Shown: positions 1 to 64,000 of the stretch, one piece after another
Numbering within the stretch: position 1 is the first letter of the stretch
Layout of the letters: each line of letters starts with the position of its first letter
Assembly (NCBI GenBank): GCA_034722995.1
Contig: JAYEOL010000022.1
Location: forward strand, 4,859 to 68,858
Direction of reading: 5' to 3'
Source of the DNA: Candidatus Cloacimonadota bacterium
GTDB taxonomy: Bacteria > Cloacimonadota > Cloacimonadia > JGIOTU-2
Length of the DNA stretch: 64,000 bases
Notes under the pieces: generated by a model
Database searches by the model: none
What the model was told of the DNA's origin: nothing
What the model saw: the letters and a program-made list of their open reading frames with translations, nothing else
Program-made: the position numbers and the translations under genes

Positions 1-287
1 TTGTCCTTGGAAATTTAATTTCTCCCCTTAATGGAATAGGACCAAAGCAAATTAATTTCCCGAAATTACAAAAGATAATAAGTCAAGGTGATATTACTGA
101 ATTGATTTTAGCACTTAATCCAAGCAGTAATGGTGAAACTACAATGTCATTCATCACATCAGAACTTAATGGCAAGAACCTAAAAATCACCAGATTAGCA
201 ACAGGACTTCCTATTGGTGGAGATATTGAGTTTATCAGCTCAAAAACCTTAGCAAGCGCAATTAAAAATAGAAATGAAATAAAATAG
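1..287 (+). CDS. recR: Recombination protein RecR, 3' portion; the 5' end lies outside the window. Translation from base 3 gives ...GIGPKQ...ELILALNPSSNGETT...ITRLATGLPIGGDIEFISSKTLASAIKNR.
   Basis: Toprim/C-terminal RecR motifs (LALNP..EGE.T, ITRLA.G.P.GG..E) read directly from the translation. Confidence 0.85.
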   Translation, partial: VLGNLISPLNGIGPKQINFPKLQKIISQGDITELILALNPSSNGETTMSFITSELNGKNLKITRLATGLPIGGDIEFISSKTLASAIKNRNEIK

Positions 288-329
288 AAATTACTATTTT
301 GAATTTAACGACAGAATGGAGATTATGTT

Positions 330-890
330 ATGGCATCAACAGCAGATTTCCGAAATGGAATGATAATTAATTTCAAAAACGATTTATATGAAATTGTAGA
401 ATTCTTACATGTAAAACCAGGGAAAGGTGGAGCATTTGTAAGAACAAAACTCAAAAATGTCAAAACTGGAGCTGTGATTGATAATACATTTCGTGCAGGA
501 GAAAAAATGGAAGAAATCCGTCTTGAAAAGCATAAGATGGAATATCTTTATTTTGATGGAAGTAATTATGTCATTATGAATCCTGTTACATACGAGCAAA
601 TTGAGATAGCAGAAGATTTCTTGGGAGATAAAAAGTTGTATTTTAAAGAAAATATAGAAATTGCTGTTTTAACAATTGGTGATGAGATAATCAGTGTTGA
701 ATTACCTACTACTGTAAACCTGAAAGTAACTGAATGTGAACCAGGAGTAAAGGGTGATACGGTTTCGAGGTCTACAAAAGGTGCATTATTGGAAACAGGT
801 TTGAAAGTTAATGTTCCAATGTTTGTAAATCAAGGGGATGTTGTAAAAATAGATACTCGTACAGGAGAATACATAGAGAGGGTTAAGTAA
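330..890 (+). CDS. efp: Elongation factor P
   Basis: 186 aa. N-terminal FRNGM...KPGKGGAFVRTKLKN.KTG and the overall length match EF-P. Confidence 0.9.
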   Translation: MASTADFRNGMIINFKNDLYEIVEFLHVKPGKGGAFVRTKLKNVKTGAVIDNTFRAGEKMEEIRLEKHKMEYLYFDGSNYVIMNPVTYEQIEIAEDFLGDKKLYFKENIEIAVLTIGDEIISVELPTTVNLKVTECEPGVKGDTVSRSTKGALLETGLKVNVPMFVNQGDVVKIDTRTGEYIERVK

Positions 891-895
891 TTATT

Positions 896-1411
896 ATGAA
901 TTCAGTTCTTGAACCAAAATATTGTATCAAATGCGGAAGCCTTCTAAAAGATAAAAAAGAAGGAGACATAACAAGAAAATGGTGTCCTGATTGTGGATGG
1001 ACATATTATGAGAATCCTGTTCCTGCTTCTGCTTGCGTTGTCCTGAATGAGAAGAATGAGATTTTGCTTATAAAAAGAAAAGTTGAACCTTCTGCCGGCA
1101 AATGGGCGCTTCCAAGTGGTTATGTTGAGATTAATCAGAATCCTGCAGAATGCTCTGTTGCAGAATTAGAAGAAGAAACTGGATTAAAAGGCAAAATCAA
1201 AAAATCATTGGGATATTTTGTGCAAGAATCTCCCATTTGTAAAAGAGTTATCTCTTTTGGATTTTATTTAGAAAAAATAGGTGGAAAACTAAAGCCAGGT
1301 GATGATGCTCTTGAGGCAAAATTTTTTACTGTCTCAAAAATGCCGTATTTACCATTTTCTTCTCATAGAAGGTTTATTGAGATAATCAAAAAGGAAGAAG
1401 GAATCTTATGA
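896..1411 (+). CDS. NUDIX hydrolase with an N-terminal zinc ribbon
   Basis: CxxC...CxxC at the N-terminus. The Nudix box G..x5..E..x7..AELEEETGL is present. Confidence 0.8.
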   Translation: MNSVLEPKYCIKCGSLLKDKKEGDITRKWCPDCGWTYYENPVPASACVVLNEKNEILLIKRKVEPSAGKWALPSGYVEINQNPAECSVAELEEETGLKGKIKKSLGYFVQESPICKRVISFGFYLEKIGGKLKPGDDALEAKFFTVSKMPYLPFSSHRRFIEIIKKEEGIL

Positions 1412-1905
1412 AAGAAAAGAAAGATATTAAAGAAAATCTAAATATAGATAAAAATGAAAGTAAAAAAATTTACGATTTGCTTAGAAAGCGAGTTAGAAAA
1501 TCTGCTACTAATTATGTTGGTAAAAGGTATATAAAATTTATAGAATATGTTCTGCTTATTCCAGATTTTTTTATGCTCTTATGGAGATTGATGCTTGATA
1601 AAGAAATAGGAAAAGAGAAAAAATTATTTATTGGAGCTATCACTGCTTATGTACTCCTTCCTATTGATTTGATTCCTGATTTTATACCAGTAATTGGTTT
1701 TGTGGATGATTTGGTTCTAATTGCGATTGGCTTGAACACCATTTTTGTAAAAACAGATAAAAAGATTTTACAAAAGCATTGGAGTGGTGAAGGAGATATT
1801 TTAGAAAGGATTCAATCAATTATAAAACTTGGGAATGATATTTTGTCAAACAGAATAATTGGTAAGATAACTCGTTGGGTGAACAAAAGAGCGGGAATAA
1901 AGTAG
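1408..1905 (+). CDS. DUF1232 (YkvA-like) membrane protein
   Basis: Motif LLPIDLIPDFIPVIGFVDDLVLIAIGL. The start overlaps the previous gene by 4 nt. Confidence 0.7.
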   Translation: MKEKKDIKENLNIDKNESKKIYDLLRKRVRKSATNYVGKRYIKFIEYVLLIPDFFMLLWRLMLDKEIGKEKKLFIGAITAYVLLPIDLIPDFIPVIGFVDDLVLIAIGLNTIFVKTDKKILQKHWSGEGDILERIQSIIKLGNDILSNRIIGKITRWVNKRAGIK

Positions 1906-1929
1906 CAGTTAGCAGAAGCAGCGGCAGTA
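1901..1929. repeat. Left arm of an inverted repeat that flanks the four-helix-bundle gene cassette (agtagcagttagcagaagcagcggcagta)
   Basis: Reverse-complementary to the [GCAGTAG/GCAGTTAG]-type repeats at 2407-2437. Confidence 0.6.
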
Positions 1930-1971
1930 AAGAACGAGGTAAAAAATGTTAGGGGGCTTTGAGGATTTAAA

Positions 1972-2048
1972 GGTTTACCCCGTTGGATACTAAATTGCAT
2001 TTTAACCCATATTTATAGTAAAGAATTCTATATCCAACGGGGTAAACC
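1972..2048. mobile_element. MITE-like element, family A copy 1: perfect 18-bp terminal inverted repeats ggtttaccccgttggata / tatccaacggggtaaacc
   Basis: Read directly; 77 bp; sits in the 5' leader of the four-helix-bundle gene. Confidence 0.6.
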
Positions 2049-2050
2049 AA

Positions 2051-2389
2051 ATGGCTTATGAGTTAGCTATGGAAATTTTTAATATATCAAAATCATTCCC
2101 AAAAGAAGAAATTTATGCCTTAACTGACCAAATCCGGCGTTCTTCACGTTCAGTTTGTTCGAATATAGTAGAAGCTTATCGCAAAAGACGTTATCCAAAG
2201 TATTTTACTTCAAAAATTACAGATGCAGATGGAGAAGCCAGTGAGACTATAGTCTGGATAAATTTTGCAAAAGACTGTAGTTATATTTCTAAAGGTATTT
2301 ATCAAACTTTAACTAGAAGATATGGTGAAGTTGGAAAAATGTTAGGTAGCATGGCTAATCATCCTGAGCGGTTCATCCCCGATAAATAA
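2051..2389 (+). CDS. Four-helix-bundle protein of the '23S rRNA intervening sequence protein' family
   Basis: 112 aa. The translation (EIYALTDQIRRSSRSVCSNIVEAYRKRRYPKYF...) matches the IVS/four-helix-bundle family. The gene is flanked by inverted repeats (see the repeat features). Confidence 0.8.
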   Translation: MAYELAMEIFNISKSFPKEEIYALTDQIRRSSRSVCSNIVEAYRKRRYPKYFTSKITDADGEASETIVWINFAKDCSYISKGIYQTLTRRYGEVGKMLGSMANHPERFIPDK

Positions 2390-2406
2390 ATACAGCTGCC
2401 CCCCTT

Positions 2407-2437
2407 CTAACTGCTACTGCTAACTGCTACTGCTACT
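2407..2437. repeat. Right arm of the inverted repeat flanking the four-helix-bundle gene (ctaactgctactgctaactgctactgctact)
   Basis: Reverse complement of the left-arm motif. Internally a tandem CTGCTA(A)CTG repeat. Confidence 0.6.
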
Positions 2438-2509
2438 TCCATTTAATCAGTAACTTACGCTAAAGGGGAAACATTATCTTATCTTATTAATGTGTTAATA
2501 GTGAAATCT

Positions 2510-3109
2510 ATGAAATTAGTTCTTGCAACTAAAAACAAAGACAAAATACAAGAGATAAAATCCCTTTTACAAGATTTAAACATAGACATTTTAACATTCA
2601 AAGATTTTGACTCTTTTCCTGATACAATTGAAGATAAGCTAACATTAGAAGGTAATGCGGGGAAAAAAGCTCAAGCAATTTGGCAAAATTTCAAACTCCC
2701 TGTTTTGGCTGACGATACAGGTTTATTCGTTGATGCTTTAAATGGCAAACCAGGTGTATATAGCTCCAGATTTGCTGGCGAGAATGCAACATACGAACAA
2801 AATAGAGAAAAACTCCTCTATATGTTAAAGGATATCCCAAAAGAAAAACGAACAGCAACCTTTAAAACAGTTATTGTTTTTGTTGACAAAAAAGGTAGCA
2901 AATTCGTAGTTAATGGTGAATGCAAAGGTTATATTGGATTTGAAGAAAGAGGCAAAAATGGCTTCGGTTATGATTCTATTTTTTATTATGATAATGTAAA
3001 TAAAAGTTTTGCAGAACTCTCCTCAGAGGAGAAGAATAAAGTCAGTCATAGAGGTATTGCTCTCAGAAAAATAAGAAGTATAATTGAGGAAAATATTAAG
3101 AATATATAA
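2510..3109 (+). CDS. rdgB: dITP/XTP pyrophosphatase (RdgB/Ham1 family)
   Basis: MKLVLATKNKDKIQEI..., DDTGLFVDALNGKPGVYS, SHRGIALRKI. The ORF track starts at 2492, but the conserved N-terminus begins at the ATG at 2510. Confidence 0.85.
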   Translation: MKLVLATKNKDKIQEIKSLLQDLNIDILTFKDFDSFPDTIEDKLTLEGNAGKKAQAIWQNFKLPVLADDTGLFVDALNGKPGVYSSRFAGENATYEQNREKLLYMLKDIPKEKRTATFKTVIVFVDKKGSKFVVNGECKGYIGFEERGKNGFGYDSIFYYDNVNKSFAELSSEEKNKVSHRGIALRKIRSIIEENIKNI

Positions 3110-3167
3110 ACCACCAAATTATACTAAATAACAAAAAAAATTAAGTTAGAATGAGGAGAAAGGAACA

Positions 3168-4877
3168 ATGAAAAAAATAATTATATTATCCAAGTTGTTA
3201 CTAATTGCTATCATCCTATTTTCTTTCAGTCTTGCAATAGCAGAGATAATCAATGTACCTAATGACCAGCCGACAATACAAGATGGAATTGATATTGCAG
3301 ATAATTGCGATACAGTTTTAGTTCAACCTGGCACCTATGTAGAAAACATTAATTATAACGGGAAGAACATCACAGTTGGCTCATTATTCCTAACAACCCA
3401 GGATACAATCTATATTTCACAAACCATTATTGATGGTAACGAGGATGGACATGTGGTAGAATTTAGCGGTGGGGAGGATTCAACAGCAATTTTAGCCGGT
3501 TTTATAATTACAAATGGATTTGCTTTAAGAGGTGGTGGGATTTTATGTATACTTTCTTCCAGTCCAAGTTTAACAAATGTAGCTATTATTGAAAATACTG
3601 CTGTACAACATGGTGGTGGGATTTACTGTATTTGTAGTTCTAGCCCAAGTTTAAATAATGTTATAATAGGTGGCAATACTGCTGTTAACGGTAATGGTGG
3701 TGGAGTTTTCTGTTGGGATAATTCTAATCCTATTTTAGGTGATGTTACTATAAGTGGAAATACTGCTGATTGGTATGGTAGTGGTTTTTACTGTAGTGAG
3801 TCAAATCCAATTTTAATCGATGTTACTATCATTGGAAATGCAGGTTATAGTGGTGGAATTTGCTGCTTTTCAAATTCCAATCTCAGTTTAACCAACGTTA
3901 CCATTATAGGAAATGCTGGTTTATATGGTGGTGGCGTTATTTGTGATAATAATTCCAGTCCGAGTTTTACAAATGTTACGATCAGTGAAAATGCTGCAGA
4001 ATATGATGGTGGTGGGATTTTCTGTTGGGATAATTCCAGTCCCATATTGAGCAATGTTACAATCAGTAAAAATACTGCTGAATATGATGGTGGTGGTATC
4101 TACTGTAGAGATTCAAGTCCGATGTTAACCAATGTCACAGTCAGTGGTAATACTGCTTATTATGGGGGTGGGCTCTACTGTGTTAATTCATCTCCCAGTT
4201 TAGTAAATTGTATTCTATGGAATGATACTCCCCAAGAAATCTATGTATATTCTGGAAATGTTTTTTCAACTTATTCAGATATTCAAGGTGGCTGGACTGG
4301 TGAAGGCAACATAGACGCAGACCCATTATTTGCTGACCCGGAAAATGGAGATTTCCATTTAACATGGGCGAACTTTCCAATACAAGATTCTACTATGTCT
4401 CCTTGTATAGATGCTGGTAATCCTGATACAACTGGGCTTAATCTACCACCCTTTGATTTAGATGGAAATCCAAGAATAGTGAATGAAATAATAGATATGG
4501 GTGCTTATGAATGGCAAAAGCAAGTTGGAGTAGATGGGTTTGATGAATCTTCAATAGCTACTGGATTATTCCAGAACTATCCTAATCCATTTAGTACTTC
4601 GACAACTATTTCATTTAATCTAGCCACGAGGTTACACAAATTCCCCCCATTAGATAGCAAGCATCTAACGGGGCAGGCACGAATAAAGATCTATAATGTA
4701 AAAGGACAATTAATTAAGCAATTGTTCCCGATTGCTATCGGGATAAATAATAAATCGTCAATCGAATGGGATGGAAAAGATGAGAATGGTAATCCATTAA
4801 GTTCAGGAATTTATTTCTATAAATTGGAAGTTGGAGATAAAATTATTGACATTAAGAAGTGCCTTTTGTTGAAATAG
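3168..4877 (+). CDS. Secreted protein with right-handed beta-helix repeats and a T9SS C-terminal sorting domain
   Basis: Signal peptide. Many NVTI.GN.A..GGGI.C repeats. C-terminal YQNYPNPF...IYNVKGQLI...GIYFYKL, a type-A T9SS sorting domain. Confidence 0.8.
   Translation: MKKIIILSKLLLIAIILFSFSLAIAEIINVPNDQPTIQDGIDIADNCDTVLVQPGTYVENINYNGKNITVGSLFLTTQDTIYISQTIIDGNEDGHVVEFSGGEDSTAILAGFIITNGFALRGGGILCILSSSPSLTNVAIIENTAVQHGGGIYCICSSSPSLNNVIIGGNTAVNGNGGGVFCWDNSNPILGDVTISGNTADWYGSGFYCSESNPILIDVTIIGNAGYSGGICCFSNSNLSLTNVTIIGNAGLYGGGVICDNNSSPSFTNVTISENAAEYDGGGIFCWDNSSPILSNVTISKNTAEYDGGGIYCRDSSPMLTNVTVSGNTAYYGGGLYCVNSSPSLVNCILWNDTPQEIYVYSGNVFSTYSDIQGGWTGEGNIDADPLFADPENGDFHLTWANFPIQDSTMSPCIDAGNPDTTGLNLPPFDLDGNPRIVNEIIDMGAYEWQKQVGVDGFDESSIATGLFQNYPNPFSTSTTISFNLATRLHKFPPLDSKHLTGQARIKIYNVKGQLIKQLFPIAIGINNKSSIEWDGKDENGNPLSSGIYFYKLEVGDKIIDIKKCLLLK
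4645..4673 (+). repeat. Imperfect palindrome ccccattagat-agcaagc-atctaacgggg inside the T9SS CTD coding sequence of the beta-helix protein
   Basis: 10 of 11 stem positions pair. It sits where this CTD has about 11 extra residues (TRLHKFPPLDSKHLTGQAR) relative to the other two CTDs in the window. Confidence 0.55.
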
Positions 4878-4929
4878 TTGTGAAATGTTAAATAAGAGAT
4901 ATAAACAACATCATAAAAATGAAAATATT

Positions 4930-5101
4930 TAGTGTCTGTCCGTAAGGTCATTGTTTGTAGAACGACCTTTCCGTCTGGGCGCCGAGACTGACCAAGGTCG
5001 TTAATGTAAATAGGCTTTTCATGCCAAAGGCAGATTCCACGGAAAATGTGCCTTAAGAAAACGAGCTTAGAACCTCGTTCTACATTTACGGACAGACACT
5101 A
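4930..5101. mobile_element. 172-bp hairpin element bounded by perfect 16-bp TIRs (tagtgtctgtccgtaa / ttacggacagacacta), GC-richer than its surroundings
   Basis: TIRs read directly. Internal secondary IRs (gtagaacga / tcgttctac). Lies between the T9SS gene and pmm. Confidence 0.6.
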
Positions 5102-5162
5102 TTTAATAAGAATTATAGATTTTTGTGAAATTTTATGGCAAAGTTGATTCATTGGAGGTAAA

Positions 5163-6518
5163 ATGCTTAATCAACAGATATTCCGCGAATATGATATCAG
5201 GGGAGTGGTTGATAAGGACTTAACAGATATTGTTGTCGAAGACATTGCTTTGAGTTTTGGTACTTATATTCGAAACAAGGATTTAAAGAGCATTGCCCTT
5301 GGTAGTGATTGCCGTTTAAGTTCTGATAGATTTCGCCAGATATTCTCTAATGCATTGCTAAAAACCGGCTGTGATGTGGTTGATGTAGGCACTGTACCAA
5401 CTCCTGTTCTCTACTTTGCAATTGAACATCTAAAAACTGATGGTGGAGTAATGATTACTGGAAGTCATAATCCGCCAGAGTTCAATGGATTCAAACTTTG
5501 TGTTGGAACTTTCTCAATTTACGGAAAAGAGATACAAAAAATAAGAGAAATTATTGAAGATGGAGTATATATTGCTGGAAATGGAAAATGTAAACAATAT
5601 AAAAAAGTAATTCAAGATTATCAGAATTATTTAGTTAATAATTTGAATTTGAAAAGAAAATTGAAGGTTGTGGTAGACTCTGGAAATGCCACGGCAGGTC
5701 CAGTTGCTCCGAAACTATTTGAAAGATTGGGATGTGAAGTTATATCTTTATATGAAGACATGGATGGAAATTTTCCCAATCATCACCCTGACCCCACTAT
5801 TCCTGAATATTTGGAAGACCTGATTTTAACCGTGAAGTCTAAAAATGCCGATACAGGTATAGCATTTGATGGCGACGCTGACCGTATTGGTGTAGTTGAT
5901 GAAAATGGTAATATTATCTGGGGAGACCAATTATTGATGATATTTGCCAGAGATGTTTTGGAAACAAATTCCGGGTCAATAATTATTTCTGAAGTTAAAT
6001 CATCTAAGAATCTATATGATGATATTAGCAAACATGATGGTATCCCAATTATGTGGAAAACAGGACATTCGCTAATCAAGCAGAAGATGAAAGAAGAAGG
6101 AGCTTTACTTGGTGGTGAGATGAGTGGTCATATGTTTTTTGCTGATAGATATTTCGGATTTGATGATGCAATCTATGCAGCAGGTAGGCTTATGGAAATA
6201 CTTTCTAAATCTGATTCAAAACTAAGTGAATTACTTGCAGATGTTCCTGAAACATATAATACTCCAGAAATTAGAATTGATTGTCCTGATGAGATAAAAT
6301 TTGAAGTTGTGGAACAAGTAAAAAGTTATTTCTCAAAAAAGAATTATGATATAAACGATATTGATGGAATGCGTATAACTTTTGATGATGGCTGGGCACT
6401 CGTGCGTGCATCAAATACTCAACCGGCTTTGGTCTTAAGATTTGAGAGCACCTCCCAGGAAAGATTAAATGAAATTCAAAAAATGATTACTGAAAAAGTG
6501 CAGGAGTTTATTAAATAG
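5163..6518 (+). CDS. Phosphomannomutase/phosphoglucomutase (alpha-D-phosphohexomutase family)
   Basis: Active-site TGSHNPPEFNGFK, sugar-binding GGEMSGH; 451 aa. Confidence 0.85.
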   Translation: MLNQQIFREYDIRGVVDKDLTDIVVEDIALSFGTYIRNKDLKSIALGSDCRLSSDRFRQIFSNALLKTGCDVVDVGTVPTPVLYFAIEHLKTDGGVMITGSHNPPEFNGFKLCVGTFSIYGKEIQKIREIIEDGVYIAGNGKCKQYKKVIQDYQNYLVNNLNLKRKLKVVVDSGNATAGPVAPKLFERLGCEVISLYEDMDGNFPNHHPDPTIPEYLEDLILTVKSKNADTGIAFDGDADRIGVVDENGNIIWGDQLLMIFARDVLETNSGSIIISEVKSSKNLYDDISKHDGIPIMWKTGHSLIKQKMKEEGALLGGEMSGHMFFADRYFGFDDAIYAAGRLMEILSKSDSKLSELLADVPETYNTPEIRIDCPDEIKFEVVEQVKSYFSKKNYDINDIDGMRITFDDGWALVRASNTQPALVLRFESTSQERLNEIQKMITEKVQEFIK

Positions 6519-6740
6519 AAATCAACAATAGCGTTTGTTACTTTTATTATAAACGATGAATCCTAAAACAGGAAAATAAGTAAAAGGTGATTATTCTTAT
6601 TTAGGGTTATAAGAATAAATCTTGATATTTAAAATACTATTCTACAATCTATAAAAGGTTGTTCAAAACAACCAATCCAAGTGAAATAGAAAAACAGATT
6701 TCACGGGACAGGAATAATAACTAAAAACTTGGAGGATAAC

Positions 6741-8726
6741 ATGAAGAGACAAAATTTAAATGCTAATTTATCTGAGACATACAAGCAATTTGGTATGTTA
6801 AAATGGAAAATTCTATATTTATTCTTGGTTGCCTTATTATTATCAACACAGCTTTTTGCAGAAAATTGGATGCAACTTTATCCAGAAATTGATGGTCCAG
6901 TTGCTGATATGGAATTTTCAGAAATCCCTGGTATTTCTGAATATGGTTTGATTTTTGCTATTGCTGATAGCGGTGGAGGATTAGGATATTTTGATAGTCC
7001 TGGAAACTTTAGTATCTTTAATATTGCGACAAATCTGGGAGCAGTTTCTGTTGCACCTGATAATGCAAACAACCGTATTTTCTGTGCTTTTGGCTGTGGA
7101 AGTTATAGTGATGGACTCTATGAATTTGATGTTGCTACACATCAATTTGAACTAATAGAATGGGCTTTTAATCCAAATTTTGTAGAAAAACTTGCATCAG
7201 GATATTACTTTGGCTTTGGATGGGATTGGTTCGGAGGATTGTTTCATTCTGTTGATGGAGATAACTGGGCAAGCATTGATTATTTTAACAATAAAGTGGT
7301 AAGAGATATTGAAGAGACAAGTGATGGCACTCTCTTTGTTGCAGCGGGAAATGAAATTTGTATTGCAAACGATACTACTTTTAGCTCATTTGATACTGAT
7401 TTGCCAGTAAATGATATTTATGTTTGCCATTACCCAACAGAAGAGGTTTTTATTGCTTGTGGAGATGGCACTGATTCTGATGGAATTTATAAAGTAGAAT
7501 ATGAAGATGGAGAGATTACAGGGCTTACTTTGATAAACTGGGCAATTTATCCGAATGAAATTTATGAGTATACAGATTGGCTTGTAGTTGGATGTTTAAA
7601 TTCAGAGGGTCTCTGGCTTGTAGAACCAGTAGAAATGGGTGAAATACATCAAATAGGCACAGAACTTGATTTTGAGGATGTTTACTGTTTTGAAACATAT
7701 CCGATATATTGTCACAACATTATGGTTGGCACTGACAATGGAGTTTATTTAGGAACAAATTTGGAACCTGGTCCTTGTAATATTTCTGTATTTGAAGCAC
7801 ATTGGAATAGTTCGGATAATGTGTCAATTATTCATTGGCGAACTGAATCTGAAACAGATGTTATTGGTTTTTATATCTATCGTAATGATGAGCCTGATTT
7901 TAGCACAGCAGAACTAATTTCTGGTTTAATCCCCGGTCATGGCACTACAACAGAACCCCATGATTATTATTTTATAGATGTTGGCATAGTACCATATCCA
8001 ATGGATGAATATTGGTATTGGCTGGAAAGTGTAGATTTTGGTGGAGAATTCCATATTTATGGACCAACCAATTTACTCATTCCAAATTGTGTCCTTTCTA
8101 TTTTTGTTGCACAATATTTAGATAATACTCCAACTCTTTATTGGATAACACAATCAGAGACAGATAATTTAGGCTGGAATATTTATCGTTCAATAAATGA
8201 TGGTTTGTTTGCCAGTGCAGAGATGATAAATATTGGGTTGATTCCTGGCTATGGCACAACAACTGAACCACATAGTTATATTTATGAAGATCCGGATTTG
8301 GAAGCCAATTCAGGAGATATTATTTGGTATTGGCTGGAGAGTATAGATTTTGGTGGAGTATCTTATATTTATTATCCACCTGCAAGTCTGGTCATTCCGG
8401 AGATTGGTATTGATGAGAGACCTGCACACTCATCAGGTGTTGTATTATATCAGAATTTTCCCAATCCGTTTAGTCCCCGATTTAATCGGGGATCAACCAT
8501 GATTTCTTTCAATTTAGCCACAAAATCACACAAAAAAGCACTAATAAAAATTTACAATGTCAAAGGACAGATTGTAAAACAATTGTCAATAGTCAATTGT
8601 CAATCGTCAATTGAATGGGATGGAAAAGATGAAAATGGCAAACTACTTTCTAATGGAATTTATTTCTACAGATTGACAGTTGACGATAAGATTATTGATA
8701 CAAAAAAATGTGTGATTTTGAGATAA
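6741..8726 (+). CDS. Secreted T9SS cargo protein with two tandem repeats of about 100 aa
   Basis: GGAGGA RBS immediately before the ATG at 6741 (the track start at 6729 is TTG). Internal repeats ETD..G..IYR...GLIPG.GTTTEPH...WYWLES.DFGG. C-terminal YQNFPNPF...IYNVKGQIV...GIYFYRL. Confidence 0.75.
   Translation: MKRQNLNANLSETYKQFGMLKWKILYLFLVALLLSTQLFAENWMQLYPEIDGPVADMEFSEIPGISEYGLIFAIADSGGGLGYFDSPGNFSIFNIATNLGAVSVAPDNANNRIFCAFGCGSYSDGLYEFDVATHQFELIEWAFNPNFVEKLASGYYFGFGWDWFGGLFHSVDGDNWASIDYFNNKVVRDIEETSDGTLFVAAGNEICIANDTTFSSFDTDLPVNDIYVCHYPTEEVFIACGDGTDSDGIYKVEYEDGEITGLTLINWAIYPNEIYEYTDWLVVGCLNSEGLWLVEPVEMGEIHQIGTELDFEDVYCFETYPIYCHNIMVGTDNGVYLGTNLEPGPCNISVFEAHWNSSDNVSIIHWRTESETDVIGFYIYRNDEPDFSTAELISGLIPGHGTTTEPHDYYFIDVGIVPYPMDEYWYWLESVDFGGEFHIYGPTNLLIPNCVLSIFVAQYLDNTPTLYWITQSETDNLGWNIYRSINDGLFASAEMINIGLIPGYGTTTEPHSYIYEDPDLEANSGDIIWYWLESIDFGGVSYIYYPPASLVIPEIGIDERPAHSSGVVLYQNFPNPFSPRFNRGSTMISFNLATKSHKKALIKIYNVKGQIVKQLSIVNCQSSIEWDGKDENGKLLSNGIYFYRLTVDDKIIDTKKCVILR
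8474..8492 (+). repeat. 19-nt palindrome tccccgatt-t-aatcgggga inside the T9SS CTD coding sequence (encodes the extra peptide PRFNRGS)
   Basis: A near-identical copy, tccccgatttactcgggga, lies in non-coding DNA at 46350-46368. Confidence 0.7.
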
Positions 8727-8749
8727 TATTTTGGAGTGTGAAAAATATT

Positions 8750-8777
8750 GCGAGAATATAAATATTCTCGCTTTACC
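8750..8777 (+). terminator. Rho-independent terminator of the T9SS cargo gene
   Basis: gcgagaatat-aa-atattctcgc hairpin followed by ttta. Confidence 0.6.
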
Positions 8778-8843
8778 CCGTATGATAATAAGTAGATTAG
8801 AATAAGTTTTACTTGTAATTTATAATGTATCTTACGGGGTAAA
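8772..8843. mobile_element. MITE-like element, family A copy 2: TIRs tttaccccgtatgata / tatcttacggggtaaa (15/16 complementary)
   Basis: Same TIR consensus TTTACCCCGTNNGATA as copy 1, different internal sequence; lies directly after a terminator. Confidence 0.55.
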
Positions 8844-8960
8844 TCAATAAAAGAATGCTAAAGCATCCTATTTGAAATATCATTTAAAATCATTAATGAT
8901 GCTTTCCTTGATTTAGTGTGATAGTTTACTTCAACTAATTTAGAAAGGATAAAAATCCTT

Positions 8961-9710
8961 ATGATTCAAATAGAGAACCTATGTAAGACTTATATCAATA
9001 AGAAAAAAGGTGTTACAACAAAAAAAGAAGCTGTAATAAATCTCAATTTTGAATGTAAACCCGGAAAAATATTTGGCTTACTCGGACCAAATGGAGCAGG
9101 TAAGACAACAACTCTGCGTTGTATTTCTACACTTATTAAGCCAACTTCTGGCTTAATTAAAGTTAATGGATATGATATTCTTAAGGACGAAAAAAAGGTT
9201 CGTGCAATTATCGGATTTCTTACAAGTGATATGAAGTTAGATGGTTATTTCACACCAAATTATATGCTGGATTATTTTGGAAAACTAAACAAAATGAGTT
9301 CAGAAAATATCAAACAGAGAAAAGAGGGATTATTTTCAGAATTAGAAATGGAAGATTTCATTGATATTAAGATTGATAAACTGTCTTCAGGAATGAAACA
9401 GAAAACCTCACTTGCAATCAGTCTTATTCATAACCCTGACATAATTGTGTTTGATGAGCCAACGAGTGGACTGGATGTTATTACTGCAAAAAATGTTACG
9501 GATTTTTTACGCAAATCTGCTAATGAAGATAAGACAGTTATTATCTCTACACATATTATGAGTGTGGCAGAAAAACTTTGTGACGAGATAGGCATCTTAA
9601 TTGAAGGTGAATTAAAAGAACTTGGAACCCTTTCTGAAATCCTTTCAAAAAATAAAGCAGATAATTTAGAAGATGTATTTTTTAAGCATCTAGGAGTTGA
9701 AAATGTTTAG
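8961..9710 (+). CDS. ABC transporter ATP-binding protein
   Basis: Walker A GPNGAGKTTT, signature LSSGMKQK, Walker B IIVFDEPTSGLD. Confidence 0.9.
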   Translation: MIQIENLCKTYINKKKGVTTKKEAVINLNFECKPGKIFGLLGPNGAGKTTTLRCISTLIKPTSGLIKVNGYDILKDEKKVRAIIGFLTSDMKLDGYFTPNYMLDYFGKLNKMSSENIKQRKEGLFSELEMEDFIDIKIDKLSSGMKQKTSLAISLIHNPDIIVFDEPTSGLDVITAKNVTDFLRKSANEDKTVIISTHIMSVAEKLCDEIGILIEGELKELGTLSEILSKNKADNLEDVFFKHLGVENV

Positions 9711-10941
9711 AGATTCTTTAATAATAATGAACAAAGAATTAAAGAGACTTTTTACAGATAGAAAAATGATATTTCTTCTCGTATTAGTCCCTTTACTTAT
9801 ATTACCTGTAATGTATTCTGTTATGGGTTATATGGAAAAAGTAAGACACAAAGATATAAGTGAATACGAAGCAGACATTTTTGTTTATCCGGGTGAACAA
9901 AATGAAACATCTGTATTTGATAGATTCCATAATGAACTTAAAGAATTCAATGCTAAGTTGAATATAATTCCTGAACAGCAAATTGATATATCAAAAGATT
10001 TAATAACAGAAAAAGAGTCGGAATTACTGATAGTATTTCCAGATAACATACAGAAAAGATTTGGAGATATGGCTCCATTTGATATTCAATTATATTATAA
10101 TGCAAGTTCTGATTATTCCTCTCATATATATTATAAAACAAGGAATTCGTTTGATGCAATTGGTGATACTCTTATTGTTGAGAGATTGGAAAGAATGAAA
10201 CTACCTACTGAGATTCTCAGTCCTTTTACAATAAATAAAACTATTACTCCAGAGGAAGCTAATCTTGCAAAGAAAGGAAGTATTGCTGGCAAATTATTAG
10301 GGATATTGCTCCCATTCTTTATTTTAATATACCTATTCTCAAATTCTTTAACTGTTGGCACAGATACAGTTGCTGGTGAGAAAGAGCGAGGAACTCTTGC
10401 TATTCTACTGGTGAATCAGGTTGATAGACTTTCTATAATAGTTGGGAAGATGCTTTCTGTGATATGTGCCGCGTTTGTCGGTGCTGTAAGTTCAGTAGCT
10501 GGACTTATTATCGGCTCTCGTTTTTTTATTTCAATGTTTGGTGGTTCAATGAAGGAAATGAAAGGTTTTGTATTACTCGCAAAAGATTATCTCCAATTTG
10601 CGATAATATTAATCCCTGTAGCGATGTTGGTAGTAGCTATTGTTATGATCTTATCAACTTATGCCAGAAATATTAAAGAAGCTCAAGGTATGATTATGCC
10701 CGTATATTTTGTTGTGATGATTATTGGAGTTTCAACTATGAGAATGAGTGAGACCCCATCTACATGGATGATTTATACTCCAATTTTTAATTCTCTTATC
10801 TCACTTAAATCAATTTTTATGCAAAATGCAATCTGGGGGAATGTATTGATTTCTGCTTTTAGCTGCCTTATCTTAGCAGGAATTTTGATTTACTATATGC
10901 TGAAAATGTTTAAGGATGAGAGGATATTGTTCAGGATTTGA
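9697..10941 (+). CDS. ABC-2 family transporter permease
   Basis: Overlaps the ATPase gene by 14 nt. Multi-span hydrophobic protein of 414 aa. Confidence 0.75.
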   Translation: MKMFRDSLIIMNKELKRLFTDRKMIFLLVLVPLLILPVMYSVMGYMEKVRHKDISEYEADIFVYPGEQNETSVFDRFHNELKEFNAKLNIIPEQQIDISKDLITEKESELLIVFPDNIQKRFGDMAPFDIQLYYNASSDYSSHIYYKTRNSFDAIGDTLIVERLERMKLPTEILSPFTINKTITPEEANLAKKGSIAGKLLGILLPFFILIYLFSNSLTVGTDTVAGEKERGTLAILLVNQVDRLSIIVGKMLSVICAAFVGAVSSVAGLIIGSRFFISMFGGSMKEMKGFVLLAKDYLQFAIILIPVAMLVVAIVMILSTYARNIKEAQGMIMPVYFVVMIIGVSTMRMSETPSTWMIYTPIFNSLISLKSIFMQNAIWGNVLISAFSCLILAGILIYYMLKMFKDERILFRI

Positions 10942-11151
10942 GGATAAAATAAATAATAGGATGGATTTTTTATGAAATCAAAAGAAACAAAAGACACCTT
11001 AAGCAAATGTAGCTTCAATTCTGCGAAAAGGTATTCGCCAGCTGGCGAATCAAATGTTAATTAGAATTCATCAACAAAAGACCTTTTCGAGTTGTAAGGA
11101 GCTTGCGACGACGACTCTATGTGTTACTTTTAATGGTCCATTGTATGACAG

Positions 11152-11385
11152 TTGAAAAAATTCGTTTCACAAGAAGGAGACAAAATGGAACTAATAAAAA
11201 ATATGAATGAAAGGGTCAAAAAGCTTACTATTTTTGATATAAAACTTGTTCAAGGTGCTGCAATGTGTATTATGCTTATTATAGTTAAACTAATACCTAA
11301 AATCACTACTATTAGTATCTGGTGGTTTGTAGCATTAGCAATTCTATGTGGAATAAGACCTATGTATGTATTTTATAAAAAATAG
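11152..11385 (+). CDS. Small hypothetical membrane protein
   Basis: 77-aa ORF with a hydrophobic C-terminal half. No recognisable family. Confidence 0.35.
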   Translation: MKKFVSQEGDKMELIKNMNERVKKLTIFDIKLVQGAAMCIMLIIVKLIPKITTISIWWFVALAILCGIRPMYVFYKK

Positions 11386-11492
11386 TAAACTTTTTTCAAA
11401 CCATTATTAATATTCTGATATGACATTAATGTCATCTTTTGAATGATATTTTCGAAACATTAGGATTACTCACAAATAATTAAGAAGGTAAA

Positions 11493-12332
11493 ATGAATAA
11501 AAGTATCAAAAATGTATTCTTGTTTGTATTTATTATTTCTTGTTTGTTATTAATATCAGGTGGCAATAATCAAAATACTAAAAAGATAGAAAATGTAAAG
11601 AATCAGGAAACAATAAAACCTGCTTTTGAAAATGAAGCATCATTGATGGCAGTGTTATGGTGTCAAGCCTCTGCGGAGTATCGAGCTCTGACTTATCAAG
11701 CTTATAATATCGCCAGATTAAGACTTGATGAAGAATTACAAATTAGTAGAAACCAGAAAAGAGCAGTGATAGTTGACATTGATGAAACAGTGCTAGACAA
11801 TTCCAGATATAATGCTAAAGAAATTACTGATAAACAGGTCTATCCAGATGATTTTTATCACTGGATTGATTTGGCAAAAGCAGAAGCTATTCCTGGTGCT
11901 AAAGAATTTTTAGACTATGCAGTTTCTAAAGGTTGTGATGTATTCTATATATCAAATCGAAGAGTAAGATGTTTGGATGGCACCATAAGAAATCTTAAAA
12001 AATTAGGTTTTCCACAAGTTGAAGAAGGTCATGTTTTGTTGAAAGAAGATATTTCAAGTAAGGAAGGAAGAAGACAGGAAGTTGCAAAAACACATTATAT
12101 TGCTTTATTAATAGGTGATAATCTAATTGATTTTTCTGAAGTTTTTGATATAAAATCTGTAGAGGGACGTCTTGCTTCTGTAGAAAATTATAAAGAGAAT
12201 TTTGGTAAAAAATTTATAGTTTTACCTAACCCAATGCACGGAGCTTGGTTCAAAGCTTTATATGATTACGACAGGAATTTATCCAAAGAAGAAAGAACTC
12301 AAAGAATTATCCGTTATTTAAAAAGCTATTAA
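11493..12332 (+). CDS. HAD-superfamily class B/C acid phosphatase (lipoprotein e(P4)/5'-nucleotidase family)
   Basis: Signal peptide followed by the DIDETVLDN (DDDD) motif; 279 aa. Confidence 0.8.
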   Translation: MNKSIKNVFLFVFIISCLLLISGGNNQNTKKIENVKNQETIKPAFENEASLMAVLWCQASAEYRALTYQAYNIARLRLDEELQISRNQKRAVIVDIDETVLDNSRYNAKEITDKQVYPDDFYHWIDLAKAEAIPGAKEFLDYAVSKGCDVFYISNRRVRCLDGTIRNLKKLGFPQVEEGHVLLKEDISSKEGRRQEVAKTHYIALLIGDNLIDFSEVFDIKSVEGRLASVENYKENFGKKFIVLPNPMHGAWFKALYDYDRNLSKEERTQRIIRYLKSY

Positions 12333-12679
12333 TATTTTCTTGGACCATTTAAGTATCGGAACGAAAAAATTAAAGAATTGAAAAGTATTTGATTGTTAGC
12401 GTTAGCTCAAATTAGTTTTCTTAAACAAGCATAGTTTCAAAGAGATTTGCAAAATTATTTCTGTGAAAAGTAACAAATTTACTTCTGGAGTAATTCATTC
12501 CAGAAAATATTTCTGAGCAGCAACCTACACACGAATTTTTAAGAACTCTTATTTTTGGTTCACATATATGCAACTTGACAAAATATGTCTTTTACAAAAA
12601 ATTTGAATATTAATTCTTAAATATTTCTTGATCACTTGGCTGAAGGGAAATTATATGAGAAAATATAGGAAGAAGTAAT

Positions 12680-14473
12680 ATGAAACAATTACTAATTTAT
12701 CTATTGACAATGTGCTTTTCTGCACAACTATTCAGTTTGGATTATATTGAGAGTTCCAGTGGCTTGAATATTCCACAATTAGACGGTGGAAGGACCGAAT
12801 TAGAATTTGCAGATATTGATGCAGATGGTAATATTGACATCTTGTCCATTGGTGACCATGGTTCACCTTATATTAATACCAGTGAGCATGGCATTATGGT
12901 TTGGTTTGGAGATGGAAATGGCAGTTGGGGTGTGTATCAGAATGGAAATTTTGGTTATGGAGGTATTGCAGTCGGAGATGTCAATAATGATGGTTTGCTG
13001 GATGTTGGATATGCAATGCATCACAATTATTCAAGTAGTGATTTTGGAAACCAGCTTATTGAAGTTGCATTGGGCGATGGAACGGGAATGAATTGGACCC
13101 CCTGGGATGATGGATTGGCAACAAATGGTGAAACTTGGGGAATGTTTGGCACTGATTTCGCAGATGTTGATAATGATGGTGATTTAGATATTGGAAGTAA
13201 TTCTTTTGGTTCTGGTGCAGGTGTGCATATTTATCTAAATCAAGGTGATGGCAGTTGGATACAGTCTTTTGGATTTCTCGGAGGAAACTCTGATATGGAC
13301 TTCATTTTTGGCGATATCAACAACGATGGCAATATAGATTTTGCTGCCAAACATCAATATGGAACTGTTTATTTTGGTGACGGAACTGGAAACTTTGTCA
13401 ATGCAGATGGAAATCTACCATCTTATAGCAAATATGGAACAGCTCTTGGCGATGTAGATAATGATGGTGGAAAGGATATTTCATTTGTTACAGGTTATTC
13501 AAATGCAGGTGTAAAGGTCTGGGTATGGGATGAAGGCCAGGAAGTATGGACGGATTTTTCAGGGAATCTTCCTACAACCGGTGGTTATGAAGCAACTCAA
13601 TTATATGATATGAATGTTGATGGATACATAGATTTATGTACTTTTGGGAATGGCACATTTACTTTATGGCTTGGTGATGGGGCAGGAAACTGGGACCAAG
13701 ATGCTCAATTTAACACACCACTTTATGGCTATTGTGAAGCATTCCGAGTAGGTGGAGATATAGACCATAATGGTTTTCCCGATATAGTATTAGTCTCTGA
13801 TGAGGGTTCATGGCCTAGTTCATATAATCATTTGCATTGTTTTAAAGAAACTGCCGTAGCAGAAAGTCTGACAATTACACCGATGTCTCCAAGAGGGAAT
13901 GAGTATTTCATCAGATTTTCTACACAATTTATTGATTGGGTTTCCGCTGTACCTGATGATGACTCATCGCTTGTTAAACTTGAGTATTCAAGATTTGGGA
14001 ATAATGGTCCTTGGGCAATGATTGCAGATAGTTTGCCTAATAATGGTCGTTATCAATGGACAATTGCACGAATCAGCTCATCAGATTGTTATATCCGCTA
14101 TACTGTTTGGACAGTAACAGATACTGTAACATCAATTACCCCGTCTGCTTTTTCGGTTTCTAGTACTCCACCAGCAACGGATGATATATCTATAAATCAA
14201 AAAGCCTTCATACAAAATTATCCTAATCCATTTGACAAACAAACTACGATTAAATTTTCTATTCCAAAAGATTGCTATGTAGAATTAAATATTTATGATA
14301 TTAAAGGCAAATGGCTTAAAACATTAGTAAATAGAAGAATGAAAGCAGGGTCTCATAATATTGTTTGGAATGGGAGGAATCATAATAATACCATTCTTCC
14401 CAATGGTATCTATCTTTATCAGATTAAGATAGATGATTATTATTTAAATAAAAAGATGTTGTTATTAAGATGA
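12680..14473 (+). CDS. FG-GAP repeat (integrin-alpha-like beta-propeller) protein with a T9SS C-terminal domain
   Basis: Repeated D.D.DG..D motifs (DIDADGNIDI, GDVNNDGLLDV, ADVDNDGDLDI, GDINNDGNIDF, GDVDNDGGKDI). C-terminal IQNYPNPF...IYDIKGK...GIYLYQI. Confidence 0.8.
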   Translation: MKQLLIYLLTMCFSAQLFSLDYIESSSGLNIPQLDGGRTELEFADIDADGNIDILSIGDHGSPYINTSEHGIMVWFGDGNGSWGVYQNGNFGYGGIAVGDVNNDGLLDVGYAMHHNYSSSDFGNQLIEVALGDGTGMNWTPWDDGLATNGETWGMFGTDFADVDNDGDLDIGSNSFGSGAGVHIYLNQGDGSWIQSFGFLGGNSDMDFIFGDINNDGNIDFAAKHQYGTVYFGDGTGNFVNADGNLPSYSKYGTALGDVDNDGGKDISFVTGYSNAGVKVWVWDEGQEVWTDFSGNLPTTGGYEATQLYDMNVDGYIDLCTFGNGTFTLWLGDGAGNWDQDAQFNTPLYGYCEAFRVGGDIDHNGFPDIVLVSDEGSWPSSYNHLHCFKETAVAESLTITPMSPRGNEYFIRFSTQFIDWVSAVPDDDSSLVKLEYSRFGNNGPWAMIADSLPNNGRYQWTIARISSSDCYIRYTVWTVTDTVTSITPSAFSVSSTPPATDDISINQKAFIQNYPNPFDKQTTIKFSIPKDCYVELNIYDIKGKWLKTLVNRRMKAGSHNIVWNGRNHNNTILPNGIYLYQIKIDDYYLNKKMLLLR

Positions 14474-14535
14474 ATTGCAGTAAAAATTTAATGATTTTAT
14501 CAAAGAGTAAATTTTGAAGGGATATTAGAATAAAA

Positions 14536-15840
14536 ATGATTGAAATAATTATTTCACTACTTATTGGATTAATTGTTGGGATTATAGCAACAATACTAAT
14601 TTTGCGCGGAAAATCCTCTGTACAAAGGCAACTAACTAATGACTTGAAGAAAGAGCTTTCTACAAAACAGGAAGATATTGATACTTTGAGAAGTGCAAAA
14701 ATAGTAGCGGAGACCAAGCTTGAAGAAGCAAGAAAAAATGTAGAAGAGCAAAAGGAATTACTAAAAAAAGCAACCGAACAGCTATCTAATACATTTGAAG
14801 CCTTATCAGCCAAAGCTTTGAAAGACAGCAATGAAGAATTTTTGAAATTAGCCAAACAAAATCTGGAAACAATTTTAGAGAAAACAAAAAGTGAATTTGG
14901 AAAAGAAGCGATTTCAAATACATTACAACCTTTAAAAGAAGCCTTGAAAAGATATGATAATGAGATTAAGGAAATGGAAAAGGATAGGCAAGATGCTTAT
15001 GGGGGATTGAGAGAACAGCTAAGTAATCTTACTATAACTCATGAAAGGTTGAAGAACGAAACATCAGCTCTTGTAGATGCATTGAAAAGGCCACATGTCC
15101 GCGGTAGATGGGGAGAAATTACTTTAAAACGAGTGGTTGAATTGGTTGGTATGTCCGCACATTGTGATTTTACTGAGCAAACAAGTATAGACACAGATGA
15201 AGGGCGATTGCGTCCAGATATGATTGTAAACCTTCCGGGGAAACGTTCAATTGTTATTGATGCAAAAGCTCCTTTAAAATTCTTTCTGGATGCAAATGAA
15301 GCGAAAACGGATAAAGAACGTGAAACAGCAATGTTATCACATGCAAAAGCAGTGCGTGACCATATGAATGCATTATCTAAAAAGGATTATTGGAAACAGT
15401 TTGAACAAAGTCCTGATTTTGTTATATTGTTTCTTCCTGGAGATTCATTCTTTAGCGCCGCACTTGAGTTGGATAAAAATTTGATTGAAGATGGAATAAA
15501 TAATAAAATTATTATTGCAACGCCAGCTACTTTGATAGCACTTTTAAGAACGGTGGCGTTCTCATGGCAGCAGCAAAAAGTTGCTGAAAACGCAAAAGTA
15601 ATTGCAGAAGTTGGTGCAGAATTATATGAACGGATATGCACATTTCAGGAGCACCTTGGAAAAATTGGCGGTAGTTTAGATTCAGCGGTTGATACTTATA
15701 ATAAAGCAGTTGGCTCGTTCTCAAGAAGAGTAATTCCTGGTGCAAAGAAATTGCAGGAACTCGGAGTGAAACAGACCAAGAAAGAGGCTCTGGAAATTGA
15801 ACCTATAGAAAGAACAATAAGAAAGTTGCCCAAAGAATAA
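14536..15840 (+). CDS. rmuC: DNA recombination protein RmuC
   Basis: N-terminal TM, coiled coil, conserved RGRWGEITLKRVVELVGM...DAKAPL block. Confidence 0.85.
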   Translation: MIEIIISLLIGLIVGIIATILILRGKSSVQRQLTNDLKKELSTKQEDIDTLRSAKIVAETKLEEARKNVEEQKELLKKATEQLSNTFEALSAKALKDSNEEFLKLAKQNLETILEKTKSEFGKEAISNTLQPLKEALKRYDNEIKEMEKDRQDAYGGLREQLSNLTITHERLKNETSALVDALKRPHVRGRWGEITLKRVVELVGMSAHCDFTEQTSIDTDEGRLRPDMIVNLPGKRSIVIDAKAPLKFFLDANEAKTDKERETAMLSHAKAVRDHMNALSKKDYWKQFEQSPDFVILFLPGDSFFSAALELDKNLIEDGINNKIIIATPATLIALLRTVAFSWQQQKVAENAKVIAEVGAELYERICTFQEHLGKIGGSLDSAVDTYNKAVGSFSRRVIPGAKKLQELGVKQTKKEALEIEPIERTIRKLPKE

Positions 15841-16458
15841 AAAATACATAAATTGAAGATCAAAGAAAAAAAGATTAAAGGTAAAAGAGAAAAGAATGTA
15901 ATTGCCGATGAGCCCAAATCTAATTGGGGAGGCAATCCACAATAAAATTTAAATGAAAAAACAAAAGAGAAGTAATATGCAAGAGAGCAAATCTCCTAAC
16001 AATGACCCATATTTAATGCGAATAAATAAGGATGAAAAGTTGTATAAATTCTTTTTCTTTCGTCCAATTGCAGGACAGGACAGACATTTTGCAGATCTCA
16101 TTTAAGGGACTTTTAATTTTATTCATTCCAATGAGCTAAACTTCTGTTTTTATAATTTTCACTTCTCATCCTTAAATAAGGATTCTATTTAATATCCTTT
16201 TTTCCAAAAAATGTCAAAAGTTTTATTATTCTTCTTAAAAGTGAAATCCGTTTGAAATTAAAAAGTATGAGACAAACTTTTAAAGGAAACAGAATATAGT
16301 CTTGCTATTTAGTTTCCGGTGAAAAATTCAGCTATAATGTCAAATTACTAATTTCCAATGCCAAATAAAATGTCCAATATCAAATGACTAAAACCAATAC
16401 CAGTGAGACGATTTGCCTATTTTGTCATTTAGAAATTCCAAGTTATTGTCAATTCGTA

Positions 16459-17130
16459 TCAAGACAACTCCAGCACTTTATTCACCAACTTCTCAATTCC
16501 TTTACTGATATAAGCAATGCTTGGTCCAAGCATATATGCAGGTGTAGTAACAATATTATTATTTTCGTCAACGATAATATCATTTACCGGACAATTGATA
16601 TGTTGGGCTCCGAGTGTTTCAATTATGTTCGCGGTTCCTTCATCATCACCAATAGTAATCTTTGGGTGGAATTTTCCAAGTACTTTGGCAGCAATTACAG
16701 GTGCTATGCAAATAAATCCCACAGGTTTTTTTGCTTCGTGCATTTCTAAGATAAGCTTTTCCACTTCTGGATTAACGGTAAAATTTTCACCCTTCACGGC
16801 GAAGTCGCAGAGATTCTTGGCAGCTCCAAATCCGCCTGGGAAAATCAAGCCGTCCATATCACCACTATTAACTTTCTTAATATCTCTAATATTCCCTCTT
16901 GCAATTCTGGCAGATTCAATAAGTATATTTCTGGACTCAGCTGAAATCACTTCTTCAGTCAGATGATTGACCACATCCATTTGGTTGCAGTCAGGAGCCA
17001 TAATTATTGCATCTGACTTTGCTCTATCCAGATAAAGCAAAGTTAATGTAGCCTCGTGGATTTCGCTTCCATCCTTAACTCCGCATCCAGCAAGGACTAC
17101 GCCGACTTTTTTGTTAGTATATAATGCCAT
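16459..17130 (-). CDS. elbB: DJ-1/PfpI-family glyoxalase ElbB
   Basis: GVVLAGCGVKDGSEIHEATLTLL; nucleophile elbow C in GFICIAP. Confidence 0.8.
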   Translation of the reverse strand: MALYTNKKVGVVLAGCGVKDGSEIHEATLTLLYLDRAKSDAIIMAPDCNQMDVVNHLTEEVISAESRNILIESARIARGNIRDIKKVNSGDMDGLIFPGGFGAAKNLCDFAVKGENFTVNPEVEKLILEMHEAKKPVGFICIAPVIAAKVLGKFHPKITIGDDEGTANIIETLGAQHINCPVNDIIVDENNNIVTTPAYMLGPSIAYISKGIEKLVNKVLELS

Positions 17131-17143
17131 AGTTTCTCCTAAA

Positions 17144-17890
17144 TTATGTTTTATTTTTATTCAAAGAATTGATAAATTTCATCATACTTTCGTAATGAGT
17201 TCCTTTCCAATAAATTTTATTACAGTTAGGGCAGATTTTAAATTCCTTCTGCCATTCTTTAACTTTTTTTGGAATTCTATCAATAATTTTTTCTTTGCTA
17301 ACTGATTCCAAGTTTGTATTGCAAATCATACATCTGGAAAAAGGAATGATGCTATCATAAAGGTTAAAACGGTTTAGAACTCTTTTCAATCGTATTTCAA
17401 GATTTGATTCGGTAATACAATATCCGTGAGTTACCTCTTTTCTTTTTAGCAACTCTCTGCTTTTAGTCAATATAATTCTTTTCTCTAATTTAGATATTTT
17501 TAAGATTTGGTTTGGGGTATAATTATTTTGATAAAGTGTATCAAATCCGAGCATCCTTAAATACCGAGCCAACTTTCCCAGATGCACATCAGCAATAAAT
17601 TTTATTTGTCGTAAAGGTGTTGGTCGCAATTTTGATATATTTTGTATATCTAATGATTCAAAAACAGGATATACAGAAATCTCATCTCCGTTTTGAACAA
17701 TATAATTAAAATCAACAGCGTTGTTATTAGAAAGAATGAAGTCAACTTGAGTATGAGGAATTCCCAAAGACTCAATCATATCTTTGATTGATGGATTATT
17801 TTTAAATGAGTGAGAAAATCTTATTTTTCTTTTTTCTAATGGCAGAAAATCATTTAATTCTTCATAAAATCTCAAATGTACTGTTTTCAT
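17144..17890 (-). CDS. Mut7-C RNase-domain protein with an N-terminal ubiquitin-like domain and a C-terminal zinc ribbon
   Basis: FIADVHLGKLARYLRMLGFDT (Mut7-C/PIN-like) and C..C...C..C at the C-terminus. Confidence 0.7.
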   Translation of the reverse strand: MKTVHLRFYEELNDFLPLEKRKIRFSHSFKNNPSIKDMIESLGIPHTQVDFILSNNNAVDFNYIVQNGDEISVYPVFESLDIQNISKLRPTPLRQIKFIADVHLGKLARYLRMLGFDTLYQNNYTPNQILKISKLEKRIILTKSRELLKRKEVTHGYCITESNLEIRLKRVLNRFNLYDSIIPFSRCMICNTNLESVSKEKIIDRIPKKVKEWQKEFKICPNCNKIYWKGTHYESMMKFINSLNKNKT

Positions 17891-17934
17891 GTTAGAAAAT
17901 AAAATTTTAGAAAGAATTTAAAATGGTCCTATTT

Positions 17935-18528
17935 TTATCGTTCAGCCATTACTTTCTTCTCTCTTTTTGCAATAATTATTATTGCATTTAATATACCTGT
18001 AAGTAATGCGATATATGTTAAAGCTAAAATAATAGATGCTGGTCTTTTTGTGATAATGGAAATAATAGGTGAAAATCCGATAATGAAAATTGGTGTAGTC
18101 CCTAATTTATGAATAGTGAGTGCAATAATTACAGCAGGTATAAGACTTATTAGCAATTCAAATGGAATGTAGTAAGCAAAAATGCCGATTGCACTTGCAG
18201 CACCTTTACCGCCATAAAAATTGTGAAAGATCGGGAAGCAATGACCAACTATGCCCAATGATGCAGCAATGATAGTATTTATTGGACTTAGCCCAATTAA
18301 GCTCCCAACCAAAACAATAACAAGTGTTTTCAAGGCATCTAATATTCCAACGATAATACCATATTTTTTACCGACATTTAGTGCGACATTATAAGCTCCT
18401 GCATTCTTTATATCAATGTTGCGAATATCCTTACCAGCAACCTTCTTTGTAATGATATAACTAAAAGATATTGAACCGAGAAAATAGGCTGTTATTGCTA
18501 AAATAAATGTTAAAAGTGTTTCATCCAT
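17935..18528 (-). CDS. plsY: Glycerol-3-phosphate acyltransferase PlsY
   Basis: GSISFSYII.K...G.DIR..GS.N.GA.NV motif; polytopic membrane protein of 197 aa. Confidence 0.85.
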   Translation of the reverse strand: MDETLLTFILAITAYFLGSISFSYIITKKVAGKDIRNIDIKNAGAYNVALNVGKKYGIIVGILDALKTLVIVLVGSLIGLSPINTIIAASLGIVGHCFPIFHNFYGGKGAASAIGIFAYYIPFELLISLIPAVIIALTIHKLGTTPIFIIGFSPIISIITKRPASIILALTYIALLTGILNAIIIIAKREKKVMAER

Positions 18529-18539
18529 TAAGTCTCCTA

Positions 18540-19439
18540 TTATCTAAGAACAAATGTAATTACCCATCCTTTGGGTCCTATATAAACAGCTTCTACAAAT
18601 CTTAATTTACCTATAACCATCTTTTCAAAATTTATTTCATTCTTTACTTGCTCTTTTAAATTTTTAAGAGCATCTGATTTATTCTCTTCTGTATCATATA
18701 AAGTAACTAATTTAATCTTTTCTAAATTATATTTTTTCATTTTTGATTTTATGTTGTCAATTATTATTTTATTAACTCCAGAAAAAGTTCTTGCTTTACC
18801 AATAGGCATAATTTTTGGATCTTCTTCTTCTCCAAACAAGCCAACGACTGGAATAATTCTTAATAATGAACCCATAAGAGATTTTGCTTTTCCAATCCTA
18901 CCACCACGATATAGGAAATTTAAATCAGGCAATACAAAATATGTATATGTTGTTTCAATAACCTCTTTTATAAGTTTTTCTACATCATTAATATCATCAA
19001 TATCTTGTAAAATTTCTGTAAGTCTAATAAGAATTGAGCCAACGCCAGAAACGACTTGTTTTGTATCAATATTAATAATAGGAATAACCTTTTCATATTC
19101 TTTTCTAACTGATTCTGCTATCCGAAAAGTAGCAGCAGACATATTACTTCCCATAACAACATGTATGATGATGTTATATTTGTTTTTATTTTCTTCAATG
19201 ATATCTACCAGGTCTTTTTTTATGAGAGCTTGCGAATGAACTGAAATCTTTTCTTTTTTGAAACGATTGATTAGATACTGTGCAGTAAATTCTTCACTTT
19301 CACGATATTCTTTATCATTAATTATTACAGGATATCTAAGAAACTTAATATCATCATATTCAATCTGATTATTTGCCATTCCGAGATTATCTTCGGTTAT
19401 AATTAATATTTTCTTTTTCATTTGATCTCCATCATTCAA
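18540..19439 (-). CDS. DegV family fatty-acid-binding protein
   Basis: LNFLYRGGRIGKAKSLMGSLLRIIPVVG matches the DegV core. The start is probably the ATG at 19418 (MKKKILII). Confidence 0.75.
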   Translation of the reverse strand: MNDGDQMKKKILIITEDNLGMANNQIEYDDIKFLRYPVIINDKEYRESEEFTAQYLINRFKKEKISVHSQALIKKDLVDIIEENKNKYNIIIHVVMGSNMSAATFRIAESVRKEYEKVIPIINIDTKQVVSGVGSILIRLTEILQDIDDINDVEKLIKEVIETTYTYFVLPDLNFLYRGGRIGKAKSLMGSLLRIIPVVGLFGEEEDPKIMPIGKARTFSGVNKIIIDNIKSKMKKYNLEKIKLVTLYDTEENKSDALKNLKEQVKNEINFEKMVIGKLRFVEAVYIGPKGWVITFVLR

Positions 19440-21252
19440 AAGTTATGTAATAGTTGTATTTTCTCTGTCCACCATAATATTTTTCAAATTCAATACCATT
19501 AAATTTTGATTTTAAAATAGGTAAGAAATTATTATCAATTATTTTAATTTTACCTTTATACAAAGTTATCAAAGACTCATTCTTTTTTATCTTATTAATA
19601 GATTGAATAATTGCATCAATAATTTTTGTTCCTGAAAGAATGATTTTATTTTGACAGATTGTAAAATAATCACCTTTATTAACAAAGAAGTCATTTTCTT
19701 CAAAATTTCTTGTTGCACGAGCAATTTTACAATGTTTGATATTATTAAGATTACTTCTCATTATTTTTGCATTATTAATAATATCAATTGTATTTGAATA
19801 ATTATACATCATACTTATGGTTTGTATAATATCCTTTGTTTCAATGAGTTCAACATTATTTTTAGCGAATGTTATAGCGGATTTAATTGATGGCAAGATG
19901 TCTTTATCATCACAAGCAATAATAACATTTTTTGCTCTTGTTTTCAATAAGGCATTTTGTATATGATTAACAGAAGGTTTAGTTTTATTGTAATTAAGGA
20001 TATCTGTTGCTCCCAAGCCTGTTAATATTTTTGCAAAGCCATCACCATTTACGATAATCAGCACGGCTTTGTCTTTGTCATAATAAGCTTTATCTTCAGA
20101 TATTAGATTGCGGTGTTGTTTTTTCATATCATCTATTTTTGTTGAGGAGATTTCTCCGTAATCAGAACACTGTTTTAGTAAGACTTTTGGCTTATTTGTA
20201 TGGATATGAATTTTATAATGATTTTTATCTTGAATAATAATAAGGCTGTCACCAATACTTTCTAATTTTCTCTGTAAATTATTCTTAGTAATTCTATCGG
20301 ATACCAAGATAAATTCTGTGCAATATCTGTAAACTAAATCTGGATTCCATGATTCAGATAAAGCATTACTTTTTTGTATAATATTTTGTTTGATTGATTT
20401 ATCGTCTTTTTGCAGAAGGTTATTAGCCTGTTTCAATATATTGGCAAGTGATAAGTTATTGATGTTTTTGGTGGGAAAACTCATAAGTATGGTTTTGATG
20501 ATGTTACTTTTTTTTCTATGTTTATTTTTCAGAAAGATTGATTTCATATATCTATTTATCATAAGGATATTTGAGATATTTGCAAGAGGTTTAATTATTG
20601 TCCCATTATACTCCATACCAATAAACATTCCTTTTAGAATTATAAGAAAACCTAATGCTCCGGAGTCAACAACCCCTGCTTTTTTCAGAATTGGCAACAT
20701 TTCAGGAGTTTTACTCAATGTATCTTCCATGATAGGTAGTATAGTTCTAATAATACCAATTGGGTCTTTGTCATCGGAAGAAAGATTAGAAAAGGAATCC
20801 GAAAACACTCTCATCATAGTAAGGATTGTGCCTTCTTTTGGGTTAGTTGTTTCCCTGTAAGCTAATCTATAGGCATTTTTTAAAGCTGAAGCCACATCGC
20901 TGTTAAGTATATCATTTGAATTTTTTATGGTCTGGAGTTTTTCTGTTATACCTTTAATAAAGAGTGCTAAAATAACCCCAGAACAACCCCTACTATTGAG
21001 AATTGTGTTATTTGCAAATATCTGTAGATATTGAATTATAGATAATTTTTTTAGATTATATTTCTTTAAATCATTTAAAGGACTCTGAAGTGTAAGATAC
21101 ATATTCAAGCCAGTATCGCCATCAGGAACGGGAAATACATTGAGATTATTAATAGCATTCTTCTTTATGGAAAGAAAGTAGAAACCATCACGAATAATCT
21201 TGTCTAATTGACTTGTTGTTAAAACATTTTCTTTTGATATTTTTTTTGCCAT
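19432..21252 (-). CDS. yloV: DAK2-domain fusion protein YloV
   Basis: FPVPDGDTGLNM DAK2 signature; 606 aa; adjacent to degV as in Firmicutes. Confidence 0.8.
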   Translation of the reverse strand: MAKKISKENVLTTSQLDKIIRDGFYFLSIKKNAINNLNVFPVPDGDTGLNMYLTLQSPLNDLKKYNLKKLSIIQYLQIFANNTILNSRGCSGVILALFIKGITEKLQTIKNSNDILNSDVASALKNAYRLAYRETTNPKEGTILTMMRVFSDSFSNLSSDDKDPIGIIRTILPIMEDTLSKTPEMLPILKKAGVVDSGALGFLIILKGMFIGMEYNGTIIKPLANISNILMINRYMKSIFLKNKHRKKSNIIKTILMSFPTKNINNLSLANILKQANNLLQKDDKSIKQNIIQKSNALSESWNPDLVYRYCTEFILVSDRITKNNLQRKLESIGDSLIIIQDKNHYKIHIHTNKPKVLLKQCSDYGEISSTKIDDMKKQHRNLISEDKAYYDKDKAVLIIVNGDGFAKILTGLGATDILNYNKTKPSVNHIQNALLKTRAKNVIIACDDKDILPSIKSAITFAKNNVELIETKDIIQTISMMYNYSNTIDIINNAKIMRSNLNNIKHCKIARATRNFEENDFFVNKGDYFTICQNKIILSGTKIIDAIIQSINKIKKNESLITLYKGKIKIIDNNFLPILKSKFNGIEFEKYYGGQRKYNYYITFE

Positions 21253-21316
21253 AGAATATTTATGGAAAACTAAGATTTAATTCATTATTAAATTACATTT
21301 GAATTTGAAAACTGAA

Positions 21317-22669
21317 TCAGTGCTTTTCAATTCCTAATTCCTTTATTTTTCGTGATAGATTTGATTGCTGAAGGGATAATTTTTTCGCAGTAATGCTTAT
21401 ATTCCAATTGAATTTTTCTAATTGCTTTTTTAAATAATAGACTTCAAATTCAGCTCTCGCTTTAGAATAAGATTTTGTTTCAAAAAATGGAGGATTCGAA
21501 TTTTTTGTTTTATAATTAATAATATGCGGTTTAACATCATCTTCTGTAATTGTATTTTCGCTTGTTAAGATGTATAATCTTTCAACCAAATTTTTTAATT
21601 CTCGTACATTACCGGGAAAACTATAATTCTGCAAGATTTTCATTGCTGAGCTTGAAGGCTTTTTGGGATGAACTTTTAGTTCTGCTGCAAAATAGTCAAG
21701 ATAATAATTTAATAGGACAGCGATATCGGTTTTTCTTTCTCTTAATGGGGGAATTATAATTGGGATTACATTCAATCTATAGAACAGGTCTTCGCGGAAT
21801 TCTCCTGATTCAATCATATTCTCAAGATTTTTATTTGTAGCAGCTAAGATTCTAACATCAATACTTATGGTTTTATTGCTTCCGACTCGTTCAAATTTGC
21901 CTTCTTGGATTACTCGTAGAATTTTTGCCTGTGCGTTAAGATTCATATCGCCAATTTCATCTAAAAACAGAGTTCCTTCATCAGCAATTTCAAGTTTACC
22001 AAATTTTTGCTTATTAGCTCCAGTAAATGCTCCTTTTTCATATCCAAAAAGTTCACTTTCTACGAGTTCATTTGGGATTGCAGCAGAATTAAATTTTACA
22101 AATAGAGTATTTTTTCTTGCACTTTTATTATGAATAGCAAATGCAACAAGCTCTTTTCCAGTACCGCTTTCTCCTCTGATTAGAACCTTACTGTCAGTGG
22201 CACTAACTTTGTTAATCATATCTCGTATTTTATAAAATTCTGCAGAAACACCTATCATTCTGTATTGTGATTCTAAATCCTTGGATTCCTGCTGGAATTT
22301 TTGGAATAGTTTTCTCTTTTCAGCTATATTTTTTGCTGAGATAACAATCTTATGTAAAGAAAGTGGTTTTTCTAAGAAGTCATAAGCACCCATTTTTACT
22401 GCTTGAACAGCAATCTTAATTGTGCTATGTCCGGAAATCATAATTACATCAATACCAGGAAAATCTTTTTTAATCAGTTTTAAAACTTCTATGCCGTCCA
22501 TTCCTGGTAGTTTTACATCAAGAAGCATTAAATCTATAATTTCTTTTGATAATATATTTAATGCGTTTTCGCCACTTTCAGTTGTAATGACTTTATAATG
22601 CTCGTCTTCTAAAATATTTGTAAGTGTTCGGCGAATATTTTTTTCGTCGTCAACGACTAATATGTTCAT
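21317..22669 (-). CDS. Sigma-54-dependent response regulator (NtrC family)
   Basis: Receiver domain (D..DVKLPGMDG), AAA+ GESGTGKE with sigma-54 interaction region, C-terminal HTH. Confidence 0.85.
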   Translation of the reverse strand: MNILVVDDEKNIRRTLTNILEDEHYKVITTESGENALNILSKEIIDLMLLDVKLPGMDGIEVLKLIKKDFPGIDVIMISGHSTIKIAVQAVKMGAYDFLEKPLSLHKIVISAKNIAEKRKLFQKFQQESKDLESQYRMIGVSAEFYKIRDMINKVSATDSKVLIRGESGTGKELVAFAIHNKSARKNTLFVKFNSAAIPNELVESELFGYEKGAFTGANKQKFGKLEIADEGTLFLDEIGDMNLNAQAKILRVIQEGKFERVGSNKTISIDVRILAATNKNLENMIESGEFREDLFYRLNVIPIIIPPLRERKTDIAVLLNYYLDYFAAELKVHPKKPSSSAMKILQNYSFPGNVRELKNLVERLYILTSENTITEDDVKPHIINYKTKNSNPPFFETKSYSKARAEFEVYYLKKQLEKFNWNISITAKKLSLQQSNLSRKIKELGIEKH

Positions 22670-22794
22670 TGATTACCTCGCTATTTTTGCCACAAAGACC
22701 CAATCCCAGCGGATGCAGGGACAGAAAGATTTTATATTTGGATTTTCAATCTCCAGATTGAGAATAGCCCTTTTCTGGAGAAAAGGACTCCATA

Positions 22795-24870
22795 CTAAAA
22801 AGTATAGCTAACTTTCATATAAGTTTGTTTATACCCAGTTTCTACTTTATTATCAATTTCGTTGGACACAGTTTTATAGCCCAAATACAAATTACAATAC
22901 TTTTTAAATTCCCAGCGGAAATTTGTGAAGAAGCCAAAATGCATTGTTTGGTCTTCAGATTCATAATTATTAAACCGCAAACCATTTGTTAAAGATAGAT
23001 TATTGGATAGGTTTATATTTAAACTTCCATTACCAATCCAATAATCGTCATCCAATCCTAATGAATCTGCATTTTTAGGGAAATCATAATAGATTCTTTT
23101 GGAGAGATTCAGGCTATATGAAGCATATTTGCTGATGTCTCCCCATAAACCAAAATCAAGTCCAGTGCTGTTATAGGTTCTGCTCAAGTCGTAGACCAGA
23201 GATTTCCATTTCCCGATAGAGAAGCTACAACCTAACCAATTAAGTTTATTCCATGAACCACCAGTGGAAAATTGATGCCATTTATAGATTTCGTTTTCAT
23301 AACCTTCTCTTCCTAAGTTAAAATTAGTCCAACAATTTATTTTCTGTGGAGTATTTAACCAGAAATTTATTCCTCCATTGTGTTCAAGCAAATTATCAGT
23401 TTTATTTTCCATTGCTTTATGCCACCAGAAGGACAAACCATATTCTTTAAGATATTTCTTATTGGGTTTAGTGTCATACCATGCATTTAGGTTATAAGCA
23501 TATAAATCAGTAACATTTATCCATCCCATATCAGCTGTATAGTTCTTGCTAACTTTAGCAAAACAAGTTGACCAACCAATATCTCCTTCATATCCATTAT
23601 AGCCAAAAAGACTATAATAGCCTTTATTACTTATTTTTGCAGAATCTTTTAATGAAAGATTGACTTCCGCCCACAAAGAATGATTTTTAATAAATTCCCA
23701 GTTCGGCTGAATATGAAGTACTTCATTGTGATAATCATTGTTCATTCTACTAAGCAGAGTGAGTTGAAGGCTGGCATTCTCACCTTTTTGTTTATATGCT
23801 GCCATATTGTATAAATCATCAGGATTTGTAATCTCTCCATTTGTTGTTATCTTCTTATCTAAAGCAGAAAGGAAACCATACGAATAGTGTTCTGCATTGC
23901 CAGTAATTTTGAAAGCGTATCTTGGTTGCATAATATGTCTGGAATAAAAAATTGTTTCACTACTATTATTTCCAATGCCAAAGACATTCAGATCTTCAAT
24001 GAAAAAATAGCGATTTTCCTCATAGGTGGGTGCATATCGCATATTATAGATATCCTCTTCGGTATCCATTGGAATATCAGAATAATCTGGGTTTATACTT
24101 AATTTTACTTTCGTAGAAAAATTTGGATTAAAGGAAAAGTCCAGACCAACATTATCCGCGTCAAATGAAGCAGTTTTCTCTATCATATTATACTTTGTTA
24201 TTAAATATGGTCTGAAACGATAATTTCTACTCTTTTCAATTCCTTCGTTTATTGTAATATCCTTTGCTTTTCTGAAATAATCCTTTTTCATTTTTGTAGT
24301 TAGATGAGGAATGGAATAATAAAAGTCATTTACATATTGATAACGCGTAAGAATGACTTTCCAATTATGTGGAGGATTGCCACAGAAACGCAAATCTCTG
24401 AAGGGAATAGTCATCAAGCATTTCCAGAGATTGTCAGAAATATCATTTTCATATTCATAAGAACTATTCCAATCAGAATCAATATCCATATCTGATTTAC
24501 GAATTCCGTCATTTTTGCTTCCCAAAGGATAGGCAAAATACATATAAGCATAATAACTTTTTATATCTGTAATAATTTGGAGGCGGAAGAGATCTGCATC
24601 TATCCAGGTGTCATTTGCAGCAAAAGTTCCTTTTACAAATTTCTCATCAATTTCTGCTTCCCATAGAACATATAGATTCTTCCCATTATGCCAGAGCCAG
24701 ACATCGGTTGCAAGCGGACAGGTGAGTGAGTCATCAGGACTAACACGGACAAACTCGGACAGGTGATTGTTTTCAGTTTTTATTTCGTTTTCTGAAAATG
24801 GGATTGAAAATCCGTATAAATACATTGAAATTACTACAATAAAACTCAAAATGCAAAGATATTTTTTCAC
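22795..24870 (-). CDS. Hypothetical outer-membrane protein, probably a beta-barrel
   Basis: Signal peptide, aromatic-rich, alternating beta-strand character, C-terminal ...YTF. Confidence 0.5.
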   Translation of the reverse strand: MKKYLCILSFIVVISMYLYGFSIPFSENEIKTENNHLSEFVRVSPDDSLTCPLATDVWLWHNGKNLYVLWEAEIDEKFVKGTFAANDTWIDADLFRLQIITDIKSYYAYMYFAYPLGSKNDGIRKSDMDIDSDWNSSYEYENDISDNLWKCLMTIPFRDLRFCGNPPHNWKVILTRYQYVNDFYYSIPHLTTKMKKDYFRKAKDITINEGIEKSRNYRFRPYLITKYNMIEKTASFDADNVGLDFSFNPNFSTKVKLSINPDYSDIPMDTEEDIYNMRYAPTYEENRYFFIEDLNVFGIGNNSSETIFYSRHIMQPRYAFKITGNAEHYSYGFLSALDKKITTNGEITNPDDLYNMAAYKQKGENASLQLTLLSRMNNDYHNEVLHIQPNWEFIKNHSLWAEVNLSLKDSAKISNKGYYSLFGYNGYEGDIGWSTCFAKVSKNYTADMGWINVTDLYAYNLNAWYDTKPNKKYLKEYGLSFWWHKAMENKTDNLLEHNGGINFWLNTPQKINCWTNFNLGREGYENEIYKWHQFSTGGSWNKLNWLGCSFSIGKWKSLVYDLSRTYNSTGLDFGLWGDISKYASYSLNLSKRIYYDFPKNADSLGLDDDYWIGNGSLNINLSNNLSLTNGLRFNNYESEDQTMHFGFFTNFRWEFKKYCNLYLGYKTVSNEIDNKVETGYKQTYMKVSYTF

Positions 24871-25009
24871 TTGAAAATAACCTTTCTTTATTTTACTTCG
24901 GGTTTATCCGGTTTTGCTTCATTTCAACTTCACTTAAGTTACTTGGATGTCATGGACCATTCCATGACAGATTACACAACCATTCCGAATCCCCAATTGA
25001 ATTGGGAAT

Positions 25010-26173
25010 TCAACCCTTTGGAAGGAAGGTTATTGTAAATTTCGTTCCTCTTCCTTTCTCACTTTCCACCTCAATTCTGCCATTATGTTGGCTGACAATC
25101 CTTTTTACAATTGCAAGTCCAAGCCCAGTTCCTTTTTCTCTTTTTGTAAAATATGGTCGGAAAATTCTATTGATATCCTCATCCTTTATTCCTTCTCCAT
25201 TATCTTCTATTGTGATGATGAATTTTGGGGATTCATATTTTGTAATAATTGATATTGCACCATCGCTACCCTTGATTGATTGAATTGCGTTTTGAATCAA
25301 GTTTACAGATACCTGTTTCATCTGCATCTTATCACCATAAAACTTTGGCAGATTTCCGTCTAAGTCAAGTTGGATGTTTACCTTACTCTCATAAGGAGTT
25401 ACAATTTCTTTAATCTGGTCATTCAGATTATAATGGATAAAATTGGCAGAAGGCATTCTGGCAAATTTTGAAAACTCTTGCACTAAAGTTTGGAGATTAT
25501 CTATTTCGTCATTTATAATTTCAATTGAATCCGAGAAAACTTTATCAAAGTCAGAATTTTTATTATAATATTTCTGTTCTAATCTTTGAGCAGATAATCG
25601 CAGCGGAGTGAGTGGATTTTTGATTTCATGAGCTATAACTTGAGCCATTTCACGCCACATCATATCTTTTTCCGCTTGGATTAGTTTATCGCGGCTTGCT
25701 TCTAATTCACTGATTCTTCTATTGAAGGTAACAATTAATTTGTTAATTGGAGAATATTTGCTTTCTTTAGCTCTGGCACTCAAATCACCTTTTGCTACTT
25801 TTTCTGTCATTTCTTGCAACCGACTTAGAGGTCTGGTTATCATGCTGGTAAAAATCATAAATATAGCAAAAACTACCAGGACGATAAAAATAACAATAGA
25901 TATAGAATATATTTTTATGTTTTTTTCAAAATGATCGGCAGCTAATTGTATTTGATATAAATCGGAAAGAGCCGGTTCAACTTCTTCTTTTTTTACAACA
26001 TCTTTGTGTTTATTATAAATATTACGGATCTTTTGTTCCAGTTCAATGGCTTTGATATCATTAACATATCCTCGAAATTCGTTAATAAAAAAATTTCTTG
26101 TAAAAATCGCAAAAGCTGAAAATAGTATAAGAAAAATTATTAGTATTTGAATTCTGAAAGAAGGTAATTTCAT
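25010..26173 (-). CDS. Sensor histidine kinase (TM, HAMP, HisKA, HATPase_c)
   Basis: H-box AHEIKNPLTPL, N-box, DNGEGI, GTGLGLAIVKRIV. Confidence 0.85.
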   Translation of the reverse strand: MKLPSFRIQILIIFLILFSAFAIFTRNFFINEFRGYVNDIKAIELEQKIRNIYNKHKDVVKKEEVEPALSDLYQIQLAADHFEKNIKIYSISIVIFIVLVVFAIFMIFTSMITRPLSRLQEMTEKVAKGDLSARAKESKYSPINKLIVTFNRRISELEASRDKLIQAEKDMMWREMAQVIAHEIKNPLTPLRLSAQRLEQKYYNKNSDFDKVFSDSIEIINDEIDNLQTLVQEFSKFARMPSANFIHYNLNDQIKEIVTPYESKVNIQLDLDGNLPKFYGDKMQMKQVSVNLIQNAIQSIKGSDGAISIITKYESPKFIITIEDNGEGIKDEDINRIFRPYFTKREKGTGLGLAIVKRIVSQHNGRIEVESEKGRGTKFTITFLPKG

Positions 26174-26742
26174 GATTTTAATATAGATTTCTCAAATACT
26201 TTTGATTTGCAGGAAGCCTTTTTATTATTCCAATATATCATCAAATCAATATTTTTTTTCAGAGCATTTAAATATATAGGTTCCATTGAAGCAGTTAATT
26301 TTATGTAATACTTTCTACCTAATTCCAAAAGGTCAGTTTTAATAACTTCAAATTCTTCTATTTTTGCAAGTTTTGTTTTTGATTCAGTAATATCTTCTGA
26401 GATAATATCATCATCCTTTTCAGAAAGATATATTTCAAAATATTGATCAACAAGGTCGTATTTAATGTGGTGATAGAAGTTCTTTTCATCAATTGGTTCT
26501 TTATTACCTTTTTCAAAAGTCTGGATTACAAAATTTATCCTGATTATCTCACCAGATAGAAAAATTTTATCCAATTCTTCATTAAAGCAATTAGAAAGAG
26601 TTGCTGAGCATACAATTTTATTGTCATATCTGATTATTTCAACATCTTTAAAAACAGCATTTGTACCTGTTACTGATGATAGAAATAGAGAGCCAGCAGC
26701 AACGATTAATGAGGTTATTTTTTGTGTTATTGCACTTAGCAT
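26170..26742 (-). CDS. Hypothetical periplasmic protein, probably co-transcribed with the histidine kinase
   Basis: Signal peptide; overlaps the kinase start by 4 nt. Confidence 0.45.
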   Translation of the reverse strand: MLSAITQKITSLIVAAGSLFLSSVTGTNAVFKDVEIIRYDNKIVCSATLSNCFNEELDKIFLSGEIIRINFVIQTFEKGNKEPIDEKNFYHHIKYDLVDQYFEIYLSEKDDDIISEDITESKTKLAKIEEFEVIKTDLLELGRKYYIKLTASMEPIYLNALKKNIDLMIYWNNKKASCKSKVFEKSILKS

Positions 26743-27011
26743 AATTTATGTCTCAGATGAATTTATTACATAGATTCATTTTTCGAATTTTTTTTGGCAA
26801 GTTTTATTTTTAAAATATTAAAATATTCATGATATAAAAAAGGGAATCAAGCATTTTGCCAGTTCCCTTTTGTGGTTAATAAATTATAAAATTTGATATT
26901 AAGGGGGTATAATAGAATAAAATGTATGTTTGTTTTTCACAACTTTCCATAAGACAGTTACTTATGTATTAGATTTGAATATGTTGTTTTATTACACCCC
27001 CTAAGTAGAAG

Positions 27012-27818
27012 TTATAATTCTTTTACATTTGACTTTTCTGGTTTTATATTTGTATTTTTGATTCTACCGAGCCCAGTTGAAATATTTTTCTCTTTGAATT
27101 GGCAATCCGAAATTGAAATATTTCCAATACCTGTATCAAGATAGACATTGTGAGCTGCACAGGTAGTAGCCGAAATATTTCCAACACCTGTATCACAATC
27201 AATGCTTCGTGATATTACATCAGTCAGTCTTATATTTCCAGCACCTGTATCAATATCAATATTTTCCGCTCTTAAGTTTGACATTTTTACATTTCCGGCA
27301 CCCGTATCACCAGTTAGATTTTTTATATTGCAGTCTCTAATCTTTACATTTCCTGCGCCTGAATCAAAATTTACATCACTGCCAGTAAAATCGCTTAGCT
27401 GAAAATTGCCAGCACCAGAGTCTATTGAAATCTCAATATCATTAGGCACAGTGCCCTTTATACTTCCAATTGCAAAAGGTGCGTCGGATTTAGTCTTAGC
27501 TGTAAGTATGCCATTATCAAAAAACAAAGTAACATCGTCAGTGGTCATTTCGTAGATCTCCACTTCTAAATCGTAGATATTATTTCCTATAAGTTCAATA
27601 TTTCCGTGATGAATTTCAGCATTGAACTTTCCATAATTTTTTGAGTCTCTAATCGGGATGGTTCTTTTATTTTCTAATACAACTCCTTTGACTTTTACTT
27701 TATCGCCATACTTAAAAGATTCACCATTAATGTGAATTTCTATGCAAGCGGAAAGAGAAAAAAGAAATATAAAAAGTATGATAATAATTTTTAGCTTTAG
27801 AAATTTTGCTTTTATCAT
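27012..27818 (-). CDS. DUF4097-like lipoprotein ('putative adhesin' repeat protein)
   Basis: Lipobox LSAC. About seven D[ST]G[AV]GN[IV] repeats. Confidence 0.65.
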   Translation of the reverse strand: MIKAKFLKLKIIIILFIFLFSLSACIEIHINGESFKYGDKVKVKGVVLENKRTIPIRDSKNYGKFNAEIHHGNIELIGNNIYDLEVEIYEMTTDDVTLFFDNGILTAKTKSDAPFAIGSIKGTVPNDIEISIDSGAGNFQLSDFTGSDVNFDSGAGNVKIRDCNIKNLTGDTGAGNVKMSNLRAENIDIDTGAGNIRLTDVISRSIDCDTGVGNISATTCAAHNVYLDTGIGNISISDCQFKEKNISTGLGRIKNTNIKPEKSNVKEL

Positions 27819-27863
27819 AAGAACGCCTTAAATTTAATTCAGTATTTGAGATTACGAATTTCT

Positions 27864-29774
27864 TTAATTCTGTTTCTCCACTCTACCGCCAAGATGTCCA
27901 TGCAGAAATTTTTCCATAGCTCTGTAGAAATCAAAACGGTTTTCTTCATTCATAAATCCATGTCCTTCATTATCTTTAACCATATAAGACACTTCAATAC
28001 CCTTTTCTTCAAGTGCTTCCACTATTTGGTCTGATTCGGTTTTTGGAACTCTTGGGTCATTAGCTCCTTGTGCAATAAGGAGAGGAGCCTTGATTTTATC
28101 TACATGAAAAAGAGGGGATGCAGATTCTAATAATTCCTTATCTTTTTCAGGGTCTCCTACCATTTCATATATCATTTCAATATAAGGTTTCATATATGGC
28201 GGAAATGCTTTCATCCAGGAAAATATATTAGAAACTCCCACATAATCTACACCGCAGGCATACAAATCGGGAGTAAAAGCTAGACCTGCTAAAGTAGCGT
28301 ATCCACCATAAGAACCTCCATAGATACCAATTCGGTTCGGGTCAGCTATTCCCTTTTCTATCAGCCAGTTTACACCATCTGTAATATCATCCTGCATTGT
28401 TTTGCCCCATTGTTTGAAACTTGCTTCCCAGAATTTACGACCATATCCTGTAGAACCGCGGAAATTCATCTGTAAAACAGCATATCCACGATTTGCAAGA
28501 AACTGGACTTGCGGATTATATCCCCATCTGTCTCGTGCCCAGGGACCACCATGAGGATTTATTACAACAGGAAGATTCTTCGGTTTTACTCCTTTTGGTA
28601 ATGTTAAATAACCATTAATTGTCAATCCATCACGGGACTTATAAGTAATTGGTTTCATTACAGCCATTTCGTCTTCATTTATCCATGGACTCGTTTCAGC
28701 AAGCTTCATCAGTTCTTTTGTTTCACGATTGTAATAATAGTAAGTAGAACGTTTACGGTCGCTATAAGTAACAATCAGACATTTCATCTCATCTTTACTA
28801 AAATCATAAGTAGCAACTTCATATTCAGGTAGCAATTTCTCTAAATCATCATGTAATTGTTTTCTTTCATCATCCAAAAAATGCACCTGAGCTTTATCTG
28901 TATAATAATTAACCCCGGTAATTTTTTTACGCTTACGAGATTTCATTAATCTGCCGACATCAACTTCTGGATTTTCATATATCAATTTTCCCAGTTTTTT
29001 ATTCTCTAAATCATATTCATAAATAGCGTCTTTATCCCGACCAATATTAGAAGATACATAAAGGTTTTTATTATCAAAGGTAAAAAATAGTGGGGCAATA
29101 GTTTCTTTGAAAGAGGTTTTTTCAATAACCTGAAAGGGTTCTTTTTCCGTAGGACGGTATAATAAACTTTTGTTTACACCATCGGTAGCTATTGCAATAC
29201 GCAATTTACCATCGTGGTCTGTAACCCAATATGAAATGTTGCCTGGATTTTTAGCTATCATTTCTATTTTACCAGTATTTATATTGATACGATACACATC
29301 AAAGATTTGTGGATTGCGTTTGTTCGTAGAAATTATCATTTCTTCTTCATTATCTTCCAGGTCATCAACCATTCTAATCTTTACTTTCTCAAACGGAGTT
29401 AATACTTTCAAATTTGAGCCATCAATATCCACTGCGTATAATTTGAAAAATTCATCGCCACCTTTATCCTGTAGAAATACAATACGATTATTATTTACCC
29501 AAAAGTAATACCAGATATCCCTTTCTGTTGCGTCAGTAATTCTTGTTACTTTGTCTTCTCCGATTTTTTGAATATGAACATTCATACGATTTTCCCAGGG
29601 TTGTAGAAAAGAGATGTGCTCTCCATCAGGCGAAAGTTGAAAACTTGCTTTCTCAGGATTTCTAAAGAAGTCCTTCATAGGAATAATTATAGGTTGTCGT
29701 TCCTGAAAAGAACATCCCCAGGATACAATTATAAATAGAAAAAGTAAAGCAATTGTAACTCTTTTAATACTCAT
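27864..29774 (-). CDS. S9 family serine peptidase (prolyl oligopeptidase/acylaminoacyl-peptidase type)
   Basis: N-terminal beta-propeller region plus alpha/beta-hydrolase with GGSYGGY nucleophile; 636 aa. Confidence 0.85.
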   Translation of the reverse strand: MSIKRVTIALLFLFIIVSWGCSFQERQPIIIPMKDFFRNPEKASFQLSPDGEHISFLQPWENRMNVHIQKIGEDKVTRITDATERDIWYYFWVNNNRIVFLQDKGGDEFFKLYAVDIDGSNLKVLTPFEKVKIRMVDDLEDNEEEMIISTNKRNPQIFDVYRININTGKIEMIAKNPGNISYWVTDHDGKLRIAIATDGVNKSLLYRPTEKEPFQVIEKTSFKETIAPLFFTFDNKNLYVSSNIGRDKDAIYEYDLENKKLGKLIYENPEVDVGRLMKSRKRKKITGVNYYTDKAQVHFLDDERKQLHDDLEKLLPEYEVATYDFSKDEMKCLIVTYSDRKRSTYYYYNRETKELMKLAETSPWINEDEMAVMKPITYKSRDGLTINGYLTLPKGVKPKNLPVVINPHGGPWARDRWGYNPQVQFLANRGYAVLQMNFRGSTGYGRKFWEASFKQWGKTMQDDITDGVNWLIEKGIADPNRIGIYGGSYGGYATLAGLAFTPDLYACGVDYVGVSNIFSWMKAFPPYMKPYIEMIYEMVGDPEKDKELLESASPLFHVDKIKAPLLIAQGANDPRVPKTESDQIVEALEEKGIEVSYMVKDNEGHGFMNEENRFDFYRAMEKFLHGHLGGRVEKQN

Positions 29775-29928
29775 TTTTTCTCCTTTTTTATTTATGAGAT
29801 TAATTCAGTATGACCAAATTTTTATTGTCTATATTTTTTATAAAATAGTTTTTCACCAGTAATTATAATAAAGAAAGATAAAAGAAAGCCCCGCCAATTT
29901 TCAGACGGGGCTAATAGATTGAAGGAGC

Positions 29929-31242
29929 TTAGAATCCAAACCAGGGACCGATGGTGAATGTATAGCCATTCATAGAAGTATCAGGTCCATTAACTATTTT
30001 AACAGATTTTCCATTGCGTTTTGCCTTCCATCCATTCGGTGAATAACTTGTCATATATCCTGCTTCTGCACGAATCCCCAGCCATTTTTTTATTCGCCAC
30101 ATAATCATAACTTTTGGTTGAAATACAATAGATTTCTGTTCCAAAGAAAGAGTGCTTTTGTAATCATAGAACTCGTCCATTTGTTCGCTGGGGTCATCTT
30201 CAAAATCAAAATTATCAATATCAGCTTTATCAATTTGAGAGACCGTTATTTTATTTTTTCCACTTCCTATTAGAAATCCAACAGAACTCACAAATTTTCT
30301 TGATAGTGCAAATCTCTTATCCAAAGTTACACCCCAAAAATTGATTTTGTATTTTGCGTTTCTGGAAACATTAGCTGTATCTAAAATACCTTCATTATTA
30401 TAGTGTATCCAATTGTGTCTTGTGGATTCTGAATTTTCATAACTTGCACCCATTCCACCAATGAACCAGCCTTTGCCTACATTACCTTTACCTCCACCAC
30501 CTTGTAAGAGAAATCCATTTTCAGAAAAGGTCTCTTTTTTGTAGCCAAGATTAGAAAGAATATTGTTAATATCTTTAAGGTCTGGTTGGTACCATACAGG
30601 AATCCAGCTTCCACCGCCGTATCCAGCAGACAATTTCCTTTTACGAATAACTTTTCCTTCTTTTGTAATTTCTTCATACTCTCTTTCTTTCTTTGTCGTT
30701 CTGGAACCCAGAGTGAGTGTAGTTGTCATTATTTTTTCATCTCGGAAGAATTTGACTTCAACCTTATCGCCTACCTGTTTGCTTCTAATTAATCTCGTCA
30801 GGTGGTCTTCAAATCTTGCTTTCTGCCCATCAAATTCCATAATTATATCACTTTCCATTAATCCGGCTTTATCAGCAGGACCACCTTTTACAACTCCATC
30901 TAAAAGCACACCATAGTTATAGTCATAGTGCATTTCATAAGCATCTTCAAAGTCAATGTCATCAAGATAGACACCCATAAAAGGTGTTTCAGCAGACTCG
31001 CTCTTTTCTTCAATTTCTATTTCCGATGATGGGGATATTTCAGAGAGACTTTTTTCCACTTTTTGCATAGCTTCTTCTACTTCTTTATCAGCTTCTTCTA
31101 AGGCTTTTTCAACCTCTTCATTTGGTTCTTGTGCCCACACAGTATTATGAACAAAGATACTTGTGGCCATTATAAACAAGGCTACTACGATGAGTGTTAA
31201 TTTTTTTCCCGACAAGTCGGGACTTACACTTCGTTTCAGCAT
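29929..31242 (-). CDS. PDZ domain-containing secreted or outer-membrane protein
   Basis: Signal peptide, coiled-coil, PDZ (GVLLDGVVKGGPADKAGL..DIIMEFDG), C-terminal ...WFGF. Confidence 0.6.
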   Translation of the reverse strand: MLKRSVSPDLSGKKLTLIVVALFIMATSIFVHNTVWAQEPNEEVEKALEEADKEVEEAMQKVEKSLSEISPSSEIEIEEKSESAETPFMGVYLDDIDFEDAYEMHYDYNYGVLLDGVVKGGPADKAGLMESDIIMEFDGQKARFEDHLTRLIRSKQVGDKVEVKFFRDEKIMTTTLTLGSRTTKKEREYEEITKEGKVIRKRKLSAGYGGGSWIPVWYQPDLKDINNILSNLGYKKETFSENGFLLQGGGGKGNVGKGWFIGGMGASYENSESTRHNWIHYNNEGILDTANVSRNAKYKINFWGVTLDKRFALSRKFVSSVGFLIGSGKNKITVSQIDKADIDNFDFEDDPSEQMDEFYDYKSTLSLEQKSIVFQPKVMIMWRIKKWLGIRAEAGYMTSYSPNGWKAKRNGKSVKIVNGPDTSMNGYTFTIGPWFGF

Positions 31243-31820
31243 TTTTTCTCCTTTTTCCCGATTGACGGGATATTTTTTGTTTTTTTACTATTTACTTTAC
31301 CCATATAATTAACTTAACTGCTTTTTAAGAGCCGGCTCTTTTAGCTTGGGAGAAGCTAAGTTAATTTCCTTGGCAAGTTATATAATGCAACTCGCCTGCG
31401 CCAGATTTCTAATATTGAATACCTTTTCATTTTGGTACCTCCATTATTATCTTTACCTTTTTATAAGACAATTTTCGTGCCAAAAATATAAAATGTGCGT
31501 TAATTTACTTCCATACAGTTGATTACATATATTTAGAATGTGCAACGAATATTTCATTTTTAAATGTGATTTCTATAAATCTGATATATTAATATATCAT
31601 TCTGATATAGCATCTGAATCTATCATAATTCACTATTTAGTATTTACTAACCAACTCAGGTTTCCATTGCAAAATTATAACTCATTTTGTGGATTAGCTT
31701 TTGAACTTTCCGACAGAGACGCTTGCCTGCCAAAGACCATCTTCCTGCGATTTCATCGGGGTTTGGCATCTACCTTAGGCATCTCATTTGTAATTTGTCA
31801 TTTGTAATTTGCAATTTCTA

Positions 31821-32645
31821 TTACATATATTCCATTGTTCCTTTGGCAAATAATATATCAAGAGCAATCAGAGCAGCACCACCACGTTTATCCAAATCTC
31901 CGATTAATCCCTCCACTTCCTTTACCAAAGTAGAAAGTTCTGATTCACTTACAAGAGCTAAAATTGTTTTACTGTAATTCTTATGCTGTCCCAGAAAATT
32001 GATAAAGTCAGCGAACAGTGGGACTTTAGTTAGAATTCCTCCCATTCCAATGGAATCAATCACAGTTGAACCTTTTATTCCCAGTTCAATAAAGAGTTCA
32101 AGGATGTCTTCCAAAAATCTTTTCTCATAAAGGATGATAATTAACAGTTTCTGTTTTTCAGCAGGCACTGGCTTTTTTATTCCTTCTCCACAGGCCATAA
32201 CTATTATTTCATAGAGTTCTTCTGGAGTTGGTGCCTTTAGCAGTTTATTTCTGATCTTTTCATCTCGCAACATTAAAGAAATGGCAGATAGTAGTTTCAA
32301 ATGGTCATTAGGTTTGTCAGGTGGTCCCACCATAAGGAAGAATATATGGACCTTCTTATTATCAAGTGCCTCAAACTGAACACCTTTCTCAGATGTAGCA
32401 ATTGCTAATACGAAATCTGAGAGCCCTTCCATTTTGCAGTGTGGAATTGCAATGCCCTGGCCCAATCCTGTGCTACCAAGTTTCTCTCTTTTCCAGAAAG
32501 AATTCAAGATTGTCTGCGCGTCTATGTTATCCAAAATTGGAGAATTTTTAAGAAGACTTACTAATTCTTTTAGTGCATCCTCTTTTTTCCTTGAATGCAA
32601 ATTTACCTTACAGCATTCTTTAGATAATATCTCATATAGTTTCAT
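31821..32645 (-). CDS. PTS EIIA type-2 (PtsN-like) domain protein with an extra C-terminal domain
   Basis: EIIA-2 core ...LGSTGLGQGIAIPHC... with the phosphorylatable His. Confidence 0.65.
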   Translation of the reverse strand: MKLYEILSKECCKVNLHSRKKEDALKELVSLLKNSPILDNIDAQTILNSFWKREKLGSTGLGQGIAIPHCKMEGLSDFVLAIATSEKGVQFEALDNKKVHIFFLMVGPPDKPNDHLKLLSAISLMLRDEKIRNKLLKAPTPEELYEIIVMACGEGIKKPVPAEKQKLLIIILYEKRFLEDILELFIELGIKGSTVIDSIGMGGILTKVPLFADFINFLGQHKNYSKTILALVSESELSTLVKEVEGLIGDLDKRGGAALIALDILFAKGTMEYM

Positions 32646-32796
32646 AATTTTCCTTCCTGCCTACCGACAGGTAGATAAGTATTTACCACAAAGACACGAA
32701 GATAATTAGTAAACCCGTGAATTTGTGAACTCGTGGACTAGTTACCAGTTTACTAATTTACCAATTTACTAATTTATTTTTCTATAGTTTTATAGT

Positions 32797-34086
32797 TCAA
32801 TATACATCATCTCCCAATTCAGCACCCTTGATAATTGCCCATTTAGATAGACCTGGACCTAATAATTCATTTACAAAAACTGAGAATATAACAATGTTTA
32901 CCATAGTTACTGCAATGCTTTGCATTTGAATGCTTGCATGAACAATAATCGGTGATGCTTGAACCATTAGAACCAATCCAATTGCCACTCCGGCTTGTGG
33001 AAACATACAGAAGCCAAGATAATTTCTAATATTTAGTTCTGATTTGCTACAAGATGCACCTAAGTATACACCAGAATATTTACCAATCAGTCTTGCCAGA
33101 ATGAATATTAGACCAAAGAATAAAATTTTTGGACCTGTAAAGATACCAAGCTGTAATTCTGTTCCAGCAATAGCAAAAAAGGCAGCATAAATCGGTGGAG
33201 TAAGCGGTTCTAATATTCTTGAAATACGTTCATTCTTTGCAGATAGGTTTACCAAAGTTGCTCCCACCATCATATTTGTCATAAGTGGTGAGATATGGAG
33301 TGGATGCGCCAGTCCAATTATAATAAAGACAATACCCAGAGAGACAATCATAATCTCACTTTTATTCTGTCTTTTGTAAGTTACCCTATGCAGAATATAT
33401 CCTCCCAAGAATCCAATGATGAGTGAGAATAATATTTCCCAGAACGCCTTTGCAATCGTAATTCCAACAGCAACTGAGGTACCATTAGCTTTTGAAATTA
33501 TAGAGCCTACTAAAGCAAGAACAATACTAAAAAGGAGCACTGAGCCTGCATCATCTAGAGCCACAAGACCATAAAGATAGTCAACAAATTTTCCACGTGC
33601 TCGCAAACTTTGGACAATAACCACTGTAGCAGCCGGTGCTGTTGCAGTAGCAATTGCTCCTAAAAGGAGAGCGAATTCAGACTTAAATCCGGCTAAAATT
33701 AATGCTAAGCTTACTATAAGAAAGGTCATTCCTATTTGGAAAAATGTGGTAATCGCAACTTTCCTGCCGATAGCTTTTAATTTTACTTTTGAGAATTCAC
33801 CTCCAATTACAAGAGCAATCAGTCCCAATGCAGTTTCTGTAATAGGCCGTAGAGCATGAACCATTTTGAGCTCAATCACTGCACCAATAGATTCTCCCAA
33901 GAGTATACCTGCTATAATATAGCCAGTAATTACAGGAAGTTTTACTTTTTCAGCAAGTTTGCCAAGTATATATCCAGCAATTAGCAGGATTCCAATTGCA
34001 AAGAGAATATGCTGACTAACTGCTGTTCTCAGCCAGATTAGTCCATCTTTGAGAATGATGCAGATAGCAGATAAAGTTGTTGACAT
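32797..34086 (-). CDS. Cation:proton antiporter (CPA2/KefB-like)
   Basis: 429-aa polytopic membrane protein with CPA2-like helices. Confidence 0.7.
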   Translation of the reverse strand: MSTTLSAICIILKDGLIWLRTAVSQHILFAIGILLIAGYILGKLAEKVKLPVITGYIIAGILLGESIGAVIELKMVHALRPITETALGLIALVIGGEFSKVKLKAIGRKVAITTFFQIGMTFLIVSLALILAGFKSEFALLLGAIATATAPAATVVIVQSLRARGKFVDYLYGLVALDDAGSVLLFSIVLALVGSIISKANGTSVAVGITIAKAFWEILFSLIIGFLGGYILHRVTYKRQNKSEIMIVSLGIVFIIIGLAHPLHISPLMTNMMVGATLVNLSAKNERISRILEPLTPPIYAAFFAIAGTELQLGIFTGPKILFFGLIFILARLIGKYSGVYLGASCSKSELNIRNYLGFCMFPQAGVAIGLVLMVQASPIIVHASIQMQSIAVTMVNIVIFSVFVNELLGPGLSKWAIIKGAELGDDVY

Positions 34087-34216
34087 AATCTATCTTTCTT
34101 AAGAAATTTTATGGGAAGATTTTTCTTGTGGATTGGACATTGATGTCAAGATAAAGTTAAAAAAGTGTTAAAAAATTGACATAGAAAATAGAATCATAAG
34201 AAAGTTTGTATCTAAT

Positions 34217-34732
34217 ATGAAAGAACTTTCAGATGAATATTGGATGAATATTGCATTAGAAGAAGCACAAACTGCCTTTGCAGAAGATGAAATTCCCATA
34301 GGTGCAGTTTTGGTATGCAATGATAAACTTATTGCCCGAGCTCATAATAGCACGCAGAGATTAAATAGTCCTCTGGCTCATGCAGAAAAATTAGTTATTG
34401 AATTGGCTCAACAGGAATTGGGAAAGTGGTTATGTGATTGCAGATTGTATATAACACTCGAGCCATGTGCAATGTGTGCTGGTGCGATTATTCTCTCAAG
34501 AATAAAATCAGTAATTTTTGGTACTTTTGATGAGAAAAACGGGGCATGTGGGTCTTTATATAATTTGCTTTCAGATAGGCGATTTAATCATAATCCCGAA
34601 GTAAAATCTGGTATTTTCGCAAAAGAATCCAGTGAACTCTTGAAGAGATTTTTTAATGAAAAGAGAATTTCAACCACCTGCCTTTTCACCCTTCGTCCCG
34701 ATGAAATCGGGACTACGGAGAACGGGCGTTAA
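34217..34732 (+). CDS. tadA: tRNA-specific adenosine deaminase TadA with a roughly 21-aa C-terminal extension
   Basis: HAE and PCAMCAGA zinc-binding motifs. The canonical C-terminus (...LKRFFNEKR) is followed by ISTTCLFTLRPDEIGTTENGR, encoded by a repeat module. Confidence 0.85.
   Translation: MKELSDEYWMNIALEEAQTAFAEDEIPIGAVLVCNDKLIARAHNSTQRLNSPLAHAEKLVIELAQQELGKWLCDCRLYITLEPCAMCAGAIILSRIKSVIFGTFDEKNGACGSLYNLLSDRRFNHNPEVKSGIFAKESSELLKRFFNEKRISTTCLFTLRPDEIGTTENGR
34695..34713 (+). repeat. Hairpin module gtcccga-tgaaa-tcgggac inside the 3' extension of tadA. Copies of the same family lie at 58909-58928, 59041-59066 and 57632-57651.
   Basis: Read directly. The flanking ctacggagaacgggcg is also a recurring module. 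Confidence 0.65.
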
Positions 34733-34873
34733 GACTACGGCAAGGCAGGCAAATTAACATAAATAATTGAAGTTAGGAGTAGAACGAAATGCGAAGAGAG
34801 TGAAATGCAGATCAGATATAGAAGTTTCCAACTCATATATGCTCCCCGCTCAATGCTCTACGCTCTACAAAAA

Positions 34874-34963
<90 letters not shown>

Positions 34964-35119
34964 TACTTCGTTAAAACTTCGTATGGCAAGCCATTTTATT
35001 ATAAGATTGAGCCACGAACTAACGCGAACTCGCACAAATTATTATAATATCTATTTTGTACGGTAATATTATATTTTATTCGTGCCAGTTCGTGTATGTT
35101 CATGGCTAAAGAAGTTCTT

Positions 35120-35210
35120 GGAGAGATGCCAGAGTGGTTGAATGGGACGGTCTCGAAAATCGTTTTCCCGATTATCGGGAACGTGGGTTCGAATCCCACT
35201 CTCTCCGCCA
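35120..35210 (+). tRNA. tRNA-Ser(CGA), long variable arm (TTCCCGATTATCGGGAAC), encoded CCA
   Basis: Acceptor GGAGAGA/TCTCTCC, anticodon loop CTCGAAA, T-loop GTGGG TTCGAAT CCCAC. Confidence 0.85.
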
Positions 35211-35364
35211 TAATTCGTTAAAACTTCCACTCGCCATCCAGATGTATCGGGATGGAGGAGGAGTGTCGTATGGCAAGCCATTTTATTATAAGATTGAGCC
35301 ACGAATTTACCCTGTCAGGCTCGGCCAGTCTTGGCGGGGCCAAGCCCCGACAGGCGCCCAGACG

Positions 35365-35400
35365 GGTGAAATAATCCTGATATATCAGGATTATTTCACC
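35365..35400. repeat. Perfect 36-bp palindrome (ggtgaaataatcctgata|tatcaggattatttcacc) downstream of the tRNA-Ser pair
   Basis: Verified base by base. Confidence 0.8.
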
Positions 35401-35592
35401 GGGTATGCACTAACTGACACGAACAGAATATAATAATAGTTCTGGTAAAAATAAAACATCAGGTTTCCCCAAAATGATGCTGGAGATGAGATTGATATTA
35501 ATGGTATAAAAAAATGAATTAAAGCTTTGACAAAAAGGTGAATAAATTTGATATTTTAAAAATATACAGAAAAAACTTAAAGAAAGGATACT

Positions 35593-36267
35593 ATGAAAAA
35601 ATTTATGGTATTAATATTATCTTTGACTATGTTATTTATAGTTAATTGCTCATCAAGCACAGATAATAATCCCACAACTCCCTCTGTTACGATAACCCAA
35701 CCTGTGGATGGAGATACACTTTTTACATCAACTACTTTGATAAAAATAGAAGTATCAGCCGATGAAGATATTGATAATGTTTCATTTAGTATAGATGATG
35801 AAGGGATATATACTGACCAGACCCAACCATTTGAATGCGAATGGTCTGATTTTTATTGGGCAGATGGGCAAAAGCATACTATTGAAGCAACAGCCTATGA
35901 TATTAATAATATTCCGGGATCTGATAACATAACTATTACAGTCTCAGAAGATGCTAAGAGATATCCCACATTACTGGAGCCTGAAGATAGTAGTGAAGTG
36001 CAAAATCCGATAGAATTCAAATGGAAAAGTCTTCCTGATGCTCAGTACTATACTATGAAAATTGTAAAAGAAGACGATACCACCTTTACATTTATACAAC
36101 AGACAACCGAAACTTTACCCCCTGCACACCCTGATACAACTCTCAATTTCAGTATTCCTGATACTGCTGGTCTTGGTCATTATACCTGGACAGTACAAGT
36201 CCAAAATATATGGACTCTTTGGAGTGAATATAGTCCACCTTTCCATTTTATTTTAACGGACGAGTAA
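35593..36267 (+). CDS. Hypothetical lipoprotein with Ig-like domains
   Basis: Lipobox IVNCSSS; 224 aa, beta-rich. Confidence 0.5.
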   Translation: MKKFMVLILSLTMLFIVNCSSSTDNNPTTPSVTITQPVDGDTLFTSTTLIKIEVSADEDIDNVSFSIDDEGIYTDQTQPFECEWSDFYWADGQKHTIEATAYDINNIPGSDNITITVSEDAKRYPTLLEPEDSSEVQNPIEFKWKSLPDAQYYTMKIVKEDDTTFTFIQQTTETLPPAHPDTTLNFSIPDTAGLGHYTWTVQVQNIWTLWSEYSPPFHFILTDE

Positions 36268-36792
36268 GTCTAATTTAAAAATGCATCTATTTTTAATATT
36301 GTTGCCCAAACAATTTATTAAAGTAATTAAATAGTGTGAACACAAAATAAACTTTCCTGTATAGAATAAAGATTGATAAAAATTCATACTAATAATTTAA
36401 AAAAAAGTAATCTTGTATACACTTATCTGTCAAGAAATCAGAGCCCTTTTAAATTTTTTGCAGTTTTCTTCTTAAAGAAAGCATATCTGTTTAATAATAT
36501 AAGAGCCTTGTAGATACCCAATTTTTGACGAATAAAAACAGTTACTTATGTTTTAGATTTTTGTAAAATAAGAATGAAGAGGGAAAGAATAATACTTCAT
36601 TATAATCAAAAACATCACAGATTTATTAAGATTTTTTAACTTAATAAAATTTCTTGGTTGACAAGAAATATTTTTTTTGTGTTTTTGGAGATGTGTTTGT
36701 AATGATTTTTATTGGTTTTTTTTCATGTCTTGAAAATATTTTAGTCATTTTTGCCCGATTTTTCATTAAAAAAGTAATTTATATGAGGAGTT

Positions 36793-37251
36793 ATGTTTGA
36801 AATCAAAATTTTAAAAACGAAAGATCATCTAAATGAAACAATAACAAAAAATTCAATTGTTGATTTTCTCTATGAACATTTAGACCGTTTTAGAGATACC
36901 AAAAGTGCAATTTCTAAATCTATTGATTATGCTTTTTCCAAAGAAAGCGGAAAAGGTGGATTTATTCTTACTGCAATAGAAAAGGGAAAAATTGTAGGAG
37001 CTGTTGTAATAAATAAAACTGGAATGACTGAATATATTCCTGAAAATGTTTTAGTTTATATTGCGGTTCATAAAGATTATAGAGTAGTTAAGGGTATAGG
37101 AAGATATCTTATGGAAAAAGCGCTTGATATTTCGGAGGGAGATATTTCTTTACATGTAGAATATGATAATAAAGCTGCAATAAAACTTTATAAAAGAATT
37201 GGTTTTTCAACAAAATATGTTGAAATGAGATATAAAAAATGTCAGAAGTAA
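36793..37251 (+). CDS. GNAT family N-acetyltransferase
   Basis: Motif A ...YIAVHKDYRVVKGIGRYLMEKAL; 152 aa. Confidence 0.75.
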   Translation: MFEIKILKTKDHLNETITKNSIVDFLYEHLDRFRDTKSAISKSIDYAFSKESGKGGFILTAIEKGKIVGAVVINKTGMTEYIPENVLVYIAVHKDYRVVKGIGRYLMEKALDISEGDISLHVEYDNKAAIKLYKRIGFSTKYVEMRYKKCQK

Positions 37252-38336
37252 TTATTAAAAAAAACAGAATTATTAGTAACATTGATAAAATTAATACATA
37301 TTTGGGCAATAATAACATCAAGTGGTCATTAATTGTAAAAGTTCTTTCCGGTCATAAAGAATTATTGCATTCGATACTTTCAAATCCTCTGATAAAAAAG
37401 GTCCATTCGATCGGTGATTCAAGACTCTCAAATTTGAAAGTAATAAAGAAAGTCGCTCCGGACATAGTTACAATGTATATCAAACCTACTGCTATCAAAA
37501 ATGTTAAATCTGTCATCAAATTCGCAGATATTTCATTTAATACAACTCTTTCAACTATTTTAGCATTAAATGAAGAAGCAAAAAAAAACAATAAGATTCA
37601 CAGAATAATTATCATGATTGAAATGGGAGAATTAAGAGAAGGAATTATTCGGGAAAATATTGTTGATTTTTATTCAAATATCTTTGAACTCTCCAACGTT
37701 AAAGTTATTGGTTTAGGAACTAATTTAGGTTGTATGTATGGAATTGAACCGACTTATGATAAATTGATACAATTGTCGCTTTATAAACAATTATTAGAAA
37801 CGAAATTCAATAAAAAATTAAACCTGATTTCCGGAGGGAGTTCCATAACACTTCCATTAATAGGAAAGCACAAAATTCCAAAAGCTGTAAATCATTTCAG
37901 AATAGGGGAAGCAGCATTTTTTGGGACATCTCCTTTTAATAATAAAAAATTTCGCAATTTTTCTACTGAAGCATTTGAATTTAAAGCAAACATTATTGAA
38001 TTAGAGGAAAAGGAAGTTGAACCTGATGGTATAATAAGTGATGGCAGTGTTGGTCATATAAAAGAAGCGGGAAAAGATGCTTCATTTCCAAAAAGTTATA
38101 AAGCTATTCTCGATTTTGGGATTTTAGATGTTGATGTGAATGAACTTACACTAAAAGATAAAAATATAAATTTCATTGGAACTACTTCCGATATGACTGT
38201 TTATGATATAGGTCCTAATTTAACAAAATTTCAAAGAACAAAATATAGAGTTGGTAAACAGATAAGTTTTCATCCCAGTTATATGGCTGTTGCAAGATTG
38301 ATGAGTTCGAAATTTGTTGAAAAGAAAATTGTTTAA
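37239..38336 (+). CDS. PLP-dependent alanine-racemase-fold protein (YhfX/ornithine-racemase-like)
   Basis: 365 aa; putative PLP lysine in WSLIVKVLSGH. Start overlaps the GNAT gene. Family assignment is tentative. Confidence 0.55.
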   Translation: MSEVIIKKNRIISNIDKINTYLGNNNIKWSLIVKVLSGHKELLHSILSNPLIKKVHSIGDSRLSNLKVIKKVAPDIVTMYIKPTAIKNVKSVIKFADISFNTTLSTILALNEEAKKNNKIHRIIIMIEMGELREGIIRENIVDFYSNIFELSNVKVIGLGTNLGCMYGIEPTYDKLIQLSLYKQLLETKFNKKLNLISGGSSITLPLIGKHKIPKAVNHFRIGEAAFFGTSPFNNKKFRNFSTEAFEFKANIIELEEKEVEPDGIISDGSVGHIKEAGKDASFPKSYKAILDFGILDVDVNELTLKDKNINFIGTTSDMTVYDIGPNLTKFQRTKYRVGKQISFHPSYMAVARLMSSKFVEKKIV

Positions 38337-38367
38337 ACAATATTTTCGCAAAATTTAGAATATTTAT

Positions 38368-38605
38368 ATGAGTTCTGCAAAATTAAGGAAAATTTCAAAA
38401 ACCATTAAAATGGTTGAAACTTTCTTTTCGTTTCGTTGTTACTTCCCACAACTGATCCGTTTGAGCCGGAGTAAACAGTTGCGGGTTAATTCAATACATT
38501 ATATGACATTATCCGGCAGTTGTCGGATCAACTGTGGGACAAAATATAACATAAACCAAACAACAACCGCTTCAGCGGTTTCCACTTCTATTTTGCAGAA
38601 CTCAT
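38368..38605 (+). promoter_or_regulatory. Structured 238-nt leader/element upstream of the APC permease. It has 16-bp terminal IRs (atgagttctgcaaaat / attttgcagaactcat), internal stems (cccacaactgatccg … cggatcaactgtggg) and a terminator-like hairpin (aaccgc-ttca-gcggtt + U-tract) at 38565-38596.
   Basis: Read directly. GC-richer than flanking DNA. The track ORF 38368-38613 inside it is probably spurious. Confidence 0.5.
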
Positions 38606-38630
38606 TAAGTTAAAAAGAATTGGAGGAAAG

Positions 38631-40205
38631 ATGAAAGAAGGAATAATTTTTACAAGGCGCGCCTCAGGACTCGTTAGAGAATTATCCTGGTTTGATGTAT
38701 TTATTTTTGTTGTTGCAGGTCCTGCTGCATCCGGTGTTATGTTCTATTCTGTATCAACGGCAGCAGATTTTCCGGGAGCAAGTTTACCTTTAGCTTTTTT
38801 GATCGGGCTTTTCATTTTTTTACCGATTATGCTATTAGTTGCAATTACTTCAGCAACAATGCCGCGTTCAGGTGGTTTATATATTGCGATTAGTAGAGTT
38901 TTAGGACCAACAATGGGTTTCATAAGTTCCTGGCTATTATTTATTGGATATGGAATTTCCAGTGGAGTTCTGGGTTATCTTGTGGTTGGTTTGATAGGTT
39001 CGGGATTTTCTACAGCAGCCTTAAGCAGCGGAATTGGCTGGTTAGCGAATGCAGGAAAAATAATGCAGACCTCAGCAGGTCAACTTGTCGGTGGAACTAT
39101 CTGGGTAATTTTCTTCTGGTATATAGCTTACACAGGAATTAGAAAAGTTAAAAAAATAATGCGGATTGCTTTCTTTATTCCTTTAGTTGGGACAGTAATC
39201 GCAATTTTTTGGTTTTTCCTTTCTGGTGGAATCGAGAGTGTATCTGCTGCTTTTAATCAAACATGGGGAGCAGGAGCATTTGAAGCCATTCAACAAAAAG
39301 CTGCTGAATTGGGTTGGAAAGCTCATAACTTTAACTGGGGAACAACCATCAGTTCTCTTATCGTAGTAATCTGGGCATATTCCAGTATTACGATTATCAA
39401 CTATGCAGGCGGTGAAATAAAAACTCCCAAAACCAGTATGATAAGAGGTTTTATGCTGGGAACTATTTTTGTGGGATTGTTTTATGTGATAATTGTAGTT
39501 GCTGTTTATAAGGCATTCGGAAATTTTATAGGTTGCTACGATTTTCTTTTTGATAATCATCCAAAAGTTCTTGCTGGAATTATGGGAGAAACTGTTAAAC
39601 CATCCATTCCTTTCTATTTTATGTCAATTGCCAAAAATGTCTGGTTCGGCTTGATCGTTGCAGTTTCCATAGCCTTATGGTTTGCAAATTCCATTCTTCC
39701 CGGATTTCTTGCAAATTCCAGGTTAGCTTTTGCTTTAGCAATGGATAAATCATTTCCGAAATCACTTGCAAAAGTAAACAGAAAAACAGGTTCTCCCACA
39801 AATGCTGTTCATTTGAATGCGGTTTTCTGCTTTATCGGCGTTTTGATAATGCTGCTTTCTGTAAATGTGATTCTTTCGATATTAACAGTTACCACCTTTT
39901 TTATTTTCTGGCCATATGGTTTAAGCGCAATGTTGCTTCCATATCATAAACCGGAGATTTATAATCGTTCACCGGTAAAATGGGAAATCTTCAAAATTCC
40001 GGTCATGAGTATATTAGGTGCATTTACATTTATTGTTGGCTGGTTTTTTATCTATCTGTCTATCAGAAATTTCTCACCAGTTATAATGCTAACCTTAATT
40101 GGTGTGATGTTGATTGGAATGGTCGTTTATTTAGTTCAGCAAAATAAGAACAAAAAAGATGGTGTGGATGTGAGTAAAATATATTCACAAATTCCACCTG
40201 AATAG
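38631..40205 (+). CDS. APC-superfamily amino acid permease
   Basis: 524 aa, about 12 predicted TM helices. Confidence 0.75.
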   Translation: MKEGIIFTRRASGLVRELSWFDVFIFVVAGPAASGVMFYSVSTAADFPGASLPLAFLIGLFIFLPIMLLVAITSATMPRSGGLYIAISRVLGPTMGFISSWLLFIGYGISSGVLGYLVVGLIGSGFSTAALSSGIGWLANAGKIMQTSAGQLVGGTIWVIFFWYIAYTGIRKVKKIMRIAFFIPLVGTVIAIFWFFLSGGIESVSAAFNQTWGAGAFEAIQQKAAELGWKAHNFNWGTTISSLIVVIWAYSSITIINYAGGEIKTPKTSMIRGFMLGTIFVGLFYVIIVVAVYKAFGNFIGCYDFLFDNHPKVLAGIMGETVKPSIPFYFMSIAKNVWFGLIVAVSIALWFANSILPGFLANSRLAFALAMDKSFPKSLAKVNRKTGSPTNAVHLNAVFCFIGVLIMLLSVNVILSILTVTTFFIFWPYGLSAMLLPYHKPEIYNRSPVKWEIFKIPVMSILGAFTFIVGWFFIYLSIRNFSPVIMLTLIGVMLIGMVVYLVQQNKNKKDGVDVSKIYSQIPPE

Positions 40206-40217
40206 AGGAGTTTATTT

Positions 40218-41168
40218 TTGGCGAAATTATTCTTTTCAGTTGATGTTCACGGCGCAAATAGTGTTTGGAGAAAATGGCTGCGGATTCCCGAACTTTATGG
40301 AGTTGATGCACTTCTATTATGTGGTGATCTAACTGGAAAATCACTTGTTCCCTTAATTGAAAAAGGAAAAGGTAAATACAATGCCTATTATTTTGGGAGA
40401 AATTGGACTCTGGAAAAAGGAAAAGAAGCGGATGAAATGGAAAAGCGAATTCAGGATGCAGGAGCTTATACATTGAGATGCAATTCCGACAAAATTAAAG
40501 AACTTGAAAATAATCCTGAACAAGTTGAAAAACTGATGATGCAAATGATAAAAGATAGAATTCATTATTGGATGGAAATGCTCATCGCTAAGATCGATCT
40601 TTCCAAAGTTGATGTAGTTGCTATGCCCGGAAATGATGATGATCATGAAATCGATGAAGTTATAAAATCCTTTGGAGATAAAGGAGTAATTTGGTGTCTG
40701 GATGATGCAATTGATATTCTGGGAATTCCTACTATAAGTCTCGATTATGTAAATCCAACTCCGTGGGACACACCAAGAGAAGATAATGAGAAAGGAATGA
40801 AAAAACGTCTTAAGAAACTTATTAAAAAACTCGATGACCCATCTCAATCAATTTTCAATTTTCACGCACCTCCCTATGGAACCATGCTCGATCTTGCTCC
40901 AGAACTCGATGCAAATAAAAAACCGGTAACTGTTGCCGGACAGGTAAATTTTGTGCATGTCGGCTGTAAAGCTGTTACAGAAGCTATTGAAAAATATCAG
41001 CCATTAATTGGGCTTCACGGACATATTCACGAATCATACGGTCATGATAAGATCGGAAATACTCCGGTTGTGAATCCGGGCTCTGAATATGGCGAAGGAA
41101 TTTTGCGTGGATTTATTGTCGAAATAAAAGATAAGAAAATTATCAATTATTGGAAAGTAGAAGGTTAA
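40218..41168 (+). CDS. Metallophosphoesterase (calcineurin-like)
   Basis: Metal-ligand motifs GDLTG, GNDDDHE, GHIHES. Confidence 0.75.
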   Translation: MAKLFFSVDVHGANSVWRKWLRIPELYGVDALLLCGDLTGKSLVPLIEKGKGKYNAYYFGRNWTLEKGKEADEMEKRIQDAGAYTLRCNSDKIKELENNPEQVEKLMMQMIKDRIHYWMEMLIAKIDLSKVDVVAMPGNDDDHEIDEVIKSFGDKGVIWCLDDAIDILGIPTISLDYVNPTPWDTPREDNEKGMKKRLKKLIKKLDDPSQSIFNFHAPPYGTMLDLAPELDANKKPVTVAGQVNFVHVGCKAVTEAIEKYQPLIGLHGHIHESYGHDKIGNTPVVNPGSEYGEGILRGFIVEIKDKKIINYWKVEG

Positions 41169-41989
41169 TGATGATCGCCAAAGATATTCCCTGTATTCCT
41201 GATGGAATTGAAATCAATGAAAAATCTTTAAGAAAGCAAGAATCCGCTTTTCTGAAAGTCCTCAATGAAATTATGGAAAAAGCAAAAGAATTTGATGTCA
41301 CAATACGAGTTGTCGGTTCACTTGCTTTCCGAATAAAATGCCCTGATTATAAATATATAGAGTACGAAAATCAACACTATCTCGCTGATATTGATTTTAT
41401 TACTTATTCAAAAGAGATTATAAAAGTTCAGGATGTCTTTTTTGAACTTGGCTGGACAGAAAATCAAAATATTTTAAGACTGTTCGGTGATAAAAGAAGA
41501 ATTTTCTATCATCCTGATGAAAACATTCATTCAGATATTTTCATTAATAAATTGAGATTTTGTCATGAAATTGATCTTAAGAAAAGATTAAAAATCGATT
41601 ATCCAACAGTAAGTTTGATTGATCTACTTTTAGGGAAGCTTCAAATTGTCGAAATTAACAAGAAGGATTTAGTAGATACGGTGGTTCTTCTCAGCCAGTT
41701 TCCAATTTCCAAAACAGACAATAATACTGATGAGATAGACGGACATTATTTAGCAAAATTATGTTCCGGAGATTGGGGCTGGTGGAAGACAGCAACTTCC
41801 AACATCGAAAAGACAAGAAAATTTGCTAATGAACACCTTACTAAAAATGACGCCGATAAAGTAAAAGAAAAACTAGATATTTTATCTCGTCTAATAGAAG
41901 AGAAACCTAAAACTTTGAAATGGAAAATGCGTTCTAAAATTGGTGATAAAATGAAATGGTATCGAGAAGTTGAAGAAGTTGAGAGATGA
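41150..41989 (+). CDS. Nucleotidyltransferase-fold protein inside the amino-acid cluster
   Basis: VVGSLAFRIKCPDYKYIEYENQHYLADIDFITY fits hG[GS]..x(9-13)..DhD. The likely start is the ATG at 41168. Confidence 0.55.
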   Translation: MESRRLMMIAKDIPCIPDGIEINEKSLRKQESAFLKVLNEIMEKAKEFDVTIRVVGSLAFRIKCPDYKYIEYENQHYLADIDFITYSKEIIKVQDVFFELGWTENQNILRLFGDKRRIFYHPDENIHSDIFINKLRFCHEIDLKKRLKIDYPTVSLIDLLLGKLQIVEINKKDLVDTVVLLSQFPISKTDNNTDEIDGHYLAKLCSGDWGWWKTATSNIEKTRKFANEHLTKNDADKVKEKLDILSRLIEEKPKTLKWKMRSKIGDKMKWYREVEEVER

Positions 41990-42027
41990 TAACCAAAATT
42001 AATAATTAATAAAACTAGGAGAAAAAA

Positions 42028-43512
42028 ATGTTTTCAAAAAATGAATTATGTAAAACATTTATTAATGATGTTAATGAACATCCGGAAAGAATAAATGTTT
42101 CGATTGAAAGAATCGAAGAAGTATTAAAAATGGTCATAGGAGAAGAAAAAGCAGAAAATATCTGTAATAATAAGTTATTCAATGTTAAGAATAAACGAGC
42201 ACAAATAGAAGAGGAAAAAGCTAATTCGATTTGTGATTTAATATTAGAGAATATCAACTATGATCAACTGCAAAGAATAATATTAATGTTTCAGGATTCG
42301 GAAATTTCAACACAAGAAGCAATTGAACTTCATGAGAAATTTAAAATTCCTGTATCTCACCTTGAAAAAGATATTATTCCTGTTCGTGGAGAAGGTGCGT
42401 GGATTGTAAGTAATCAAGGAAAAACATATTTAGATATGGATAGTAACTATAGTGCTACAAATCTTGGTATGAATAATGAAGAAATTGCCAAAGGATTATA
42501 TAATCAGGCATCTCAATTAATTTCTATGAAAGAAGATAGAGTGCACATCCCCAGATCTCGATTTCTGAAAAGAATCATGGGAATGATGCCAGAAGGACTT
42601 ACGAATTTTTATTGGCAAAATAGTGGTGGTGAAGCTGTAGATAAATCAATCAAGATTGCAAAAGCCTTCACTGGTCATCGTGGTGTCATTGCATTAGAAA
42701 ATGGCTTTCACGGTAGAACTCATGGTGCTTTAGCTGTAACTTACAATTTAAAGTATAGAAAACCCTTTGGATTGGAGAATGAAGATTGGGTTCATTTTGT
42801 TAAACCGGGAGAGATTGATGAAATAGAAGATTTGTTTAAAGAAAATAAAGCAAGATCAATTATTTTAGAACTGGTACAAGGAGAAGAAGCTGGTATTAAT
42901 CCTCTAGAGAAGGGCTTTGTTAGCAGGATAAGAAAAATATGCGATAAATACAATGGAGTAATGATTTGTGATGAGGTGCAAACCGGTTTTGGTCGCGTAG
43001 CAGAAAAAGAAGGAGAATGGTTCGCAAGTCACACTTATAATGTTATTCCTGATATTATGGTAATTGGAAAATCATTCGGTGGCGGATATCCTGTTACTGC
43101 TGTAGTTTCAAACGATAAAATATCCGATGCAATGAAAGGCGGATATGATGGTTCAACATTCGGAGGAAATCCAATGGCTATGGTTGCTGCTCTGATAGCA
43201 ACGAGACAAATGCGGGAATTGAATATAACAAAAAATGTTGTAGAAAGGTCTAAGCAGATTTTTGATGGATTAGACAAAATTGACAAAAAATTTGATATTT
43301 TTTCAAATCCACACGGTATGGGAATGATGATCGGTTTTGATTTACCTTCAGCAGATGATGTAAACAAATTCCAGGATTTACTTGTTAAATATAGAGTTAA
43401 ATCATCATTATCAACGAATAACACTGTTAGATTTCTTCCTCCTTTGATTCTTTCTGAAATTGAAGGAAAATTTTTATTATCTGCAATTGAGAAAGCATTA
43501 GAAGACATGTAA
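42028..43512 (+). CDS. Class III PLP aminotransferase (acetylornithine/ornithine/GABA type) with an N-terminal extension of about 100 aa
   Basis: ICDEVQTGFGR, PLP-lysine GKSFGGG. Confidence 0.8.
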   Translation: MFSKNELCKTFINDVNEHPERINVSIERIEEVLKMVIGEEKAENICNNKLFNVKNKRAQIEEEKANSICDLILENINYDQLQRIILMFQDSEISTQEAIELHEKFKIPVSHLEKDIIPVRGEGAWIVSNQGKTYLDMDSNYSATNLGMNNEEIAKGLYNQASQLISMKEDRVHIPRSRFLKRIMGMMPEGLTNFYWQNSGGEAVDKSIKIAKAFTGHRGVIALENGFHGRTHGALAVTYNLKYRKPFGLENEDWVHFVKPGEIDEIEDLFKENKARSIILELVQGEEAGINPLEKGFVSRIRKICDKYNGVMICDEVQTGFGRVAEKEGEWFASHTYNVIPDIMVIGKSFGGGYPVTAVVSNDKISDAMKGGYDGSTFGGNPMAMVAALIATRQMRELNITKNVVERSKQIFDGLDKIDKKFDIFSNPHGMGMMIGFDLPSADDVNKFQDLLVKYRVKSSLSTNNTVRFLPPLILSEIEGKFLLSAIEKALEDM

Positions 43513-43515
43513 TTC

Positions 43516-44667
43516 ATGAATAAAGGGGAGAAAATTAAACTCATAGATTTCCGACAGAAATTACATAAAAATCCAGAGCTTTCAGGAAAAGAAAAAAATA
43601 CATCCGAATATATTATTGAGATATTGAAAAAACTCTCTCCGGACGAAATCATCACTAAAATTGGTGGATTTGGAACTGCTGCAATTTTTGATTCAAAGAA
43701 ACCCGGAAAAACAATAATGTTCCGTGCGGAACTCGATGCTTTGCCTATCATTGAATCAAATAATTTTTCTTATAAAAGCGGGAATACCGGAGTTTCGCAC
43801 AAATGCGGTCACGATGGACACCTGACAATCCTTGTCGGACTTGCAGAGAAAATAAAACTGGAAATCAGCAATCTAAGAGGGAAAATTATCCTCTTATTCC
43901 AACCAGCAGAGGAAATAGCAGAAGGTGCAAAACTTGTTCTAAAAGACCCAAAATTCAGATTACTCAAACCAGATTTTATTTTTGCGTTTCATAATCTTCC
44001 CGGATTTGAAAAAGGTTCAATAATTCTTCGCAAAGGTATTTTTGCATCATCTTCTAAAGGAATGATAGTAAGATTAAAAGGTGAATCTGCTCATGCTGGA
44101 CAGCCCGCAAGCGGCAATAATCCAGTTCTTGCAATGATTGCTATCATTAAAGGCTTGATAGCAATTCCACAGAAGTTTACTTCTTTAAACAATTCTGCTC
44201 TGATAACAATAATTCACGCGAAATTAGGAGAAAGGGCTTTCGGTACTTCGCCTGGATATGCTCAAGTTATGGCTACATTCCGTTCTCACAAAGATGAAGA
44301 TATGAAAATTATGACTCAAAAAGCAATTTCACTTGTAAAAGAAAAAGCAATAACAGCTAATTTGGATTATGAAATAGAATGGGTTGAATATTTCCCGGCA
44401 ATTGTTAATAATGATGAATCTGTAGATATTATCGAAGCTGCTGCGAAAAACCTCGGGAAAAAGATCATATATGAAAAACATCCTTTCGCCTGGACTGAGG
44501 ATTTTTCCTATTTTACACAAAAATTCAAAGGAGCTTTTTTCGGTTTAGGTTCAGGGAAAGATATTCCGCAACTGCATAATTCAAACTATGATTTTCCCGA
44601 TGATATTATTGAAGATGGGATTAACATCTTTTTTGAAATAATAAATGAGGTTCAAAGGAGAAAATGA
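43516..44667 (+). CDS. M20D-family amidohydrolase (N-acyl-amino acid amidohydrolase/hippuricase-like)
   Basis: HKCGHDGH metal-binding motif; 383 aa. Confidence 0.8.
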   Translation: MNKGEKIKLIDFRQKLHKNPELSGKEKNTSEYIIEILKKLSPDEIITKIGGFGTAAIFDSKKPGKTIMFRAELDALPIIESNNFSYKSGNTGVSHKCGHDGHLTILVGLAEKIKLEISNLRGKIILLFQPAEEIAEGAKLVLKDPKFRLLKPDFIFAFHNLPGFEKGSIILRKGIFASSSKGMIVRLKGESAHAGQPASGNNPVLAMIAIIKGLIAIPQKFTSLNNSALITIIHAKLGERAFGTSPGYAQVMATFRSHKDEDMKIMTQKAISLVKEKAITANLDYEIEWVEYFPAIVNNDESVDIIEAAAKNLGKKIIYEKHPFAWTEDFSYFTQKFKGAFFGLGSGKDIPQLHNSNYDFPDDIIEDGINIFFEIINEVQRRK

Positions 44668-45833
44668 AAAAGATAATGCATTCTTCTTACATAGAATTAG
44701 ATCAGAAAGCTCTCAAGCAAAATATAAAATATCTAAAAAAAAGATTTGGAAATTCCGTGAAGTTTGCATCGGTAATAAAAGTAAATGCTTATGGACACGG
44801 GATAAAAGAATTTATTCCAATGGCAGAATCATGCGGTATAGATTATTTTGCCGTTTTTGATGCTTATGAAGCTGAAATAGCTTATAAAGTAAAAAATCCC
44901 AATACAGCATTGATGATTATGGGAATGATAGACAATTCTGATTTGAACTAGGCAATTAAAAATGATATTTCTTTCTATGTTTTTGAGTTAGATCGTTTGG
45001 AGCAAGCAATAAAAACTGCAAAAAAAATAAATAAAAAAGCGAAAATTCATATTGAATTAGAAACAGGACTAAACCGAACAGGATTTGAAAACGAGGAGCT
45101 GGAAAAAGCTGTTCATTTAATCCTGAAGAATAGAGAATATCTTTTTATCGAAGGTATTTGCACTCATTATGCAGGAGCAGAAACAATTGCAAATTATGTT
45201 AGAGTTCAAGAACAATTTAAACAATTCAATAAACTTACTCGTTTGTTAGCAGAAAAAGGAATTGTTCCAAAATATCGTCATACTGCTAGTTCGTCTGCTG
45301 CTCTAATTTATCCTCACTCACGGATGGATATGGTTCGTATCGGAATTGCTCAATATGGTTTCTGGCCAAGTATGGAAACAAAAATGTATAATCTACTTGA
45401 TGATGATACAAAGTTTACCCGTGACCCATTACATCAGATTCTTCAATGGAAAAGTAAAATAATGAGCATAAAAATTATAAAACCAGGAAAATTTATTAGC
45501 TATGGAAACTCATTTCTAACCACAAAAACAACAAAAATTGCCACTATACCTATCGGTTATTTCCACGGATATCGACGTAGCCTGAGTAATGTTGGTTTTG
45601 TATTGATCGGAGGTAAAAAAACACCTGTTATTGGTATGGTTAATATGAATATGTTCATTGCAAATGTAAGCTCAACTCCAGAAGCACAAAAAGGTGATGA
45701 AGTGGTGTTAATTGGTAGACAAGGGAAAAATAAAATCAGCGTAGCATCTTTTTCAGAATTATCAAATTTTGTGAATTATGAACTGCTCTCCAGATTGCCT
45801 ATGGAAATTCCTAGATATGTAACTAATAACTAA
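44664..45833 (+). pseudogene. alr: Alanine racemase interrupted by an in-frame TAG at 44949-44951. The two track ORFs 44664-44951 and 44997-45833 are in the same frame.
   Basis: N-terminal part has the PLP motif VIKVNAYGHG. The C-terminal part has the typical racemase core (IGIAQYGFWPS...). A single stop codon separates them with no frameshift. Confidence 0.7.
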
Positions 45834-45854
45834 TTATAAATAATATATCTCTTT

Positions 45855-45983
45855 TATGTTCGACATCATTATTAAAAACGGAACCATCTATGACGGAACT
45901 TTATCAGAACCTTTTGTTTCTGATATTGGAATAATTGGGGATAAAATAGATGCTAAAAGCTTACTGTCTATATTCTGTTTGTG
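45855..45983 (+). pseudogene. Remnant of the N-terminus of a D-aminoacylase/amidohydrolase-family gene, with a +1 frameshift
   Basis: MFDIIIKNGTIYDGT... then, after one extra T, ...LSEPFVSDIGIIGDKI. Confidence 0.45.
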
Positions 45984-46192
45984 ATGGTTCAAAACTTATT
46001 GGCTATCTTAGTGTTATAAGTGATGGAATTGCTGATGCTTTTTTGGTAAACCTAATGGTTCATCTAGAATATCAATATCAGGGTAAAGAAATTGGAAAAC
46101 CAATGATAATCCGTCCTATTTTAGATTTGAGTTTAGATTTGAAGGATGAATGTGTTAAGTGTAGGCAGATTTTATTCAATACTGAATTATAG
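45950..46192 (+). pseudogene. C-terminal fragment of a GNAT acetyltransferase
   Basis: 80-aa ORF with ...GYLSVISDGIADAFLVNLMVHLEYQYQGKEIGK. No N-terminal half. Confidence 0.4.
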
Positions 46193-47200
46193 ACTTTTTA
46201 TAAACAGTTTAGTTTTCATATTTTAAAAGCAGGCATCATTGACAATGGTAAAATGAAGTTGCCATTTTAGATGCTAAACTCTCCACCTAAATCTTTTAAA
46301 TCCGAAAGAGGATAAACCTGTTTCTACCCACCAACTGACAGGTATCCCTTCCCCGATTTACTCGGGGATAATTGTGGATGGCTTTTCATCCTTCGCAGTA
46401 GCACTGCTACGGAGAATGGATATCCCCAATCAAAATAAAGTGAAAGTTATTTCCAATGGGAAAGATCTATTTCTAAAGCCCTTACTTTTTTTAAAAAAGT
46501 TAAACGAAACTCAATTTTTGGTAAATTAGAAATCGAAATAATCAAATTCTTTTGAAATATTACCTTTAATAGATTTTCTTAACTCTCTAATTTTATTGAA
46601 AGACATTTCTGATAGTTTTATTTTAGGAGTAATAAAAATTTTTACTTCTATGTTATCGGGAAAAGGAATATTGTCTAATTCTAAATCTCCTATCCGGGAA
46701 GGTATTATGAATTGTTTTTTTATCATCTAAAGTCATCACACGAAGAAATTTGTCACCCAACTCAGGGATTATACCCAAAAAGGATATCTATTACCTTCCT
46801 GTCTTTCTACTTTAATTGGTTTCTCTAAAACCCGAATATACTATTCCTTTTTAAGATAAGGTCGTTTTATCAAAAACTTACTTTCAAAATATTTGGTCCG
46901 CCAACTGGCGGATATTTTAACATCACATACCTTATTTACTGAAGTTTTTGTTCATAATAAAAGAATTTCTGTCTAACTAATAATTATACTGCATATTCCA
47001 GTCTAACATCCTATCTTATTCGTTAACAACTCAATTATATAATGCAAGTTACCAAAATAAATAAATGAGAGAAAACTTGTATTATATTTAATCAAAATAA
47101 TTTATTTAAAAAGAAGTGTAAATTAAAAAGAATTAATTTTTGCTTGACATTAAAATTTAAAGAGACAATTTCAGTGTACTTTTCAATGGAAAAGTGAAAA

Positions 47201-47512
47201 ATGAGAAAAAAAATAATTATTATAATACTTGGTTTTTTGTTTTTGCCAACATTATACTTTTCTAATGAAGTTGAATCCATACCTGATTTGTCATTCAGGC
47301 TTGATTTACCGGTTCTTAGAATATTAACTCCTGAATCTACAATATTAGAATGTGATTCTAATGAGACAGATGATGTATTTGGTCCCATGAAAAAGAAAGG
47401 GGATAATCCCTCAAAGAAAGGTGAAGAAGAGCAGCGCATAGAGCGTCGTGGTCATAGAATACGAATTGTTGTGCAAAAAAAAGGCAAGAAATCAATAATC
47501 CAGGGAAGATAA
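47201..47512 (+). CDS. Hypothetical small secreted protein with a basic C-terminus
   Basis: Signal peptide MRKKIIIIILGFLFLPTLYFS, then a low-complexity K/R-rich tail. Confidence 0.35.
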   Translation: MRKKIIIIILGFLFLPTLYFSNEVESIPDLSFRLDLPVLRILTPESTILECDSNETDDVFGPMKKKGDNPSKKGEEEQRIERRGHRIRIVVQKKGKKSIIQGR

Positions 47513-47621
47513 GCAATTCCTTTTATTGCTGTAAAAATAGCTGGCTGAAATATCAGTTTAGCTATTTTTCTATAAATTTTGAAGATTAATAAAACAAATA
47601 AATAAGGAAGGATAAAAATCT

Positions 47622-48881
47622 ATGTATGATATAAGAGATTTAAGCCTAGCCAAAAAAGGATTAGAAAGAATCCAATGGGCTGAAAAAAATATGCCCGTAA
47701 TACGAAAAATACGAACAAGATTTGAAAAAGAAAAGACCCTGGAAAATATTAGAATTGGAAGCTGCTTACATGTAACTACTGAGACTGCTAATTTGATGCG
47801 GACTTTAAAAGCAGGCGGAGCTAAAGTCAGACTTTGTGCTTCTAATCCACTTTCAACTCAAGATGATGTTGCTGCTGCACTTGTTAAATATTTTGATATT
47901 GATGTTTATGCAATCACTGGTGAGGACAATAAAACTTATTATGAGCACATTGACAGCGTATTGGAATTTAATCCGCAGATTACACAAGATGATGGCTGTG
48001 ATTTGGTTTCAACAATTCATTCAAAATATCCTGAAAAATGCAAAGATGCAATTGGTGGTAGTGAGGAAACCACTACAGGTATAATTAGACTTCATAGTAT
48101 GCATAATGATGGTGCTTTGAAATATCCAATCATTGCAGTAAATGATGCAAAAACAAAACATTTTTTTGATAACCGTTATGGCACTGGACAAAGTACAATT
48201 GATGGTATTATAAGAGCTACTGATATGCTTATTGCCGGTTCTACTGTTGTAATTGCTGGTTATGGCTGGTGTGGAAGAGGCTTTGCAATGCGAGCTAAAG
48301 GTATGGGTGCAAATGTCATTATCACAGAAGTTGACCATCTGAAGGCAATTGAAGCTGTATTAGATGGTTTTCGTGTGATGAAAATGATTAATGCAGTCCC
48401 CCTTGGCGACCTGTTCGTTACTCTTACAGGAGATATAAATGTTATTGATATTCATCATATAAAGAAAATGAAAGATGGAGCGATTATATGCAACTCCGGA
48501 CATTTTGATGTGGAAATAAATTTAAAAGAATTAAATAAAATTTGTGAGAGCAAGAAAAAAGTCAGAGAATTTGTTGATGAATATAAAATTGATGGCAAGA
48601 GTATCTATGTTTTAGCAGAAGGAAGACTGATAAATCTGGCTGCTGCAAACGGACATCCTGCTGCTGTTATGGATATGAGTTTTGCTAATCAATCTTTAGT
48701 TGCTGAATATTTTGTTAAAAAATTCAAAAATGGTGAGAAATTACCAATTAAAGTAATGCCTGTTCCTAAAGATATTGATGACCATATTGCTGAACTTAAA
48801 CTTGAATCTATGAATATAAAGATAGATGAGCTGACAAAAGAGCAGAAGAAGTATTTAGCCTCCTGGTCAATTGGAACATAA
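47622..48881 (+). CDS. ahcY: Adenosylhomocysteinase
   Basis: DNRYGTGQS and NAD-binding GYGWCGRG; 419 aa. Confidence 0.9.
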
Positions 48882-48917
48882 ATAAAATGATATAATTCAA
48901 ATTACAAATAACTTGAT

Positions 48918-49148
48918 ATGAAGTATGCTGATATTGCCAAAAAGTGGAAAAATTTTAACAACTGGAAGACAGCATATACATTAACCCGTATTAGCAAGAT
49001 GTCTCCTGAAGAAAGGGTAAACGAATATTTTGCCTTGATGTTGACTTTCTACAGATTACATCCTGAAGAAAAAGGCAAGATTCATTGGGATAAGATGGAA
49101 TATTACCAAAATTTACAAAAGAAATTTACATCATGCAAAAAACATTAA
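48918..49148 (+). CDS. Small partner protein of the NTase module (family member 1)
   Basis: 76 aa. Shares the [ST]PE[EQ][RK] motif with the other partners (…MSPEERVNEYFALMLTF…). Overlaps the downstream NTase gene. Confidence 0.45.
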   Translation: MKYADIAKKWKNFNNWKTAYTLTRISKMSPEERVNEYFALMLTFYRLHPEEKGKIHWDKMEYYQNLQKKFTSCKKH

Positions 49149-49687
49149 GAAAGATCATCAGCCATTTAAGTGAAAATAGGGTAGAGTATGCTGTAATTGG
49201 AGGACTTGCTAATTCTTTTTATGGTAATCCACGAGCAACACAAGACATAGACATTCTGATTAGTTGTGAGAATAACAGACAATCTTTACTCATAAGCCAA
49301 TTAGAAAGGCAATATACAATTTTACCCAAGAATCCTCTTGAATTTATCCAGCAAACAAAAGTTTTACCTATAAAGGATAAACAAACTAATGTTACAATTG
49401 ATTTAGTCTTTTCTTTGATATCCTTTGAAGATGCCGCTATAAAGAAGGCAAAAAAGATAAAGATATTTGATATTGACACAAGAATAATAACTCTGGAAAA
49501 TTTGATAATAATGAAACTTGTTTCAGATAGGATAAAGGATATTGATGATGTTAAATTTTTAGTGAAAAGCAATATGGAAAAAATTGATTGGAAATATTTA
49601 GAAACAGAAGTGGAGGAGCTCTCACTTCTTTTAGAGACTAATACAATAATGAAAAAGTTCAATGAGTTCAGAAAGGAAGGAAGATGA
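49133..49687 (+). CDS. AbiEii-like / minimal nucleotidyltransferase-fold protein (module copy 1)
   Basis: [24 protein letters not shown] fits GG.A..x..YG..R.T.DID. Its stop overlaps the metK start (ATGA). Confidence 0.6.
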
Positions 49688-50844
49688 ATCAGAGTAAACA
49701 CATATTTACTTCTGAATCGGTCACAGAAGGACATCCAGATAAAATTGCTGACCAGATTTCTGATGCAATTTTGGATGAAGTTTTACGATGTGACTCCGAA
49801 GGCAGAGTTGCCTGTGAGACATTTGTTACAACAGGATTGGTGTTAGTCGGTGGAGAAATAACAACAAAATGTTATGTTGATATTCCCAAAATTGTAAGAG
49901 AAACTGTTAAAGAGATTGGTTATACTAAACCAGAGTTAGGATTTGATTATCGGACAACTGCTGTATTATCTACAATCAATAGGCAGTCTCCTGATATAGC
50001 ATTAGGTGTTAATAAAACAGATACTCACGAACAGGGTGCAGGCGACCAGGGTATGATGTTTGGATATGCTTGCAATGAAACTTCAGAGCTTATGCCTATA
50101 CCAATAATGTTAGCTCATAAATTAGTGAGAAGATTAGCTGAAGTCAGGAAAGATGGAATACTAATATACTTAAAGCCAGATGGTAAATCTCAAGTGTCTA
50201 TTGAATACGAAGATGGTATTCCACAAAGGATTGTTGATATTGTAATATCTGCTCATCACTCACCTGATATAGAAATTGGACAACTGAGAAACGATATATC
50301 AGAACAAGTTATTAAACATGTAATATCGTCAGATTTGTGGAATGAAGATATTAAGATTCATATTAATCCAACTGGTAGATTTGTAATAGGTGGTCCGATG
50401 GGTGATACTGGCTTGACAGGCAGGAAGATAATTGTAGACACTTATGGAGGTAAAGGGAGTCATGGCGGAGGATGTTTCTCAGGCAAAGACCCGTCTAAGG
50501 TTGATAGAAGCGGTTCTTACATGGCAAGATATATTGCGAAAAATATAGTTGCTGCCAATCTTGCGACAGAATGCGAACTGCAATTAGCTTATGCCATTGG
50601 CGTGCCAGAACCAGTAAGTGTAACTATAGATACATTTGGGACTGGAAAGATACCTGATGAAGAATTAGCAAGAATCGTCAGAAAAGTCTTTCCGCTTAAA
50701 CCTGCTGAAATTATTGAATATTTAAATCTAAAAAGACCAATTTACAAAAAAACAGCAGCTTACGGCCATTTTGGTAGAACAGAAGAGACTTTTACATGGG
50801 AAAAAGTTGACAAGGTAAAAGAAATAAATAAATATTTAGTCTGA
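49684..50844 (+). CDS. metK: S-adenosylmethionine synthetase
   Basis: [37 protein letters not shown]. Confidence 0.9.
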
Positions 50845-50871
50845 TTTACTTACTAAAAAGGGCTAAGCAAC

Positions 50872-51411
50872 ATGAATAATAATTCTGAAGTTGCTGAAAT
50901 TTATGGTGATTTGGATATTCCAAATGATGGAACAAAATGGTATGCAATTTATACCAAATCACGGCACGAAAAGAAAGTGGCAAAAAGTTGCAAAGATTAT
51001 AAAATATCATATTATTTGCCTTTGCAGGACAGTATTAGACATTATAAAAACAGAGTTGTTATTTTTAAAAAACCATTATTTTCAAGCTATATCTTTTGTA
51101 GATGTGATTCTAAATCTAAAAAAGATTTATACTATACAGGTCATATATGTAAATTCATAGAAGCATTCAATCAGAAAAAATTTATCAGCGAATTACAACA
51201 AATATATAATATAAAAGAACAAAGTGCTAATTTACTTCCACATTCTTTTCTAAAAAAAGGAAAAAGAGTTAAAATTATAAGAGGTCCTTTTAAAGATTTT
51301 GAGGGAAAAATATCACATTATAAGGGGAAATACAAATTTGTTATCAACCTTGAATTAATCAAACAAGCTGTAGCTGTTGAAATTGATACTCGGGATATCT
51401 ATTTAGTCTAA
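50872..51411 (+). CDS. UpxY-family (NusG-like) transcription antiterminator
   Basis: NGN domain WYAIYTKSRHEKKVAK...YLPL. KOW motif KGKRVKIIRGPFKDFEGKI. Confidence 0.75.
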   Translation: MNNNSEVAEIYGDLDIPNDGTKWYAIYTKSRHEKKVAKSCKDYKISYYLPLQDSIRHYKNRVVIFKKPLFSSYIFCRCDSKSKKDLYYTGHICKFIEAFNQKKFISELQQIYNIKEQSANLLPHSFLKKGKRVKIIRGPFKDFEGKISHYKGKYKFVINLELIKQAVAVEIDTRDIYLV

Positions 51412-51512
51412 ATTTTATTTAATAAATTATGTAATTTGCATAATACTAATCAGTTGCGAAAAATAAAAATTGCAACTGACGGGGACGAAGTGCGCCTACT
51501 TGAAAGGATATT

Positions 51513-52532
51513 ATGAATTTACCAAAGATTGCTGTCATCGGCTCTGGCTCATGGGGTTTTAACCATGTAAGAACTTTTTATTCATTAAAAAATTGTGAAC
51601 TTGTTTGTGTATGTGATCTAATTCCAGAAAATCTCCAAAGAGTAAAAAAGCAATTTCCAGATGTTAATACGGAAAATGACTATAAAAAGATTATTATCAG
51701 TCCTGACATAGACGCTGTGGTTGTAGCAACCAACGCAGAAACCCACTATGAAATTGCAAAGAATGCACTTATTGCGGGAAAGCACTGCTTTGTTGAAAAA
51801 CCTATCACTTTGAACATTAATGGAGCTGAAGAGTTGGTTGATTTAGCAAATCAAAATAAACTAATTTTGATGGTCGGTCATCTTCTTTTATATCATTCTG
51901 CTATTGATTATTTAAAAAATTTAGTTGATGACAAAAAAATTGGTGATGTGCTTTATATTTATTCTCAAAGAGTAAATCTCGGCAAGGTTCGTTCAACAGA
52001 AAATGCACTCTGGAGTTTTGCACCGCATGATATTTCTATTATGCTTTTTCTTATAAATGAAAAACCTGTTAGAGTTTCTGCAACGGGACAAAGTTTTTTG
52101 CAGAAAAAAGAGCAGATTTACGATGTCGTATTTTTCACTATCTATTTTGAAAATGGAGTCATAGCAACAGGACAGGTTAGCTGGCTTGACCCACATAAAA
52201 TCAGAAAATTTACTATTGTAGGAAGCAAAAAAATGGTCACTTTTGATGATATGGAAATACGGGAGAAAATCAGAATCTACGACAAAGGTGTGGATGCATC
52301 TCATGTAACTTATGATTCCTTTGCTGAATCTCTTATTCTTCACGATGGTGATATAACTATTCCGAAAATCAATCTTGGTGAACCATTAAAAAGAGAGGAC
52401 AGCCATTTTATAGATTGTATCATGAATCATGAAAAACCTTTGACTGATGGGCAGAATGGACTGGATGTGCTTAAAGTTTTGGTTGCTGCTCAAAAGTCTT
52501 TAGAAAATAATGGGCAACCGGAAAAAATTTAA
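51513..52532 (+). CDS. Gfo/Idh/MocA-family NAD-dependent oxidoreductase (WbpB-like UDP-sugar 3-dehydrogenase)
   Basis: Rossmann IAVIGSGSWG. Family features EKP and HLLLYH are present. Confidence 0.75.
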   Translation: MNLPKIAVIGSGSWGFNHVRTFYSLKNCELVCVCDLIPENLQRVKKQFPDVNTENDYKKIIISPDIDAVVVATNAETHYEIAKNALIAGKHCFVEKPITLNINGAEELVDLANQNKLILMVGHLLLYHSAIDYLKNLVDDKKIGDVLYIYSQRVNLGKVRSTENALWSFAPHDISIMLFLINEKPVRVSATGQSFLQKKEQIYDVVFFTIYFENGVIATGQVSWLDPHKIRKFTIVGSKKMVTFDDMEIREKIRIYDKGVDASHVTYDSFAESLILHDGDITIPKINLGEPLKREDSHFIDCIMNHEKPLTDGQNGLDVLKVLVAAQKSLENNGQPEKI

Positions 52533-52540
52533 AATTCAAA

Positions 52541-52693
52541 ATGAAATTCAATAAACTTCCCAAGAATGTATTAGAAAAATTTCCAGAGTTGGTAAAACTT
52601 TTAAAGAATGATAAAAACATAGTAGCTTTTTATGTATCTAATAGTGCTGAAACTGGTAACTTAAAACCTCTTAGTGATTTAGATTTTAAATAA
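52541..52693 (+). pseudogene. Degenerate minimal nucleotidyltransferase (MNT) antitoxin. The 50-aa ORF ends at a TAA, and the reading continues in frame for 22 more codons.
   Basis: IVAFYVSNSAETGNLKPLSDLDF is the G[SG]..x..SD.D motif. After the stop, ...FRDQFDKTFLEKLGYVGL resembles the MNT C-terminal helix. Confidence 0.4.
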
Positions 52694-52736
52694 TTTCGTG
52701 ACCAGTTTGATAAAACTTTTCTTGAGAAATTAGGAT

Positions 52737-53186
52737 ATGTTGGATTATAAAATAAATGATCACTTGCAAAGATTAGTTAGATGTTTCAATGGATTAAAAA
52801 ATATTAGAAAGCGCCCCAAAAGTGAGTTTTTAGTAATTGACTTTTTACAAGCAAGTAGCGAGAGATATTTAAAATTGGCAATTGAAAGCTGTATGAATAT
52901 AGGTAACTCCATTATTTTGCTTGAACAGTTTAACAAAAAAATTCCAACATCAAGGACTAATGCTGATATTTTTATAGTATTATCAAAAATTGGAGTAATT
53001 GATGAGCATTTTTCTTTTGAACTAATAAGAATGATAGAACTTTATAATCGTTTAGAGCATATTTATTGGAATATTAATAAAGAAGAAATGTATAATATTA
53101 TTCAAACAAATTTAGGAAATTTTAAGAAATTTATTGAATGTGTAATTCAATATTATAATAAAAAATATAAAGTTCATTGTGCTTAG
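52737..53186 (+). CDS. HepT/DUF86-like HEPN-domain protein (putative toxin partner of the MNT)
   Basis: 149 aa. C-terminal YNRLEHIYW resembles the DUF86 R(N)xLxHxY HEPN motif. Confidence 0.5.
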   Translation: MLDYKINDHLQRLVRCFNGLKNIRKRPKSEFLVIDFLQASSERYLKLAIESCMNIGNSIILLEQFNKKIPTSRTNADIFIVLSKIGVIDEHFSFELIRMIELYNRLEHIYWNINKEEMYNIIQTNLGNFKKFIECVIQYYNKKYKVHCA

Positions 53187-53213
53187 TAAAGTATTCAGAA
53201 AAAACGAGGAAAA

Positions 53214-53462
53214 ATGAAAGCAATAAGACAGGTTAAAGAAGTAAAAAATCACCAGGTATTGGTAAGACTACCTGAAGATTTTGGGAACAAAGAAGTTGAA
53301 GTAATTATAATACCTCTTAATGAAATAGATAAAGAAAAATTGAGTGCCAGAGATAAATTTTTGAAATTTCTATTAAGTGGACCTACTTTGAGCCCAGAAG
53401 AGATACAGAGAATAGAAGCAATGCAAAGGGAGTTTAATCAATGGCCAATAGAAAAATTTTGA
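53214..53462 (+). CDS. vapB: VapB-type antitoxin (AbrB/SpoVT-like N-terminus)
   Basis: 82 aa. Swapped-hairpin-like N-terminus (KEVKNHQVLVRLPEDF), acidic C-terminus. Overlaps the downstream PIN gene. Confidence 0.6.
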   Translation: MKAIRQVKEVKNHQVLVRLPEDFGNKEVEVIIIPLNEIDKEKLSARDKFLKFLLSGPTLSPEEIQRIEAMQREFNQWPIEKF

Positions 53463-53836
53463 TAGATACTTCCATAGTAATTGAATATGTAAGAAAGAAA
53501 AATAAGGCAAAGACTATTTTGTATGAACTCTATAAATCTTATGATGAACTTTTTATTTCTTCTATCACCGTCTTTGAAATTTTTGTTGGTGTAAATATAG
53601 AAAATGTTAATTTAATCAATCAGTTATTTGAAGGATTTAGAATTTTACCATTTGACTTAACGATTGCAAAAATCGCATCTCAAGTTTACAATGAATTAAA
53701 ATCTCAAAATAAAATAATTGAATTCAGAGATATTTTTATTGCCGCAACCGCTATTGGCAATAGTTTATCAGTAGTTACTTTAAATACTAAAGACTTTGAA
53801 AGGATTCCAAATCTGGAAATTCTAAAAAGTTTTTGA
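53441..53836 (+). CDS. vapC: PIN-domain ribonuclease toxin VapC
   Basis: ILIDTSIVIEY (first D), FIAATAI, VTLNTKDF are the PIN acidic-residue positions; 131 aa. Confidence 0.8.
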   Translation: MANRKILIDTSIVIEYVRKKNKAKTILYELYKSYDELFISSITVFEIFVGVNIENVNLINQLFEGFRILPFDLTIAKIASQVYNELKSQNKIIEFRDIFIAATAIGNSLSVVTLNTKDFERIPNLEILKSF

Positions 53837-53867
53837 TACTGCAAGAAAGGAATAGAAAGGAATAGAT

Positions 53868-55043
53868 ATGAAAATACCAATGTTAGACCTTAACGCCCAA
53901 TATGAGCCAATTAAAGATGATGTGTTAAATGCAATAAAAGAGGTTTTTGAATCCAAAAGATTTATAAACGGACCTCAAATTACAGAATTGGAAGAGAAAA
54001 TTGCAGGATATTGTCAGTGCAAATATGCAATAGGCGTTTCTTCTGGAACAGATGCAATTTTGATTTCCTTAATGGCAATGGAAATTGGACAGGGAGATGA
54101 GGTCATTACGACACCATTTACTTTTTTCGCAACAGCAGGTTGCATTTATCGTATGGGTGCAAAGCCTGTTTTTGTAGATATTGACCCCAAAACATATAAT
54201 ATAAATCCTAATCTGATTGAAGAAAAAATTACTGACAAAACAAAAGCCATCATTCCTGTTCATCTTTTTGGGCAGATAGCTGAGATGGACAAAATAAATG
54301 GGATTGCAAAAAAACATAATCTTTATGTAATTGAAGATGCTGCACAGGCTATCGGTTCAGAATATTTACCCTGTGGAATAAATATTACGCAGAATAAAAG
54401 CAATTATAATAAAAATAGTATTCCACAGGGCGAGGGTAAAAGAGCTGGTTCAATAGGTGATGTAGGCTGCTTCTCATTTTTCCCGAGCAAAAATCTCGGC
54501 TGTTGCGGTGACGGTGGAATGGTTACAACAAATAACGAAGAATTAGCAGAAAAAATAAGAGTACTCCGAGCTCATGGGAGTAAACCAAAATATTATCATA
54601 AAATTATTGGTGGTAATTTTAGACTTGATACTATTCAAGCAGCGGTTTTATTAGTTAAATTCCCATTATTAGAAAAATGGCATAAAGGTCGTCAGAAAAA
54701 TGCTCTTTACTATAATAAAAGATTGAACAATACTGTTGAAACCCCGTATGTAGAAAATTATAATAGGATGATTTATAATCAATATACGATTAGAGGTAAA
54801 AATAGAAATAGACTTCAACACCATTTAAAAGATTCCAATATTGGAAATGCGATTTACTATCCTGTTCCGCTTCACCTTCAAGAATGTTTTGCATATCTTG
54901 GGTATGAAGAAGGAGATTTACCAGAAGCAGAAAAAGCATCAAATGAAGTAATTTCAATACCAATTTATCCCGAATTGACAGATGAACAAAAGGATTATAT
55001 AATTGAAGAGGTAAAAAGAGGTATAGGGGATATAAAGGTATAA
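53868..55043 (+). CDS. DegT/DnrJ/EryC1/StrS-family PLP aminotransferase (WbpE-like) carrying an in-frame insertion of about 22 aa
   Basis: Conserved blocks either side (AIGSEY / KRAGSIGDVGCFSFFPSKNLG.GDGG). 391 aa versus about 365 aa typical. Confidence 0.85.
   Translation: MKIPMLDLNAQYEPIKDDVLNAIKEVFESKRFINGPQITELEEKIAGYCQCKYAIGVSSGTDAILISLMAMEIGQGDEVITTPFTFFATAGCIYRMGAKPVFVDIDPKTYNINPNLIEEKITDKTKAIIPVHLFGQIAEMDKINGIAKKHNLYVIEDAAQAIGSEYLPCGINITQNKSNYNKNSIPQGEGKRAGSIGDVGCFSFFPSKNLGCCGDGGMVTTNNEELAEKIRVLRAHGSKPKYYHKIIGGNFRLDTIQAAVLLVKFPLLEKWHKGRQKNALYYNKRLNNTVETPYVENYNRMIYNQYTIRGKNRNRLQHHLKDSNIGNAIYYPVPLHLQECFAYLGYEEGDLPEAEKASNEVISIPIYPELTDEQKDYIIEEVKRGIGDIKV
54369..54430 (+). repeat. 62-nt element with perfect 12-bp terminal IRs (ccctgtggaata / tattccacaggg) inserted in frame inside the DegT aminotransferase CDS
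   Basis: IRs read directly. The insertion encodes LPCGINITQNKSNYNKNSIPQG between the conserved EY and K(R)AGS blocks. Confidence 0.75.
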
Positions 55044-55111
55044 GGAAATAGGGTAGAAATTAAAGATTAAAGTGCTGAAAAGATTAAAGCAAAAAAGAGA
55101 GGAGAAACAAA

Positions 55112-55465
55112 ATGGCAATAAAAACACCAAACATTAACAATGTAACTTTAGCCGGAAACATTGTAAGAGACCCAGAAATACGAGAAGTTGGTGAGAAAAA
55201 GACGAAAGTTACTACAATTACAGTAGCAAATAACCGTCCGTATCAAGATAAAGATGGGAAATGGCAAAAGGAGACTACTTTTGTTGATGCTGAAGTATGG
55301 GGTTTACAAGCAGAAAAACTCGGTGAATACGGCAAAAAAGGCACGCCAGTTATTGTGGAAGGAAATCTAAAACTTAATAAGTGGGAAGATAAAGAAGGAA
55401 AATCGTATTCTAAATTACGGATAAGAGCCAATAGAATTCATATTCTAAATTATCCAGAGAAATAG
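55112..55465 (+). CDS. ssb: Single-stranded DNA-binding protein, OB domain only, no acidic C-terminal tail (copy 1)
   Basis: Aligns to the E. coli SSB OB fold (NNVTLAGNIVRDPEIR..., VWGLQAEKLGEYGKKGTPVIVEGNLKLNKWEDKEGK); 117 aa. Confidence 0.85.
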   Translation: MAIKTPNINNVTLAGNIVRDPEIREVGEKKTKVTTITVANNRPYQDKDGKWQKETTFVDAEVWGLQAEKLGEYGKKGTPVIVEGNLKLNKWEDKEGKSYSKLRIRANRIHILNYPEK

Positions 55466-55601
55466 TGCTCCGATTTATCGGAGTGAATCTAGATAGTTAT
55501 AAAATTTTGGAAAAAGATTAAAGTGCTTGAAAGATTAAAGATTAAAGTTCTGGAAAGATTAATGCAAAAATGAGATATGGCAAAATATGATAAAATATAA
55601 A

Positions 55602-55765
55602 TTAGGATTAGCCCCACAATTTATTGTGGGGTAAAGAAATAAAAGAATATTTTAACTGTTTCAACAGTTTACCCGCTTACAGAAAGAGTTTATGGGAAAC
55701 CGATGAATCGGTTAAGTATTTCTTTTTTTTAGGTTCCCCCTGATAAATCAGGGGGCTAATCCTAA
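55602..55765. repeat. 164-bp nested inverted-repeat element between SSB copies 1 and 2: outer 11-bp IR (ttaggattagc / gctaatcctaa) enclosing four hairpins
   Basis: Hairpins ccccacaat/attgtgggg, aactgtt/aacagtt, aaccgat/atcggtt and ccccctgat/atcaggggg, read directly. Followed by tattttgcagaacccat, a copy of the right TIR at 38590-38605. Confidence 0.55.
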
Positions 55766-55816
55766 AAATATCTATTTTGCAGAACCCATTTAATGCAAAA
55801 AAGAGAGGATAACACA

Positions 55817-56170
55817 ATGGCTATCAGAACACCAAACATTAACAATGTAACTTTAGCCGGAAACATTGTAAGAGACCCAGAAATACGAGAAGTTGGTGAG
55901 AAAAAGACGAAAGTTACTACAATTACAGTAGCAAATAACCGTCCGTATCAAGATAAAGATGGGAAATGGCAAAAAGAGACTACTTTTGTTGATGCTGAAG
56001 TATGGGGTTTACAAGCAGAAAAACTCGGTGAATATGGCAAAAAAGGCACGCCAGTTATTGTGGAAGGGAATCTAAAACTTAATAAGTGGGATGATAAAGA
56101 AGGAAAGTCTCATTCTAAATTACTGATAAGAGCGAATAGAGTTCATATTCTAAATTATTCGGAGAAATGA
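55817..56170 (+). CDS. ssb: Tail-less SSB paralog (copy 2)
   Basis: About 97% nucleotide identity to copy 1. The conserved start is the ATG at 55817 with the same AGAGAGGA RBS (the track ORF starts upstream at 55793). Confidence 0.8.
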   Translation: MAIRTPNINNVTLAGNIVRDPEIREVGEKKTKVTTITVANNRPYQDKDGKWQKETTFVDAEVWGLQAEKLGEYGKKGTPVIVEGNLKLNKWDDKEGKSHSKLLIRANRVHILNYSEK

Positions 56171-56312
56171 TAAAGTAACAAAGTGATAAAGTAAAAAGCA
56201 AAAATCAATCAGGCTTTGCAAAGCTACGCCATGACAAGAAAGGAAAAATCAGAAATTAGAAATAAAATAAACCAAATTATTGAAAATCTAATTAGAGAAT
56301 AAAAAATTTTAT

Positions 56313-56492
56313 ATGAAACGCATTGTGCATAAGTCCCATAGTTTTAAAGAAGCTGAAAAGTGGGATATCCAGCAACAGATAAACATGACCCCACAGCAGA
56401 GATTGGAATCTGCAAAAGAATTAAGCAAAAGGGTGTACGGAACAAATTTGCTGGATGTTCGAGAATATCATGAAAGAAATAAGAAAAAATAA
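56313..56492 (+). CDS. Small partner protein of the NTase module (family member 3, 59 aa; below the track cutoff)
   Basis: MKRIVHKSHSFKEAEKWDIQQQINMTPQQRLESAKELSKRVYG... shares the TPxxR motif and overlaps the NTase start. Confidence 0.4.
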   Translation: MKRIVHKSHSFKEAEKWDIQQQINMTPQQRLESAKELSKRVYGTNLLDVREYHERNKKK

Positions 56493-56961
56493 TTATTCCC
56501 CCGATGTTCTTGAACTGATGGCATTGTTATACAAAAATAAAGTAGAATACTTAATTGTTGGTGGTCAGGCTGTGATTTATTATGGACATGTTAGACTTAC
56601 AGGTGATATTGATTTTCTATACAATCAGACTGAGAAAAATGTTGATAAACTCTACATTACGCTCCTTGAATTCTGGAATAATGATATACCTGGACTTCAC
56701 GATAAAAATGAGTTGATGGAAAAGAATGTTATCTTTCAGTTTGGTGCGGTTCCAAATCGTATAGATTTGATTAGCAAAATCGAAGCAGTAAATTTCAAAG
56801 GAGCATGGCAAAAACGAGAAATCGTTAAAATTAATACTGGGAACGAAATACTAGAAGTGTATTTTATTGATGCTGAAAATTTGATAAAAAATAAAGAAAC
56901 GCTCAAAAGAGAAAAAGATCTTGATGACTTAAAATATTTAAAGCAGATTAAATTGAAATAA
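56455..56961 (+). CDS. AbiEii-like / minimal nucleotidyltransferase-fold protein (module copy 2)
   Basis: YLIVGGQAVIYYGHVRLTGDIDFL. Confidence 0.6.
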   Translation: MFENIMKEIRKNNYSPDVLELMALLYKNKVEYLIVGGQAVIYYGHVRLTGDIDFLYNQTEKNVDKLYITLLEFWNNDIPGLHDKNELMEKNVIFQFGAVPNRIDLISKIEAVNFKGAWQKREIVKINTGNEILEVYFIDAENLIKNKETLKREKDLDDLKYLKQIKLK

Positions 56962-56991
56962 TATAACGGGAAAAAAGAGAGGAGAAACAAA

Positions 56992-57339
56992 ATGGCAATA
57001 AGAACACCAAACATTAACAATGTAACTTTAGCCGGAAACATTGTAAGAGACCCAGAAATACGAGAAGTTGGTGAGAAAAAGACGAAAGTGACAACAATTA
57101 CAGTAGCAAATAACCGTCCGTATCAAGATAAAGATGGGAAATGGCAAAAAGAGACTACTTTTGTTGATGCTGAAGTATGGGGTTTACAAGCAGAAAAACT
57201 CGGTGAATATGGCAAAAAAGGCACGCCAGTTATTGTGGAAGGGAATCTAAAACTTAATAAGTGGGATGATAAAGAAGGAAAGTCTCATTCTAAATTACTG
57301 ATAAGAGCGAAAAGAGTTCATATTCTGGTCATGCCATAG
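56992..57339 (+). CDS. ssb: Tail-less SSB paralog (copy 3), with an altered 3' end
   Basis: Near-identical to copies 1 and 2, including the 25-nt upstream region. The last codons differ (…HILVMP*) because of a 16-nt indel. Confidence 0.8.
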   Translation: MAIRTPNINNVTLAGNIVRDPEIREVGEKKTKVTTITVANNRPYQDKDGKWQKETTFVDAEVWGLQAEKLGEYGKKGTPVIVEGNLKLNKWDDKEGKSHSKLLIRAKRVHILVMP

Positions 57340-57827
57340 GCATAATTCCAGAGAAGTAGCATTCCGATTTATCGGAGTGAATATAGGTAGTCATAAAATT
57401 TTATAGCTAACTCTTTCAAACAAGTATGAAATTTGAGGAGTCCCGAAAACAAATTGGGGCATCCCATTAAATAGGAAAAGATTTAACCCCAGTGAAATAG
57501 TCCCGATATACCCGTTCTCCCCGCCTTCCATCCGGATTTGTCGGGAGGACTGCGTTTCGGAGCTGGCGGGTAGATTCGGGTTTATCCCAAATCAAAATAA
57601 AATGAAGGCGTTTTCAGATGAAACATACATGTCCCCGATGTCTCGGGGACGCAAAGGAGAATGAAAATTGAATTTGTTTGCGTTACAAAGTAAAATTTTG
57701 GTAAAGAACTGGATTCCCGCGTTCGCGGTAATGACAGCTTGTTTTGACATTTGTGATTGTTAGCACCAGTTATGATTATAATGAATAAGGTGTACTTTGT
57801 GCCTTTGTGGTTAGAAAGGATTTTCAG

Positions 57828-58889
57828 ATGAAAAATTCAAAAATATTAATAACCGGAGCTGCAGGTTTTATTGGATTTCATCTATGTAAGAAATTAGTAA
57901 ACGATAACTTTTATGTTGTTGGTCTGGACAATATTAGTGATTATTACGATGTCGGCTTAAAATATGGCAGATTAGAAGAATTAGGTATTAAAACCCCGAA
58001 TATTCACTATAATGAAATCGTAAATAGTGAGAAATATAATAATTTTGATTTTATCAGATTAGATTTGAAAGAGAAGCCGAAATTGTTGAAAGTATTTGAA
58101 AAATACAATTTTGAATATGTTGTTAATTTAGCAGCTCAAGCAGGTGTCAGATATAGCATTCAAAATCCTGATGCATACTTGGAAAGTAATATTATCGGAT
58201 TCTATAATATTTTAGAATGTTGTAAAATTTATAAAATCAGACATCTCGTTTATGCAAGCAGTTCATCTGTATATGGTTTGAATGAAAAGATGCCGCTATC
58301 AACGACTGATAATGTTGACCATCCTATTAGTTTATACGCAGCAAGTAAGAAGAGCAATGAATTATTAGCACATTGTTATAGTCATCTGTATAATCTGCCA
58401 ACTACAGGTTTGAGATTTTTTACAGTGTATGGTCCCTGGGGAAGGCCTGATATGGCATATTTTCTATTTACAAAGAGGATTTTGGAAGACAAACCGATTA
58501 ATGTTTATAATTATGGCAAAATGGAAAGGGATTTTACTTATATTGATGATGTAGTTGAAGGTGTTAAACGAGTCATCACAAGTATTCCGAAGCCGGACCA
58601 AAATTGGAGTGGGGAAAAACCAAATCCAGGAACATCAAAAGCACCATTCAAGATATACAATATTGGGAATAATGCACCAGTAAAATTAATGGACTTTATT
58701 GAGGAGATTGAAAAAAAACTGAATAAAAAAGCTAAGAAGAATATGATGCCTTTACAATCTGGTGATATTCCAAAGACGCATGCAGATGTTAGTAATTTAG
58801 TAAAGGAAGTAAATTATCACCCAAATACTTCATTTAAAAAAGGGATTTCAAATTTCATTGATTGGTATCTGGATTTTTACGATAAGTAA
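57828..58889 (+). CDS. NAD-dependent nucleotide-sugar epimerase (UDP-glucuronate 4-epimerase-like)
   Basis: GAAGFIGFHL, YASSSSVYG, catalytic YAASKK; AAGGA RBS before the ATG at 57828. Confidence 0.85.
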   Translation: MKNSKILITGAAGFIGFHLCKKLVNDNFYVVGLDNISDYYDVGLKYGRLEELGIKTPNIHYNEIVNSEKYNNFDFIRLDLKEKPKLLKVFEKYNFEYVVNLAAQAGVRYSIQNPDAYLESNIIGFYNILECCKIYKIRHLVYASSSSVYGLNEKMPLSTTDNVDHPISLYAASKKSNELLAHCYSHLYNLPTTGLRFFTVYGPWGRPDMAYFLFTKRILEDKPINVYNYGKMERDFTYIDDVVEGVKRVITSIPKPDQNWSGEKPNPGTSKAPFKIYNIGNNAPVKLMDFIEEIEKKLNKKAKKNMMPLQSGDIPKTHADVSNLVKEVNYHPNTSFKKGISNFIDWYLDFYDK

Positions 58890-58899
58890 AAAAGATTAT

Positions 58900-59006
58900 C
58901 CATCCTCCGTCCCGAAAAAAGTCGGGACTGCGCCTGTCCACCGTAATATCCGTTCTCCATAGCAGTGCTACTGCGAAGGATGAACTATGGAAGGCGGGGA
59001 GGATGG
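58900..59006. repeat. Nested IR element: outer ccatcctcc / ggaggatgg enclosing hairpin gtcccgaaaaaagtcgggac and a ctccatag[cagtgctactg]…ctatggaag stem
   Basis: Read directly. The core ccgttctccatagcagtgctactgcgaaggatgaa recurs in the opposite orientation at 46385-46419. Confidence 0.55.
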
Positions 59007-59103
59007 GAAGAGCAAAGATTAAAGACCAAAGCAATCCGTCTTCGTCCCGATAAAAGATTCGGGACTACGCCGAGACTGAAGAAAAAGCAATGAATAATGA
59101 ACA

Positions 59104-59289
59104 ATGAACAAAGAAAAAGGAACTATAGAAAGAAAATATACCCCAGAACAAAAACTCATTGCATTTATGAGCTTATATAATGCGGCTCGCGAATTGAAAT
59201 TTGCTGCGCTGAAACATAAACATCCCGAATTGTCTGACGAAGAAATAGAAAAAGAAGTAATAAAGATTTTCAAATATGCAACTTCCTGA
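59104..59289 (+). CDS. Small partner protein of the NTase module (family member 2)
   Basis: 61 aa, ...YTPEQKLIAFMSLYNAAREL...; overlaps the downstream NTase gene. Confidence 0.45.
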   Translation: MNKEKGTIERKYTPEQKLIAFMSLYNAARELKFAALKHKHPELSDEEIEKEVIKIFKYATS

Positions 59290-59848
59290 CATTATTACAC
59301 TTTTCATAAAACCCCTCAATGAAAATGACTTACATTATGTAATCACAGGCTCTATTGCATCATTAATATATGGAGAAATCAGAGTTACTCACGATATAGA
59401 TTTATTATTAAATATTTCAGAGAATCAAGTGGCAGATTTTCTCAATGCCTATAGTTCAAAAGATTTTTATAAACCTCCTGTCGAAGTTGTGACCATCGAA
59501 TTTTCACGAACAGAACATGGTCACATTAATTTAATTCATAATGCAACAGGATTTAAGGCAGATGTATATTTTTGCGGCAGAGATAAATTAAATTTGTGGG
59601 CTTTGAGGAATTTCAAAAGAATTGAATTTAAAAACGGCTATTTGAAAGTCGCCCCTATTGAGTATGTAATTATAAAAAAACTTATGTATTATAGAGAATC
59701 AAATATGGAAAAACATGTTTTGGATATTATTGGAATGTTGAAGAAATCTTCTAAAGAGATAGATAATGAGATATTTGAGAATTTGATAGAGGAATATTCC
59801 TTACAAAAGGAATGGAATCATATAAAAAATCAATTAACCATATTATAG
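59276..59848 (+). CDS. AbiEii-like / minimal nucleotidyltransferase-fold protein (module copy 3)
   Basis: YVITGSIASLIYGEIRVTHDIDLL. Confidence 0.6.
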   Translation: MQLPDIITLFIKPLNENDLHYVITGSIASLIYGEIRVTHDIDLLLNISENQVADFLNAYSSKDFYKPPVEVVTIEFSRTEHGHINLIHNATGFKADVYFCGRDKLNLWALRNFKRIEFKNGYLKVAPIEYVIIKKLMYYRESNMEKHVLDIIGMLKKSSKEIDNEIFENLIEEYSLQKEWNHIKNQLTIL

Positions 59849-60189
59849 TGAAAATAATAACCGAGCCCACTTCTCTCAATGAACTTTGGGGTAACCGCAA
59901 AGTCAAATTCGAGGATATGATGAAGATAGTGGTTGATGTCGGGCGGGAAATAGTTGCAGCAGATGCTGAACTTCATGCTGATTTGGAAGCTCTGCTGTTA
60001 GAAAATGGCTCCCGGCAATATGATATCTGGGGCATCAATATCTATTCTGATAAAAACGAAGATGATTATATTGAATATACTGCACTTATCAATATCAAAC
60101 CATCTCAAGATAATCGAAGTATGGAAGTTGAAGATCCTCAAACCCGACATAAAATTCGTGAAATTTGTGCGAGGTTACTGAAAAGATAA
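59812..60189 (+). CDS. Hypothetical protein. The true start may be the internal ATGATG at about 59912.
   Basis: ORF only; no recognisable family. Overlaps the next ORF. Confidence 0.35.
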   Translation: MESYKKSINHIIVKIITEPTSLNELWGNRKVKFEDMMKIVVDVGREIVAADAELHADLEALLLENGSRQYDIWGINIYSDKNEDDYIEYTALINIKPSQDNRSMEVEDPQTRHKIREICARLLKR

Positions 60190-60518
60190 TGCTTCATACT
60201 CACCTCACTTTAGAAAAATGGAGATCCTTCAGCCCTGATAAGCAGATTCTTATGATTGCAAATGAGATTAATAGAGCAAAGAACTGGATAGAAAAGAAGG
60301 ATTTTGAGAAGGTTTCAAATTGCTATGAGCGTGCCTTTGAGCTTATTGATTTCACTGTTGATGGTTCTAAAGATAAAAGTTTTATAAGGGAGTTGCTGAG
60401 ATTCCGGGAAATTTTGGCAATAAATTATAGTAAAAATACGCAAAGTTATCCGAATTATACTTTATACAACTTACTCTTAAGTATGAATGTTGTTTCGTAT
60501 AATTTATTGAGAGGGTAG
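60165..60518 (+). CDS. Hypothetical protein carrying the partner-family motif (…SPDKQILMIANEINRAK…)
   Basis: The [ST]P[DE]..[ILV]..[IF].....R motif is shared with the small partner proteins at 48918, 56313, 59104 and 61407. Confidence 0.35.
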   Translation: MCEVTEKIMLHTHLTLEKWRSFSPDKQILMIANEINRAKNWIEKKDFEKVSNCYERAFELIDFTVDGSKDKSFIRELLRFREILAINYSKNTQSYPNYTLYNLLLSMNVVSYNLLRG

Positions 60519-60710
60519 TGAATCGCAAAGCGTGAAAAGTGGAGTAAATTTACTCCTACTCAACAAATATTAATGATAGGGAATGATTATAAAATTAAAA
60601 CTAAAAAATCAAAGAAAAAATAAAAAGAGTAAAGACTAAAGACCAAAGTAACACAATCCATGCCAAAGGCAGACAGGCGTCTCGATTGTGAAGATTAAAG
60701 ATTAAAGATA

Positions 60711-60852
60711 AGTAGCACGGATCCCCGCGTCCGCGGGGACTGTTCCGTAAAAGACCAAAAATTATCCACCTTCACTATAGTTACGGAGGACAAGAAGGTA
60801 AACGGAAAGTAGCACGGATCCCCCCGTCCGCTGGGACTGTTTCGTAAAAGAT
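60711..60852. repeat. Two 45-nt direct repeats (agtagcacggatcccc[g/c]cgtccgc[g/t]gggactgtt[c/t]cgtaaaaga) with a 97-nt period
   Basis: Read directly. Each contains a ccccgcg-tc-cgcgggg hairpin. The sequence between them has a homolog at 62100-62140. Confidence 0.55.
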
Positions 60853-60871
60853 TAAAGAAAAAAAATTAAGA

Positions 60872-61426
60872 ATGAAAAATGAATTTGATATATTGTTTGA
60901 TATAATTAATAGATTTAATGAAATAAATATTCCTTATATGCTTACTGGCTCATTAGCTATGAACTATTATGCTGAACCACGAATGACAAGGGATATTGAT
61001 TTTATCATTGTGTTGCAACCAAAAATGAAAATTGGTCTAATCCAAAAATTTAAGGATGATTATTATATTTCAGAAAAAGCTTTCAGCGAAGCAATAAAAT
61101 ATAATTCAATGTTTAATATTATTCATAAACAATCTGTTATTAAAGCTGATTTGATTATTAGGAAAAATTCGGAATATAGAGAAAATGAGTTTAAAAGAAG
61201 AAAAAAAGTAATAATTCAAGGTCATTCAATATATATTGTTTCAAAGGAAGATTTGATAATTTCTAAGATATTTTGGTCCAGAGAATCTAAATCAGAAATA
61301 CAAAAAAGAGATATTATAAACCTGCTTAATGATAATTATGATAAAAATTACTTAATAGAGTGGTTAAAAAAGATTGAATTATATAATTTTGCAAAGGAGT
61401 TTGTCGGTGAAAGATACTTCAGATAA
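60872..61426 (+). CDS. AbiEii-like / minimal nucleotidyltransferase-fold protein (module copy 4)
   Basis: YMLTGSLAMNYYAEPRMTRDIDFI. Confidence 0.6.
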   Translation: MKNEFDILFDIINRFNEINIPYMLTGSLAMNYYAEPRMTRDIDFIIVLQPKMKIGLIQKFKDDYYISEKAFSEAIKYNSMFNIIHKQSVIKADLIIRKNSEYRENEFKRRKKVIIQGHSIYIVSKEDLIISKIFWSRESKSEIQKRDIINLLNDNYDKNYLIEWLKKIELYNFAKEFVGERYFR

Positions 61427-61697
61427 GATTAATAAAATATATCATAAAATGTTGATGAAAAAATCAGGGGAAGAACGATTCCTTATGGGAATAAGTTTAT
61501 GTGAAACTGCCAGAAAAATGGTTTTGGCTTCCTTTCCTGATAATATCAATGAAGATGAAAAACATGTGAAATTATTGATTAGATATTATAAAAATGAATT
61601 TTCAACAAATGAAATGAATAAAATTGTTGATAATATTAAAACAACCCAGTTCACCCTGTTAAATCCCTTCGGGATCCCGATATATCGGGATATTTAA
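61407..61697 (+). CDS. Partner-family small protein downstream of NTase copy 4 (GTG start with AAGGAG RBS)
   Basis: …KKSGEERFLMGISLCETARKM… shares the partner motif. Gene order is inverted relative to the other copies. Confidence 0.4.
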   Translation: MKDTSDKINKIYHKMLMKKSGEERFLMGISLCETARKMVLASFPDNINEDEKHVKLLIRYYKNEFSTNEMNKIVDNIKTTQFTLLNPFGIPIYRDI

Positions 61698-61865
61698 CAG
61701 GGTGAAATAAAAGAAGCATAAGATTTCACCCCGATGAAATAACAAAAAAAAGATTTCATCCCAGTGAAACAAAAAAGATGGTTTCACAGGATAAATTGGG
61801 CAGGCGGGTCAAGAAAAGTAAAAAGCAATCCGTCTACGCTACACCGAGACTGGCAACTAAAAAGC

Positions 61866-61904
61866 AATGAATAATGAATAATGAATAATGAATAATGAAT
61901 AATG
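61866..61904. repeat. Heptanucleotide tandem repeat (aatgaat) x5.6
   Basis: Read directly. A degenerate copy (aatgaataatgaacaatgaacaa) lies at 59088-59110. Confidence 0.7.
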
Positions 61905-62339
61905 TAGAATGGGATAAAGTAAAAAGGGATAAAGTAAAAAAATAAAATGAAAATTGATAAAAATATTAAAGATAATCCTTTATTATACAAAACTTTTCTT
62001 TTGGCACTTGAGATAATAAAATTATAAAAATATCTTACAAAAGAGAAGAAAGAATATATAATGTCCAAATAGTTAAAGACAAGATTAAAGACTAAAGACC
62101 ATCCACCTTCGTTATGACTACGGTGAACAAGAAGATTAAAGATTAAGGCAAAAGCAGAAAGAGTAAAGGTAAAGGAGTAAAGATTAAAGGTAAACCTGCT
62201 CCGCAAATGCTTCGTACTTGTCTTACGAAGTTCTCTGGATGGAGAACGAAGTATGAGGTCAAGAAGAAAAAGCAGACAAATAATCCGTCTGAGGCGTCCT
62301 AAAATAAGTTGACTCAAAAGAATGAAATGAGAAGCAAAT

Positions 62340-63695
62340 ATGCGATATAATATTTCACAGGGTGAATCGGAAACCGTTGAGTTTAAAGAATCTCTGGGAG
62401 AATGGAAAGAAATTATTAATACTATCAGTGCATTTAGTAATACAAATGGTGGAGTAATTTTGGTTGGTATAAATGATTGTGGGGGAATAAGTGGGGTTAT
62501 TACTGGTAAAAGTACTTTAGAGGACTTAACTAATAAAATCAATGAGAATACAGACCCCAAAATTTACCCTCATATAACCACGAAATTAATAGATGGAAAA
62601 TCCATAGTTATCATTGAGATAAAAGAATCTTTTGACCATTTAGTGGTGGCTTTTGGCAGACCTTATAAGAGAGTTGGTAAATCTACCGTAAGAATGTCAA
62701 AAGACGAATACGAAAGCCTGATTTTAGAAAAGCATAAAGAGAAATTATATTTTGATTCTCAAATATGCAAAGAAGCCAGCTTAGGCGATATCGATAATAT
62801 TAAAGTAAAAAGATTTATAGAAAGAGCGAATTTTGAAAGGAGATTAGAGATAAATCCGAATATAACACCAAAAGAGGCTTTAAAAAAATTAAGCCTTGTA
62901 AAAAAAGATAAATTAGCTAATGCTGCAATTTTATTGTTCGGCAAGAATCCTCAGAAATTCTTTTTACAGGCAGAGACAAGATGTGCTCGTTTTAAAGGGA
63001 CTGAACCTTTAGAATTTATCGATATGAAGGTCTTTGGAGGAAATATAATTGATCAAAGAGAAGATGCCTTAGAATTTGTTAAGGAACATATTCAACTTCA
63101 CGCAGAAATTAAAGGAACAGAAAGGATAGAGAGATGGGAATATCCTATTGAAGCTATAAGAGAGGCGATTACTAACGCAATCTGTCACCGTAATTATAAA
63201 ATTTCCAGTAATGCCCAGATTAGAATTTTTGATGATAGAATCGAAGTTTGGGGTTGTGGTCCTCTACCAGAACCATTAACAGTGGAGGATTTAAGGAAAA
63301 AACATGATTCGGTCTTAAGAAACCCACTAATTGGGAAATGTTTCTTTTTAATTAAATATATTGAACAATGGGGAACGGGAACCAATAGAATGATTAAAAA
63401 ATGTCTAAGTTCTGGTTTGCCTGAACCTTTATTTGAAGAAATTTCCGGGAATCTCGTGGTTACATTTAGAGGGAAAATTACTAAGGAATATTTAGAGGGT
63501 TTGGATTTAAATAAGAGGCAAATTGTAGCTATGGAGTATATTAAAAAAATCGGAAAAATTACAAACAAAAAATATAGAGAAATGTTTCCAGAAATATCCA
63601 ATGAAACAGCAAGGCTTGATTTAAATATACTGGTTAGAAAGAGGTTATTGAATAAAAAAGGTGAAAAGAGGGGTGCGTACTATACTATCAGATAA
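62340..63695 (+). CDS. AlbA_2 (Schlafen-like) DNA-binding domain plus RecG-C/HATPase_c_4-type domain protein ('ATP-dependent DNA helicase RecG-related' regulator)
   Basis: N-terminal ESETVEFKESL...FSNTNGGVILVGI (AlbA_2). C-terminal wHTH region; 451 aa. Confidence 0.65.
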   Translation: MRYNISQGESETVEFKESLGEWKEIINTISAFSNTNGGVILVGINDCGGISGVITGKSTLEDLTNKINENTDPKIYPHITTKLIDGKSIVIIEIKESFDHLVVAFGRPYKRVGKSTVRMSKDEYESLILEKHKEKLYFDSQICKEASLGDIDNIKVKRFIERANFERRLEINPNITPKEALKKLSLVKKDKLANAAILLFGKNPQKFFLQAETRCARFKGTEPLEFIDMKVFGGNIIDQREDALEFVKEHIQLHAEIKGTERIERWEYPIEAIREAITNAICHRNYKISSNAQIRIFDDRIEVWGCGPLPEPLTVEDLRKKHDSVLRNPLIGKCFFLIKYIEQWGTGTNRMIKKCLSSGLPEPLFEEISGNLVVTFRGKITKEYLEGLDLNKRQIVAMEYIKKIGKITNKKYREMFPEISNETARLDLNILVRKRLLNKKGEKRGAYYTIR

Positions 63696-63703
63696 CAGAT
63701 AAT

Positions 63704-63904
63704 ATGAATATCCCAAATTTATCCCAAAATTATCCCAAATTATTTGAAATGATTCATTATTTAAAAATTGGAATATTAATTAATAGAGTGAAAAAGAAAG
63801 AAATTGAGCCGTTGTTAGATATTGATGATATCGCTATTGAGACTGGAATTTCTGATCTTGCTGAAAATTACGATTACTATTTATATGGAGTCCAAAAAAA
63901 GTGA
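63704..63904 (+). CDS. Small hypothetical protein, possible antitoxin; its stop overlaps the downstream PIN start
   Basis: 66-aa ORF; acidic C-terminus. Confidence 0.3.
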   Translation: MNIPNLSQNYPKLFEMIHYLKIGILINRVKKKEIEPLLDIDDIAIETGISDLAENYDYYLYGVQKK

Positions 63905-63990
63905 ATAAACTTGTATTTATTGATACTTTTGCTTGGATTGCAATTTTAAATAAAAGTGATACTTACCATACTGTGTTACTTATGATTTGA
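63901..63990 (+). pseudogene. N-terminal fragment of a PIN-domain (VapC-like) gene, truncated after 29 codons
   Basis: GTG start; KLVFIDTFAWIAILNKSD is a typical PIN N-terminus with the first Asp. In-frame TGA at 63988. Confidence 0.4.
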
Positions 63991-64000
63991 AACATTTAAT

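What the first reader, a model, noticed from the sequence alone, without database searches (positions are those of the whole stretch)
4645..4673. Second T9SS CTD carrying an in-frame palindromic insertion
In the beta-helix cargo protein the CTD has FNLA-TRLHKFPPLDSKHLTGQAR-IKIYNV, where the paralogous CTD has only TKSHKKAL. The extra roughly 11 codons coincide with the palindrome ccccattagat-agcaagc-atctaacgggg (10 of 11 stem pairs). This is an independent instance of the same pattern, with a different element sequence.
Basis: seen in the sequence. Interest (0 to 1): 0.6.

Follow-up and report, generated by a model that had tools for sequence, protein, structure and literature searches.

The report
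Mobile hairpin inserted in secretion-tag gene
The 29-base palindrome inside this secreted protein's C-terminal sorting domain is a copy of a small hairpin-shaped DNA element that occurs almost letter for letter in bacteria and archaea of many phyla, and it adds 11 codons without breaking the reading frame.

Summary
CCCCATTAGAT-AGCAAGC-ATCTAACGGGG sits at 4645-4673 (10 of 11 pairs). It lies in the beta1-beta2 loop of the T9SS type A sorting domain of ORF 3168-4877. The paralogous domain (ORF 6729-8726) is 11 codons shorter there.

The palindrome alone is not beyond chance. The comparative data make the case:
- Six other Cloacimonadota sorting domains carry the same 29-mer at the same loop. None of the 7 stem codons shows a synonymous change, against 15 of 21 flanking codons.
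- The hairpin matched more than 120 loci in many bacterial phyla and two archaeal lineages. Most are intergenic; 26 of 136 are stop-free inside long ORFs.
- It forms a clean 11-12 residue insertion in a cysteine desulfurase and a UDP-GlcNAc 2-epimerase.
- Identical 4-nt flanks (TNAA) occur 24 times against 4.3 expected. 29 + 4 = 33 nt preserves the frame.
- No Rfam family, linked transposase or publication was found.

Best reading: a non-autonomous REP/MITE-like hairpin element, behaving like Rickettsia palindromic elements, tolerated in a loop of the sorting domain, which in P. gingivalis is cleaved off after export. What mobilises it is unknown. Two variant copies lie at 1972-2048 and 61650-61706.

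The parts
4645..4673 (.). 29-nt hairpin core: arms CCCCATTAGAT / ATCTAACGGGG, loop AGCAAGC. There is an A.C mismatch on the mRNA strand and a G.T pair on the antisense strand.
   Evidence: same 29-mer in other genomes
4641..4677 (.). Hairpin with its 4-nt flanks, TTCC and CAGG. These are degenerate versions of the family's usual flanks (TTCA/TTTA/CTTG/CCTG on the 5' side, TGAA/TAAA/CAAG/CAGG on the 3' side). They do not form a direct repeat in this copy.
4626..4682 (+). Enlarged beta1-beta2 loop of the sorting domain, TRLHKFPPLDSKHLTGQAR. It is 11 codons longer than in the paralogue and is built as CACNRAT-type heptamer, hairpin, CACGAAT heptamer.
   Evidence: AF2 model: strands at residues 24-29 and 49-54 of the 114-aa query, low pLDDT between them
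4578..4874 (+). T9SS type A C-terminal sorting domain of the host protein
   Evidence: Pfam PF18962 at residues 471-559 spans 89 residues for 67 model positions; TIGR04183 scores 25.3 against a cut-off of 23
3168..4877 (+). Host gene: secreted right-handed beta-helix protein with a signal-peptide-like N-terminus and a T9SS sorting domain
4721..4748 (.). Second, unrelated palindrome in the same sorting domain (core CCCGAT-TGCT-ATCGGG at 4727-4742). It encodes FPIAIG in the beta2-beta3 loop, where the paralogue is shorter.
   Evidence: -12.1 kcal/mol, z -4.1
8520..8543 (+). Empty-site comparison: the short loop TKSHKKAL of the paralogous sorting domain (ACA AAA TCA CAC AAA AAA GCA CTA)
1972..2048 (.). 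Family member with a variant stem: perfect 17-nt arms GGTTTACCCCGTTGGAT / ATCCAACGGGGTAAACC around a 43-nt centre. It is intergenic, immediately upstream of the 23S_rRNA_IVP gene (2051-2389).
   Evidence: (-31.4 kcal/mol, z -5.8)
61650..61706 (.). Family member with a variant stem: TTCA-CCCTGTTAAAT [27 nt] ATTTAACAGGG-TGAA. The centre holds a nested CCCGAT-ATAT-ATCGGG hairpin.
   Evidence: -32.1 kcal/mol, z -6.6

Best explanation
The palindrome is a copy of a small, non-autonomous, hairpin-shaped repeat element. The core is 29 nt: CCCCRTTAGAT, a loop of about 7 nt, then ATCTAAYGGGG. Copies are dispersed through the chromosomes of many uncultivated bacterial and archaeal lineages.

The proposed mechanism is as follows. 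An enzyme supplied in trans, not identified here, inserts the element at TNAA-like sites and duplicates 4 nt. The 29-nt core plus the 4-nt duplication adds 33 nt, which is exactly 11 codons, so the reading frame is kept. In one frame per orientation the element has no stop codon; it reads PLD-x-x-x-LTG on one strand and NPVRCLLSNGV on the other. A copy that lands in a tolerant surface loop therefore survives as an 11-residue insertion.

Here the element sits in the beta1-beta2 loop of a T9SS type A sorting domain. That loop varies in length among homologues, and in Porphyromonas gingivalis the domain is cleaved off after export. The cost to the mature protein should therefore be close to zero.

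Shown: the element's identity, its dispersal, its in-frame occurrence in real genes, the excess of 4-nt direct repeats, nucleotide-level conservation of the stem, and its position in a loop.

Inferred: transposition as the means of spread, the enzyme, tolerance because the domain is cleaved off, and whether the sorting-domain copies descend from one old insertion or from repeated targeting of the CACAGAT-like loop sequence.
For: (1) Two sorting domains found by protein homology, not by DNA pattern (P0002 and P0003, from different MAGs, 59-63% amino-acid identity), carry the same 29-mer and differ only in the loop.

(2) Across the 7 sorting-domain copies compared pairwise, the hairpin is 93-100% identical. 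The flanks are 54-100% identical (mean 76% over 24 nt upstream, 82% over 45 nt downstream). In the six of these copies used for the codon test, among codons whose amino acid never changes, 0 of 7 stem codons show a synonymous change against 15 of 21 flanking codons (Fisher p = 0.0014).

My own estimate of the chance expectation in 596 Gb is below 1. Hits come from Patescibacteria, Omnitrophota, Elusimicrobiota, Nitrospirota, Ignavibacteria, Planctomycetota, WOR-3, Gammaproteobacteria and others, plus Aenigmatarchaeota and Promethearchaeota. Several MAGs hold 3-4 copies.

(4) 26 of 136 copies lie stop-free inside ORFs of at least 150 aa. These include CCA-adding enzyme, PheT, DnaX, PolX, a solute-binding protein, cysteine desulfurase, a transketolase-like protein and UDP-GlcNAc 2-epimerase. 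Alignments to solved structures show the hairpin-encoded NPVRCLLSNGV as a clean gap of 11-12 residues in the homologue.

(5) Identical 4-nt flanks occur 24 times in 127 copies against 4.3 expected. Inverted flanks occur 8 times against 10.4 expected. The duplicated tetramers are TAAA, TCAA, TGAA and TTAA. The 29-nt form makes up 22 of 26 genic copies but 55 of 110 non-genic copies (p = 0.0017).

(6) The loop is usually short: mode 9 against 22 here. The AF2 model places the insertion between beta1 and beta2 with low confidence there and an intact sandwich.

(7) No gene is shared among neighbours, and no transposase family is enriched among 141 neighbouring ORFs. This fits mobilisation in trans.
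Against: The window copy has no 4-nt direct repeat (TTCC and CAGG), and neither do the other sorting-domain copies. Insertion boundaries here rest only on the paralogue comparison.

Only about 20% of all copies have identical flanks. Many have flanks drawn from a small fixed set, so the true ends of the element are uncertain.

No autonomous parent element or enzyme was found.

All 7 sorting-domain copies share the same A.C variant and the same site. This fits a single old insertion kept unchanged by selection just as well as it fits recent mobility, and that would point to a function for the hairpin.

The hits from other phyla were selected by an exact stem pattern, so stem conservation within that set is by construction.

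Related Cloacimonadota metagenome contigs (330 kb) hold only one copy.
Confidence: 0.7

Rival explanations
1. The hairpin is a functional nucleic-acid structure kept by selection inside sorting-domain mRNAs. It could be a ribosome or RNA-polymerase pause site, an RNase III processing site or an attenuator. It may once have been mobile but now serves the host.
For: The stem shows no synonymous change in six diverged sorting domains while the flanks vary. The syntenic orthologue L003 has a different but still palindromic sequence at the same site (CCTCCG-cag-TAGCA-a-TGCTA-CGGAGG). That pattern is what conservation of structure with turnover of sequence would look like. Other sorting-domain loops also hold palindromes.
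Against: All sorting-domain copies carry the A.C mismatch on the mRNA strand, so the sense RNA folds worse (-11.8 kcal/mol) than the antisense (-17.9 kcal/mol). The same hairpin sits in unrelated enzymes and in intergenic DNA of other phyla. Most homologous sorting domains lack it. No Rfam family matches.
Confidence: 0.15
2. The segment is a native, vertically inherited loop of one subfamily of sorting domains. The peptide PLDSKHLTGQ is what is selected, and the palindrome is a by-product.
For: The peptide is conserved in 7 sorting domains at the same position.
Against: Synonymous sites in the stem are frozen, which selection on the peptide does not explain. The identical DNA occurs in non-coding contexts and in the other reading frame and strand elsewhere. 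The AF2 model gives the segment low confidence and no regular structure.
Confidence: 0.07
3. The palindrome arose locally and de novo by template switching during replication (quasi-palindrome correction), not by insertion of a pre-existing element.
For: Template switching is a known source of perfect inverted repeats. This sorting domain contains several short palindromes.
Against: It cannot explain more than 120 copies with the same arms, a related loop and related flanks in unrelated loci.
Confidence: 0.03
4. It is a site for a site-specific recombinase: integron attC-like, or a core site with two inverted arms around a spacer. Such a site could be used to shuffle sorting-domain cassettes.
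For: GTTAGAT and ATCTAAC fit the integron core consensus GTTRRRY / RYYYAAC. The variant stems GTTGGAT and GTTAAAT fit it as well. The layout of 11-nt arms around a 7-nt spacer recalls tyrosine-recombinase core sites. Both the consensus and the layout are from my own knowledge.
Against: The order of the two boxes is the reverse of attC. The centre varies from 5 to more than 70 nt. There are no cassette arrays and no integrases among the neighbours. The excess of direct repeats is not expected from conservative recombination.
Confidence: 0.03

Closest known systems
Rickettsia palindromic elements (RPE)
   Same: Both are palindromic repeats dispersed through a genome. Many copies are inserted in frame into unrelated protein-coding genes, where they add a conserved peptide without destroying the protein (review PMC10969869).
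   Different: RPEs are about 100-150 bp and are described from Rickettsia. This element is 29 nt (33 nt with its duplication), has an unrelated sequence, and occurs in many phyla and in archaea.
REP / REPIN elements mobilised by RAYT transposases, including intragenic REPs
   Same: Both are 20-40 nt imperfect palindromes, mostly intergenic, multi-copy, with G.T pairs in the stem. Di Nocera et al. report REPs inside ORFs that encode extra residues (PMC3733652).
   Different: This element has no GTAG or CGTC tag; the flank consensus is R-T-T-Y-A. REP families are described as specific to a species or genus (my own knowledge), whereas this sequence crosses phyla. The 4-nt direct repeats are not a REP feature. 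No RAYT gene was seen.
Prokaryotic MITEs (Correia, ERIC, Chunjie and others)
   Same: It has terminal inverted repeats, no coding capacity and dispersed copies. A subset of copies has short direct repeats, and the centre varies in length (5 to more than 70 nt) between conserved arms.
   Different: It is far smaller than any MITE in the 2024 review. No parent insertion sequence is known. The terminal 4 nt vary while the inner arm is conserved, which is the reverse of the usual pattern.
piggyBac / IS1380-type transposon ends (a lead from memory, not tested)
   Same: Both have a 4-bp duplication of a TTAA-like target (here TAAA, TCAA, TGAA, TTAA) and ends that begin CCC and finish GGG.
   Different: No transposase of that kind was found near any copy. 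The resemblance is short and could be chance.

Membership tests
T9SS type A C-terminal sorting domain (host domain) | Match to Por_Secre_tail (PF18962 / TIGR04183) above the curated cut-off, at the extreme C-terminus | tested here: met
   PF18962 scores 29.3 against 27 and TIGR04183 scores 25.3 against 23, over residues 471-561 of 569
T9SS type A C-terminal sorting domain (host domain) | Beta-sandwich fold that stays intact despite the insertion | tested here: met
   The AF2 model has strands at residues 24-29, 49-54, 60-64, 74-79, 92-100 and 103-113. Block-mean pLDDT is 76-92 from residue 51 on and 59-64 across the inserted loop
T9SS type A C-terminal sorting domain (host domain) | Directs secretion and is cleaved by PorU | not testable with these tools
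   Known for P. gingivalis cargo proteins (PMC8545088 abstract). Not shown for Cloacimonadota.
MITE | Terminal inverted repeats and no coding capacity | tested here: met
   11-nt arms with 10 of 11 pairs; 29 nt in total
MITE | Target-site duplication | tested here: inconclusive
   For the family, identical 4-nt flanks occur 24 times in 127 against 4.3 expected. The window copy has TTCC and CAGG, which is no repeat.
MITE | A parent insertion sequence with the same ends | tested here: not met
   No arm pair enclosing a transposase in about 0.9 Mb of loci. No transposase family among 141 neighbouring ORFs. No whole genome was searched.
REP / RAYT | GTAG or CGTC tetranucleotide tag at one end | tested here: not met
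   Flanks are TTCA, TTTA, CTTG or CCTG; no GTAG or CGTC. The criterion comes from PMC3733652.
REP / RAYT | Short imperfect palindrome, mostly extragenic, many copies | tested here: met
   110 of 136 copies lie outside long ORFs. Single MAGs hold 3-4 copies in a truncated scan.
REP / RAYT | A cognate RAYT gene in the genome | not testable with these tools
   Only 64 kb of the source genome and fragments of MAGs were available. None was seen among the neighbours.
Rickettsia palindromic elements | In-frame insertion into unrelated ORFs, adding a conserved peptide | tested here: met
   This shows that it works like an RPE, not that it is one.
Rickettsia palindromic elements | Length of about 100-150 bp in one of the RPE sequence families | tested here: not met
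   29-33 nt; RPE size taken
Integron attC site | RYYYAAC at the 5' end and GTTRRRY at the 3' end, 55-140 nt, extrahelical bases, next to cassettes | tested here: not met
   The boxes are present but in reverse order (GTTAGAT...ATCTAAC). The element is 29 nt. No cassette arrays or integrases were found. The attC criteria are from my own knowledge.
Rfam RNA families | Match to any curated covariance model | tested here: not met
   The window at gathering threshold gives only two tRNA-Ser genes. 18 hairpin loci at E up to 1 give nothing at the hairpin.

The most novel reading that the evidence does not exclude
The hairpin belongs to an undescribed family of ultra-small mobile elements found in Bacteria and Archaea. 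The family has a 29-nt core and a 4-nt TNAA duplication, giving a 33-nt insertion that always preserves the frame. It spreads between distant lineages (CPR, DPANN, Asgard, the FCB group, Planctomycetota and others) and colonises essential genes as 11-residue loop insertions. An enzyme not yet identified, possibly of the piggyBac/IS1380 type, would mobilise it.
Probability: 0.4. Interest if true: 0.8.

Novelty: new variant of a known kind. Interest (0 to 1): 0.62.

Why it matters
Three points follow if this reading is right.

First, odd long loops in T9SS sorting domains, and in many proteins from MAGs, may be scars of selfish DNA rather than functional features. This affects domain models, structure prediction and annotation.

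Second, a 33-nt insertion that keeps the frame, found inside cysteine desulfurase, PheT, DnaX and CCA-adding enzyme of small-genome lineages, would be an extreme case of a transposon adapted to gene-dense genomes.

Third, near-identity of the element across phyla and across the two domains implies either a widely exchanged mobilising enzyme or a conserved host factor that recognises the hairpin. Either would be worth finding. The element could also serve as a marker of recent DNA exchange among uncultivated lineages.

Tried and rejected
- Chance palindrome: rejected on the comparative data, not on the fold statistics, which are weak.
- Known RNA family: Rfam gave nothing for the window or for 18 hairpin loci.
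- Cultured plasmids and phages: no BLAST match. IMG/VR gave only 8 hits, so the element is not mainly viral.
- Literature: full-text searches for the arm sequences and for related keywords found no description. A P. gingivalis paper holds the 11-mer once; the passages returned did not show it and it was not followed further.
- Linked mobilising gene: all-against-all BLAST of 931 ORFs lying within 1.5 kb of a hairpin, and a Pfam scan of 141 ORFs within 3.5 kb, showed no shared family apart from sorting-domain proteins. Candidate long arm pairs in L094 and L049 enclose ordinary genes.
- Stem extension by covariation of the 4-nt flanks: rejected. Inverted flanks occur 8 times against 10.4 expected.
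- Excision at the RNA level (an intron-like element): rejected. Deleting the hairpin plus 4 nt restores a long ORF in only 1 of 136 cases (L009), while 26 copies read through in frame.
- Integron attC: the box order is reversed (see the membership test).
- L003-type palindrome as a second dispersed family: no other copy in 0.9 Mb of held loci. No public collection was scanned for it.
- Exact source contig: the host protein is not on record. No close orthologue (above about 60% identity over the full length) was found in the metagenome scan, so no true empty orthologous site was obtained.
Full report
**1. The observation.** Window 4645-4673 reads CCCCATTAGAT-AGCAAGC-ATCTAACGGGG, with 11-nt arms, 10 of 11 complementary positions and a 7-nt loop. 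It lies in frame in ORF 3168-4877. That ORF encodes 569 aa with a signal-peptide-like N-terminus, right-handed beta-helix repeats and a C-terminal T9SS type A sorting domain. PF18962 scores 29.3 against a cut-off of 27, and TIGR04183 scores 25.3 against 23. The Pfam match covers 89 residues for 67 model positions, so the domain carries extra residues.

Two further sorting-domain proteins lie at 6729-8726 and 12680-14473. The first is a close paralogue of the domain, 64% identical over 114 aa. It reads FNLA-TKSHKKAL-IKIYNV where the finding reads FNLA-TRLHKFPPLDSKHLTGQAR-IKIYNV. That is 11 extra codons, most of them the palindrome.

**2. Is the palindrome more than chance?** On its own, barely. 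The window has 11 hairpins with stems of at least 11 nt, at most one mismatch and loops of 3-9 nt. Composition-matched shuffles give about 8. For G+C-rich arms the figures are 3 against 0.6. The mRNA strand folds at -11.8 kcal/mol (z -2.2), and the antisense strand, where the mismatch becomes a G.U pair, at -17.9 kcal/mol (z -2.8). The case rests on comparison with other sequences.

**3. The same DNA in other sorting domains.**
- A protein search with the 114-aa sorting domain returned 222 Cloacimonadota-type domains.
- Two of them come from different MAGs and are only 59-63% identical: P0002 (KSHENTPLDSTHLTGQAQ) and P0003 (DLNRFSPLDSKHLTGQAQ). They share the inserted peptide.
- Their DNA carries the same 29-mer and differs only in the loop (AGCACGC, AGCAAAC). 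These two were found through protein similarity, independently of any DNA pattern.
- With four more sorting-domain copies found later (L095, L110, L008, L014), the hairpin is 93-100% identical between copies. The 24 nt upstream are on average 76% identical and the 45 nt downstream 82%.
- In the six of these copies used for the codon test, among codon columns whose amino acid is invariant, 0 of 7 stem codons show a synonymous difference against 15 of 21 flanking codons (Fisher p = 0.0014). The stem is therefore held at the nucleotide level, not the peptide level.

**4. The loop is normally short.** I measured the stretch between the end of strand 1 and the start of IKIYN. Among the 120 listed homologues the mode is 9 (51 sequences), followed by 10 and 11. 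Only 6 reach 21 or more. The window scores 22. In 59 sorting domains from 80 metagenome loci related to the host protein the mode is again 9 (43 sequences). The only long loop (21) carries the same hairpin. An AlphaFold2 model of the domain puts beta1 at residues 24-29 and beta2 at 49-54 of the query. Block-mean pLDDT is 59-64 across the inserted loop and 76-92 from residue 51 on.

**5. The hairpin is dispersed far beyond sorting domains.**
By my own arithmetic, with 20 fixed and 2 two-fold positions and 5 gap lengths, fewer than one match is expected by chance.
- Hosts include many Patescibacteria classes, Omnitrophota, Elusimicrobiota, Nitrospirota, Ignavibacteria, Planctomycetota, WOR-3, Aerophobetes, Thermodesulfobacteriota, Gemmatimonadota, Gammaproteobacteria and Cloacimonadota. 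Two archaeal MAGs also match: Aenigmatarchaeota and Promethearchaeota.
- Several MAGs contribute 3-4 loci even though the scan was truncated.
- Loops cluster around AGYAARC or its complement, with an 8-nt class as well.
- Variant stems with compensated changes (GTTGGAT/ATCCAAC, GTTAAAT/ATTTAAC, CCCT/AGGG) and centres of 10 to more than 70 nt occur next to the exact copies.
- Two such variants lie in the window. One is at 1972-2048, with perfect 17-nt arms and a 43-nt centre. The other is at 61650-61706, TTCA-CCCTGTTAAAT...ATTTAACAGGG-TGAA.
- Caveat: because the scan fixed the stem, stem identity within that set is by construction. The informative features are the loops, the flanks, the contexts and the number of hits.

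**6. In-frame copies in real genes.**
- 26 of 136 copies lie without a stop codon inside open frames of at least 150 aa.
- Pfam identifies the hosts as ordinary genes: CCA-adding enzyme (Jorgensenbacteria), PheRS beta chain, DnaX, PolX, a family-5 solute-binding protein, a class V aminotransferase, a transketolase-like protein, a helicase and UDP-GlcNAc 2-epimerase.
- Alignment of the Elusimicrobia epimerase with 5enz, and of the Omnitrophota cysteine desulfurase with 9wep, shows the hairpin-encoded NPVRCLLSNGV as a clean gap of 11-12 residues in the solved homologue.
- In both cases the flanks are TTTA...TTTA. Removing 29 + 4 nt restores the homologue's register.
- Deleting the hairpin plus 4 nt rescues a broken long ORF in only one case, L009. 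Genic copies are therefore the in-frame, stop-free survivors, not sequences removed from the RNA.
- The 29-nt form, which adds 33 nt with a 4-nt duplication, makes up 22 of 26 genic copies but 55 of 110 others (p = 0.0017).

**7. Signs of insertion.**
- Identical 4-nt flanks occur in 24 of 127 copies against 4.3 expected from the flank composition. Inverted flanks occur 8 times against 10.4 expected, which is no excess.
- The duplicated tetramers are TAAA (11), TCAA (5), TGAA (5), TTAA (3) and CAAA (2).
- Longer direct repeats (at least 7 nt within 24 nt of the hairpin) occur 26 times against 4 expected. Some begin about 4 nt from the hairpin, for example 12 nt in L025 and 11 nt in L071. Many of these are the short CACAGAT-, CACGAAT- or ATCAGCG-type heptamers that surround the hairpin in several phyla and that also make up the sorting-domain loop.
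- In one Ignavibacteria MAG, three copies share a longer repeat of about 150 nt that contains the hairpin.
- The exact ends of the mobile unit are therefore not settled. The window copy, with flanks TTCC and CAGG, shows no duplication.

**8. What it is not.**
- No Rfam family matches.
- There is no match in cultured plasmids or phages, and only 8 hits in IMG/VR.
- No neighbouring gene family recurs, and no transposase appears among 141 neighbouring ORFs.
- GTTAGAT and ATCTAAC fit the integron core consensus, but the two boxes are in the reverse order and the element is far too short for an attC site.
- The GTAG or CGTC tag of REP superfamilies (PMC3733652) is absent.

**9. Explanation.** The best-supported reading is a non-autonomous REP/MITE-like hairpin element that behaves like Rickettsia palindromic elements (PMC10969869) and like the intragenic REPs reported by Di Nocera et al.. 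Copies are scattered through the genome. Those that fall in genes persist only where 11 extra residues are tolerated.

A T9SS sorting domain is a permissive host. The beta1-beta2 loop varies in length, and in P. gingivalis the domain is cut off after export (PMC8545088).

The same domain carries a second, unrelated palindrome at 4721-4748, and the paralogue carries one at 8474-8492. Other Cloacimonadota sorting domains hold further palindromes in the beta2-beta3 loop, such as TTCCCAATT-c-AATTGGGAA in L110 and TCCCGTTA...TAACGGGA in L008. The syntenic orthologue L003 holds a different palindrome at the very same site. These loops therefore look like a sink, or a hotspot, for small palindromic DNA.

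**10. What remains open.** All seven sorting-domain copies share the same site, the same A.C variant and frozen stems. Two readings fit this. One is repeated targeting of the CACAGAT-like loop sequence by an active element. The other is a single old insertion whose stem is kept by selection, which would imply a function such as pausing, RNA processing or continued recognition by the mobilising enzyme. I favour a selfish passenger but cannot exclude exaptation. The enzyme is unknown. The TTAA-like 4-nt duplication and the CCC...GGG ends recall piggyBac/IS1380-type transposons, but that is a lead from memory, not a test.

**11. Verdict.** In-frame palindromic repeats are a known kind, so I class this as a new variant of a known kind. 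The breadth of hosts and the 33-nt frame-preserving design were not found in any source I could search.

Noticed in passing
window 8474-8492, 4727-4742, 61676-61689, 34697-34711, 35167-35179: CCCGAT N0-12 ATCGGG occurs 5 times in the window against 0.00 expected. Two copies are in-frame insertions in the two sorting domains, in different frames. One is nested inside the hairpin element at 61650-61706. One is the variable arm of tRNA-Ser(CGA). One lies upstream of the tRNA-Ser pair. This may be a second small hairpin family.
   Followed up: partly
window 1903-1935 and 2395-2440, around ORF 2051-2389: The 23S_rRNA_IVP / bAvd-like four-helix-bundle gene (Pfam E 4.8e-29) is bracketed by inverted GTAGCAG/CTGCTAC-rich repeats. 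The 1972-2048 hairpin element sits directly upstream of its start codon. It looks like a small mobile cassette between DUF1232 and Ham1/RdgB.
   Followed up: partly
L003 1290-1335 (ENA ERZ2433807 contig, syntenic: sorting-domain gene, then PGM, then sorting-domain gene): The syntenic orthologue of the host sorting domain (74% identical) has a loop of similar length but a different palindrome, CCTCCG-cag-TAGCA-a-TGCTA-CGGAGG, at the same site. Its gene is only 123 aa and lacks the beta-helix part. No other copy was found in 0.9 Mb of held loci.
   Followed up: partly
Flanks of hairpins in L006, L024, L038, L047, L077, L079, L121, L123 and others; window 4623-4644 and 4678-4690: Short heptamer repeats (CACAGAT, CACAGAG, CACGAAT, ATCAGCG, ATCTGCG) surround the hairpin in several phyla. 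The same motifs encode the common T-E-N-T-E / A-T-D-L-H-R loops of sorting domains. Whether they are part of the element, its preferred target or unrelated is unknown.
   Followed up: partly
L082 3890-3940 (Cloacimonadota): The hairpin plus a duplicated TGAA interrupts a HEPN/DUF86-like reading frame (..EVIGE | ASKRIPESIRKK) and brings in an in-frame TAG. This appears to be a gene broken by the element. I read it from the sequence; it was not confirmed with a family search.
   Followed up: no
L009 1262-1291 (Patescibacteria): Deleting the 30-nt hairpin plus 4 nt joins two open frames into one of 413 aa. This is the only such case among 136 copies.
   Followed up: no
L001 420-450, L002 3181-3215, P0005: The beta2-beta3 loop of several sorting domains encodes PMTNDQCQMT, made of tandem ATGACAA / ATGTCAA heptamers and duplicated in P0005. 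Similar ATGTCAAATG repeats flank a hairpin in a Patescibacteria locus, L025.
   Followed up: no
P0040, P0069, P0096; L136 1516 and 4833: A recurrent insertion (A/S)GAGRSP lies directly after the NPFNP motif of sorting domains. This is the same site as the SPRFNRGS palindrome of the window paralogue.
   Followed up: no
window 61707-61795: Downstream of the 61650-61706 element lie three similar units: GATTTCACCCCGATGAAA, GATTTCATCCCAGTGAAA and GGTTTCACAGGAT. They reuse the TTCA-CCC beginning of the hairpin arms.
   Followed up: no
window 4930-5060: The G+C-rich stretch between the host gene and the phosphoglucomutase gene includes the hairpin AAGGCAGATTCCACGGAAAATGTGCCTT at 5027-5054. There is no Rfam match at gathering threshold.
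   Followed up: no

What the first reader, a model, noticed from the sequence alone, without database searches (positions are those of the whole stretch)
8474..8492. Hairpin module inside the coding sequence of a T9SS C-terminal sorting domain, with a near-identical intergenic copy
The CTD of the 6741-8726 cargo protein reads NPF-S[PRFNRGS]TMISF. The bracketed residues are encoded by the perfect palindrome tccccgatt-t-aatcgggga. The same 19-mer with two loop changes (tccccgatttactcgggga) lies in non-coding DNA at 46350-46368, and the third CTD in the window (14190-14250) has no such segment. So a mobile hairpin has landed in frame in a secretion signal domain.
Basis: seen in the sequence. Interest (0 to 1): 0.7.

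Follow-up and report, generated by a model that had tools for sequence, protein, structure and literature searches.

The report
Small hairpin repeat inserted in secretion tag
A 19-base DNA hairpin found between genes in this Cloacimonadota genome has also been copied, in frame, into a loop of a protein's secretion tag; related genomes do the same repeatedly, so these tags act as a tolerated landing place for small selfish repeats.

Summary
TCCCCGATTTAATCGGGGA lies at 8474-8492 inside the T9SS C-terminal sorting domain (CTD) of gene 6741-8726. A copy differing at one base, not two, lies in non-coding DNA at 46350-46368. A third, 4-nt-loop variant is at 57631-57650.

Seven related empty-site CTD sequences read AGT GGT TCx, AGT ACT TCA or AGC ACT TCA. 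The window therefore carries a 15-nt in-frame insertion (8475-8489, PRFNR).

The same hairpin occurs in at least four other Cloacimonadota species. There it is mostly intergenic, often nested in larger hairpins, and sits at two different CTD loops in two reading frames. Mutated, decayed copies also exist. Other intergenic palindromes of this window occur in CTD loops of orthologues, in both orientations.

In the window, GC-rich hairpins are about 100 times denser in CTD-coding DNA than in other coding DNA.

The AlphaFold2 model places the insertion in a disordered coil just before the first CTD strand.

I read it as a REP-like hairpin repeat tolerated in a cleavable domain. How it is copied is not shown: no transposase lies in the window, and the local copy may have arrived by CTD-to-CTD conversion. 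It is a new variant of a known kind (intragenic REPs, Rickettsia palindromic elements).

The parts
6741..8726 (+). Cargo gene, 661 aa: N-terminal hydrophobic helix, beta-rich propeller-like region, two Ig-like repeats and a T9SS type A C-terminal sorting domain.
   Evidence: ORF and translation. Exact protein P0001 carries precomputed PF18962 Por_Secre_tail, PF13860 and PF13585. AlphaFold2 model has mean pLDDT 86.9.
8454..8726 (+). CTD-coding segment (NFPNPF ... KKCVILR*).
   Evidence: Predicted strands at residues 586-591, 600-605, 611-617, 623-626, 639-647 and 650-659.
8474..8492 (+). H19 hairpin TCCCCGATTTAATCGGGGA, a perfect 9-bp stem. It reads (S)PRFNRG in frame.
   Evidence: RNA fold -13.9 kcal/mol for the stem-loop. 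No T-tail, so it does not look like a terminator.
8475..8489 (+). The 15 nt (CCC CGA TTT AAT CGG = PRFNR) that are absent from orthologues; this is the net in-frame insertion.
   Evidence: Empty sites read AGT GGT TCC/TCA in L121, L135, L136, L137, L138 and the L139 third gene, and AGC ACT TCA in L130.
46350..46368 (+). Intergenic H19 copy TCCCCGATTTACTCGGGGA (18/19 identical).
   Evidence: No terminator-like tail.
46341..46424 (+). Composite of three hairpins closed by GGTATCC/GGATATCC. It contains the intergenic H19 copy and the 39-nt repeat.
   Evidence: Fold z-scores -3.3 (RNA) and -3.5 (DNA). No Rfam match.
57631..57650 (+). Third copy of the same stem with a 4-nt loop: GTCCCCGA-TGTC-TCGGGGAC. 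Intergenic.
   Evidence: -15.5 kcal/mol, z -3.4.
46385..46423 (+). 39-nt palindromic repeat (R39: ..CCTTCGCAGTAGCACTGCTACGGAGAATGG..). The same module is inserted in CTD loop 2 of orthologues P0003 and P0121.
   Evidence: Inverted repeat I2, 95%. P0003 versus P0006 shows a clean 36-nt in-frame insertion; P0121 carries the module in the opposite orientation.
58946..58984 (-). Second copy of R39, inverted, inside a nested hairpin composite at 58900-59006.
   Evidence: DNA fold z -5.7.
4726..4743 (+). Related hairpin TCCCGAT-TGCT-ATCGGGA in loop 3 of the other CTD (gene 3168-4877; FPIAIGI). This is +4 aa relative to the syntenic orthologue P0121.
   Evidence: The same hairpin type occurs in P0006 loop 3.
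4645..4673 (+). Imperfect palindrome CCCCATTAGAT..ATCTAACGGGG in loop 2 of the same CTD (PPLDSKHLTG).
   Evidence: The same arms occur as a separated inverted pair in intergenic DNA of the close relative L028.
34695..34713 (-). GTAG-tagged REP of the sister family (on the minus strand, GTAG-TCCCGAT-TTC-ATCGGGA-C). It overlaps the last codons of the tadA-like ORF 34217-34732.
   Evidence: Conserved CTCCGTAGTCCCGA..TCGGGACGAAGG units occur in L019 and L136.
58909..58928 (-). Intergenic copy of the GTCCCGA..TCGGGAC REP-like family.
59044..59065 (-). Intergenic copy of the GTCCCGA..TCGGGAC REP-like family; GTAG tag on the minus strand.

Best explanation
The palindrome at 8474-8492 is a copy of a short, GC-rich, REP-like hairpin repeat, which I call H19 (T-CCCCGA-TTTAM-TCGGGG-A). 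H19 proliferates in the AT-rich genomes of this Cloacimonadota lineage. Its copies lie mainly in intergenic DNA, often inside the loops of other hairpins. They survive inside genes almost only in the loops of T9SS C-terminal sorting domains. Here the repeat added 15 nt (PRFNR) between the conserved PNPF motif and the first beta strand of the CTD. That segment is predicted to be a disordered coil. The insertion keeps the frame and introduces no stop, so the gene stays intact. By established knowledge of T9SS, the CTD is cleaved off after export.

Shown: the insertion relative to orthologues; the multi-locus, multi-genome, multi-frame distribution; the enrichment in CTD loops; and the later decay of some copies.

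Inferred: the way it is copied. I think the most likely route is copying from another genomic copy through a single-stranded hairpin intermediate at the replication fork. That step could be catalysed in trans by a REP-associated HUH/Y1 transposase-like enzyme encoded elsewhere in the genome, or it could happen by polymerase template switching helped by microhomology, since the outer T and GGA of the palindrome are supplied by the target. Paralogous CTDs would then spread the insertion by short-patch conversion. Copies persist because selection on CTD loops is weak, not because the hairpin does anything for the protein.
For: - Insertion. The positional orthologues and paralogues L121, L135, L136, L137, L138 and L139 read TTT AGT GGT TCx. 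L130, the CTD with the closest flanks (8 differences in 63 nt), reads AGC ACT TCA. The window reads AGT [CCC CGA TTT AAT CGG] GGA TCA. The 3-residue spacing holds in 70 of 86 homologous CTDs.
- Repeat family. There are 2 near-identical copies plus 1 variant in the window. It returned 11, 5, 3 and 3 copies in four other Cloacimonadota MAGs. About 200 kb of Cloacimonadota DNA holds 55 (C)CCCGA..TCGGG(G) hairpins, including a GTAG-tagged sister family.
- DNA-level behaviour. The same 19-mer lies in CTD loop 1 (PRFNRG; window, L116 x2, L061) and in CTD loop 3 (PRFTRG in L116 x2; VPDLIGD, a different frame, in L022). It also lies in intergenic DNA and nested in larger palindromes (L040, L049, L060, L065, L073). 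Stuttered arms occur in L051 and L113.
- Other modules behave the same way. The window's intergenic 39-nt repeat is a clean 36-nt in-frame insertion in loop 2 of P0003. It is absent from P0006 of the same sample and is present in the opposite orientation in P0121. Intergenic hairpins of the TCCGCC-ARCT-GGCGGA type recur in CTD loops of L139 and L022.
- Enrichment. In the window, 2 strict hairpins lie in 0.87 kb of CTD-coding DNA, against 1 in 49.9 kb of other coding DNA; that one sits in the last codons of an ORF. Fourteen lie in 13.2 kb of intergenic DNA (P = 9e-4). Across 27 CTDs there are 11 hairpins in 7.6 kb, against 2 in 22.8 kb of upstream coding DNA of the same genes.
- Flanking repeats. 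3-nt direct repeats flank 8 of 29 H19 copies, about 5 of them independent; P about 1e-4.
- Tolerated position. Residues 574-582 have pLDDT below 50 and are coil, directly before strand 586-591.
- No selection for the hairpin. Decayed copies occur at the same site: AAT AAG GGA in L145, and CCC GGA..CGG GGT in L146.
- Independent assemblies carry the insertion, so it is not an assembly artefact.
Against: - No transposase, HUH enzyme or recombinase was found among 50 window ORFs. No cognate enzyme was identified anywhere.
- The CTD copy has no flanking direct repeat (TAG | TCA). The net gain is 15 nt rather than 19 nt, so it is not a simple cut-and-paste of a fixed unit.
- The identical 24-nt segment, junctions included, in CTDs with diverged flanks fits short-patch conversion or strict site specificity at least as well as random transposition.
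- H19 lacks the GTAG/CGTC tag of classical REPs.
- The same 19-mer also occurs in unrelated phyla in other contexts, including terminators. Part of its wide occurrence may therefore be convergent.
- The set of Cloacimonadota loci was retrieved by the pattern itself, so copy-context proportions are biased. The enrichment in the unbiased subset is weaker (P = 0.016 when the finding itself is excluded).
Confidence: 0.72

Rival explanations
1. Local mutational origin. The palindrome arose in place by replication template switching (a quasi-palindrome or snap-back event) at the NPF-coding site, with no donor copy and no mobile family.
For: The outer T and GGA of the palindrome are native codon bases. 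The hairpin core CGATTTAATCGG resembles the common CTD coding string CCGTTTAATCC for P-F-N-P. REP-type loop-1 insertions such as NPDNIGT (P0159) appear to reuse the native AAT CCC codons as part of the left arm; this is inferred from the peptide, not from DNA. Stuttered arms in L051 and L113 point to slippage on hairpins.
Against: The same 19-mer, loop included, occurs at unlinked intergenic and coding sites in this window and in four other species. The flanks are unrelated, and a second CTD loop is also hit. Independent local events would not converge on one sequence.
Confidence: 0.1
2. Functional nucleic-acid element. The hairpins are kept in CTD-coding 3' regions because they act on the mRNA or DNA, as a decay barrier, a pause or attenuation site, or a recombination hotspot that shuffles CTD cassettes.
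For: Density is about 100-fold higher in CTD-coding than in other coding DNA. The copies in the window and in L116 are perfectly conserved while their flanks diverge. CTDs of neighbouring genes are visibly mosaic: ATKSHKKA loop 2 sits on different genes in the window and in L139, and the 3' half of the window CTD matches the CTD of another L139 gene.
Against: Copies at the same site decay by point mutation with the peptide retained. Many unrelated hairpin sequences, positions, frames and both orientations are used. There is no T-tract. Most CTDs have none, including one in this window.
Confidence: 0.12
3. Protein-level motif. PRFNRG is a selected peptide, for example a processing or recognition site, in a subfamily of CTDs.
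For: The same frame (PRFNRG / PRFTRG) is used in 6 of 7 CTD copies. The peptide survives hairpin decay as PRFNKG in P0256 and PGFNRG in P0265.
Against: Identical DNA occurs in non-coding regions, and in another frame (VPDLIGD) in L022. One of the three forward frames contains a stop (TCC CCG ATT TAA), so the choice of frame is constrained anyway. The model shows a disordered coil. Orthologues lack the peptide.
Confidence: 0.03
4. Assembly or sequencing artefact in a metagenome-assembled genome.
For: The source is a MAG, and P0001 is known from a single contig. Palindromes can be created by chimeric reads.
Against: The same insertion with the same junctions is present in independent assemblies from other samples and species (L116 x2, and decayed in L145). 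The 15 nt are in frame.
Confidence: 0.02

Closest known systems
REP / REPIN sequences mobilised by RAYT (TnpA-REP, HUH Y1 transposases), including intragenic REPs (Di Nocera et al. 2013, PMC3733652; Corneloup et al. 2021, PMC8266576)
   Same: Palindromes of about 20-40 nt, GC-rich, at high copy, mostly intergenic and downstream of genes. They sometimes provide the stop codon or sit inside ORFs, and sometimes insert within other palindromes (PMC3733652). A GTAG-tagged sister family with almost the same stem (GTAG-TCCCGAT..ATCGGGA-C) is present in this window and in relatives.
   Different: H19 has no GTAG or CGTC tag. No RAYT gene was found. Copies often carry 3-nt flanking direct repeats. Intragenic copies concentrate in one protein domain (T9SS CTD loops) rather than being scattered or in repair genes. 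The unit is at the very short end of the range (19 nt; 15 nt net here).
Rickettsia palindromic elements (RPE; Ogata et al. 2000/2002, cited in PMC10969869 and PMC3733652)
   Same: Palindromic repeats inserted in frame into functional protein-coding genes. They add a peptide at a structurally tolerant surface position, and the same family also sits in intergenic DNA.
   Different: RPEs are about 100-150 bp and add 30-50 residues, occur in many unrelated genes, and are confined to Rickettsia. H19 adds 5-6 residues, is found in Cloacimonadota, and is concentrated in one domain type.
Bacterial MITEs (Correia/NEMIS, ERIC, Chunjie, Nezha; review PMC10969869)
   Same: Non-autonomous, structured repeats. 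Short flanking direct repeats occur at several copies. They nest and form composites, and occasionally make in-frame fusions.
   Different: MITEs are 50-400 bp, with terminal inverted repeats that match a parent IS. H19 is a bare 19-nt palindrome with no recognisable parent element.
Quasi-palindrome template-switch mutagenesis (replication-based perfection or creation of short palindromes; my own knowledge of the E. coli literature)
   Same: Short palindromes are created or extended using adjacent sequence. There is microhomology at the junctions, as with the T / GGA here.
   Different: That process gives locus-specific sequences, not one 19-mer shared by unlinked loci and by different species.

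Membership tests
REP (GTAG/CGTC-tagged repetitive extragenic palindromes) | Short (20-40 bp) GC-rich palindrome able to fold as a stem-loop | tested here: met
   19-nt perfect palindrome with a 7-9 bp stem; -12 to -15.5 kcal/mol.
REP (GTAG/CGTC-tagged repetitive extragenic palindromes) | High copy number within a genome | tested here: inconclusive
   There are 3 copies in 64 kb here.
REP (GTAG/CGTC-tagged repetitive extragenic palindromes) | Conserved GTAG or CGTC tetranucleotide at one end | tested here: not met
   H19 flanks are variable. The CTD copies have TTAG, one base off GTAG. The sister family GTAG-TCCCGAT..ATCGGGA-C does carry the tag.
REP (GTAG/CGTC-tagged repetitive extragenic palindromes) | Predominantly extragenic location | tested here: met
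   About 20 of 29 H19 copies in Cloacimonadota loci are outside long ORFs. In the window, 14 of 17 strict hairpins are intergenic.
REP (GTAG/CGTC-tagged repetitive extragenic palindromes) | Cognate RAYT/TnpA-REP gene flanked by the repeats (a REPtron) | tested here: inconclusive
   No Y1/HUH transposase was found among 50 ORFs of the window. The rest of the genome was not available.
Rickettsia palindromic elements (RPE) | In-frame insertion of a palindromic repeat in a functional ORF | tested here: met
   A 15-nt in-frame insertion. The ORF is intact and the CTD motifs are kept.
Rickettsia palindromic elements (RPE) | Element of about 100-150 bp encoding a conserved peptide of 30-50 aa; Rickettsia lineage | tested here: not met
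   19 nt / 5-6 aa, in Candidatus Cloacimonadota.
MITE | Target-site duplication | tested here: inconclusive
   3-nt direct repeats flank 8 of 29 copies (P about 1e-4). They are absent at the CTD copy and at many others, and several lie in low-complexity DNA.
MITE | Terminal inverted repeats related to a parent IS; length 50-400 bp | tested here: not met
   The whole unit is a 19-nt palindrome. No IS or transposase lies in the window.
T9SS type A C-terminal sorting domain (PF18962 / TIGR04183) - the host domain | C-terminal position with conserved PNPF, IxIYN, WDG, GIYFY and KKxxLLK-type motifs, and a profile match | tested here: met
   Motifs are present in the translation. PF18962 is precomputed for the identical protein P0001. 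P574, N575, P576, F577, T586 and I588 are invariant in 66 homologues.
T9SS type A C-terminal sorting domain (PF18962 / TIGR04183) - the host domain | Beta-sandwich fold | tested here: met
   Six predicted strands between residues 586 and 659, block pLDDT 84-88; the insertion is in the preceding coil.
T9SS type A C-terminal sorting domain (PF18962 / TIGR04183) - the host domain | Actual T9SS-dependent export and CTD cleavage | not testable with these tools
   Needs secretion assays or proteomics. No T9SS machinery genes lie in the window.

The most novel reading that the evidence does not exclude
H19 and its companion modules (15-36 nt) are true ultra-short mobile DNA, the smallest transposable units described. 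They would have a 3-nt target duplication and a real target preference for hairpin loops and for specific codon strings of T9SS sorting domains (for example TTT AGT^GGN TCA). Their breakage-prone palindromes would drive the mosaic cassette exchange seen among CTDs in Cloacimonadota.
Probability: 0.2. Interest if true: 0.75.

Novelty: new variant of a known kind. Interest (0 to 1): 0.55.

Why it matters
- It gives a natural insertion map of the T9SS sorting signal. At least three CTD loops accept 4-18 extra residues in intact, predicted-functional genes: after PNPF, before IxIYN, and before WDG. This is directly useful for engineering T9SS cargo tags and for reading CTD profile matches, which drop to 'weak' in such proteins.
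- It shows that a cleavable secretion domain can act as a safe harbour for REP-like repeats inside genes. That sharpens the long-standing question of how REPs spread: clean filled and empty sites in coding DNA give exact junctions, which intergenic copies rarely do.
- It flags an undescribed repeat repertoire in an uncultured phylum. These repeats will confuse gene callers, domain annotation and assembly.

Tried and rejected
- Metagenome scan for filled and empty alleles using the exact flanks (AATCCGTTTAG N1-31 TCAACNANNATTTC). Of 12 loci, 11 were chance matches. Only L130 was a CTD, with an empty site. No near-identical strain was found.
- Homologue search with the 95-aa CTD alone. It gave only 11 short fragments, useful as leads (P0121) but not as a survey.
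- The representative search was dominated by multi-repeat FlgD-Ig proteins. Only the 23 single-stretch hits were informative.
- Rfam at gathering threshold on the whole window, and at E<=1 on 45.9-62.4 kb. It found only two tRNAs and a chance miRNA hit, so the intergenic composites are not a described RNA family.
- Terminator reading. Neither H19 copy has a T-tail.
- CRISPR-repeat reading. I recalled a resemblance of TTCCCCG..CGGGGATAA to type I-E repeats. There is no regularly spaced array in the window, so I dropped it.
- Target-site duplication at the CTD copy. It is absent (TAG | TCA). A scenario of a 22-nt insertion followed by a 7-nt slippage deletion between GGA repeats fits the arithmetic but cannot be tested.
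- Clean filled/empty comparison of intergenic DNA with the closest relative (window 284-330 versus L028 4894-5200). The spacer differs by about 265 nt of several modules, so it is too complex to assign to H19.
- Viral contig scan. Four hits, not followed up.
- Search for a transposase in the window. None found.
Full report
**1. The observation**

Positions 8474-8492 read TCCCCGATTTAATCGGGGA, a perfect 9-1-9 palindrome. It lies in frame in ORF 6741-8726. The C-terminus of that ORF is a T9SS type A sorting domain:

...YQNFPNPF-SPRFNRGS-TMISFNLATKSHKKALIKIYNVKGQ...WDGKDENG...GIYFYRL...KKCVILR*

The identical protein in the public collection is P0001, from a Candidatus Cloacimonadota MAG. It carries precomputed PF18962, PF13860 and PF13585.

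A second copy, TCCCCGATTTACTCGGGGA, lies at 46350-46368. It differs at one base, not two. No shuffle of the window gave any match with up to three mismatches. The uniform expectation for up to one mismatch is 3e-5.

A third copy of the stem with a 4-nt loop, GTCCCCGA-TGTC-TCGGGGAC, lies at 57631-57650.

The 46350 copy is in a stretch of about 0.9 kb with no ORF above 66 aa and no Pfam hit. This stretch lies between a truncated alanine racemase gene and the AdoHcy hydrolase gene.

**2. It is an insertion**

I looked at 86 homologues whose CTD could be parsed. Seventy have exactly three residues between NPF and T.I.F, and only this protein has PRFNRG. The 70-78% identical orthologues P0002, P0003, P0005 and P0006 read NPF-SGS-TTISF.

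At the DNA level the empty sites read as follows:
- TTT AGT GGT TCC/TCA ACC in L121, L135, L136, L137, L138 and a neighbouring CTD gene of L139.
- AGC ACT TCA in L130. This is the CTD whose flanks are closest to the window, with 8 differences in 63 nt.
- AGT ACT TCA in L116 gene A.

The window reads TTT AGT [CCC CGA TTT AAT CGG] GGA TCA ACC.

The net gain is therefore 15 nt, or five residues (8475-8489). The outermost T and the GGA of the palindrome are ordinary codon bases of the target.

L139 and L028 come from the closest available relative, with housekeeping genes 86-95% identical and full synteny over window 1-10939. Its positional orthologue P0011 also has an empty loop 1 (DAF).

**3. 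It belongs to a repeat family that acts at the DNA level**

Four other Cloacimonadota MAGs carry 11, 5, 3 and 3 copies.

In those loci plus the window, most of the 29 copies are outside long ORFs. The remaining copies and notable arrangements are:
- Seven copies are in CTDs.
  - Loop 1, between PNPF and the first strand: the window, two genes in L116 with the same junctions, and L061 with different junctions (NPDN-PRFNRG-GT).
  - Loop 3, between KxL and WDG: two genes in L116 (PRFTRG, the C-loop variant seen at 46350), and L022 in a different reading frame (VPDLIGD).
- Two copies lie in other long open frames: L015 4170, where the 508-aa frame looks coding, and L113, whose coding status is uncertain.
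- Several copies are nested in the loops of larger palindromes (L040, L049, L060, L065, L073).
- Some show stuttered half-arms (L051, L113).

3-nt direct repeats (CAA, TTG, TTA, CTA) flank 8 of the 29 copies. About five of these are independent, against 0.5 expected; P about 1e-4.

A broader pattern finds 55 (C)CCCGA-loop-TCGGG(G) hairpins in about 200 kb. These include a GTAG-tagged unit, CTCC-GTAG-TCCCGAT-loop-ATCGGGA-CGAAGG. That unit is a classical REP signature as defined in PMC3733652. One copy overlaps the last codons of the tadA-like ORF at 34695-34713. H19 has the same stem plus one C:G pair, but no tag.

**4. CTD loops are a general sink for such modules**

The other CTD in the window (gene 3168-4877) has two of them. 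TCCCGAT-TGCT-ATCGGGA sits in loop 3 (4726-4743), which is +4 aa relative to its syntenic orthologue P0121. The palindrome CCCCATTAGAT..ATCTAACGGGG sits in loop 2 (4645-4673).

The window's intergenic 39-nt repeat (46385-46423, with an inverted copy at 58946-58984) recurs in orthologues:
- In loop 2 of P0003 it is a clean 36-nt in-frame insertion: AAC ACA [CCCGTTCTCCGTAGCAGTGCTACTGCGAAGGGTGAA] AAG AGC.
- It is absent from P0006 of the same sample.
- It is present in the opposite orientation in P0121.

Other cases:
- P0042 has a different GC-rich hairpin in loop 1.
- L139 has TGTGGAGAG-T-CTCTCCACA and ATCCCGA-TAAAA-TCGGGA in loop 3, and a copy of the intergenic TCCGCCAACTGGCGGA type in loop 2.
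- L022 has ATCCGCC-AGCT-GGCGGAT at the loop-3 site where L116 has H19.

Counts of strict hairpins (perfect stem of at least 7 bp, at least 4 G/C):

| DNA class | Hairpins | Length | Source |
|---|---|---|---|
| Window, intergenic | 14 | 13.2 kb | |
| Window, CTD-coding | 2 | 0.87 kb | |
| Window, other coding | 1 | 49.9 kb | |
| 27 CTDs, CTD-coding | 11 | 7.6 kb | |
| Same genes, upstream coding | 2 | 22.8 kb | |

The window comparison of CTD-coding against other coding DNA gives P = 9e-4. In the loci chosen by protein homology only, and leaving out the finding itself, the enrichment is still nominally significant (P = 0.016).

The canonical PNPF-to-IxIYN distance is 17 residues in 54 of 92 CTDs. 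It expands to as much as 30 in the close relatives.

Six of the 23 closest single-domain CTD representatives carry hairpin-derived loop-1 insertions.

**5. Consequence for the protein**

The AlphaFold2 model was built from 66 aligned homologues and has mean pLDDT 86.9. Residues 574-582 (PNPFSPRFN) have pLDDT below 50 and are coil, immediately before the first CTD strand (586-591). The rest of the CTD is a confident six-strand sandwich.

The conserved residues P574, N575, P576, F577, T586 and I588 are intact. The insertion adds no stop. One of the three forward frames of the A-loop variant would add one (TCC CCG ATT TAA), which limits the frames in which a copy can survive.

By established knowledge of T9SS, the CTD is removed by the PorU sortase after export. 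That would explain the weak constraint on its loops. Export itself was not testable here.

**6. No sign that the hairpin itself is selected**

- At the same site and with the same junctions, P0256 (L145, a C25 peptidase) reads AGC CCC CGA TTT AAT AAG GGA.
- P0265 (L146) reads CCC GGA TTT AAT CGG GGT where L061 has the perfect H19. The stem is broken in both and the peptide is kept.
- Neither window copy has a terminator tail.
- Rfam has no family for the intergenic composites. They are nevertheless strongly structured: 46341-46424 has z about -3.4 and 58900-59006 has z -5.7.

**7. Mechanism: what is shown and what is inferred**

Shown:
- An insertion relative to orthologues.
- A conserved 19-mer at unlinked sites, in several species, in two frames and at two loops.
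- Companion modules in both orientations.
- Nesting in hairpin loops.
- Short flanking repeats at some copies.
- Decay at others.

Not shown: how copies are made.

No transposase, HUH enzyme or recombinase is encoded in the window.

Two features argue against simple cut-and-paste of a fixed unit. The net gain is 15 nt, with four palindrome bases supplied by the target. And the 24-nt string AGTCCCCGATTTAATCGGGGATCA is identical in CTDs whose downstream sequence is 22-56% different.

These features fit microhomology-assisted copying from another copy, by template switching or short-patch conversion. They also fit a site-specific single-strand enzyme of the RAYT / IS200-IS605 kind. That kind of enzyme acts on folded ssDNA and leaves no duplication (PMC8266576, PMC6006769).

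I commit to 'REP-like repeat copied through a single-stranded hairpin intermediate and retained because CTD loops tolerate it' at 0.72 overall. I put enzyme-mediated spread at only about one third of that.

**8. Comparison with what is known**

Intragenic REPs, and REPs inserted inside other palindromes, have been reported (PMC3733652). In-frame palindromic elements are classic in Rickettsia (PMC10969869).

Full-text searches found nothing on Cloacimonadota repeats or on repeat insertions in T9SS sorting domains.

What is new here:
- The lineage.
- The very small unit.
- The lack of a GTAG/CGTC tag on H19.
- The concentration of several module families in three loops of one secretion domain.

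This is a new variant of a known kind, not a new category.

**9. Verdict**

Interest is moderate (0.55). The finding is unsurprising in principle to people who know REPs and RPEs. It is still a clean and previously undescribed case. It gives exact junctions for studying REP spread, and a natural map of permissive sites in the T9SS signal.

Noticed in passing
window 3168-4877 (hairpins at 4645-4673 and 4726-4743): The other CTD protein in the window (beta-helix / PMP repeats) also carries palindromic modules in CTD loops 2 and 3. The arms of the loop-2 palindrome occur about 100 nt apart as an inverted pair in intergenic DNA of the close relative L028 (4945-5050).
   Followed up: partly
window 8579-8610: A tandem of four 7-mers (TTGTCAA TAGTCAA TTGTCAA TCGTCAA) encodes SIVNCQSSI in CTD loop 3. 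It is conserved in orthologues and many paralogues. L116 and L022 have other 7-mer arrays (ATGACAA; GAGTTAN) at the same loop, with hairpins sitting between the units.
   Followed up: partly
window 34217-34732 and 34687-34722: The tadA-like deaminase ORF runs into a GTAG-tagged REP, which supplies its last ~12 codons and lies just before its stop.
   Followed up: partly
window 46341-46424 and 58900-59006: Nested multi-hairpin composites closed by an outer stem (GGTATCC/GGATATCC and CCATCCTCC/GGAGGATGG). Folding z-scores range from -3.3 to -5.7. There is no Rfam family for them.
   Followed up: partly
window 52700-63700: A cassette-like island, all on the + strand. It holds HepT and PIN genes; three SSB paralogues (about 55112-55466, 55818-56170 and 56993-57340, 93-96% identical over 300 nt); DUF6036/DUF2204 nucleotidyltransferases; DUF5674; and Schlafen AlbA_2. 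The genes are separated by hairpin repeats and TAAAG-rich low-complexity DNA. Whether this is an integron-like array was not tested.
   Followed up: no
L001-L120 (for example L032, L043, L085, L063, L070, L017, L097): The same 19-mer is embedded in other repeat families of unrelated phyla. These are GTCAT-[hairpin]-ATCCAG units, sometimes self-nested, in Nitrospirota, Thermodesulfovibrionales, Omnitrophota and CPR; CCAG-[hairpin]-CCCGCTC in Dehalococcoidia; and TGTCA-[hairpin]-TCTATGG in Alphaproteobacteria. It also serves as a plain terminator stem in Sphingobacterium.
   Followed up: no
window 6741-8726 versus L139 10001-13048: The closest relative has two CTD genes (570 aa and 441 aa) where the window has one (661 aa). 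The 3' half of the window CTD matches the CTD of the second L139 gene (84%). The window's loop-2 string ATKSHKKA sits on a different gene in L139. CTDs are therefore mosaic between neighbouring genes.
   Followed up: partly
window 34874-35310: Two tRNA-Ser genes (GGA and CGA anticodons) are each followed by the same 45-65 nt repeat (34929-35023 and 35176-35310), which contains a hairpin.
   Followed up: no
window 35365-35400 and 61640-61705: Two very long perfect hairpins. The first is GGTGAAATAATCCTGA-TATA-TCAGGATTATTTCACC, a 16-bp stem. The second is a CACCCTGTTAAAT..ATTTAACAGGGTG hairpin with ATCCCGATATATCGGGAT nested in its loop.
   Followed up: no
window 14536-15840: An RmuC-family gene lies next to the third CTD gene. 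From my own knowledge, E. coli RmuC limits inversions at short inverted repeats. Any link to the palindrome load is speculative.
   Followed up: no
window 44997-45833 and 37239-38336: Two alanine-racemase-like ORFs. The one upstream of the intergenic hairpin region lacks the first ~100 positions of the N-terminal domain profile, so it may be truncated.
   Followed up: no

Follow-up and report, generated by a model that had tools for sequence, protein, structure and literature searches.

The tadA gene of a Candidatus Cloacimonadota contig ends in a 21-codon tail that very probably arose as a by-product of repeat DNA, whether selfish or structural, and that is probably not a designed extension of the enzyme. 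Comparison of alleles from three independent samples indicates that, in the window (the whole stretch of 64,000 nucleotides analysed here), a 42-nt palindromic element is an in-frame insertion, located upstream of a pre-existing stop codon and inside an older hairpin module. In the course of events that we propose, the palindrome would have entered the outer hairpin module at its CTT^CG junction, and the ribosome would read through it to the module's own TAA.

The TadA protein and its C-terminal tail

The tadA coding sequence occupies positions 34217-34732 (+) in the list of open reading frames, with 171 codons followed by TAA, and its product is 100% identical to an NCBI 'nucleoside deaminase' of a Candidatus Cloacimonadota metagenome-assembled genome. 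The protein matches the Pfam families MafB19-deam (PF14437) at 7e-35 and dCMP_cyt_deam_1 (PF00383) at 4e-27, scores 149.4 bits against the NCBIfam TadA equivalog NF008113 (cut-off 150), and has TadA structures for all of its best matches in the PDB, with E-values down to 3e-43 and 2B3J among them. The HAE and PCxxC zinc motifs are intact, and H55, E57, C84 and C87 are invariant in an alignment with 22 relatives. Profile and PDB alignments place the conserved deaminase domain at residues 1-150 (34217-34666, +); every Pfam, NCBIfam TadA and PDB TadA alignment ends at residue 150-151 (...FFNEKR), and the last 21 residues are therefore extra to the domain, as the preliminary description had held in stating that the reading frame runs about 21 codons past the FF..KR motif. 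The gene for tRNA-Ser(GGA) follows at 34874-34963 (+) and that for tRNA-Ser(CGA) at 35120-35210 (+), both found by ARAGORN and Rfam; the order tadA then tRNA-Ser(GGA) is conserved in the related contigs L001, L003, L005, L006, L008 and L163.

The tail itself (ISTTCLFTLRPDEIGTTENGR, by translation of 34667-34729, +, with the stop TAA at 34730-34732) has three parts, namely ISTTCL from the left arm of the outer hairpin, FTLRPDEIGTTENG from the 42-nt insertion, and a single R from the outer module, which then supplies the TAA. The predicted translation of the C-terminus accordingly reads ...KR-ISTTCL-FTLRPDEIGTTENG-R, the stretch spanning the tail being ...FFNEKRISTTCLFTLRPDEIGTTENGR. Among the best 120 homologues the post-KR tails are 0-18 aa long, with 13 aa or fewer in 117 of the 120, and the 21-residue tail is found only in the window protein (P0001) and in P0002; solved TadA chains extend 4-14 residues past the same point. 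Judged by these sequences, the tail is unusually long, yet not out of character. An AlphaFold2 model, built from a shallow alignment of 22 sequences, has the last helix of TadA at residues 135-158 and pLDDT below 50 for residues 156-171, which suggests that the peptide is a tolerated, disordered appendage after that helix, and it is probably harmless.

A separate observation was made in another Cloacimonadota clade, where the tRNA-Ser gene downstream contributes its first 24 nt as coding sequence for the TadA tail of L163 (...GEVSELA, followed by the stop). This tail is made of tRNA-Ser DNA, and the Cloacimonadota TadA C-terminus therefore tolerates whatever adjoins it downstream.

Filled and empty alleles at the tadA locus

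The outer module can be recognized as two halves that flank the insertion. The left half, CCACCTGCCTT (34674-34684, +), includes an 8-nt stem arm at 34677-34684 and is contiguous with the right half in L002; the right half, CGTTAAGACTACGGCAAGGCAGG (34727-34749, +), carries the tadA stop in a small loop and the opposing stem arm at 34742-34749. The hairpin has the layout CCTGCCTT-CGT-taaRact-ACG-gc-AAGGCAGG, in which the loop is taagact in the window and the TAA lies in the loop. RNA and DNA folding both predict its stem: in L002 the outer hairpin folds alone at -14.6 kcal/mol (z=-3.5), and in the window, where it still closes round the insertion, the nested structure gives z=-3.0 as RNA and -4.5 as DNA. 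Without the insertion, the outer module aligns with the modules at 62096-62139 and 60759-60802 and with the two tRNA-Ser trailers, all having the core CTTCGTTAARACTWCG in common.

The empty allele of L002, whose TadA is 86% identical in amino acids, reads ...AAT GAA AAG AGA ATT TCA ACC ACC TGC CTT CGT TAA AAC TAC GGC AAG GCA GG, and its protein ends ...KRISTTCLR before the stop. The filled allele of the window reads ...ACC TGC CTT (42 nt) CGT TAA GAC TAC GG..., and the 42 extra bases between CTT and CGT, ttcacccttcgtcccgatgaaatcgggactacggagaacggg, are present both here and in L001 (89% amino acid identity). The three sequences, which come from independent samples, share the outer hairpin and the stop, and L002 lacks exactly 34685-34726. 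It had been proposed that the repeat captured or displaced the stop codon of tadA; this cannot be maintained, because the stop is the same in the filled and empty alleles, with CGT TAA present in L002 without the 42 nt, so that the 42-nt repeat did not displace it and the element was added upstream. The accompanying proposal that the extra codons derive from repeats is upheld, their sources being the discrete 42-nt element and the outer hairpin module. No target-site duplication was found at the tadA junctions in the comparison of filled and empty sites, so that the element does not qualify as a MITE, a class defined by such a duplication together with terminal inverted repeats, and a metagenome scan for the junction between tadA and the outer module gave 0 matches.

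The window comes from a metagenome-assembled genome, and repeats are prone to assembly errors, from which it might be argued that a mis-assembled repeat, or a sequencing error that removed the true stop, has produced an artefact of assembly or gene calling. We regard this as extremely unlikely, given that the same junctions, frame and stop occur in the independent run of L001 (SRR25383464) at 90% nucleotide identity, that the outer module and the same stop are found in a third run, that of L002, and that unique flanking sequence with conserved synteny lies on both sides.

A different objection is that L002 arose by precise deletion, the filled state being ancestral and nothing having been inserted at tadA in the lineage of the window. 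Palindromes are prone to deletion and the mosaic histories of these genes block polarization, but the missing segment matches to the base the boundaries of a unit seen in dozens of unrelated copies, and more distant relatives lack both modules; a deletion is thus, in our judgement, quite unlikely. The element would be a discrete unit, mobile or excisable, in either direction, and the anatomy of the tail is therefore unchanged by this choice.

Comparison with relatives, to which the preliminary description had looked for the ancestral stop, was informative, in that the more distant ones mostly stop 0-2 codons after ...KR. At 78-85% identity, tadA ends in KRI (L005), KRNI (L003), KRAG (L006) or KRDSNFARV (L008), each followed by the stop; in L003 a TAG stands two codons past KR, and a second, in-frame TAAGAC is retained where the window has its stop, and in L008 a hairpin, tccccaattaattgggga, stands right after the tadA stop. 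The stretch after KR is AAGAGAATTTAACC in L005 and AAGAGAATTTCAACC in the window, and these sequences suggest that small changes in this A/T-rich segment probably abolished the ancestral stop. We infer an order in which a stop one or two codons past KR, upstream of the hairpin module, gave way to the state of L002 (adding 6 to 7 residues), to which the 42-nt element then added 14. This order has to be inferred, and a simple tree gives no polarity, since tadA has a mosaic history: in mid-gene the nearest sequence to L001 is L003, and over the final 90 nt it is the window.

Four nucleotide differences separate the window from L001 inside the element, and each falls in the inner hairpin; the remainder of the tail, like the outer module, hardly varies. 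All four differences change an amino acid, giving PDEIGT in the window and PNYIET in L001, so that 3 of the 14 inserted residues differ with no synonymous change, and two G-to-A changes in L001 break two pairs of the inner stem. As judged from these two sequences, the pattern is not what selection on either the peptide or the inner hairpin would be expected to leave. It also bears on the proposal that the tail extends the TadA C-terminus adaptively, modulating, for example, tRNA binding or an interaction with a partner. The reading frame is intact in two independent assemblies, and the tail follows the last TadA helix, which we take to contact tRNA in solved complexes (PDB 2B3J). However, the full tail is present in only two closely related sequences, it has diverged without synonymous change and is predicted to be disordered, and other genes read this DNA element in two further frames or strands (see below), so that no particular peptide is delivered; we consider an adaptive role very unlikely.

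The palindromic element and its family

The element, TTCACCCTTCGTCCCGATGAAATCGGGACTACGGAGAACGGG (34685-34726, +), lies in frame in tadA, where it encodes FTLRPDEIGTTENG, and scores 67.8 bits with R1, a covariance model built on an alignment of 16 copies and used to scan the window with a cut-off of E<1e-4. The tadA copy combines a 10-bp outer stem with a 7-bp inner stem, GTCCCGA/TCGGGAC, that closes a loop of 5 nt; a 3-nt bulge, CTA (GTAG on the other strand), lies between the stems. Its inner hairpin, GTCCCGA-tgaaa-TCGGGAC (34695-34713, +), is an exact inverted repeat and the most stable part of every predicted fold, and the GTAG tag (34713-34716, -; CTAC on the plus strand) is placed at the 3-nt bulge between the inner and outer stems by the register of alignment A2. 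Across the 16 aligned copies, whose mean column identity is 89%, the best register consists of a 10-bp outer stem, a CTA or CTG bulge, a 7-bp inner stem and a 3-6-nt loop; this register pairs 87% of cells, against 60% or fewer when it is slid. No double-sided compensatory changes were seen in the hairpin among the A2 sequences, which are too similar, and it is the palindromy alone that supports the hairpin. On the minus strand the core reads GTAG-TCCCGA-loop-TCGGGA-C, with GCAG variants elsewhere; CTACG or CTGCG is present in all aligned copies, and the tag is on the other arm in four sequences (L045, L047, L127 and the second copy of L116). The tadA copy amounts to 14 codons and is free of stops in four of the six frames, including that of tadA, and translation would therefore read through it to the pre-existing stop.

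Rfam reports only two tRNAs at gathering score in the window, and nothing that overlaps 34667-34760 at E-values up to 5 (search of 34500-35600); full-text searches of the literature with the hairpin sequence returned only unrelated primers and aptamers, and those for palindromic repeats in Cloacimonadota only papers on CRISPR.

Five family members, counting the tadA copy, are found in the window by R1 at E<1e-4. The member at 46385-46420 (+; 32.5 bits, E=1e-7) has the outer frame of the tadA copy, TTCATCCTTCG...CTACGGAGAATGGA, round a different central hairpin, and that at 58949-58984 (-; 28.8 bits), an inverted repeat, has the same frame and another centre, being 95% complementary to 46385-46423. 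Two further members have the core hairpin, as CGTCCCGA-aaaaag-TCGGGACTGCG in another frame at 58908-58932 (+; 23.2 bits), about 19 nt past the stop of an epimerase gene, and as CGTCCCGA-taaaagat-TCGGGACTACG at 59043-59069 (+; 23.8 bits) in the frame aatccgtctt...ccgagactg, which recurs without a hairpin at 61825-61856. The statement that the hairpin plus the ctacggagaacggg module belongs to a recurring intergenic family thus holds, and its list of sites holds in part: the GTCCCGA/TCGGGAC arms are exact at 34695-34713, 58909-58928 and 59044-59065 (three matches, with 0 in shuffles), but the region 57500-57660 contains only half-sites and a reverse complement, cccgttctcc, at 57512. The sequence CTACGGAGAACGGG is exact only at tadA, with two-mismatch copies at 46407-46420 (+) and 58949-58962 (-), giving three matches where 0.06 are expected.

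Beyond the window, the 42-nt sequence occurs with the same ends in unrelated contexts in other Cloacimonadota contigs, as dozens of near-identical copies, and a metagenome scan with an exact pattern returned 35 copies in 34 stretches, mostly intergenic. A genome scan for CGTCCCGA-N(1-14)-TCGGGACTRCG found at least 120 loci. The matches listed span Planctomycetota, Bacteroidota (including a cultured Flavobacterium), Patescibacteria, Verrucomicrobiota, Nitrospirota and others, and among them CT[TC] stands directly 5' of the searched core in 70 of 122, where about 3% would be expected by chance. The whole 42-nt frame, in a G/C-richer form (TCCAYCCTCCG...CGGAGGAYGGG), is present in contigs of Verrucomicrobiia, Planctomycetota and Acidobacteriota. 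Such breadth across phyla, as far as these matches indicate, is unusual for REPs. A scan of IMG/VR gave only 10 matches, mostly in GC-rich contigs, and thus no sign of phages as a vector for the element.

The element is found in frame in two further genes. In L116 it forms, in another frame, the tail NSPFVPISSGLRRTGISG, followed by the stop, of a MeaB-like GTPase (2128-3159), and in L131 a class II ribonucleotide reductase (NrdJ) contains it in frame, read from the opposite strand as SVLRSPDFLGTKDE; here the alignment to the Thermotoga maritima enzyme has a 12-residue gap over the region of the element. It is also commonly placed within other hairpins. Close to tadA, the trailer hairpin of tRNA-Ser(CGA) contains a 40-nt palindromic insertion (35227-35266, +) between ...AACTT and CGTATGG, at a CTT^CG junction of the kind seen in tadA; the trailer of tRNA-Ser(GGA) is uninterrupted, ccatacttcgttaaaactt running directly into cgtatgg, and L003 has a different insertion of the repeat family at the equivalent point of its first trailer. 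Elsewhere, many copies of the element (E) lie between the halves of other family modules, such as tcccga/E/tatatcggga and cgtag/E/tactacgg, and in L093 another REP has its loop split by the core. A preference for the apex of hairpins was not apparent from adjacent-register complementarity, which is no better than the control (3.84 versus 3.53 pairs); flank stems of at least 5 bp surround 15 of 43 copies, as against 17.5% of controls, the figure for at least 6 bp not being significant (p=0.24), and no strict target consensus was found in the flanks of the copies. The weakness of the flank-complementarity test indicates that nesting is common and not obligatory.

Relation to known repeats and possible roles

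GTAG-tagged REPs are short palindromes with GTAG (or its degenerate form GYAG), a 6-7-bp GC-rich stem and a loop of 4-6 nt; they are found chiefly a short way past the ends of ORFs, are presumed to be transcribed, often supply stop codons from their termini, and also overlap the ends of ORFs or lie inside genes, including tRNA-modification genes (Di Nocera et al., 2013; PMC3733652). The type is recognized by an imperfect palindrome of 20-40 bp that folds as a stem-loop, with a conserved GTAG or GYAG beside the stem; the element is a palindrome that folds in this way, 42 nt in total with a core of 23-25 nt, and has the tag beside its stem. It resembles the GTAG REPs and their REP-associated tyrosine transposases, or RAYTs (PMC3733652; Nunvar et al., 2010, PMC2817692), in the short imperfect GTAG/GYAG palindrome with a 6-7-bp GC-rich stem and short loop, in being apparently multi-copy and mostly downstream of genes, sometimes nested or clustered, and overlapping ORF ends or intragenic, and in the presence in related contigs of RAYT genes that adjoin hairpins with the same stem. 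It differs in that its GTAG is a bulge between the inner stem and the 10-bp outer stem, not a free end, in that the unit added at tadA is the whole 42-nt double-stem element, and in the conservation of its core and outer frames across phyla, most REP families being restricted to a species or genus. We suggest that the element is a non-autonomous GTAG-tagged repeat of the REP type, that it would have spread as folded single-stranded DNA by means of a RAYT, and that it may often end up nested in other palindromic modules of the same kind.

No RAYT is present in the 64-kb window, and an all-against-all BLAST of the ORFs round 120 hairpin loci revealed no recurrent transposase beside the copies. 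With the NCBIfam model REP_Tyr_transpos (NF047646; cut-off 80 bits), two proteins, in L130 and L019, score above the cut-off, at 109 and 90 bits, and match one another at E=4e-17. L130, a Cloacimonadota-like contig of 34% GC that carries the 42-nt element, has its RAYT gene at 5538-6077 (-), flanked on both sides by gccTCCCGATAAATCGGGAtaaagc; these hairpins, TCCCGA-taaa-TCGGGA, have the stem in common with the element and are without the GTAG tag or outer frame. In L019, from Phycisphaerae, a GTCCCGA hairpin, GTCCCGAttcaTCGGGG, lies 45 nt upstream of the RAYT gene, and a RAYT-like ORF in L093 is flanked by a different REP. Taken at the level of sequence, the link between the element and a RAYT is suggestive, not conclusive.

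Other palindromic repeats are less similar. Rickettsia palindromic elements (RPEs), reportedly described by Ogata et al. in 2000, offer a parallel in behaviour only. These are palindromic repeats found inside coding genes and in frame (PMC10969869), and the likeness is that of in-frame insertion into genes, including essential ones, with a tolerated peptide, as here in TadA, NrdJ and the MeaB-like GTPase; RPE-1 is, however, about 100-150 bp long and restricted to Rickettsia, whereas the element measures 42 nt, apparently has no sequence relationship to it and is mainly found between genes. The BIMEs of enterobacteria are likewise mosaics that combine several palindromic units at gene 3' ends, but their REPs stand side by side in alternating orientation, whereas the units here are nested.

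The suggestion in the preliminary description that the hairpin might act as a terminator finds no support. Rho-independent terminators also have a GC-rich hairpin at the end of a gene, but here a U-tract is absent and the ORF takes in most of the hairpin. An intrinsic terminator was rejected because neither hairpin is followed by a run of T, the sequence after the hairpin being caaattaacataaat, and a scan of 34000-35700 for terminators and promoters found no terminator at the tail, its only terminator-like site lying inside a tRNA gene on the minus strand.

REPs near stop codons reportedly cause ribosome stalling (Liang, Rudd and Deutscher, 2015); the argument here makes no use of this. Between the window, L001 and L002 the outer module shows 90-95% identity and the tadA bodies 86-90%, a level of conservation above that of the gene body which, on sequence comparison, leaves room for a function that the module could have of its own at the RNA level. 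It might be argued further that the nested hairpins are kept for such a job, either protecting the 3' end of the tadA mRNA or forming a barrier to processing or termination ahead of tRNA-Ser, the extension of the ORF being incidental. In addition to the conservation of the outer module and the strong fold z-scores, this reading has in its favour that REPs typically lie downstream of stops and are thought to be transcribed (PMC3733652), and that other relatives, L008 for example, have a hairpin right after the tadA stop. Against it, the absence of a U-tract means that this is not a canonical intrinsic terminator, the structure lies mostly in the translated region, where each passing ribosome would unfold the hairpins, the inner hairpin has lost two stem pairs in L001 and is decaying there, and L002 is without the inner element. 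We therefore find it rather unlikely that the nested hairpins are maintained in this way. There is some overlap with the explanation by repeat DNA, from which it differs only on whether the structure is selected; in the latter, which we prefer, the nested hairpins would at most be a 3' stabilizer or a processing barrier between tadA and the tRNA-Ser genes.

Translated intragenic palindromes of the REP-like or RPE-like sort are already documented, and the tadA case belongs to that kind. A wider reading, which we put forward tentatively and hold to be somewhat doubtful, is that the repeats form an undescribed and widespread REP superfamily (core CTYCG-TCCCGA-loop-TCGGGA-CTRCG) with a RAYT clade of its own and a preference for hairpins at gene ends, that its outer frames are common to Cloacimonadota, Planctomycetota, Verrucomicrobiota and others, and that it grafts peptides repeatedly onto or into the essential proteins TadA, NrdJ and MeaB of uncultivated anaerobes. 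If this is true, the repeated grafting of peptides would follow from the four of six frames that are open.

The 21 extra residues of this 'nucleoside deaminase' serve as a warning for annotation, as they are repeat DNA and not a domain. Given its conservation across phyla, its frequent nesting and its in-frame landings in NrdJ and a MeaB-like GTPase, the repeat family may be worth surveying and could provide a new test bed for REP-type movement. The tadA locus offers a clean and datable example, with filled and empty alleles, of how, in an uncultivated phylum, a small palindrome remodels the C-terminal end of an essential enzyme.

Copies of the 42-nt element in other genes

The 42-nt element, a GTAG-tagged REP-like palindrome, is also found within coding sequences other than tadA. 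In the metagenome contig Ga0315312_1005630 (L131, about 6567-6610) it occurs on the opposite strand and in frame within a gene for a class II (B12-dependent) ribonucleotide reductase, to which it contributes the peptide SVLRSPDFLGTKDE; alignment of this protein with T. maritima NrdJ leaves a 12-residue gap over the element-bearing region. In a Cloacimonadota genome contig (L116, 2128-3159), the ORF of a MeaB/ArgK-like GTPase continues through another copy of the element, in a frame that differs from that used in tadA, and the C-terminal end of the protein, ...NSPFVPISSGLRRTGISG*, is element-encoded. The GTPase tail is a second, independent C-terminal capture of the element.

Distribution of the core hairpin, and repeats flanking a RAYT gene

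Among the matches listed from genome-contig loci (L009-L128), the core hairpin, together with its CTYCG and CTRCG boxes, is common to many phyla, and whole outer frames are sometimes common to different phyla too. Lineage-specific conserved flanks are also present among these matches, with the core set between ...gggaggggagatacct and gggtagttcatt in Nitrospirota, and between ...ttcgctcattct and aggc in Ignavibacteria-like MAGs. A gene for a REP-associated tyrosine transposase (RAYT; NF047646, 109 bits) lies within 5389-6330 of L130, a contig of 34% GC, with the same repeat block on either side; the blocks, which include TCCCGATAAATCGGGA and TTACCAAGC...GCTTGGTAA hairpins, are in direct rather than inverted orientation.

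Other repeat-rich regions of the window

Three paralogues of a short SSB gene (products of 117, 125 and 115 aa, each matching Pfam SSB at E about 1e-27) occupy 2.3 kb at 55080-57339, and sit within a 300-nt repeat family whose members are 93-96% identical. A series of small genes with nucleotidyltransferase-like products (DUF6036, and DUF2204/AbiEii-like) extends over 56455-61700. Small partner ORFs, including a DUF5674 member, accompany them, and the arrangement resembles toxin-antitoxin pairs. The GC-rich palindromic modules and simple AAAGATTAAAG and AATGAATAATG repeats between the genes give this region the look of a cassette array.

The tadA-tRNA-Ser locus

Downstream of tadA in the window, the trailer hairpin of tRNA-Ser(CGA) is split by a 40-nt palindromic insertion, ccactcgccatccagatgtatcgggatggaggaggagtgt (35227-35266), at a CTT^CG-type junction like that at tadA, and further GC-rich modules follow at 35296-35400. 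Directly 5' of tRNA-Ser(GGA), the related contig L001 carries an expanded tandem run of cgctccccgctctacgctctccgct (2120-2180), the window counterpart of which (34845-34870) is one shorter version. In another Cloacimonadota clade, the spacers in the array of tadA and both tRNA-Ser genes measure only 0-7 nt, whereas those of the window measure 141 and 156 nt. In L163, of that clade, tadA (1501-1986) overlaps the tRNA-Ser(GGA) gene (1963-2054) by 24 nt, such that the last TadA residues are encoded by the tRNA gene; among the tails listed, 11 from this clade end in ...GEVSELA or ...GEVSEPA.

The body of tadA is mosaic: the middle of the L001 gene is closest to L003 (88/90 identical in one block), but its last 90 nt and tail are closest to the window. 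This pattern suggests that recombination between lineages has occurred at the tadA locus.

Follow-up and report, generated by a model that had tools for sequence, protein, structure and literature searches.

Non-autonomous DNA transposons (MITEs) depend for their movement on a transposase supplied in trans. The Correia elements of Neisseria are 100–155 bp long, with 26-bp repeats and a TA duplication. These short non-coding MITEs (CREE/NEMIS) lie mostly directly 5' of genes and carry outward promoters, and their transcribed repeats are a substrate for RNase III (PMC10969869). BrickBuilt and MITEPgRS, MITEs of Porphyromonas gingivalis and thus of the FCB group (Fibrobacterota, Chlorobiota and Bacteroidota), are always intergenic and have bidirectional promoter activity; BrickBuilt duplications are irregular, at 2–5 bp (PMC4596501). 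The IS5-family partners ISPg1, ISPg4 and ISNme1 have repeats of the GAG....TGCA(AAA) type, that of ISNme1 reading GAGACCTTTGCAAAA (PMC4596501 Table 2).

A 64-kb stretch of DNA from a Candidatus Cloacimonadota MAG, here called the window, was analysed. The segment at 38368–38605 of the window is very probably (about 0.87) one copy of a MITE of Candidatus Cloacimonadota. In behaviour it is closest to the Correia elements of Neisseria, as a short non-coding MITE with terminal inverted repeats directly 5' of genes. It differs from them in its length (238 bp), its 16-bp repeat core, the 10–11-bp duplication of its family and its host, a member of another phylum. The two have no sequence similarity, and the promoter activity of the window element is putative. 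Membership of the Correia family is ruled out by the repeat, the duplication length and the host.

The window element also resembles BrickBuilt and the PgRS MITEs, and it is a member of neither family. By eye, the GAGTTCTGCAAAAT of the window family resembles the GAGACCTTTGCAAAA of ISNme1 and the repeats of ISPg1, a partial likeness that needs a gap and has no statistics attached (PMC4596501 Table 2). The interiors are unrelated to those of BrickBuilt and MITEPgRS, and no IS5-family transposase is linked to the family of the window element. Duplications in the IS5 family are 2–9 bp (ISfinder groups), and 10–11 bp, as found in the window element's family, is not typical. In Bacteroides, insertion sequences with outward TAnnTTTG promoters switch on cfiA, cepA or nim genes. 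Like them, the window element has in its terminus a candidate −7 box of the FCB type, some tens of bases 5' of a start codon. The Bacteroides elements, however, are full-length and antibiotic-selected, whereas the window element is a 238-bp non-coding derivative with a presumptive promoter function. Literature searches on the repeat sequence and on MITEs in Cloacimonadota returned nothing. The element is of an ordinary kind, and its family was matched to no described one.

Architecture of the segment and its junctions

The original prediction described the segment as a structured leader of the permease gene, either a riboswitch or attenuator or an inserted element with terminal inverted repeats. 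The perfect 16-bp repeats that it placed at the two ends are there, with arms that are 100% complementary (16/16). From base composition, about 0.03 perfect 16-bp pairs with arms no more than 300 nt apart are expected by chance in 64 kb. The boundaries of the segment are those of family copies that bear target-site duplications. Read outward on the minus strand, the left repeat includes a perfect TAATTTTG. The segment had also been called richer in GC than its flanks. This is true of the left side (37% against 27%) but not of the permease side, which has 38%. Features of the segment and its surroundings are listed in the table.

Features of the window that bear on the reading of segment 38368–38605
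Feature	Position	Strand	Basis
Very probable complete MITE copy, 238 bp	38368..38605	.	7-copy family profile, nhmmer: 38369–38604, E 1e-72
Left terminal inverted repeat, ATGAGTTCTGCAAAAT	38368..38383	.	first 57 nt near-invariant in 7 copies
Right terminal inverted repeat, ATTTTGCAGAACTCAT	38590..38605	.	last ~45 nt near-invariant in the copies compared
Hairpin 1, subterminal palindrome GGAAAATTTCA...TGAAA(C/T)TTTC, inner stem AACCATT/AATGGTT	38385..38427	.	consensus structure, columns 18–60
Hairpin 2, stem CCCACAACTG / CAGTTGCGGG, variable loop module	38445..38485	.	inverted-repeat search, copy alignment, consensus fold
Hairpin 3, CCGGCAGTTG / CAACTGTGGG	38513..38538	.	inverted-repeat search, copy alignment
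Hairpin 4, AACCGC-TTCA-GCGGTT	38565..38580	.	terminator scan, copy alignment, consensus fold
Outward TTTG box in right repeat, candidate −7 promoter element	38592..38595	+	39 nt 5' of permease ATG; position only
Alanine-racemase-N-domain protein, upstream neighbour	37239..38336	+	Pfam Ala_racemase_N, E 4e-9
Shine-Dalgarno GGAGG of permease	38622..38626	+	16 nt past element end; read from sequence
APC-family amino-acid permease, downstream neighbour	38631..40205	+	Pfam AA_permease_2, E 2.5e-28
Second MITE, same superfamily of terminal inverted repeats, left ATGAGATATGGCAAAAT, right ATTTTGCAGAACCCAT	55570..55789	.	11-bp target-site duplication and uninterrupted paralogous site

Consensus folds of both strands consist of the repeat stem and four hairpins. 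The plus strand of the window copy folds at −77.4 kcal/mol (z −5.3 against shuffles) and the minus strand at −86.9 kcal/mol (z −7.5). Pairs of hairpin 1 are all invariant or near-invariant among the copies, while the loop of hairpin 2 has different content from copy to copy or is deleted. Because hairpin 3 resembles hairpin 2, a long-range alternative pairing is available between 38444–38459 and 38524–38539. This is the first of two internal paired blocks that had been predicted, and it extends over 16 nt with 88% complementarity; the second amounts to only a 6-bp GCCGGA/UCCGGC stem. Hairpin 4 is kept in all copies, three of which have a 35-nt insertion in its loop.

Hairpin 4 had been described as a canonical intrinsic terminator 30 nt before the permease start codon. 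The hairpin exists, but the term is overstated because its plus-strand tail, TCCACTTC..., has no proper U-run and fails the terminator criterion of the scan, which reports the hairpin on the minus strand only. The hairpin ends 50 nt, and the T-run 35 nt, before the ATG. An 81-codon ORF spans the window copy. It has no Pfam match, and its frame is broken by indels in other copies.

The ends of the family copies are near-invariant even between different genomes, and the middle is modular. It is built of hairpin modules in which the stem sequence is kept while loops are swapped, deleted or expanded. Near-invariant ends, a modular middle and no covariation form the pattern of a transposase-recognised DNA element with no selected RNA fold. 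The folding of the segment is a by-product of its inverted repeats and palindromic modules, with no ligand-binding RNA fold.

The permease encoded in the window is 100% identical to P0001, which one source lists as an APC permease of Candidatus Cloacimonadota. The right end of the element lies 25 nt 5' of the permease ATG. A target-site duplication is absent from this copy (gaatatttat on one side, taagttaaaa on the other). Homology to one close relative, L005, continues up to 38354 (80% identity), breaks off, and begins again at 38631 (91.5%). In comparison with the closest relatives (L005 and L008), identity is about 80% over a left block, 36794–38354, that includes the GNAT and racemase genes, and 91.5% over a right block, 38631–41168. 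The element therefore falls exactly at the boundary of two blocks that differ in history, and it marks a recombination breakpoint. The left junction has probably lost its duplication in the rearrangement or recombination that set the intergenic region apart from close relatives, and the missing duplication fits a rearranged left junction.

Copies of the element and the wider repeat superfamily

Eleven orthologous loci (L001–L011) were fetched in which the permease is 82% to >90% identical to that of the window (P0001 90%-identity cluster). BLAST of the element against all eleven gave no match, and they include relatives with 91.5% nucleotide identity, so conservation of the segment upstream of orthologous permeases was not found. 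Upstream of the permease, L001 has a spacer of 50 nt, L003 one of 39 nt and L002 an unrelated one of 288 nt. The closest relatives (L004–L011) keep the order GNAT, racemase, permease, with a racemase–permease interval of 1.4 kb that holds genes of 72 and 258 aa and no terminal repeat. The element thus shows presence/absence polymorphism, being missing in close relatives. No relative among these loci has the racemase–permease junction intact, since the gene has either different neighbours or the 1.4-kb stretch there, and there is no clean empty site for the window copy.

Metagenomes were scanned with the pattern TTCTGCAAAAT, 191–221 nt, ATTTTGCAGAA. The scan returned 98 loci with 89 unique elements, and in 56/89 the inverted repeat extends beyond the searched core (at least 11/15 further bases complementary), giving at least 56 members besides the window element. 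The window element is part of this much larger set of elements of about 215–250 bp with a terminal repeat core of (A/T)GAG- or AGGC-TTCTGCAAAAT. The terminal repeats of the superfamily are written here as (A/T)GAGTTCTGCAAAAT and AAGGCTTCTGCAAAAT. Tips are TGGAG in hosts of 60–69% GC and ATGAG/AAGGC in hosts of about 50–57% GC, and a third family has TGAAC. Flanking direct repeats of 10–11 bp occur at many of the scan elements (e.g. L022, L036, L065, L082 and L106), and the element at 7137–7310 of L050 is flanked by the direct repeat CTTAAGATTAT.

True homologues of the window element in the metagenome scan are L062 and an element listed as both L061 and L042. Scanning genomes with the ends of the subfamily added L123, L128, L130 and L147, four contigs of one Cloacimonadota genome (CSMAG_2896), and L124 from another genome; the L147 copy is cut by the contig end. 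Full-length homologues are 70–82% identical to the window element and lie at other loci. The copies are 212–273 bp long, all keep the terminal inverted repeats, and all are found by a 7-copy profile with E values from 1e-49 to 1e-72. With the same profile in nhmmer, no further copy of the subfamily was found in the 64-kb window. Target-site duplications flank the copies in L123 (TAAAAAGTGAT), L124 (TTCCTTTCATA) and L130 (TATCAAAGGTA), with near-duplications in L128 (9/11 bases) and L062 (10/11 bases).

The parent element was sought as long-range repeat pairs with no more than 3 mismatches in 0.98 Mb of fetched DNA, by plasmid BLAST and by a scan of viral contigs. Neither the ~1 Mb of fetched DNA nor the plasmids or viral contigs yielded an autonomous element that combines these repeats with a transposase gene. 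One viral contig in IMG/VR (L148, 3284–3507) has a pair that fits the repeat pattern.

The original prediction had also noted a recurrence of the right repeat elsewhere in the window. This recurrence is real, with 15/16 bases matching at 55774–55789, and is the right end of the second MITE. Its 11-bp target-site duplication, TTAATGCAAAA, lies at 55559–55569 and 55790–55800. The element stands 27 nt 5' of an SSB gene, and the uninterrupted upstream region of paralogous ssb copy 1 (55059–55112) is its empty site. The interior is unrelated to that of 38368–38605 but equally hairpin-rich (DNA fold z −6.6). Its asymmetric left end is also found in L012 (2547–2781). Between them, the multiple copies, the duplications at other copies, the variable presence between relatives and this second member of the superfamily in the window bear out the alternative of an inserted terminal-repeat element.

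Other repeats were seen in the window. Three tandem copies of the SSB gene (55112–55465, 55817–56170 and 56992–57339) share a 300-nt repeat with 93–96% identity, and a MITE precedes the middle copy only. Two tRNA-Ser genes at 34874–34963 and 35120–35210, with GGA and CGA anticodons, are each followed by a 45-nt repeat, 96% identical between the two. The two arms of a 39-nt inverted repeat with 95% identity, at 46385–46423 and 58946–58984, are separated by 12.5 kb. A 62-nt direct repeat, whose core is a GC-rich hairpin, lies at 60698–60759 and 60795–60856. These last two may represent other small repeat families.

Solo motifs were also examined. At 16086–16101 lies an intergenic repeat-like motif, ATTTTGCAGATCTCAT (15/16 bases), with TTAAGG next to it, an arrangement also seen at other ends of elements. 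Neither a partner repeat nor a duplication was detected for this motif, and it may be a decayed element or remnant. A motif at 3006–3021 was rejected as an element end; it is inside an ORF and probably due to chance. TTTTCCTTAATTTTGCAGAA, which contains TAATTTTG, is found singly in a number of genomes of Bacteroidota and Ignavibacteriota (L113, L114, L121, L133, L137, L144 and L146), where it may be a common FCB-group promoter form rather than an element end.

Placement upstream of start codons and a candidate promoter box

Distances from element ends to start codons were compared among families. One end lies 15–29 nt 5' of a start codon in 9/11 AT-rich elements (ORFs of at least 82 codons). 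Eight of those nine ends are at 23–29 nt, and GGAG follows 14–19 nt past the element end. In the mid-GC family 14/22 elements have an end 19–34 nt from a start, with a peak at 25–27 nt, and the gene-facing end is nearly always of the GCCTT type. The typical mid-GC layout is element end, 10–11-bp duplication, 4–6 nt, AGGAG, 5–8 nt and ATG. The GC-rich family has a broader peak at 10–41 nt. At random intergenic positions of the same DNA a start is found at 19–34 nt in 4.7% of cases and at 10–45 nt in 10%. The window copy, with 25 nt to the ATG and 16 nt to GGAGG, fits the family spacing.

Throughout the superfamily (L012–L109, L123–L130 and the window) an element end at 19–34 nt from a start is far commoner than the 4.7% of random positions; the GCCTT/CCCTT-type end usually faces the gene, and the ribosome-binding site begins 4–6 nt past the duplication. 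The genes downstream are unrelated and form no coherent set: amino-acid permease, SSB, aldehyde dehydrogenase, DAHP synthase, MarR regulator, T9SS protein, Cache-domain protein and DUF4342. That the TTCTGCAAAAT-repeat elements are a cross-phylum MITE class with a preferred orientation and a fixed site just before the ribosome-binding site, about 25 nt 5' of the start codon, acting as mobile promoter or insulator cassettes, is possible but less likely than not. If it were true, the transposase would have to read the translation-start context, or there would have to be strong selection for promoter delivery.

A TTTG-containing −7 promoter element is known from Bacteroidota. In the window, TTTG lies between −55 and −26 in 16/32 genes, and at −30 to −49 there are 14 occurrences where 5.7 are expected. 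Because TTTG is enriched in this way, and the right repeat has a TTTG 39 nt before the ATG, the element may supply the permease promoter. The right-end box, TATTTTG, lacks one base of the TAnnTTTG consensus of Bacteroidota, and no −33 element is evident at the box. A promoter role for the box and a terminator role for the element are both suggested by the position of these motifs.

In the mechanism that we propose, a transposase acting in trans would recognise the terminal repeat together with the adjoining conserved subterminal sequence, about 50 bp at either end, and would make a 10–11-bp staggered cut in the target. At this locus the TTTG of the right repeat would be the −7 element of the permease, and the transcript would start at the edge of the element. 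Transcripts reading through from the racemase gene would be halted or processed at the internal hairpins. The permease would then be under constitutive, element-borne control and not under metabolite sensing. With such a promoter, the predicted structured leader would lie outside the permease mRNA.

A MITE could also be functionally silent here, the permease being cotranscribed with the racemase or read from a promoter 5' of the element, and the element serving as a self-folding spacer. The evidence for the promoter is positional, only 294 nt separate the racemase gene from the permease gene on their common strand, and the 16-bp closing stem would loop the insert out of the mRNA. On the other hand, ends without effect on the neighbouring gene would hardly account for the narrow start-codon spacing and the orientation bias, and the internal hairpins would be expected to hinder read-through. 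We regard a silent insert as quite possible, though not as the favoured explanation.

Readings of the segment as RNA or as a palindromic repeat

Comparative covariation analysis of the consensus folds found a compensatory change in 1/53 pairs on the plus strand and in 0/60 on the minus strand. The covariation term is positive, which is a penalty, on both strands. These values bear on the idea that the copies are dispersed sRNA-like genes for structured non-coding RNAs, perhaps expressed from the minus strand, whose spread only mimics that of a MITE. The minus strand folds better than the plus strand, and three A-C mismatches of the plus strand become G-U pairs on the minus strand. This G-U preference was rejected as evidence of selection on an RNA, as it concerns three positions only. 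A partial copy of the hairpin-2 module on the minus strand of L062 (11355–11440) has a double compensatory change in its stem, from CCCACAACT/AGTTGTGGG to CCACCAACT/AGTTGGTGG, and is the sole clearly compensated stem seen. Elsewhere the stems are conserved in sequence without covariation and the loops are freely swapped, deleted or expanded; moreover, no promoter or terminator frames the minus-strand unit, and the target-site duplications show that the unit is inserted as DNA. An sRNA-like origin is highly unlikely.

An interior of several short GC-rich palindromes, together with the failure to find a DDE partner, would suit a REP/BIME-like repeat that owes its spread to a Y1 (RAYT-type) enzyme or recombination and not to a DDE transposase. 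To our knowledge, however, REP/BIME elements have neither long terminal inverted repeats nor 10–11-bp flanking duplications, and the family of the window element has both. We consider this origin extremely unlikely.

With lysine and glycine riboswitches and T-box leaders the segment shares its structure, its position 5' of an amino-acid transporter gene and a terminator-like hairpin. A scan against Rfam gave nothing at the gathering score and nothing relevant at E values up to 10, where the best local matches were to plant microRNA models, none with E below 0.09. Unlike such leaders, the segment matches no model, is not conserved together with the gene, lacks covariation and is clearly mobile. 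A multi-stem aptamer that binds a ligand and is closed by the 16-bp helix, the AACCGC/GCGGTT hairpin acting as expression platform for the permease, would account for the strong predicted folding directly 5' of a transporter gene and for the alternative pairings that the CAACTG/CAGTTG blocks offer, but it is for practical purposes refuted, as is an attenuator, by the Rfam result, the eleven orthologous permease loci without the element, the same element upstream of functionally unrelated genes, the near-absence of compensatory change, the target-site duplications at other copies and a plus-strand hairpin that does not qualify as a terminator.

Reading the segment as a MITE copy removes one false riboswitch candidate from annotation. 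The TTCTGCAAAAT core is a recognisable signature of a repeat family that will give "structured leader" false positives in Cloacimonadota and in many sediment metagenomes. Placement just 5' of ribosome-binding sites is of interest if it reflects targeting or promoter delivery, and the same holds for the promoter-like box in the terminal repeat. The family would then lend itself as a clean natural system to work on the rewiring of transcription by mobile elements in little-studied phyla of the FCB group.
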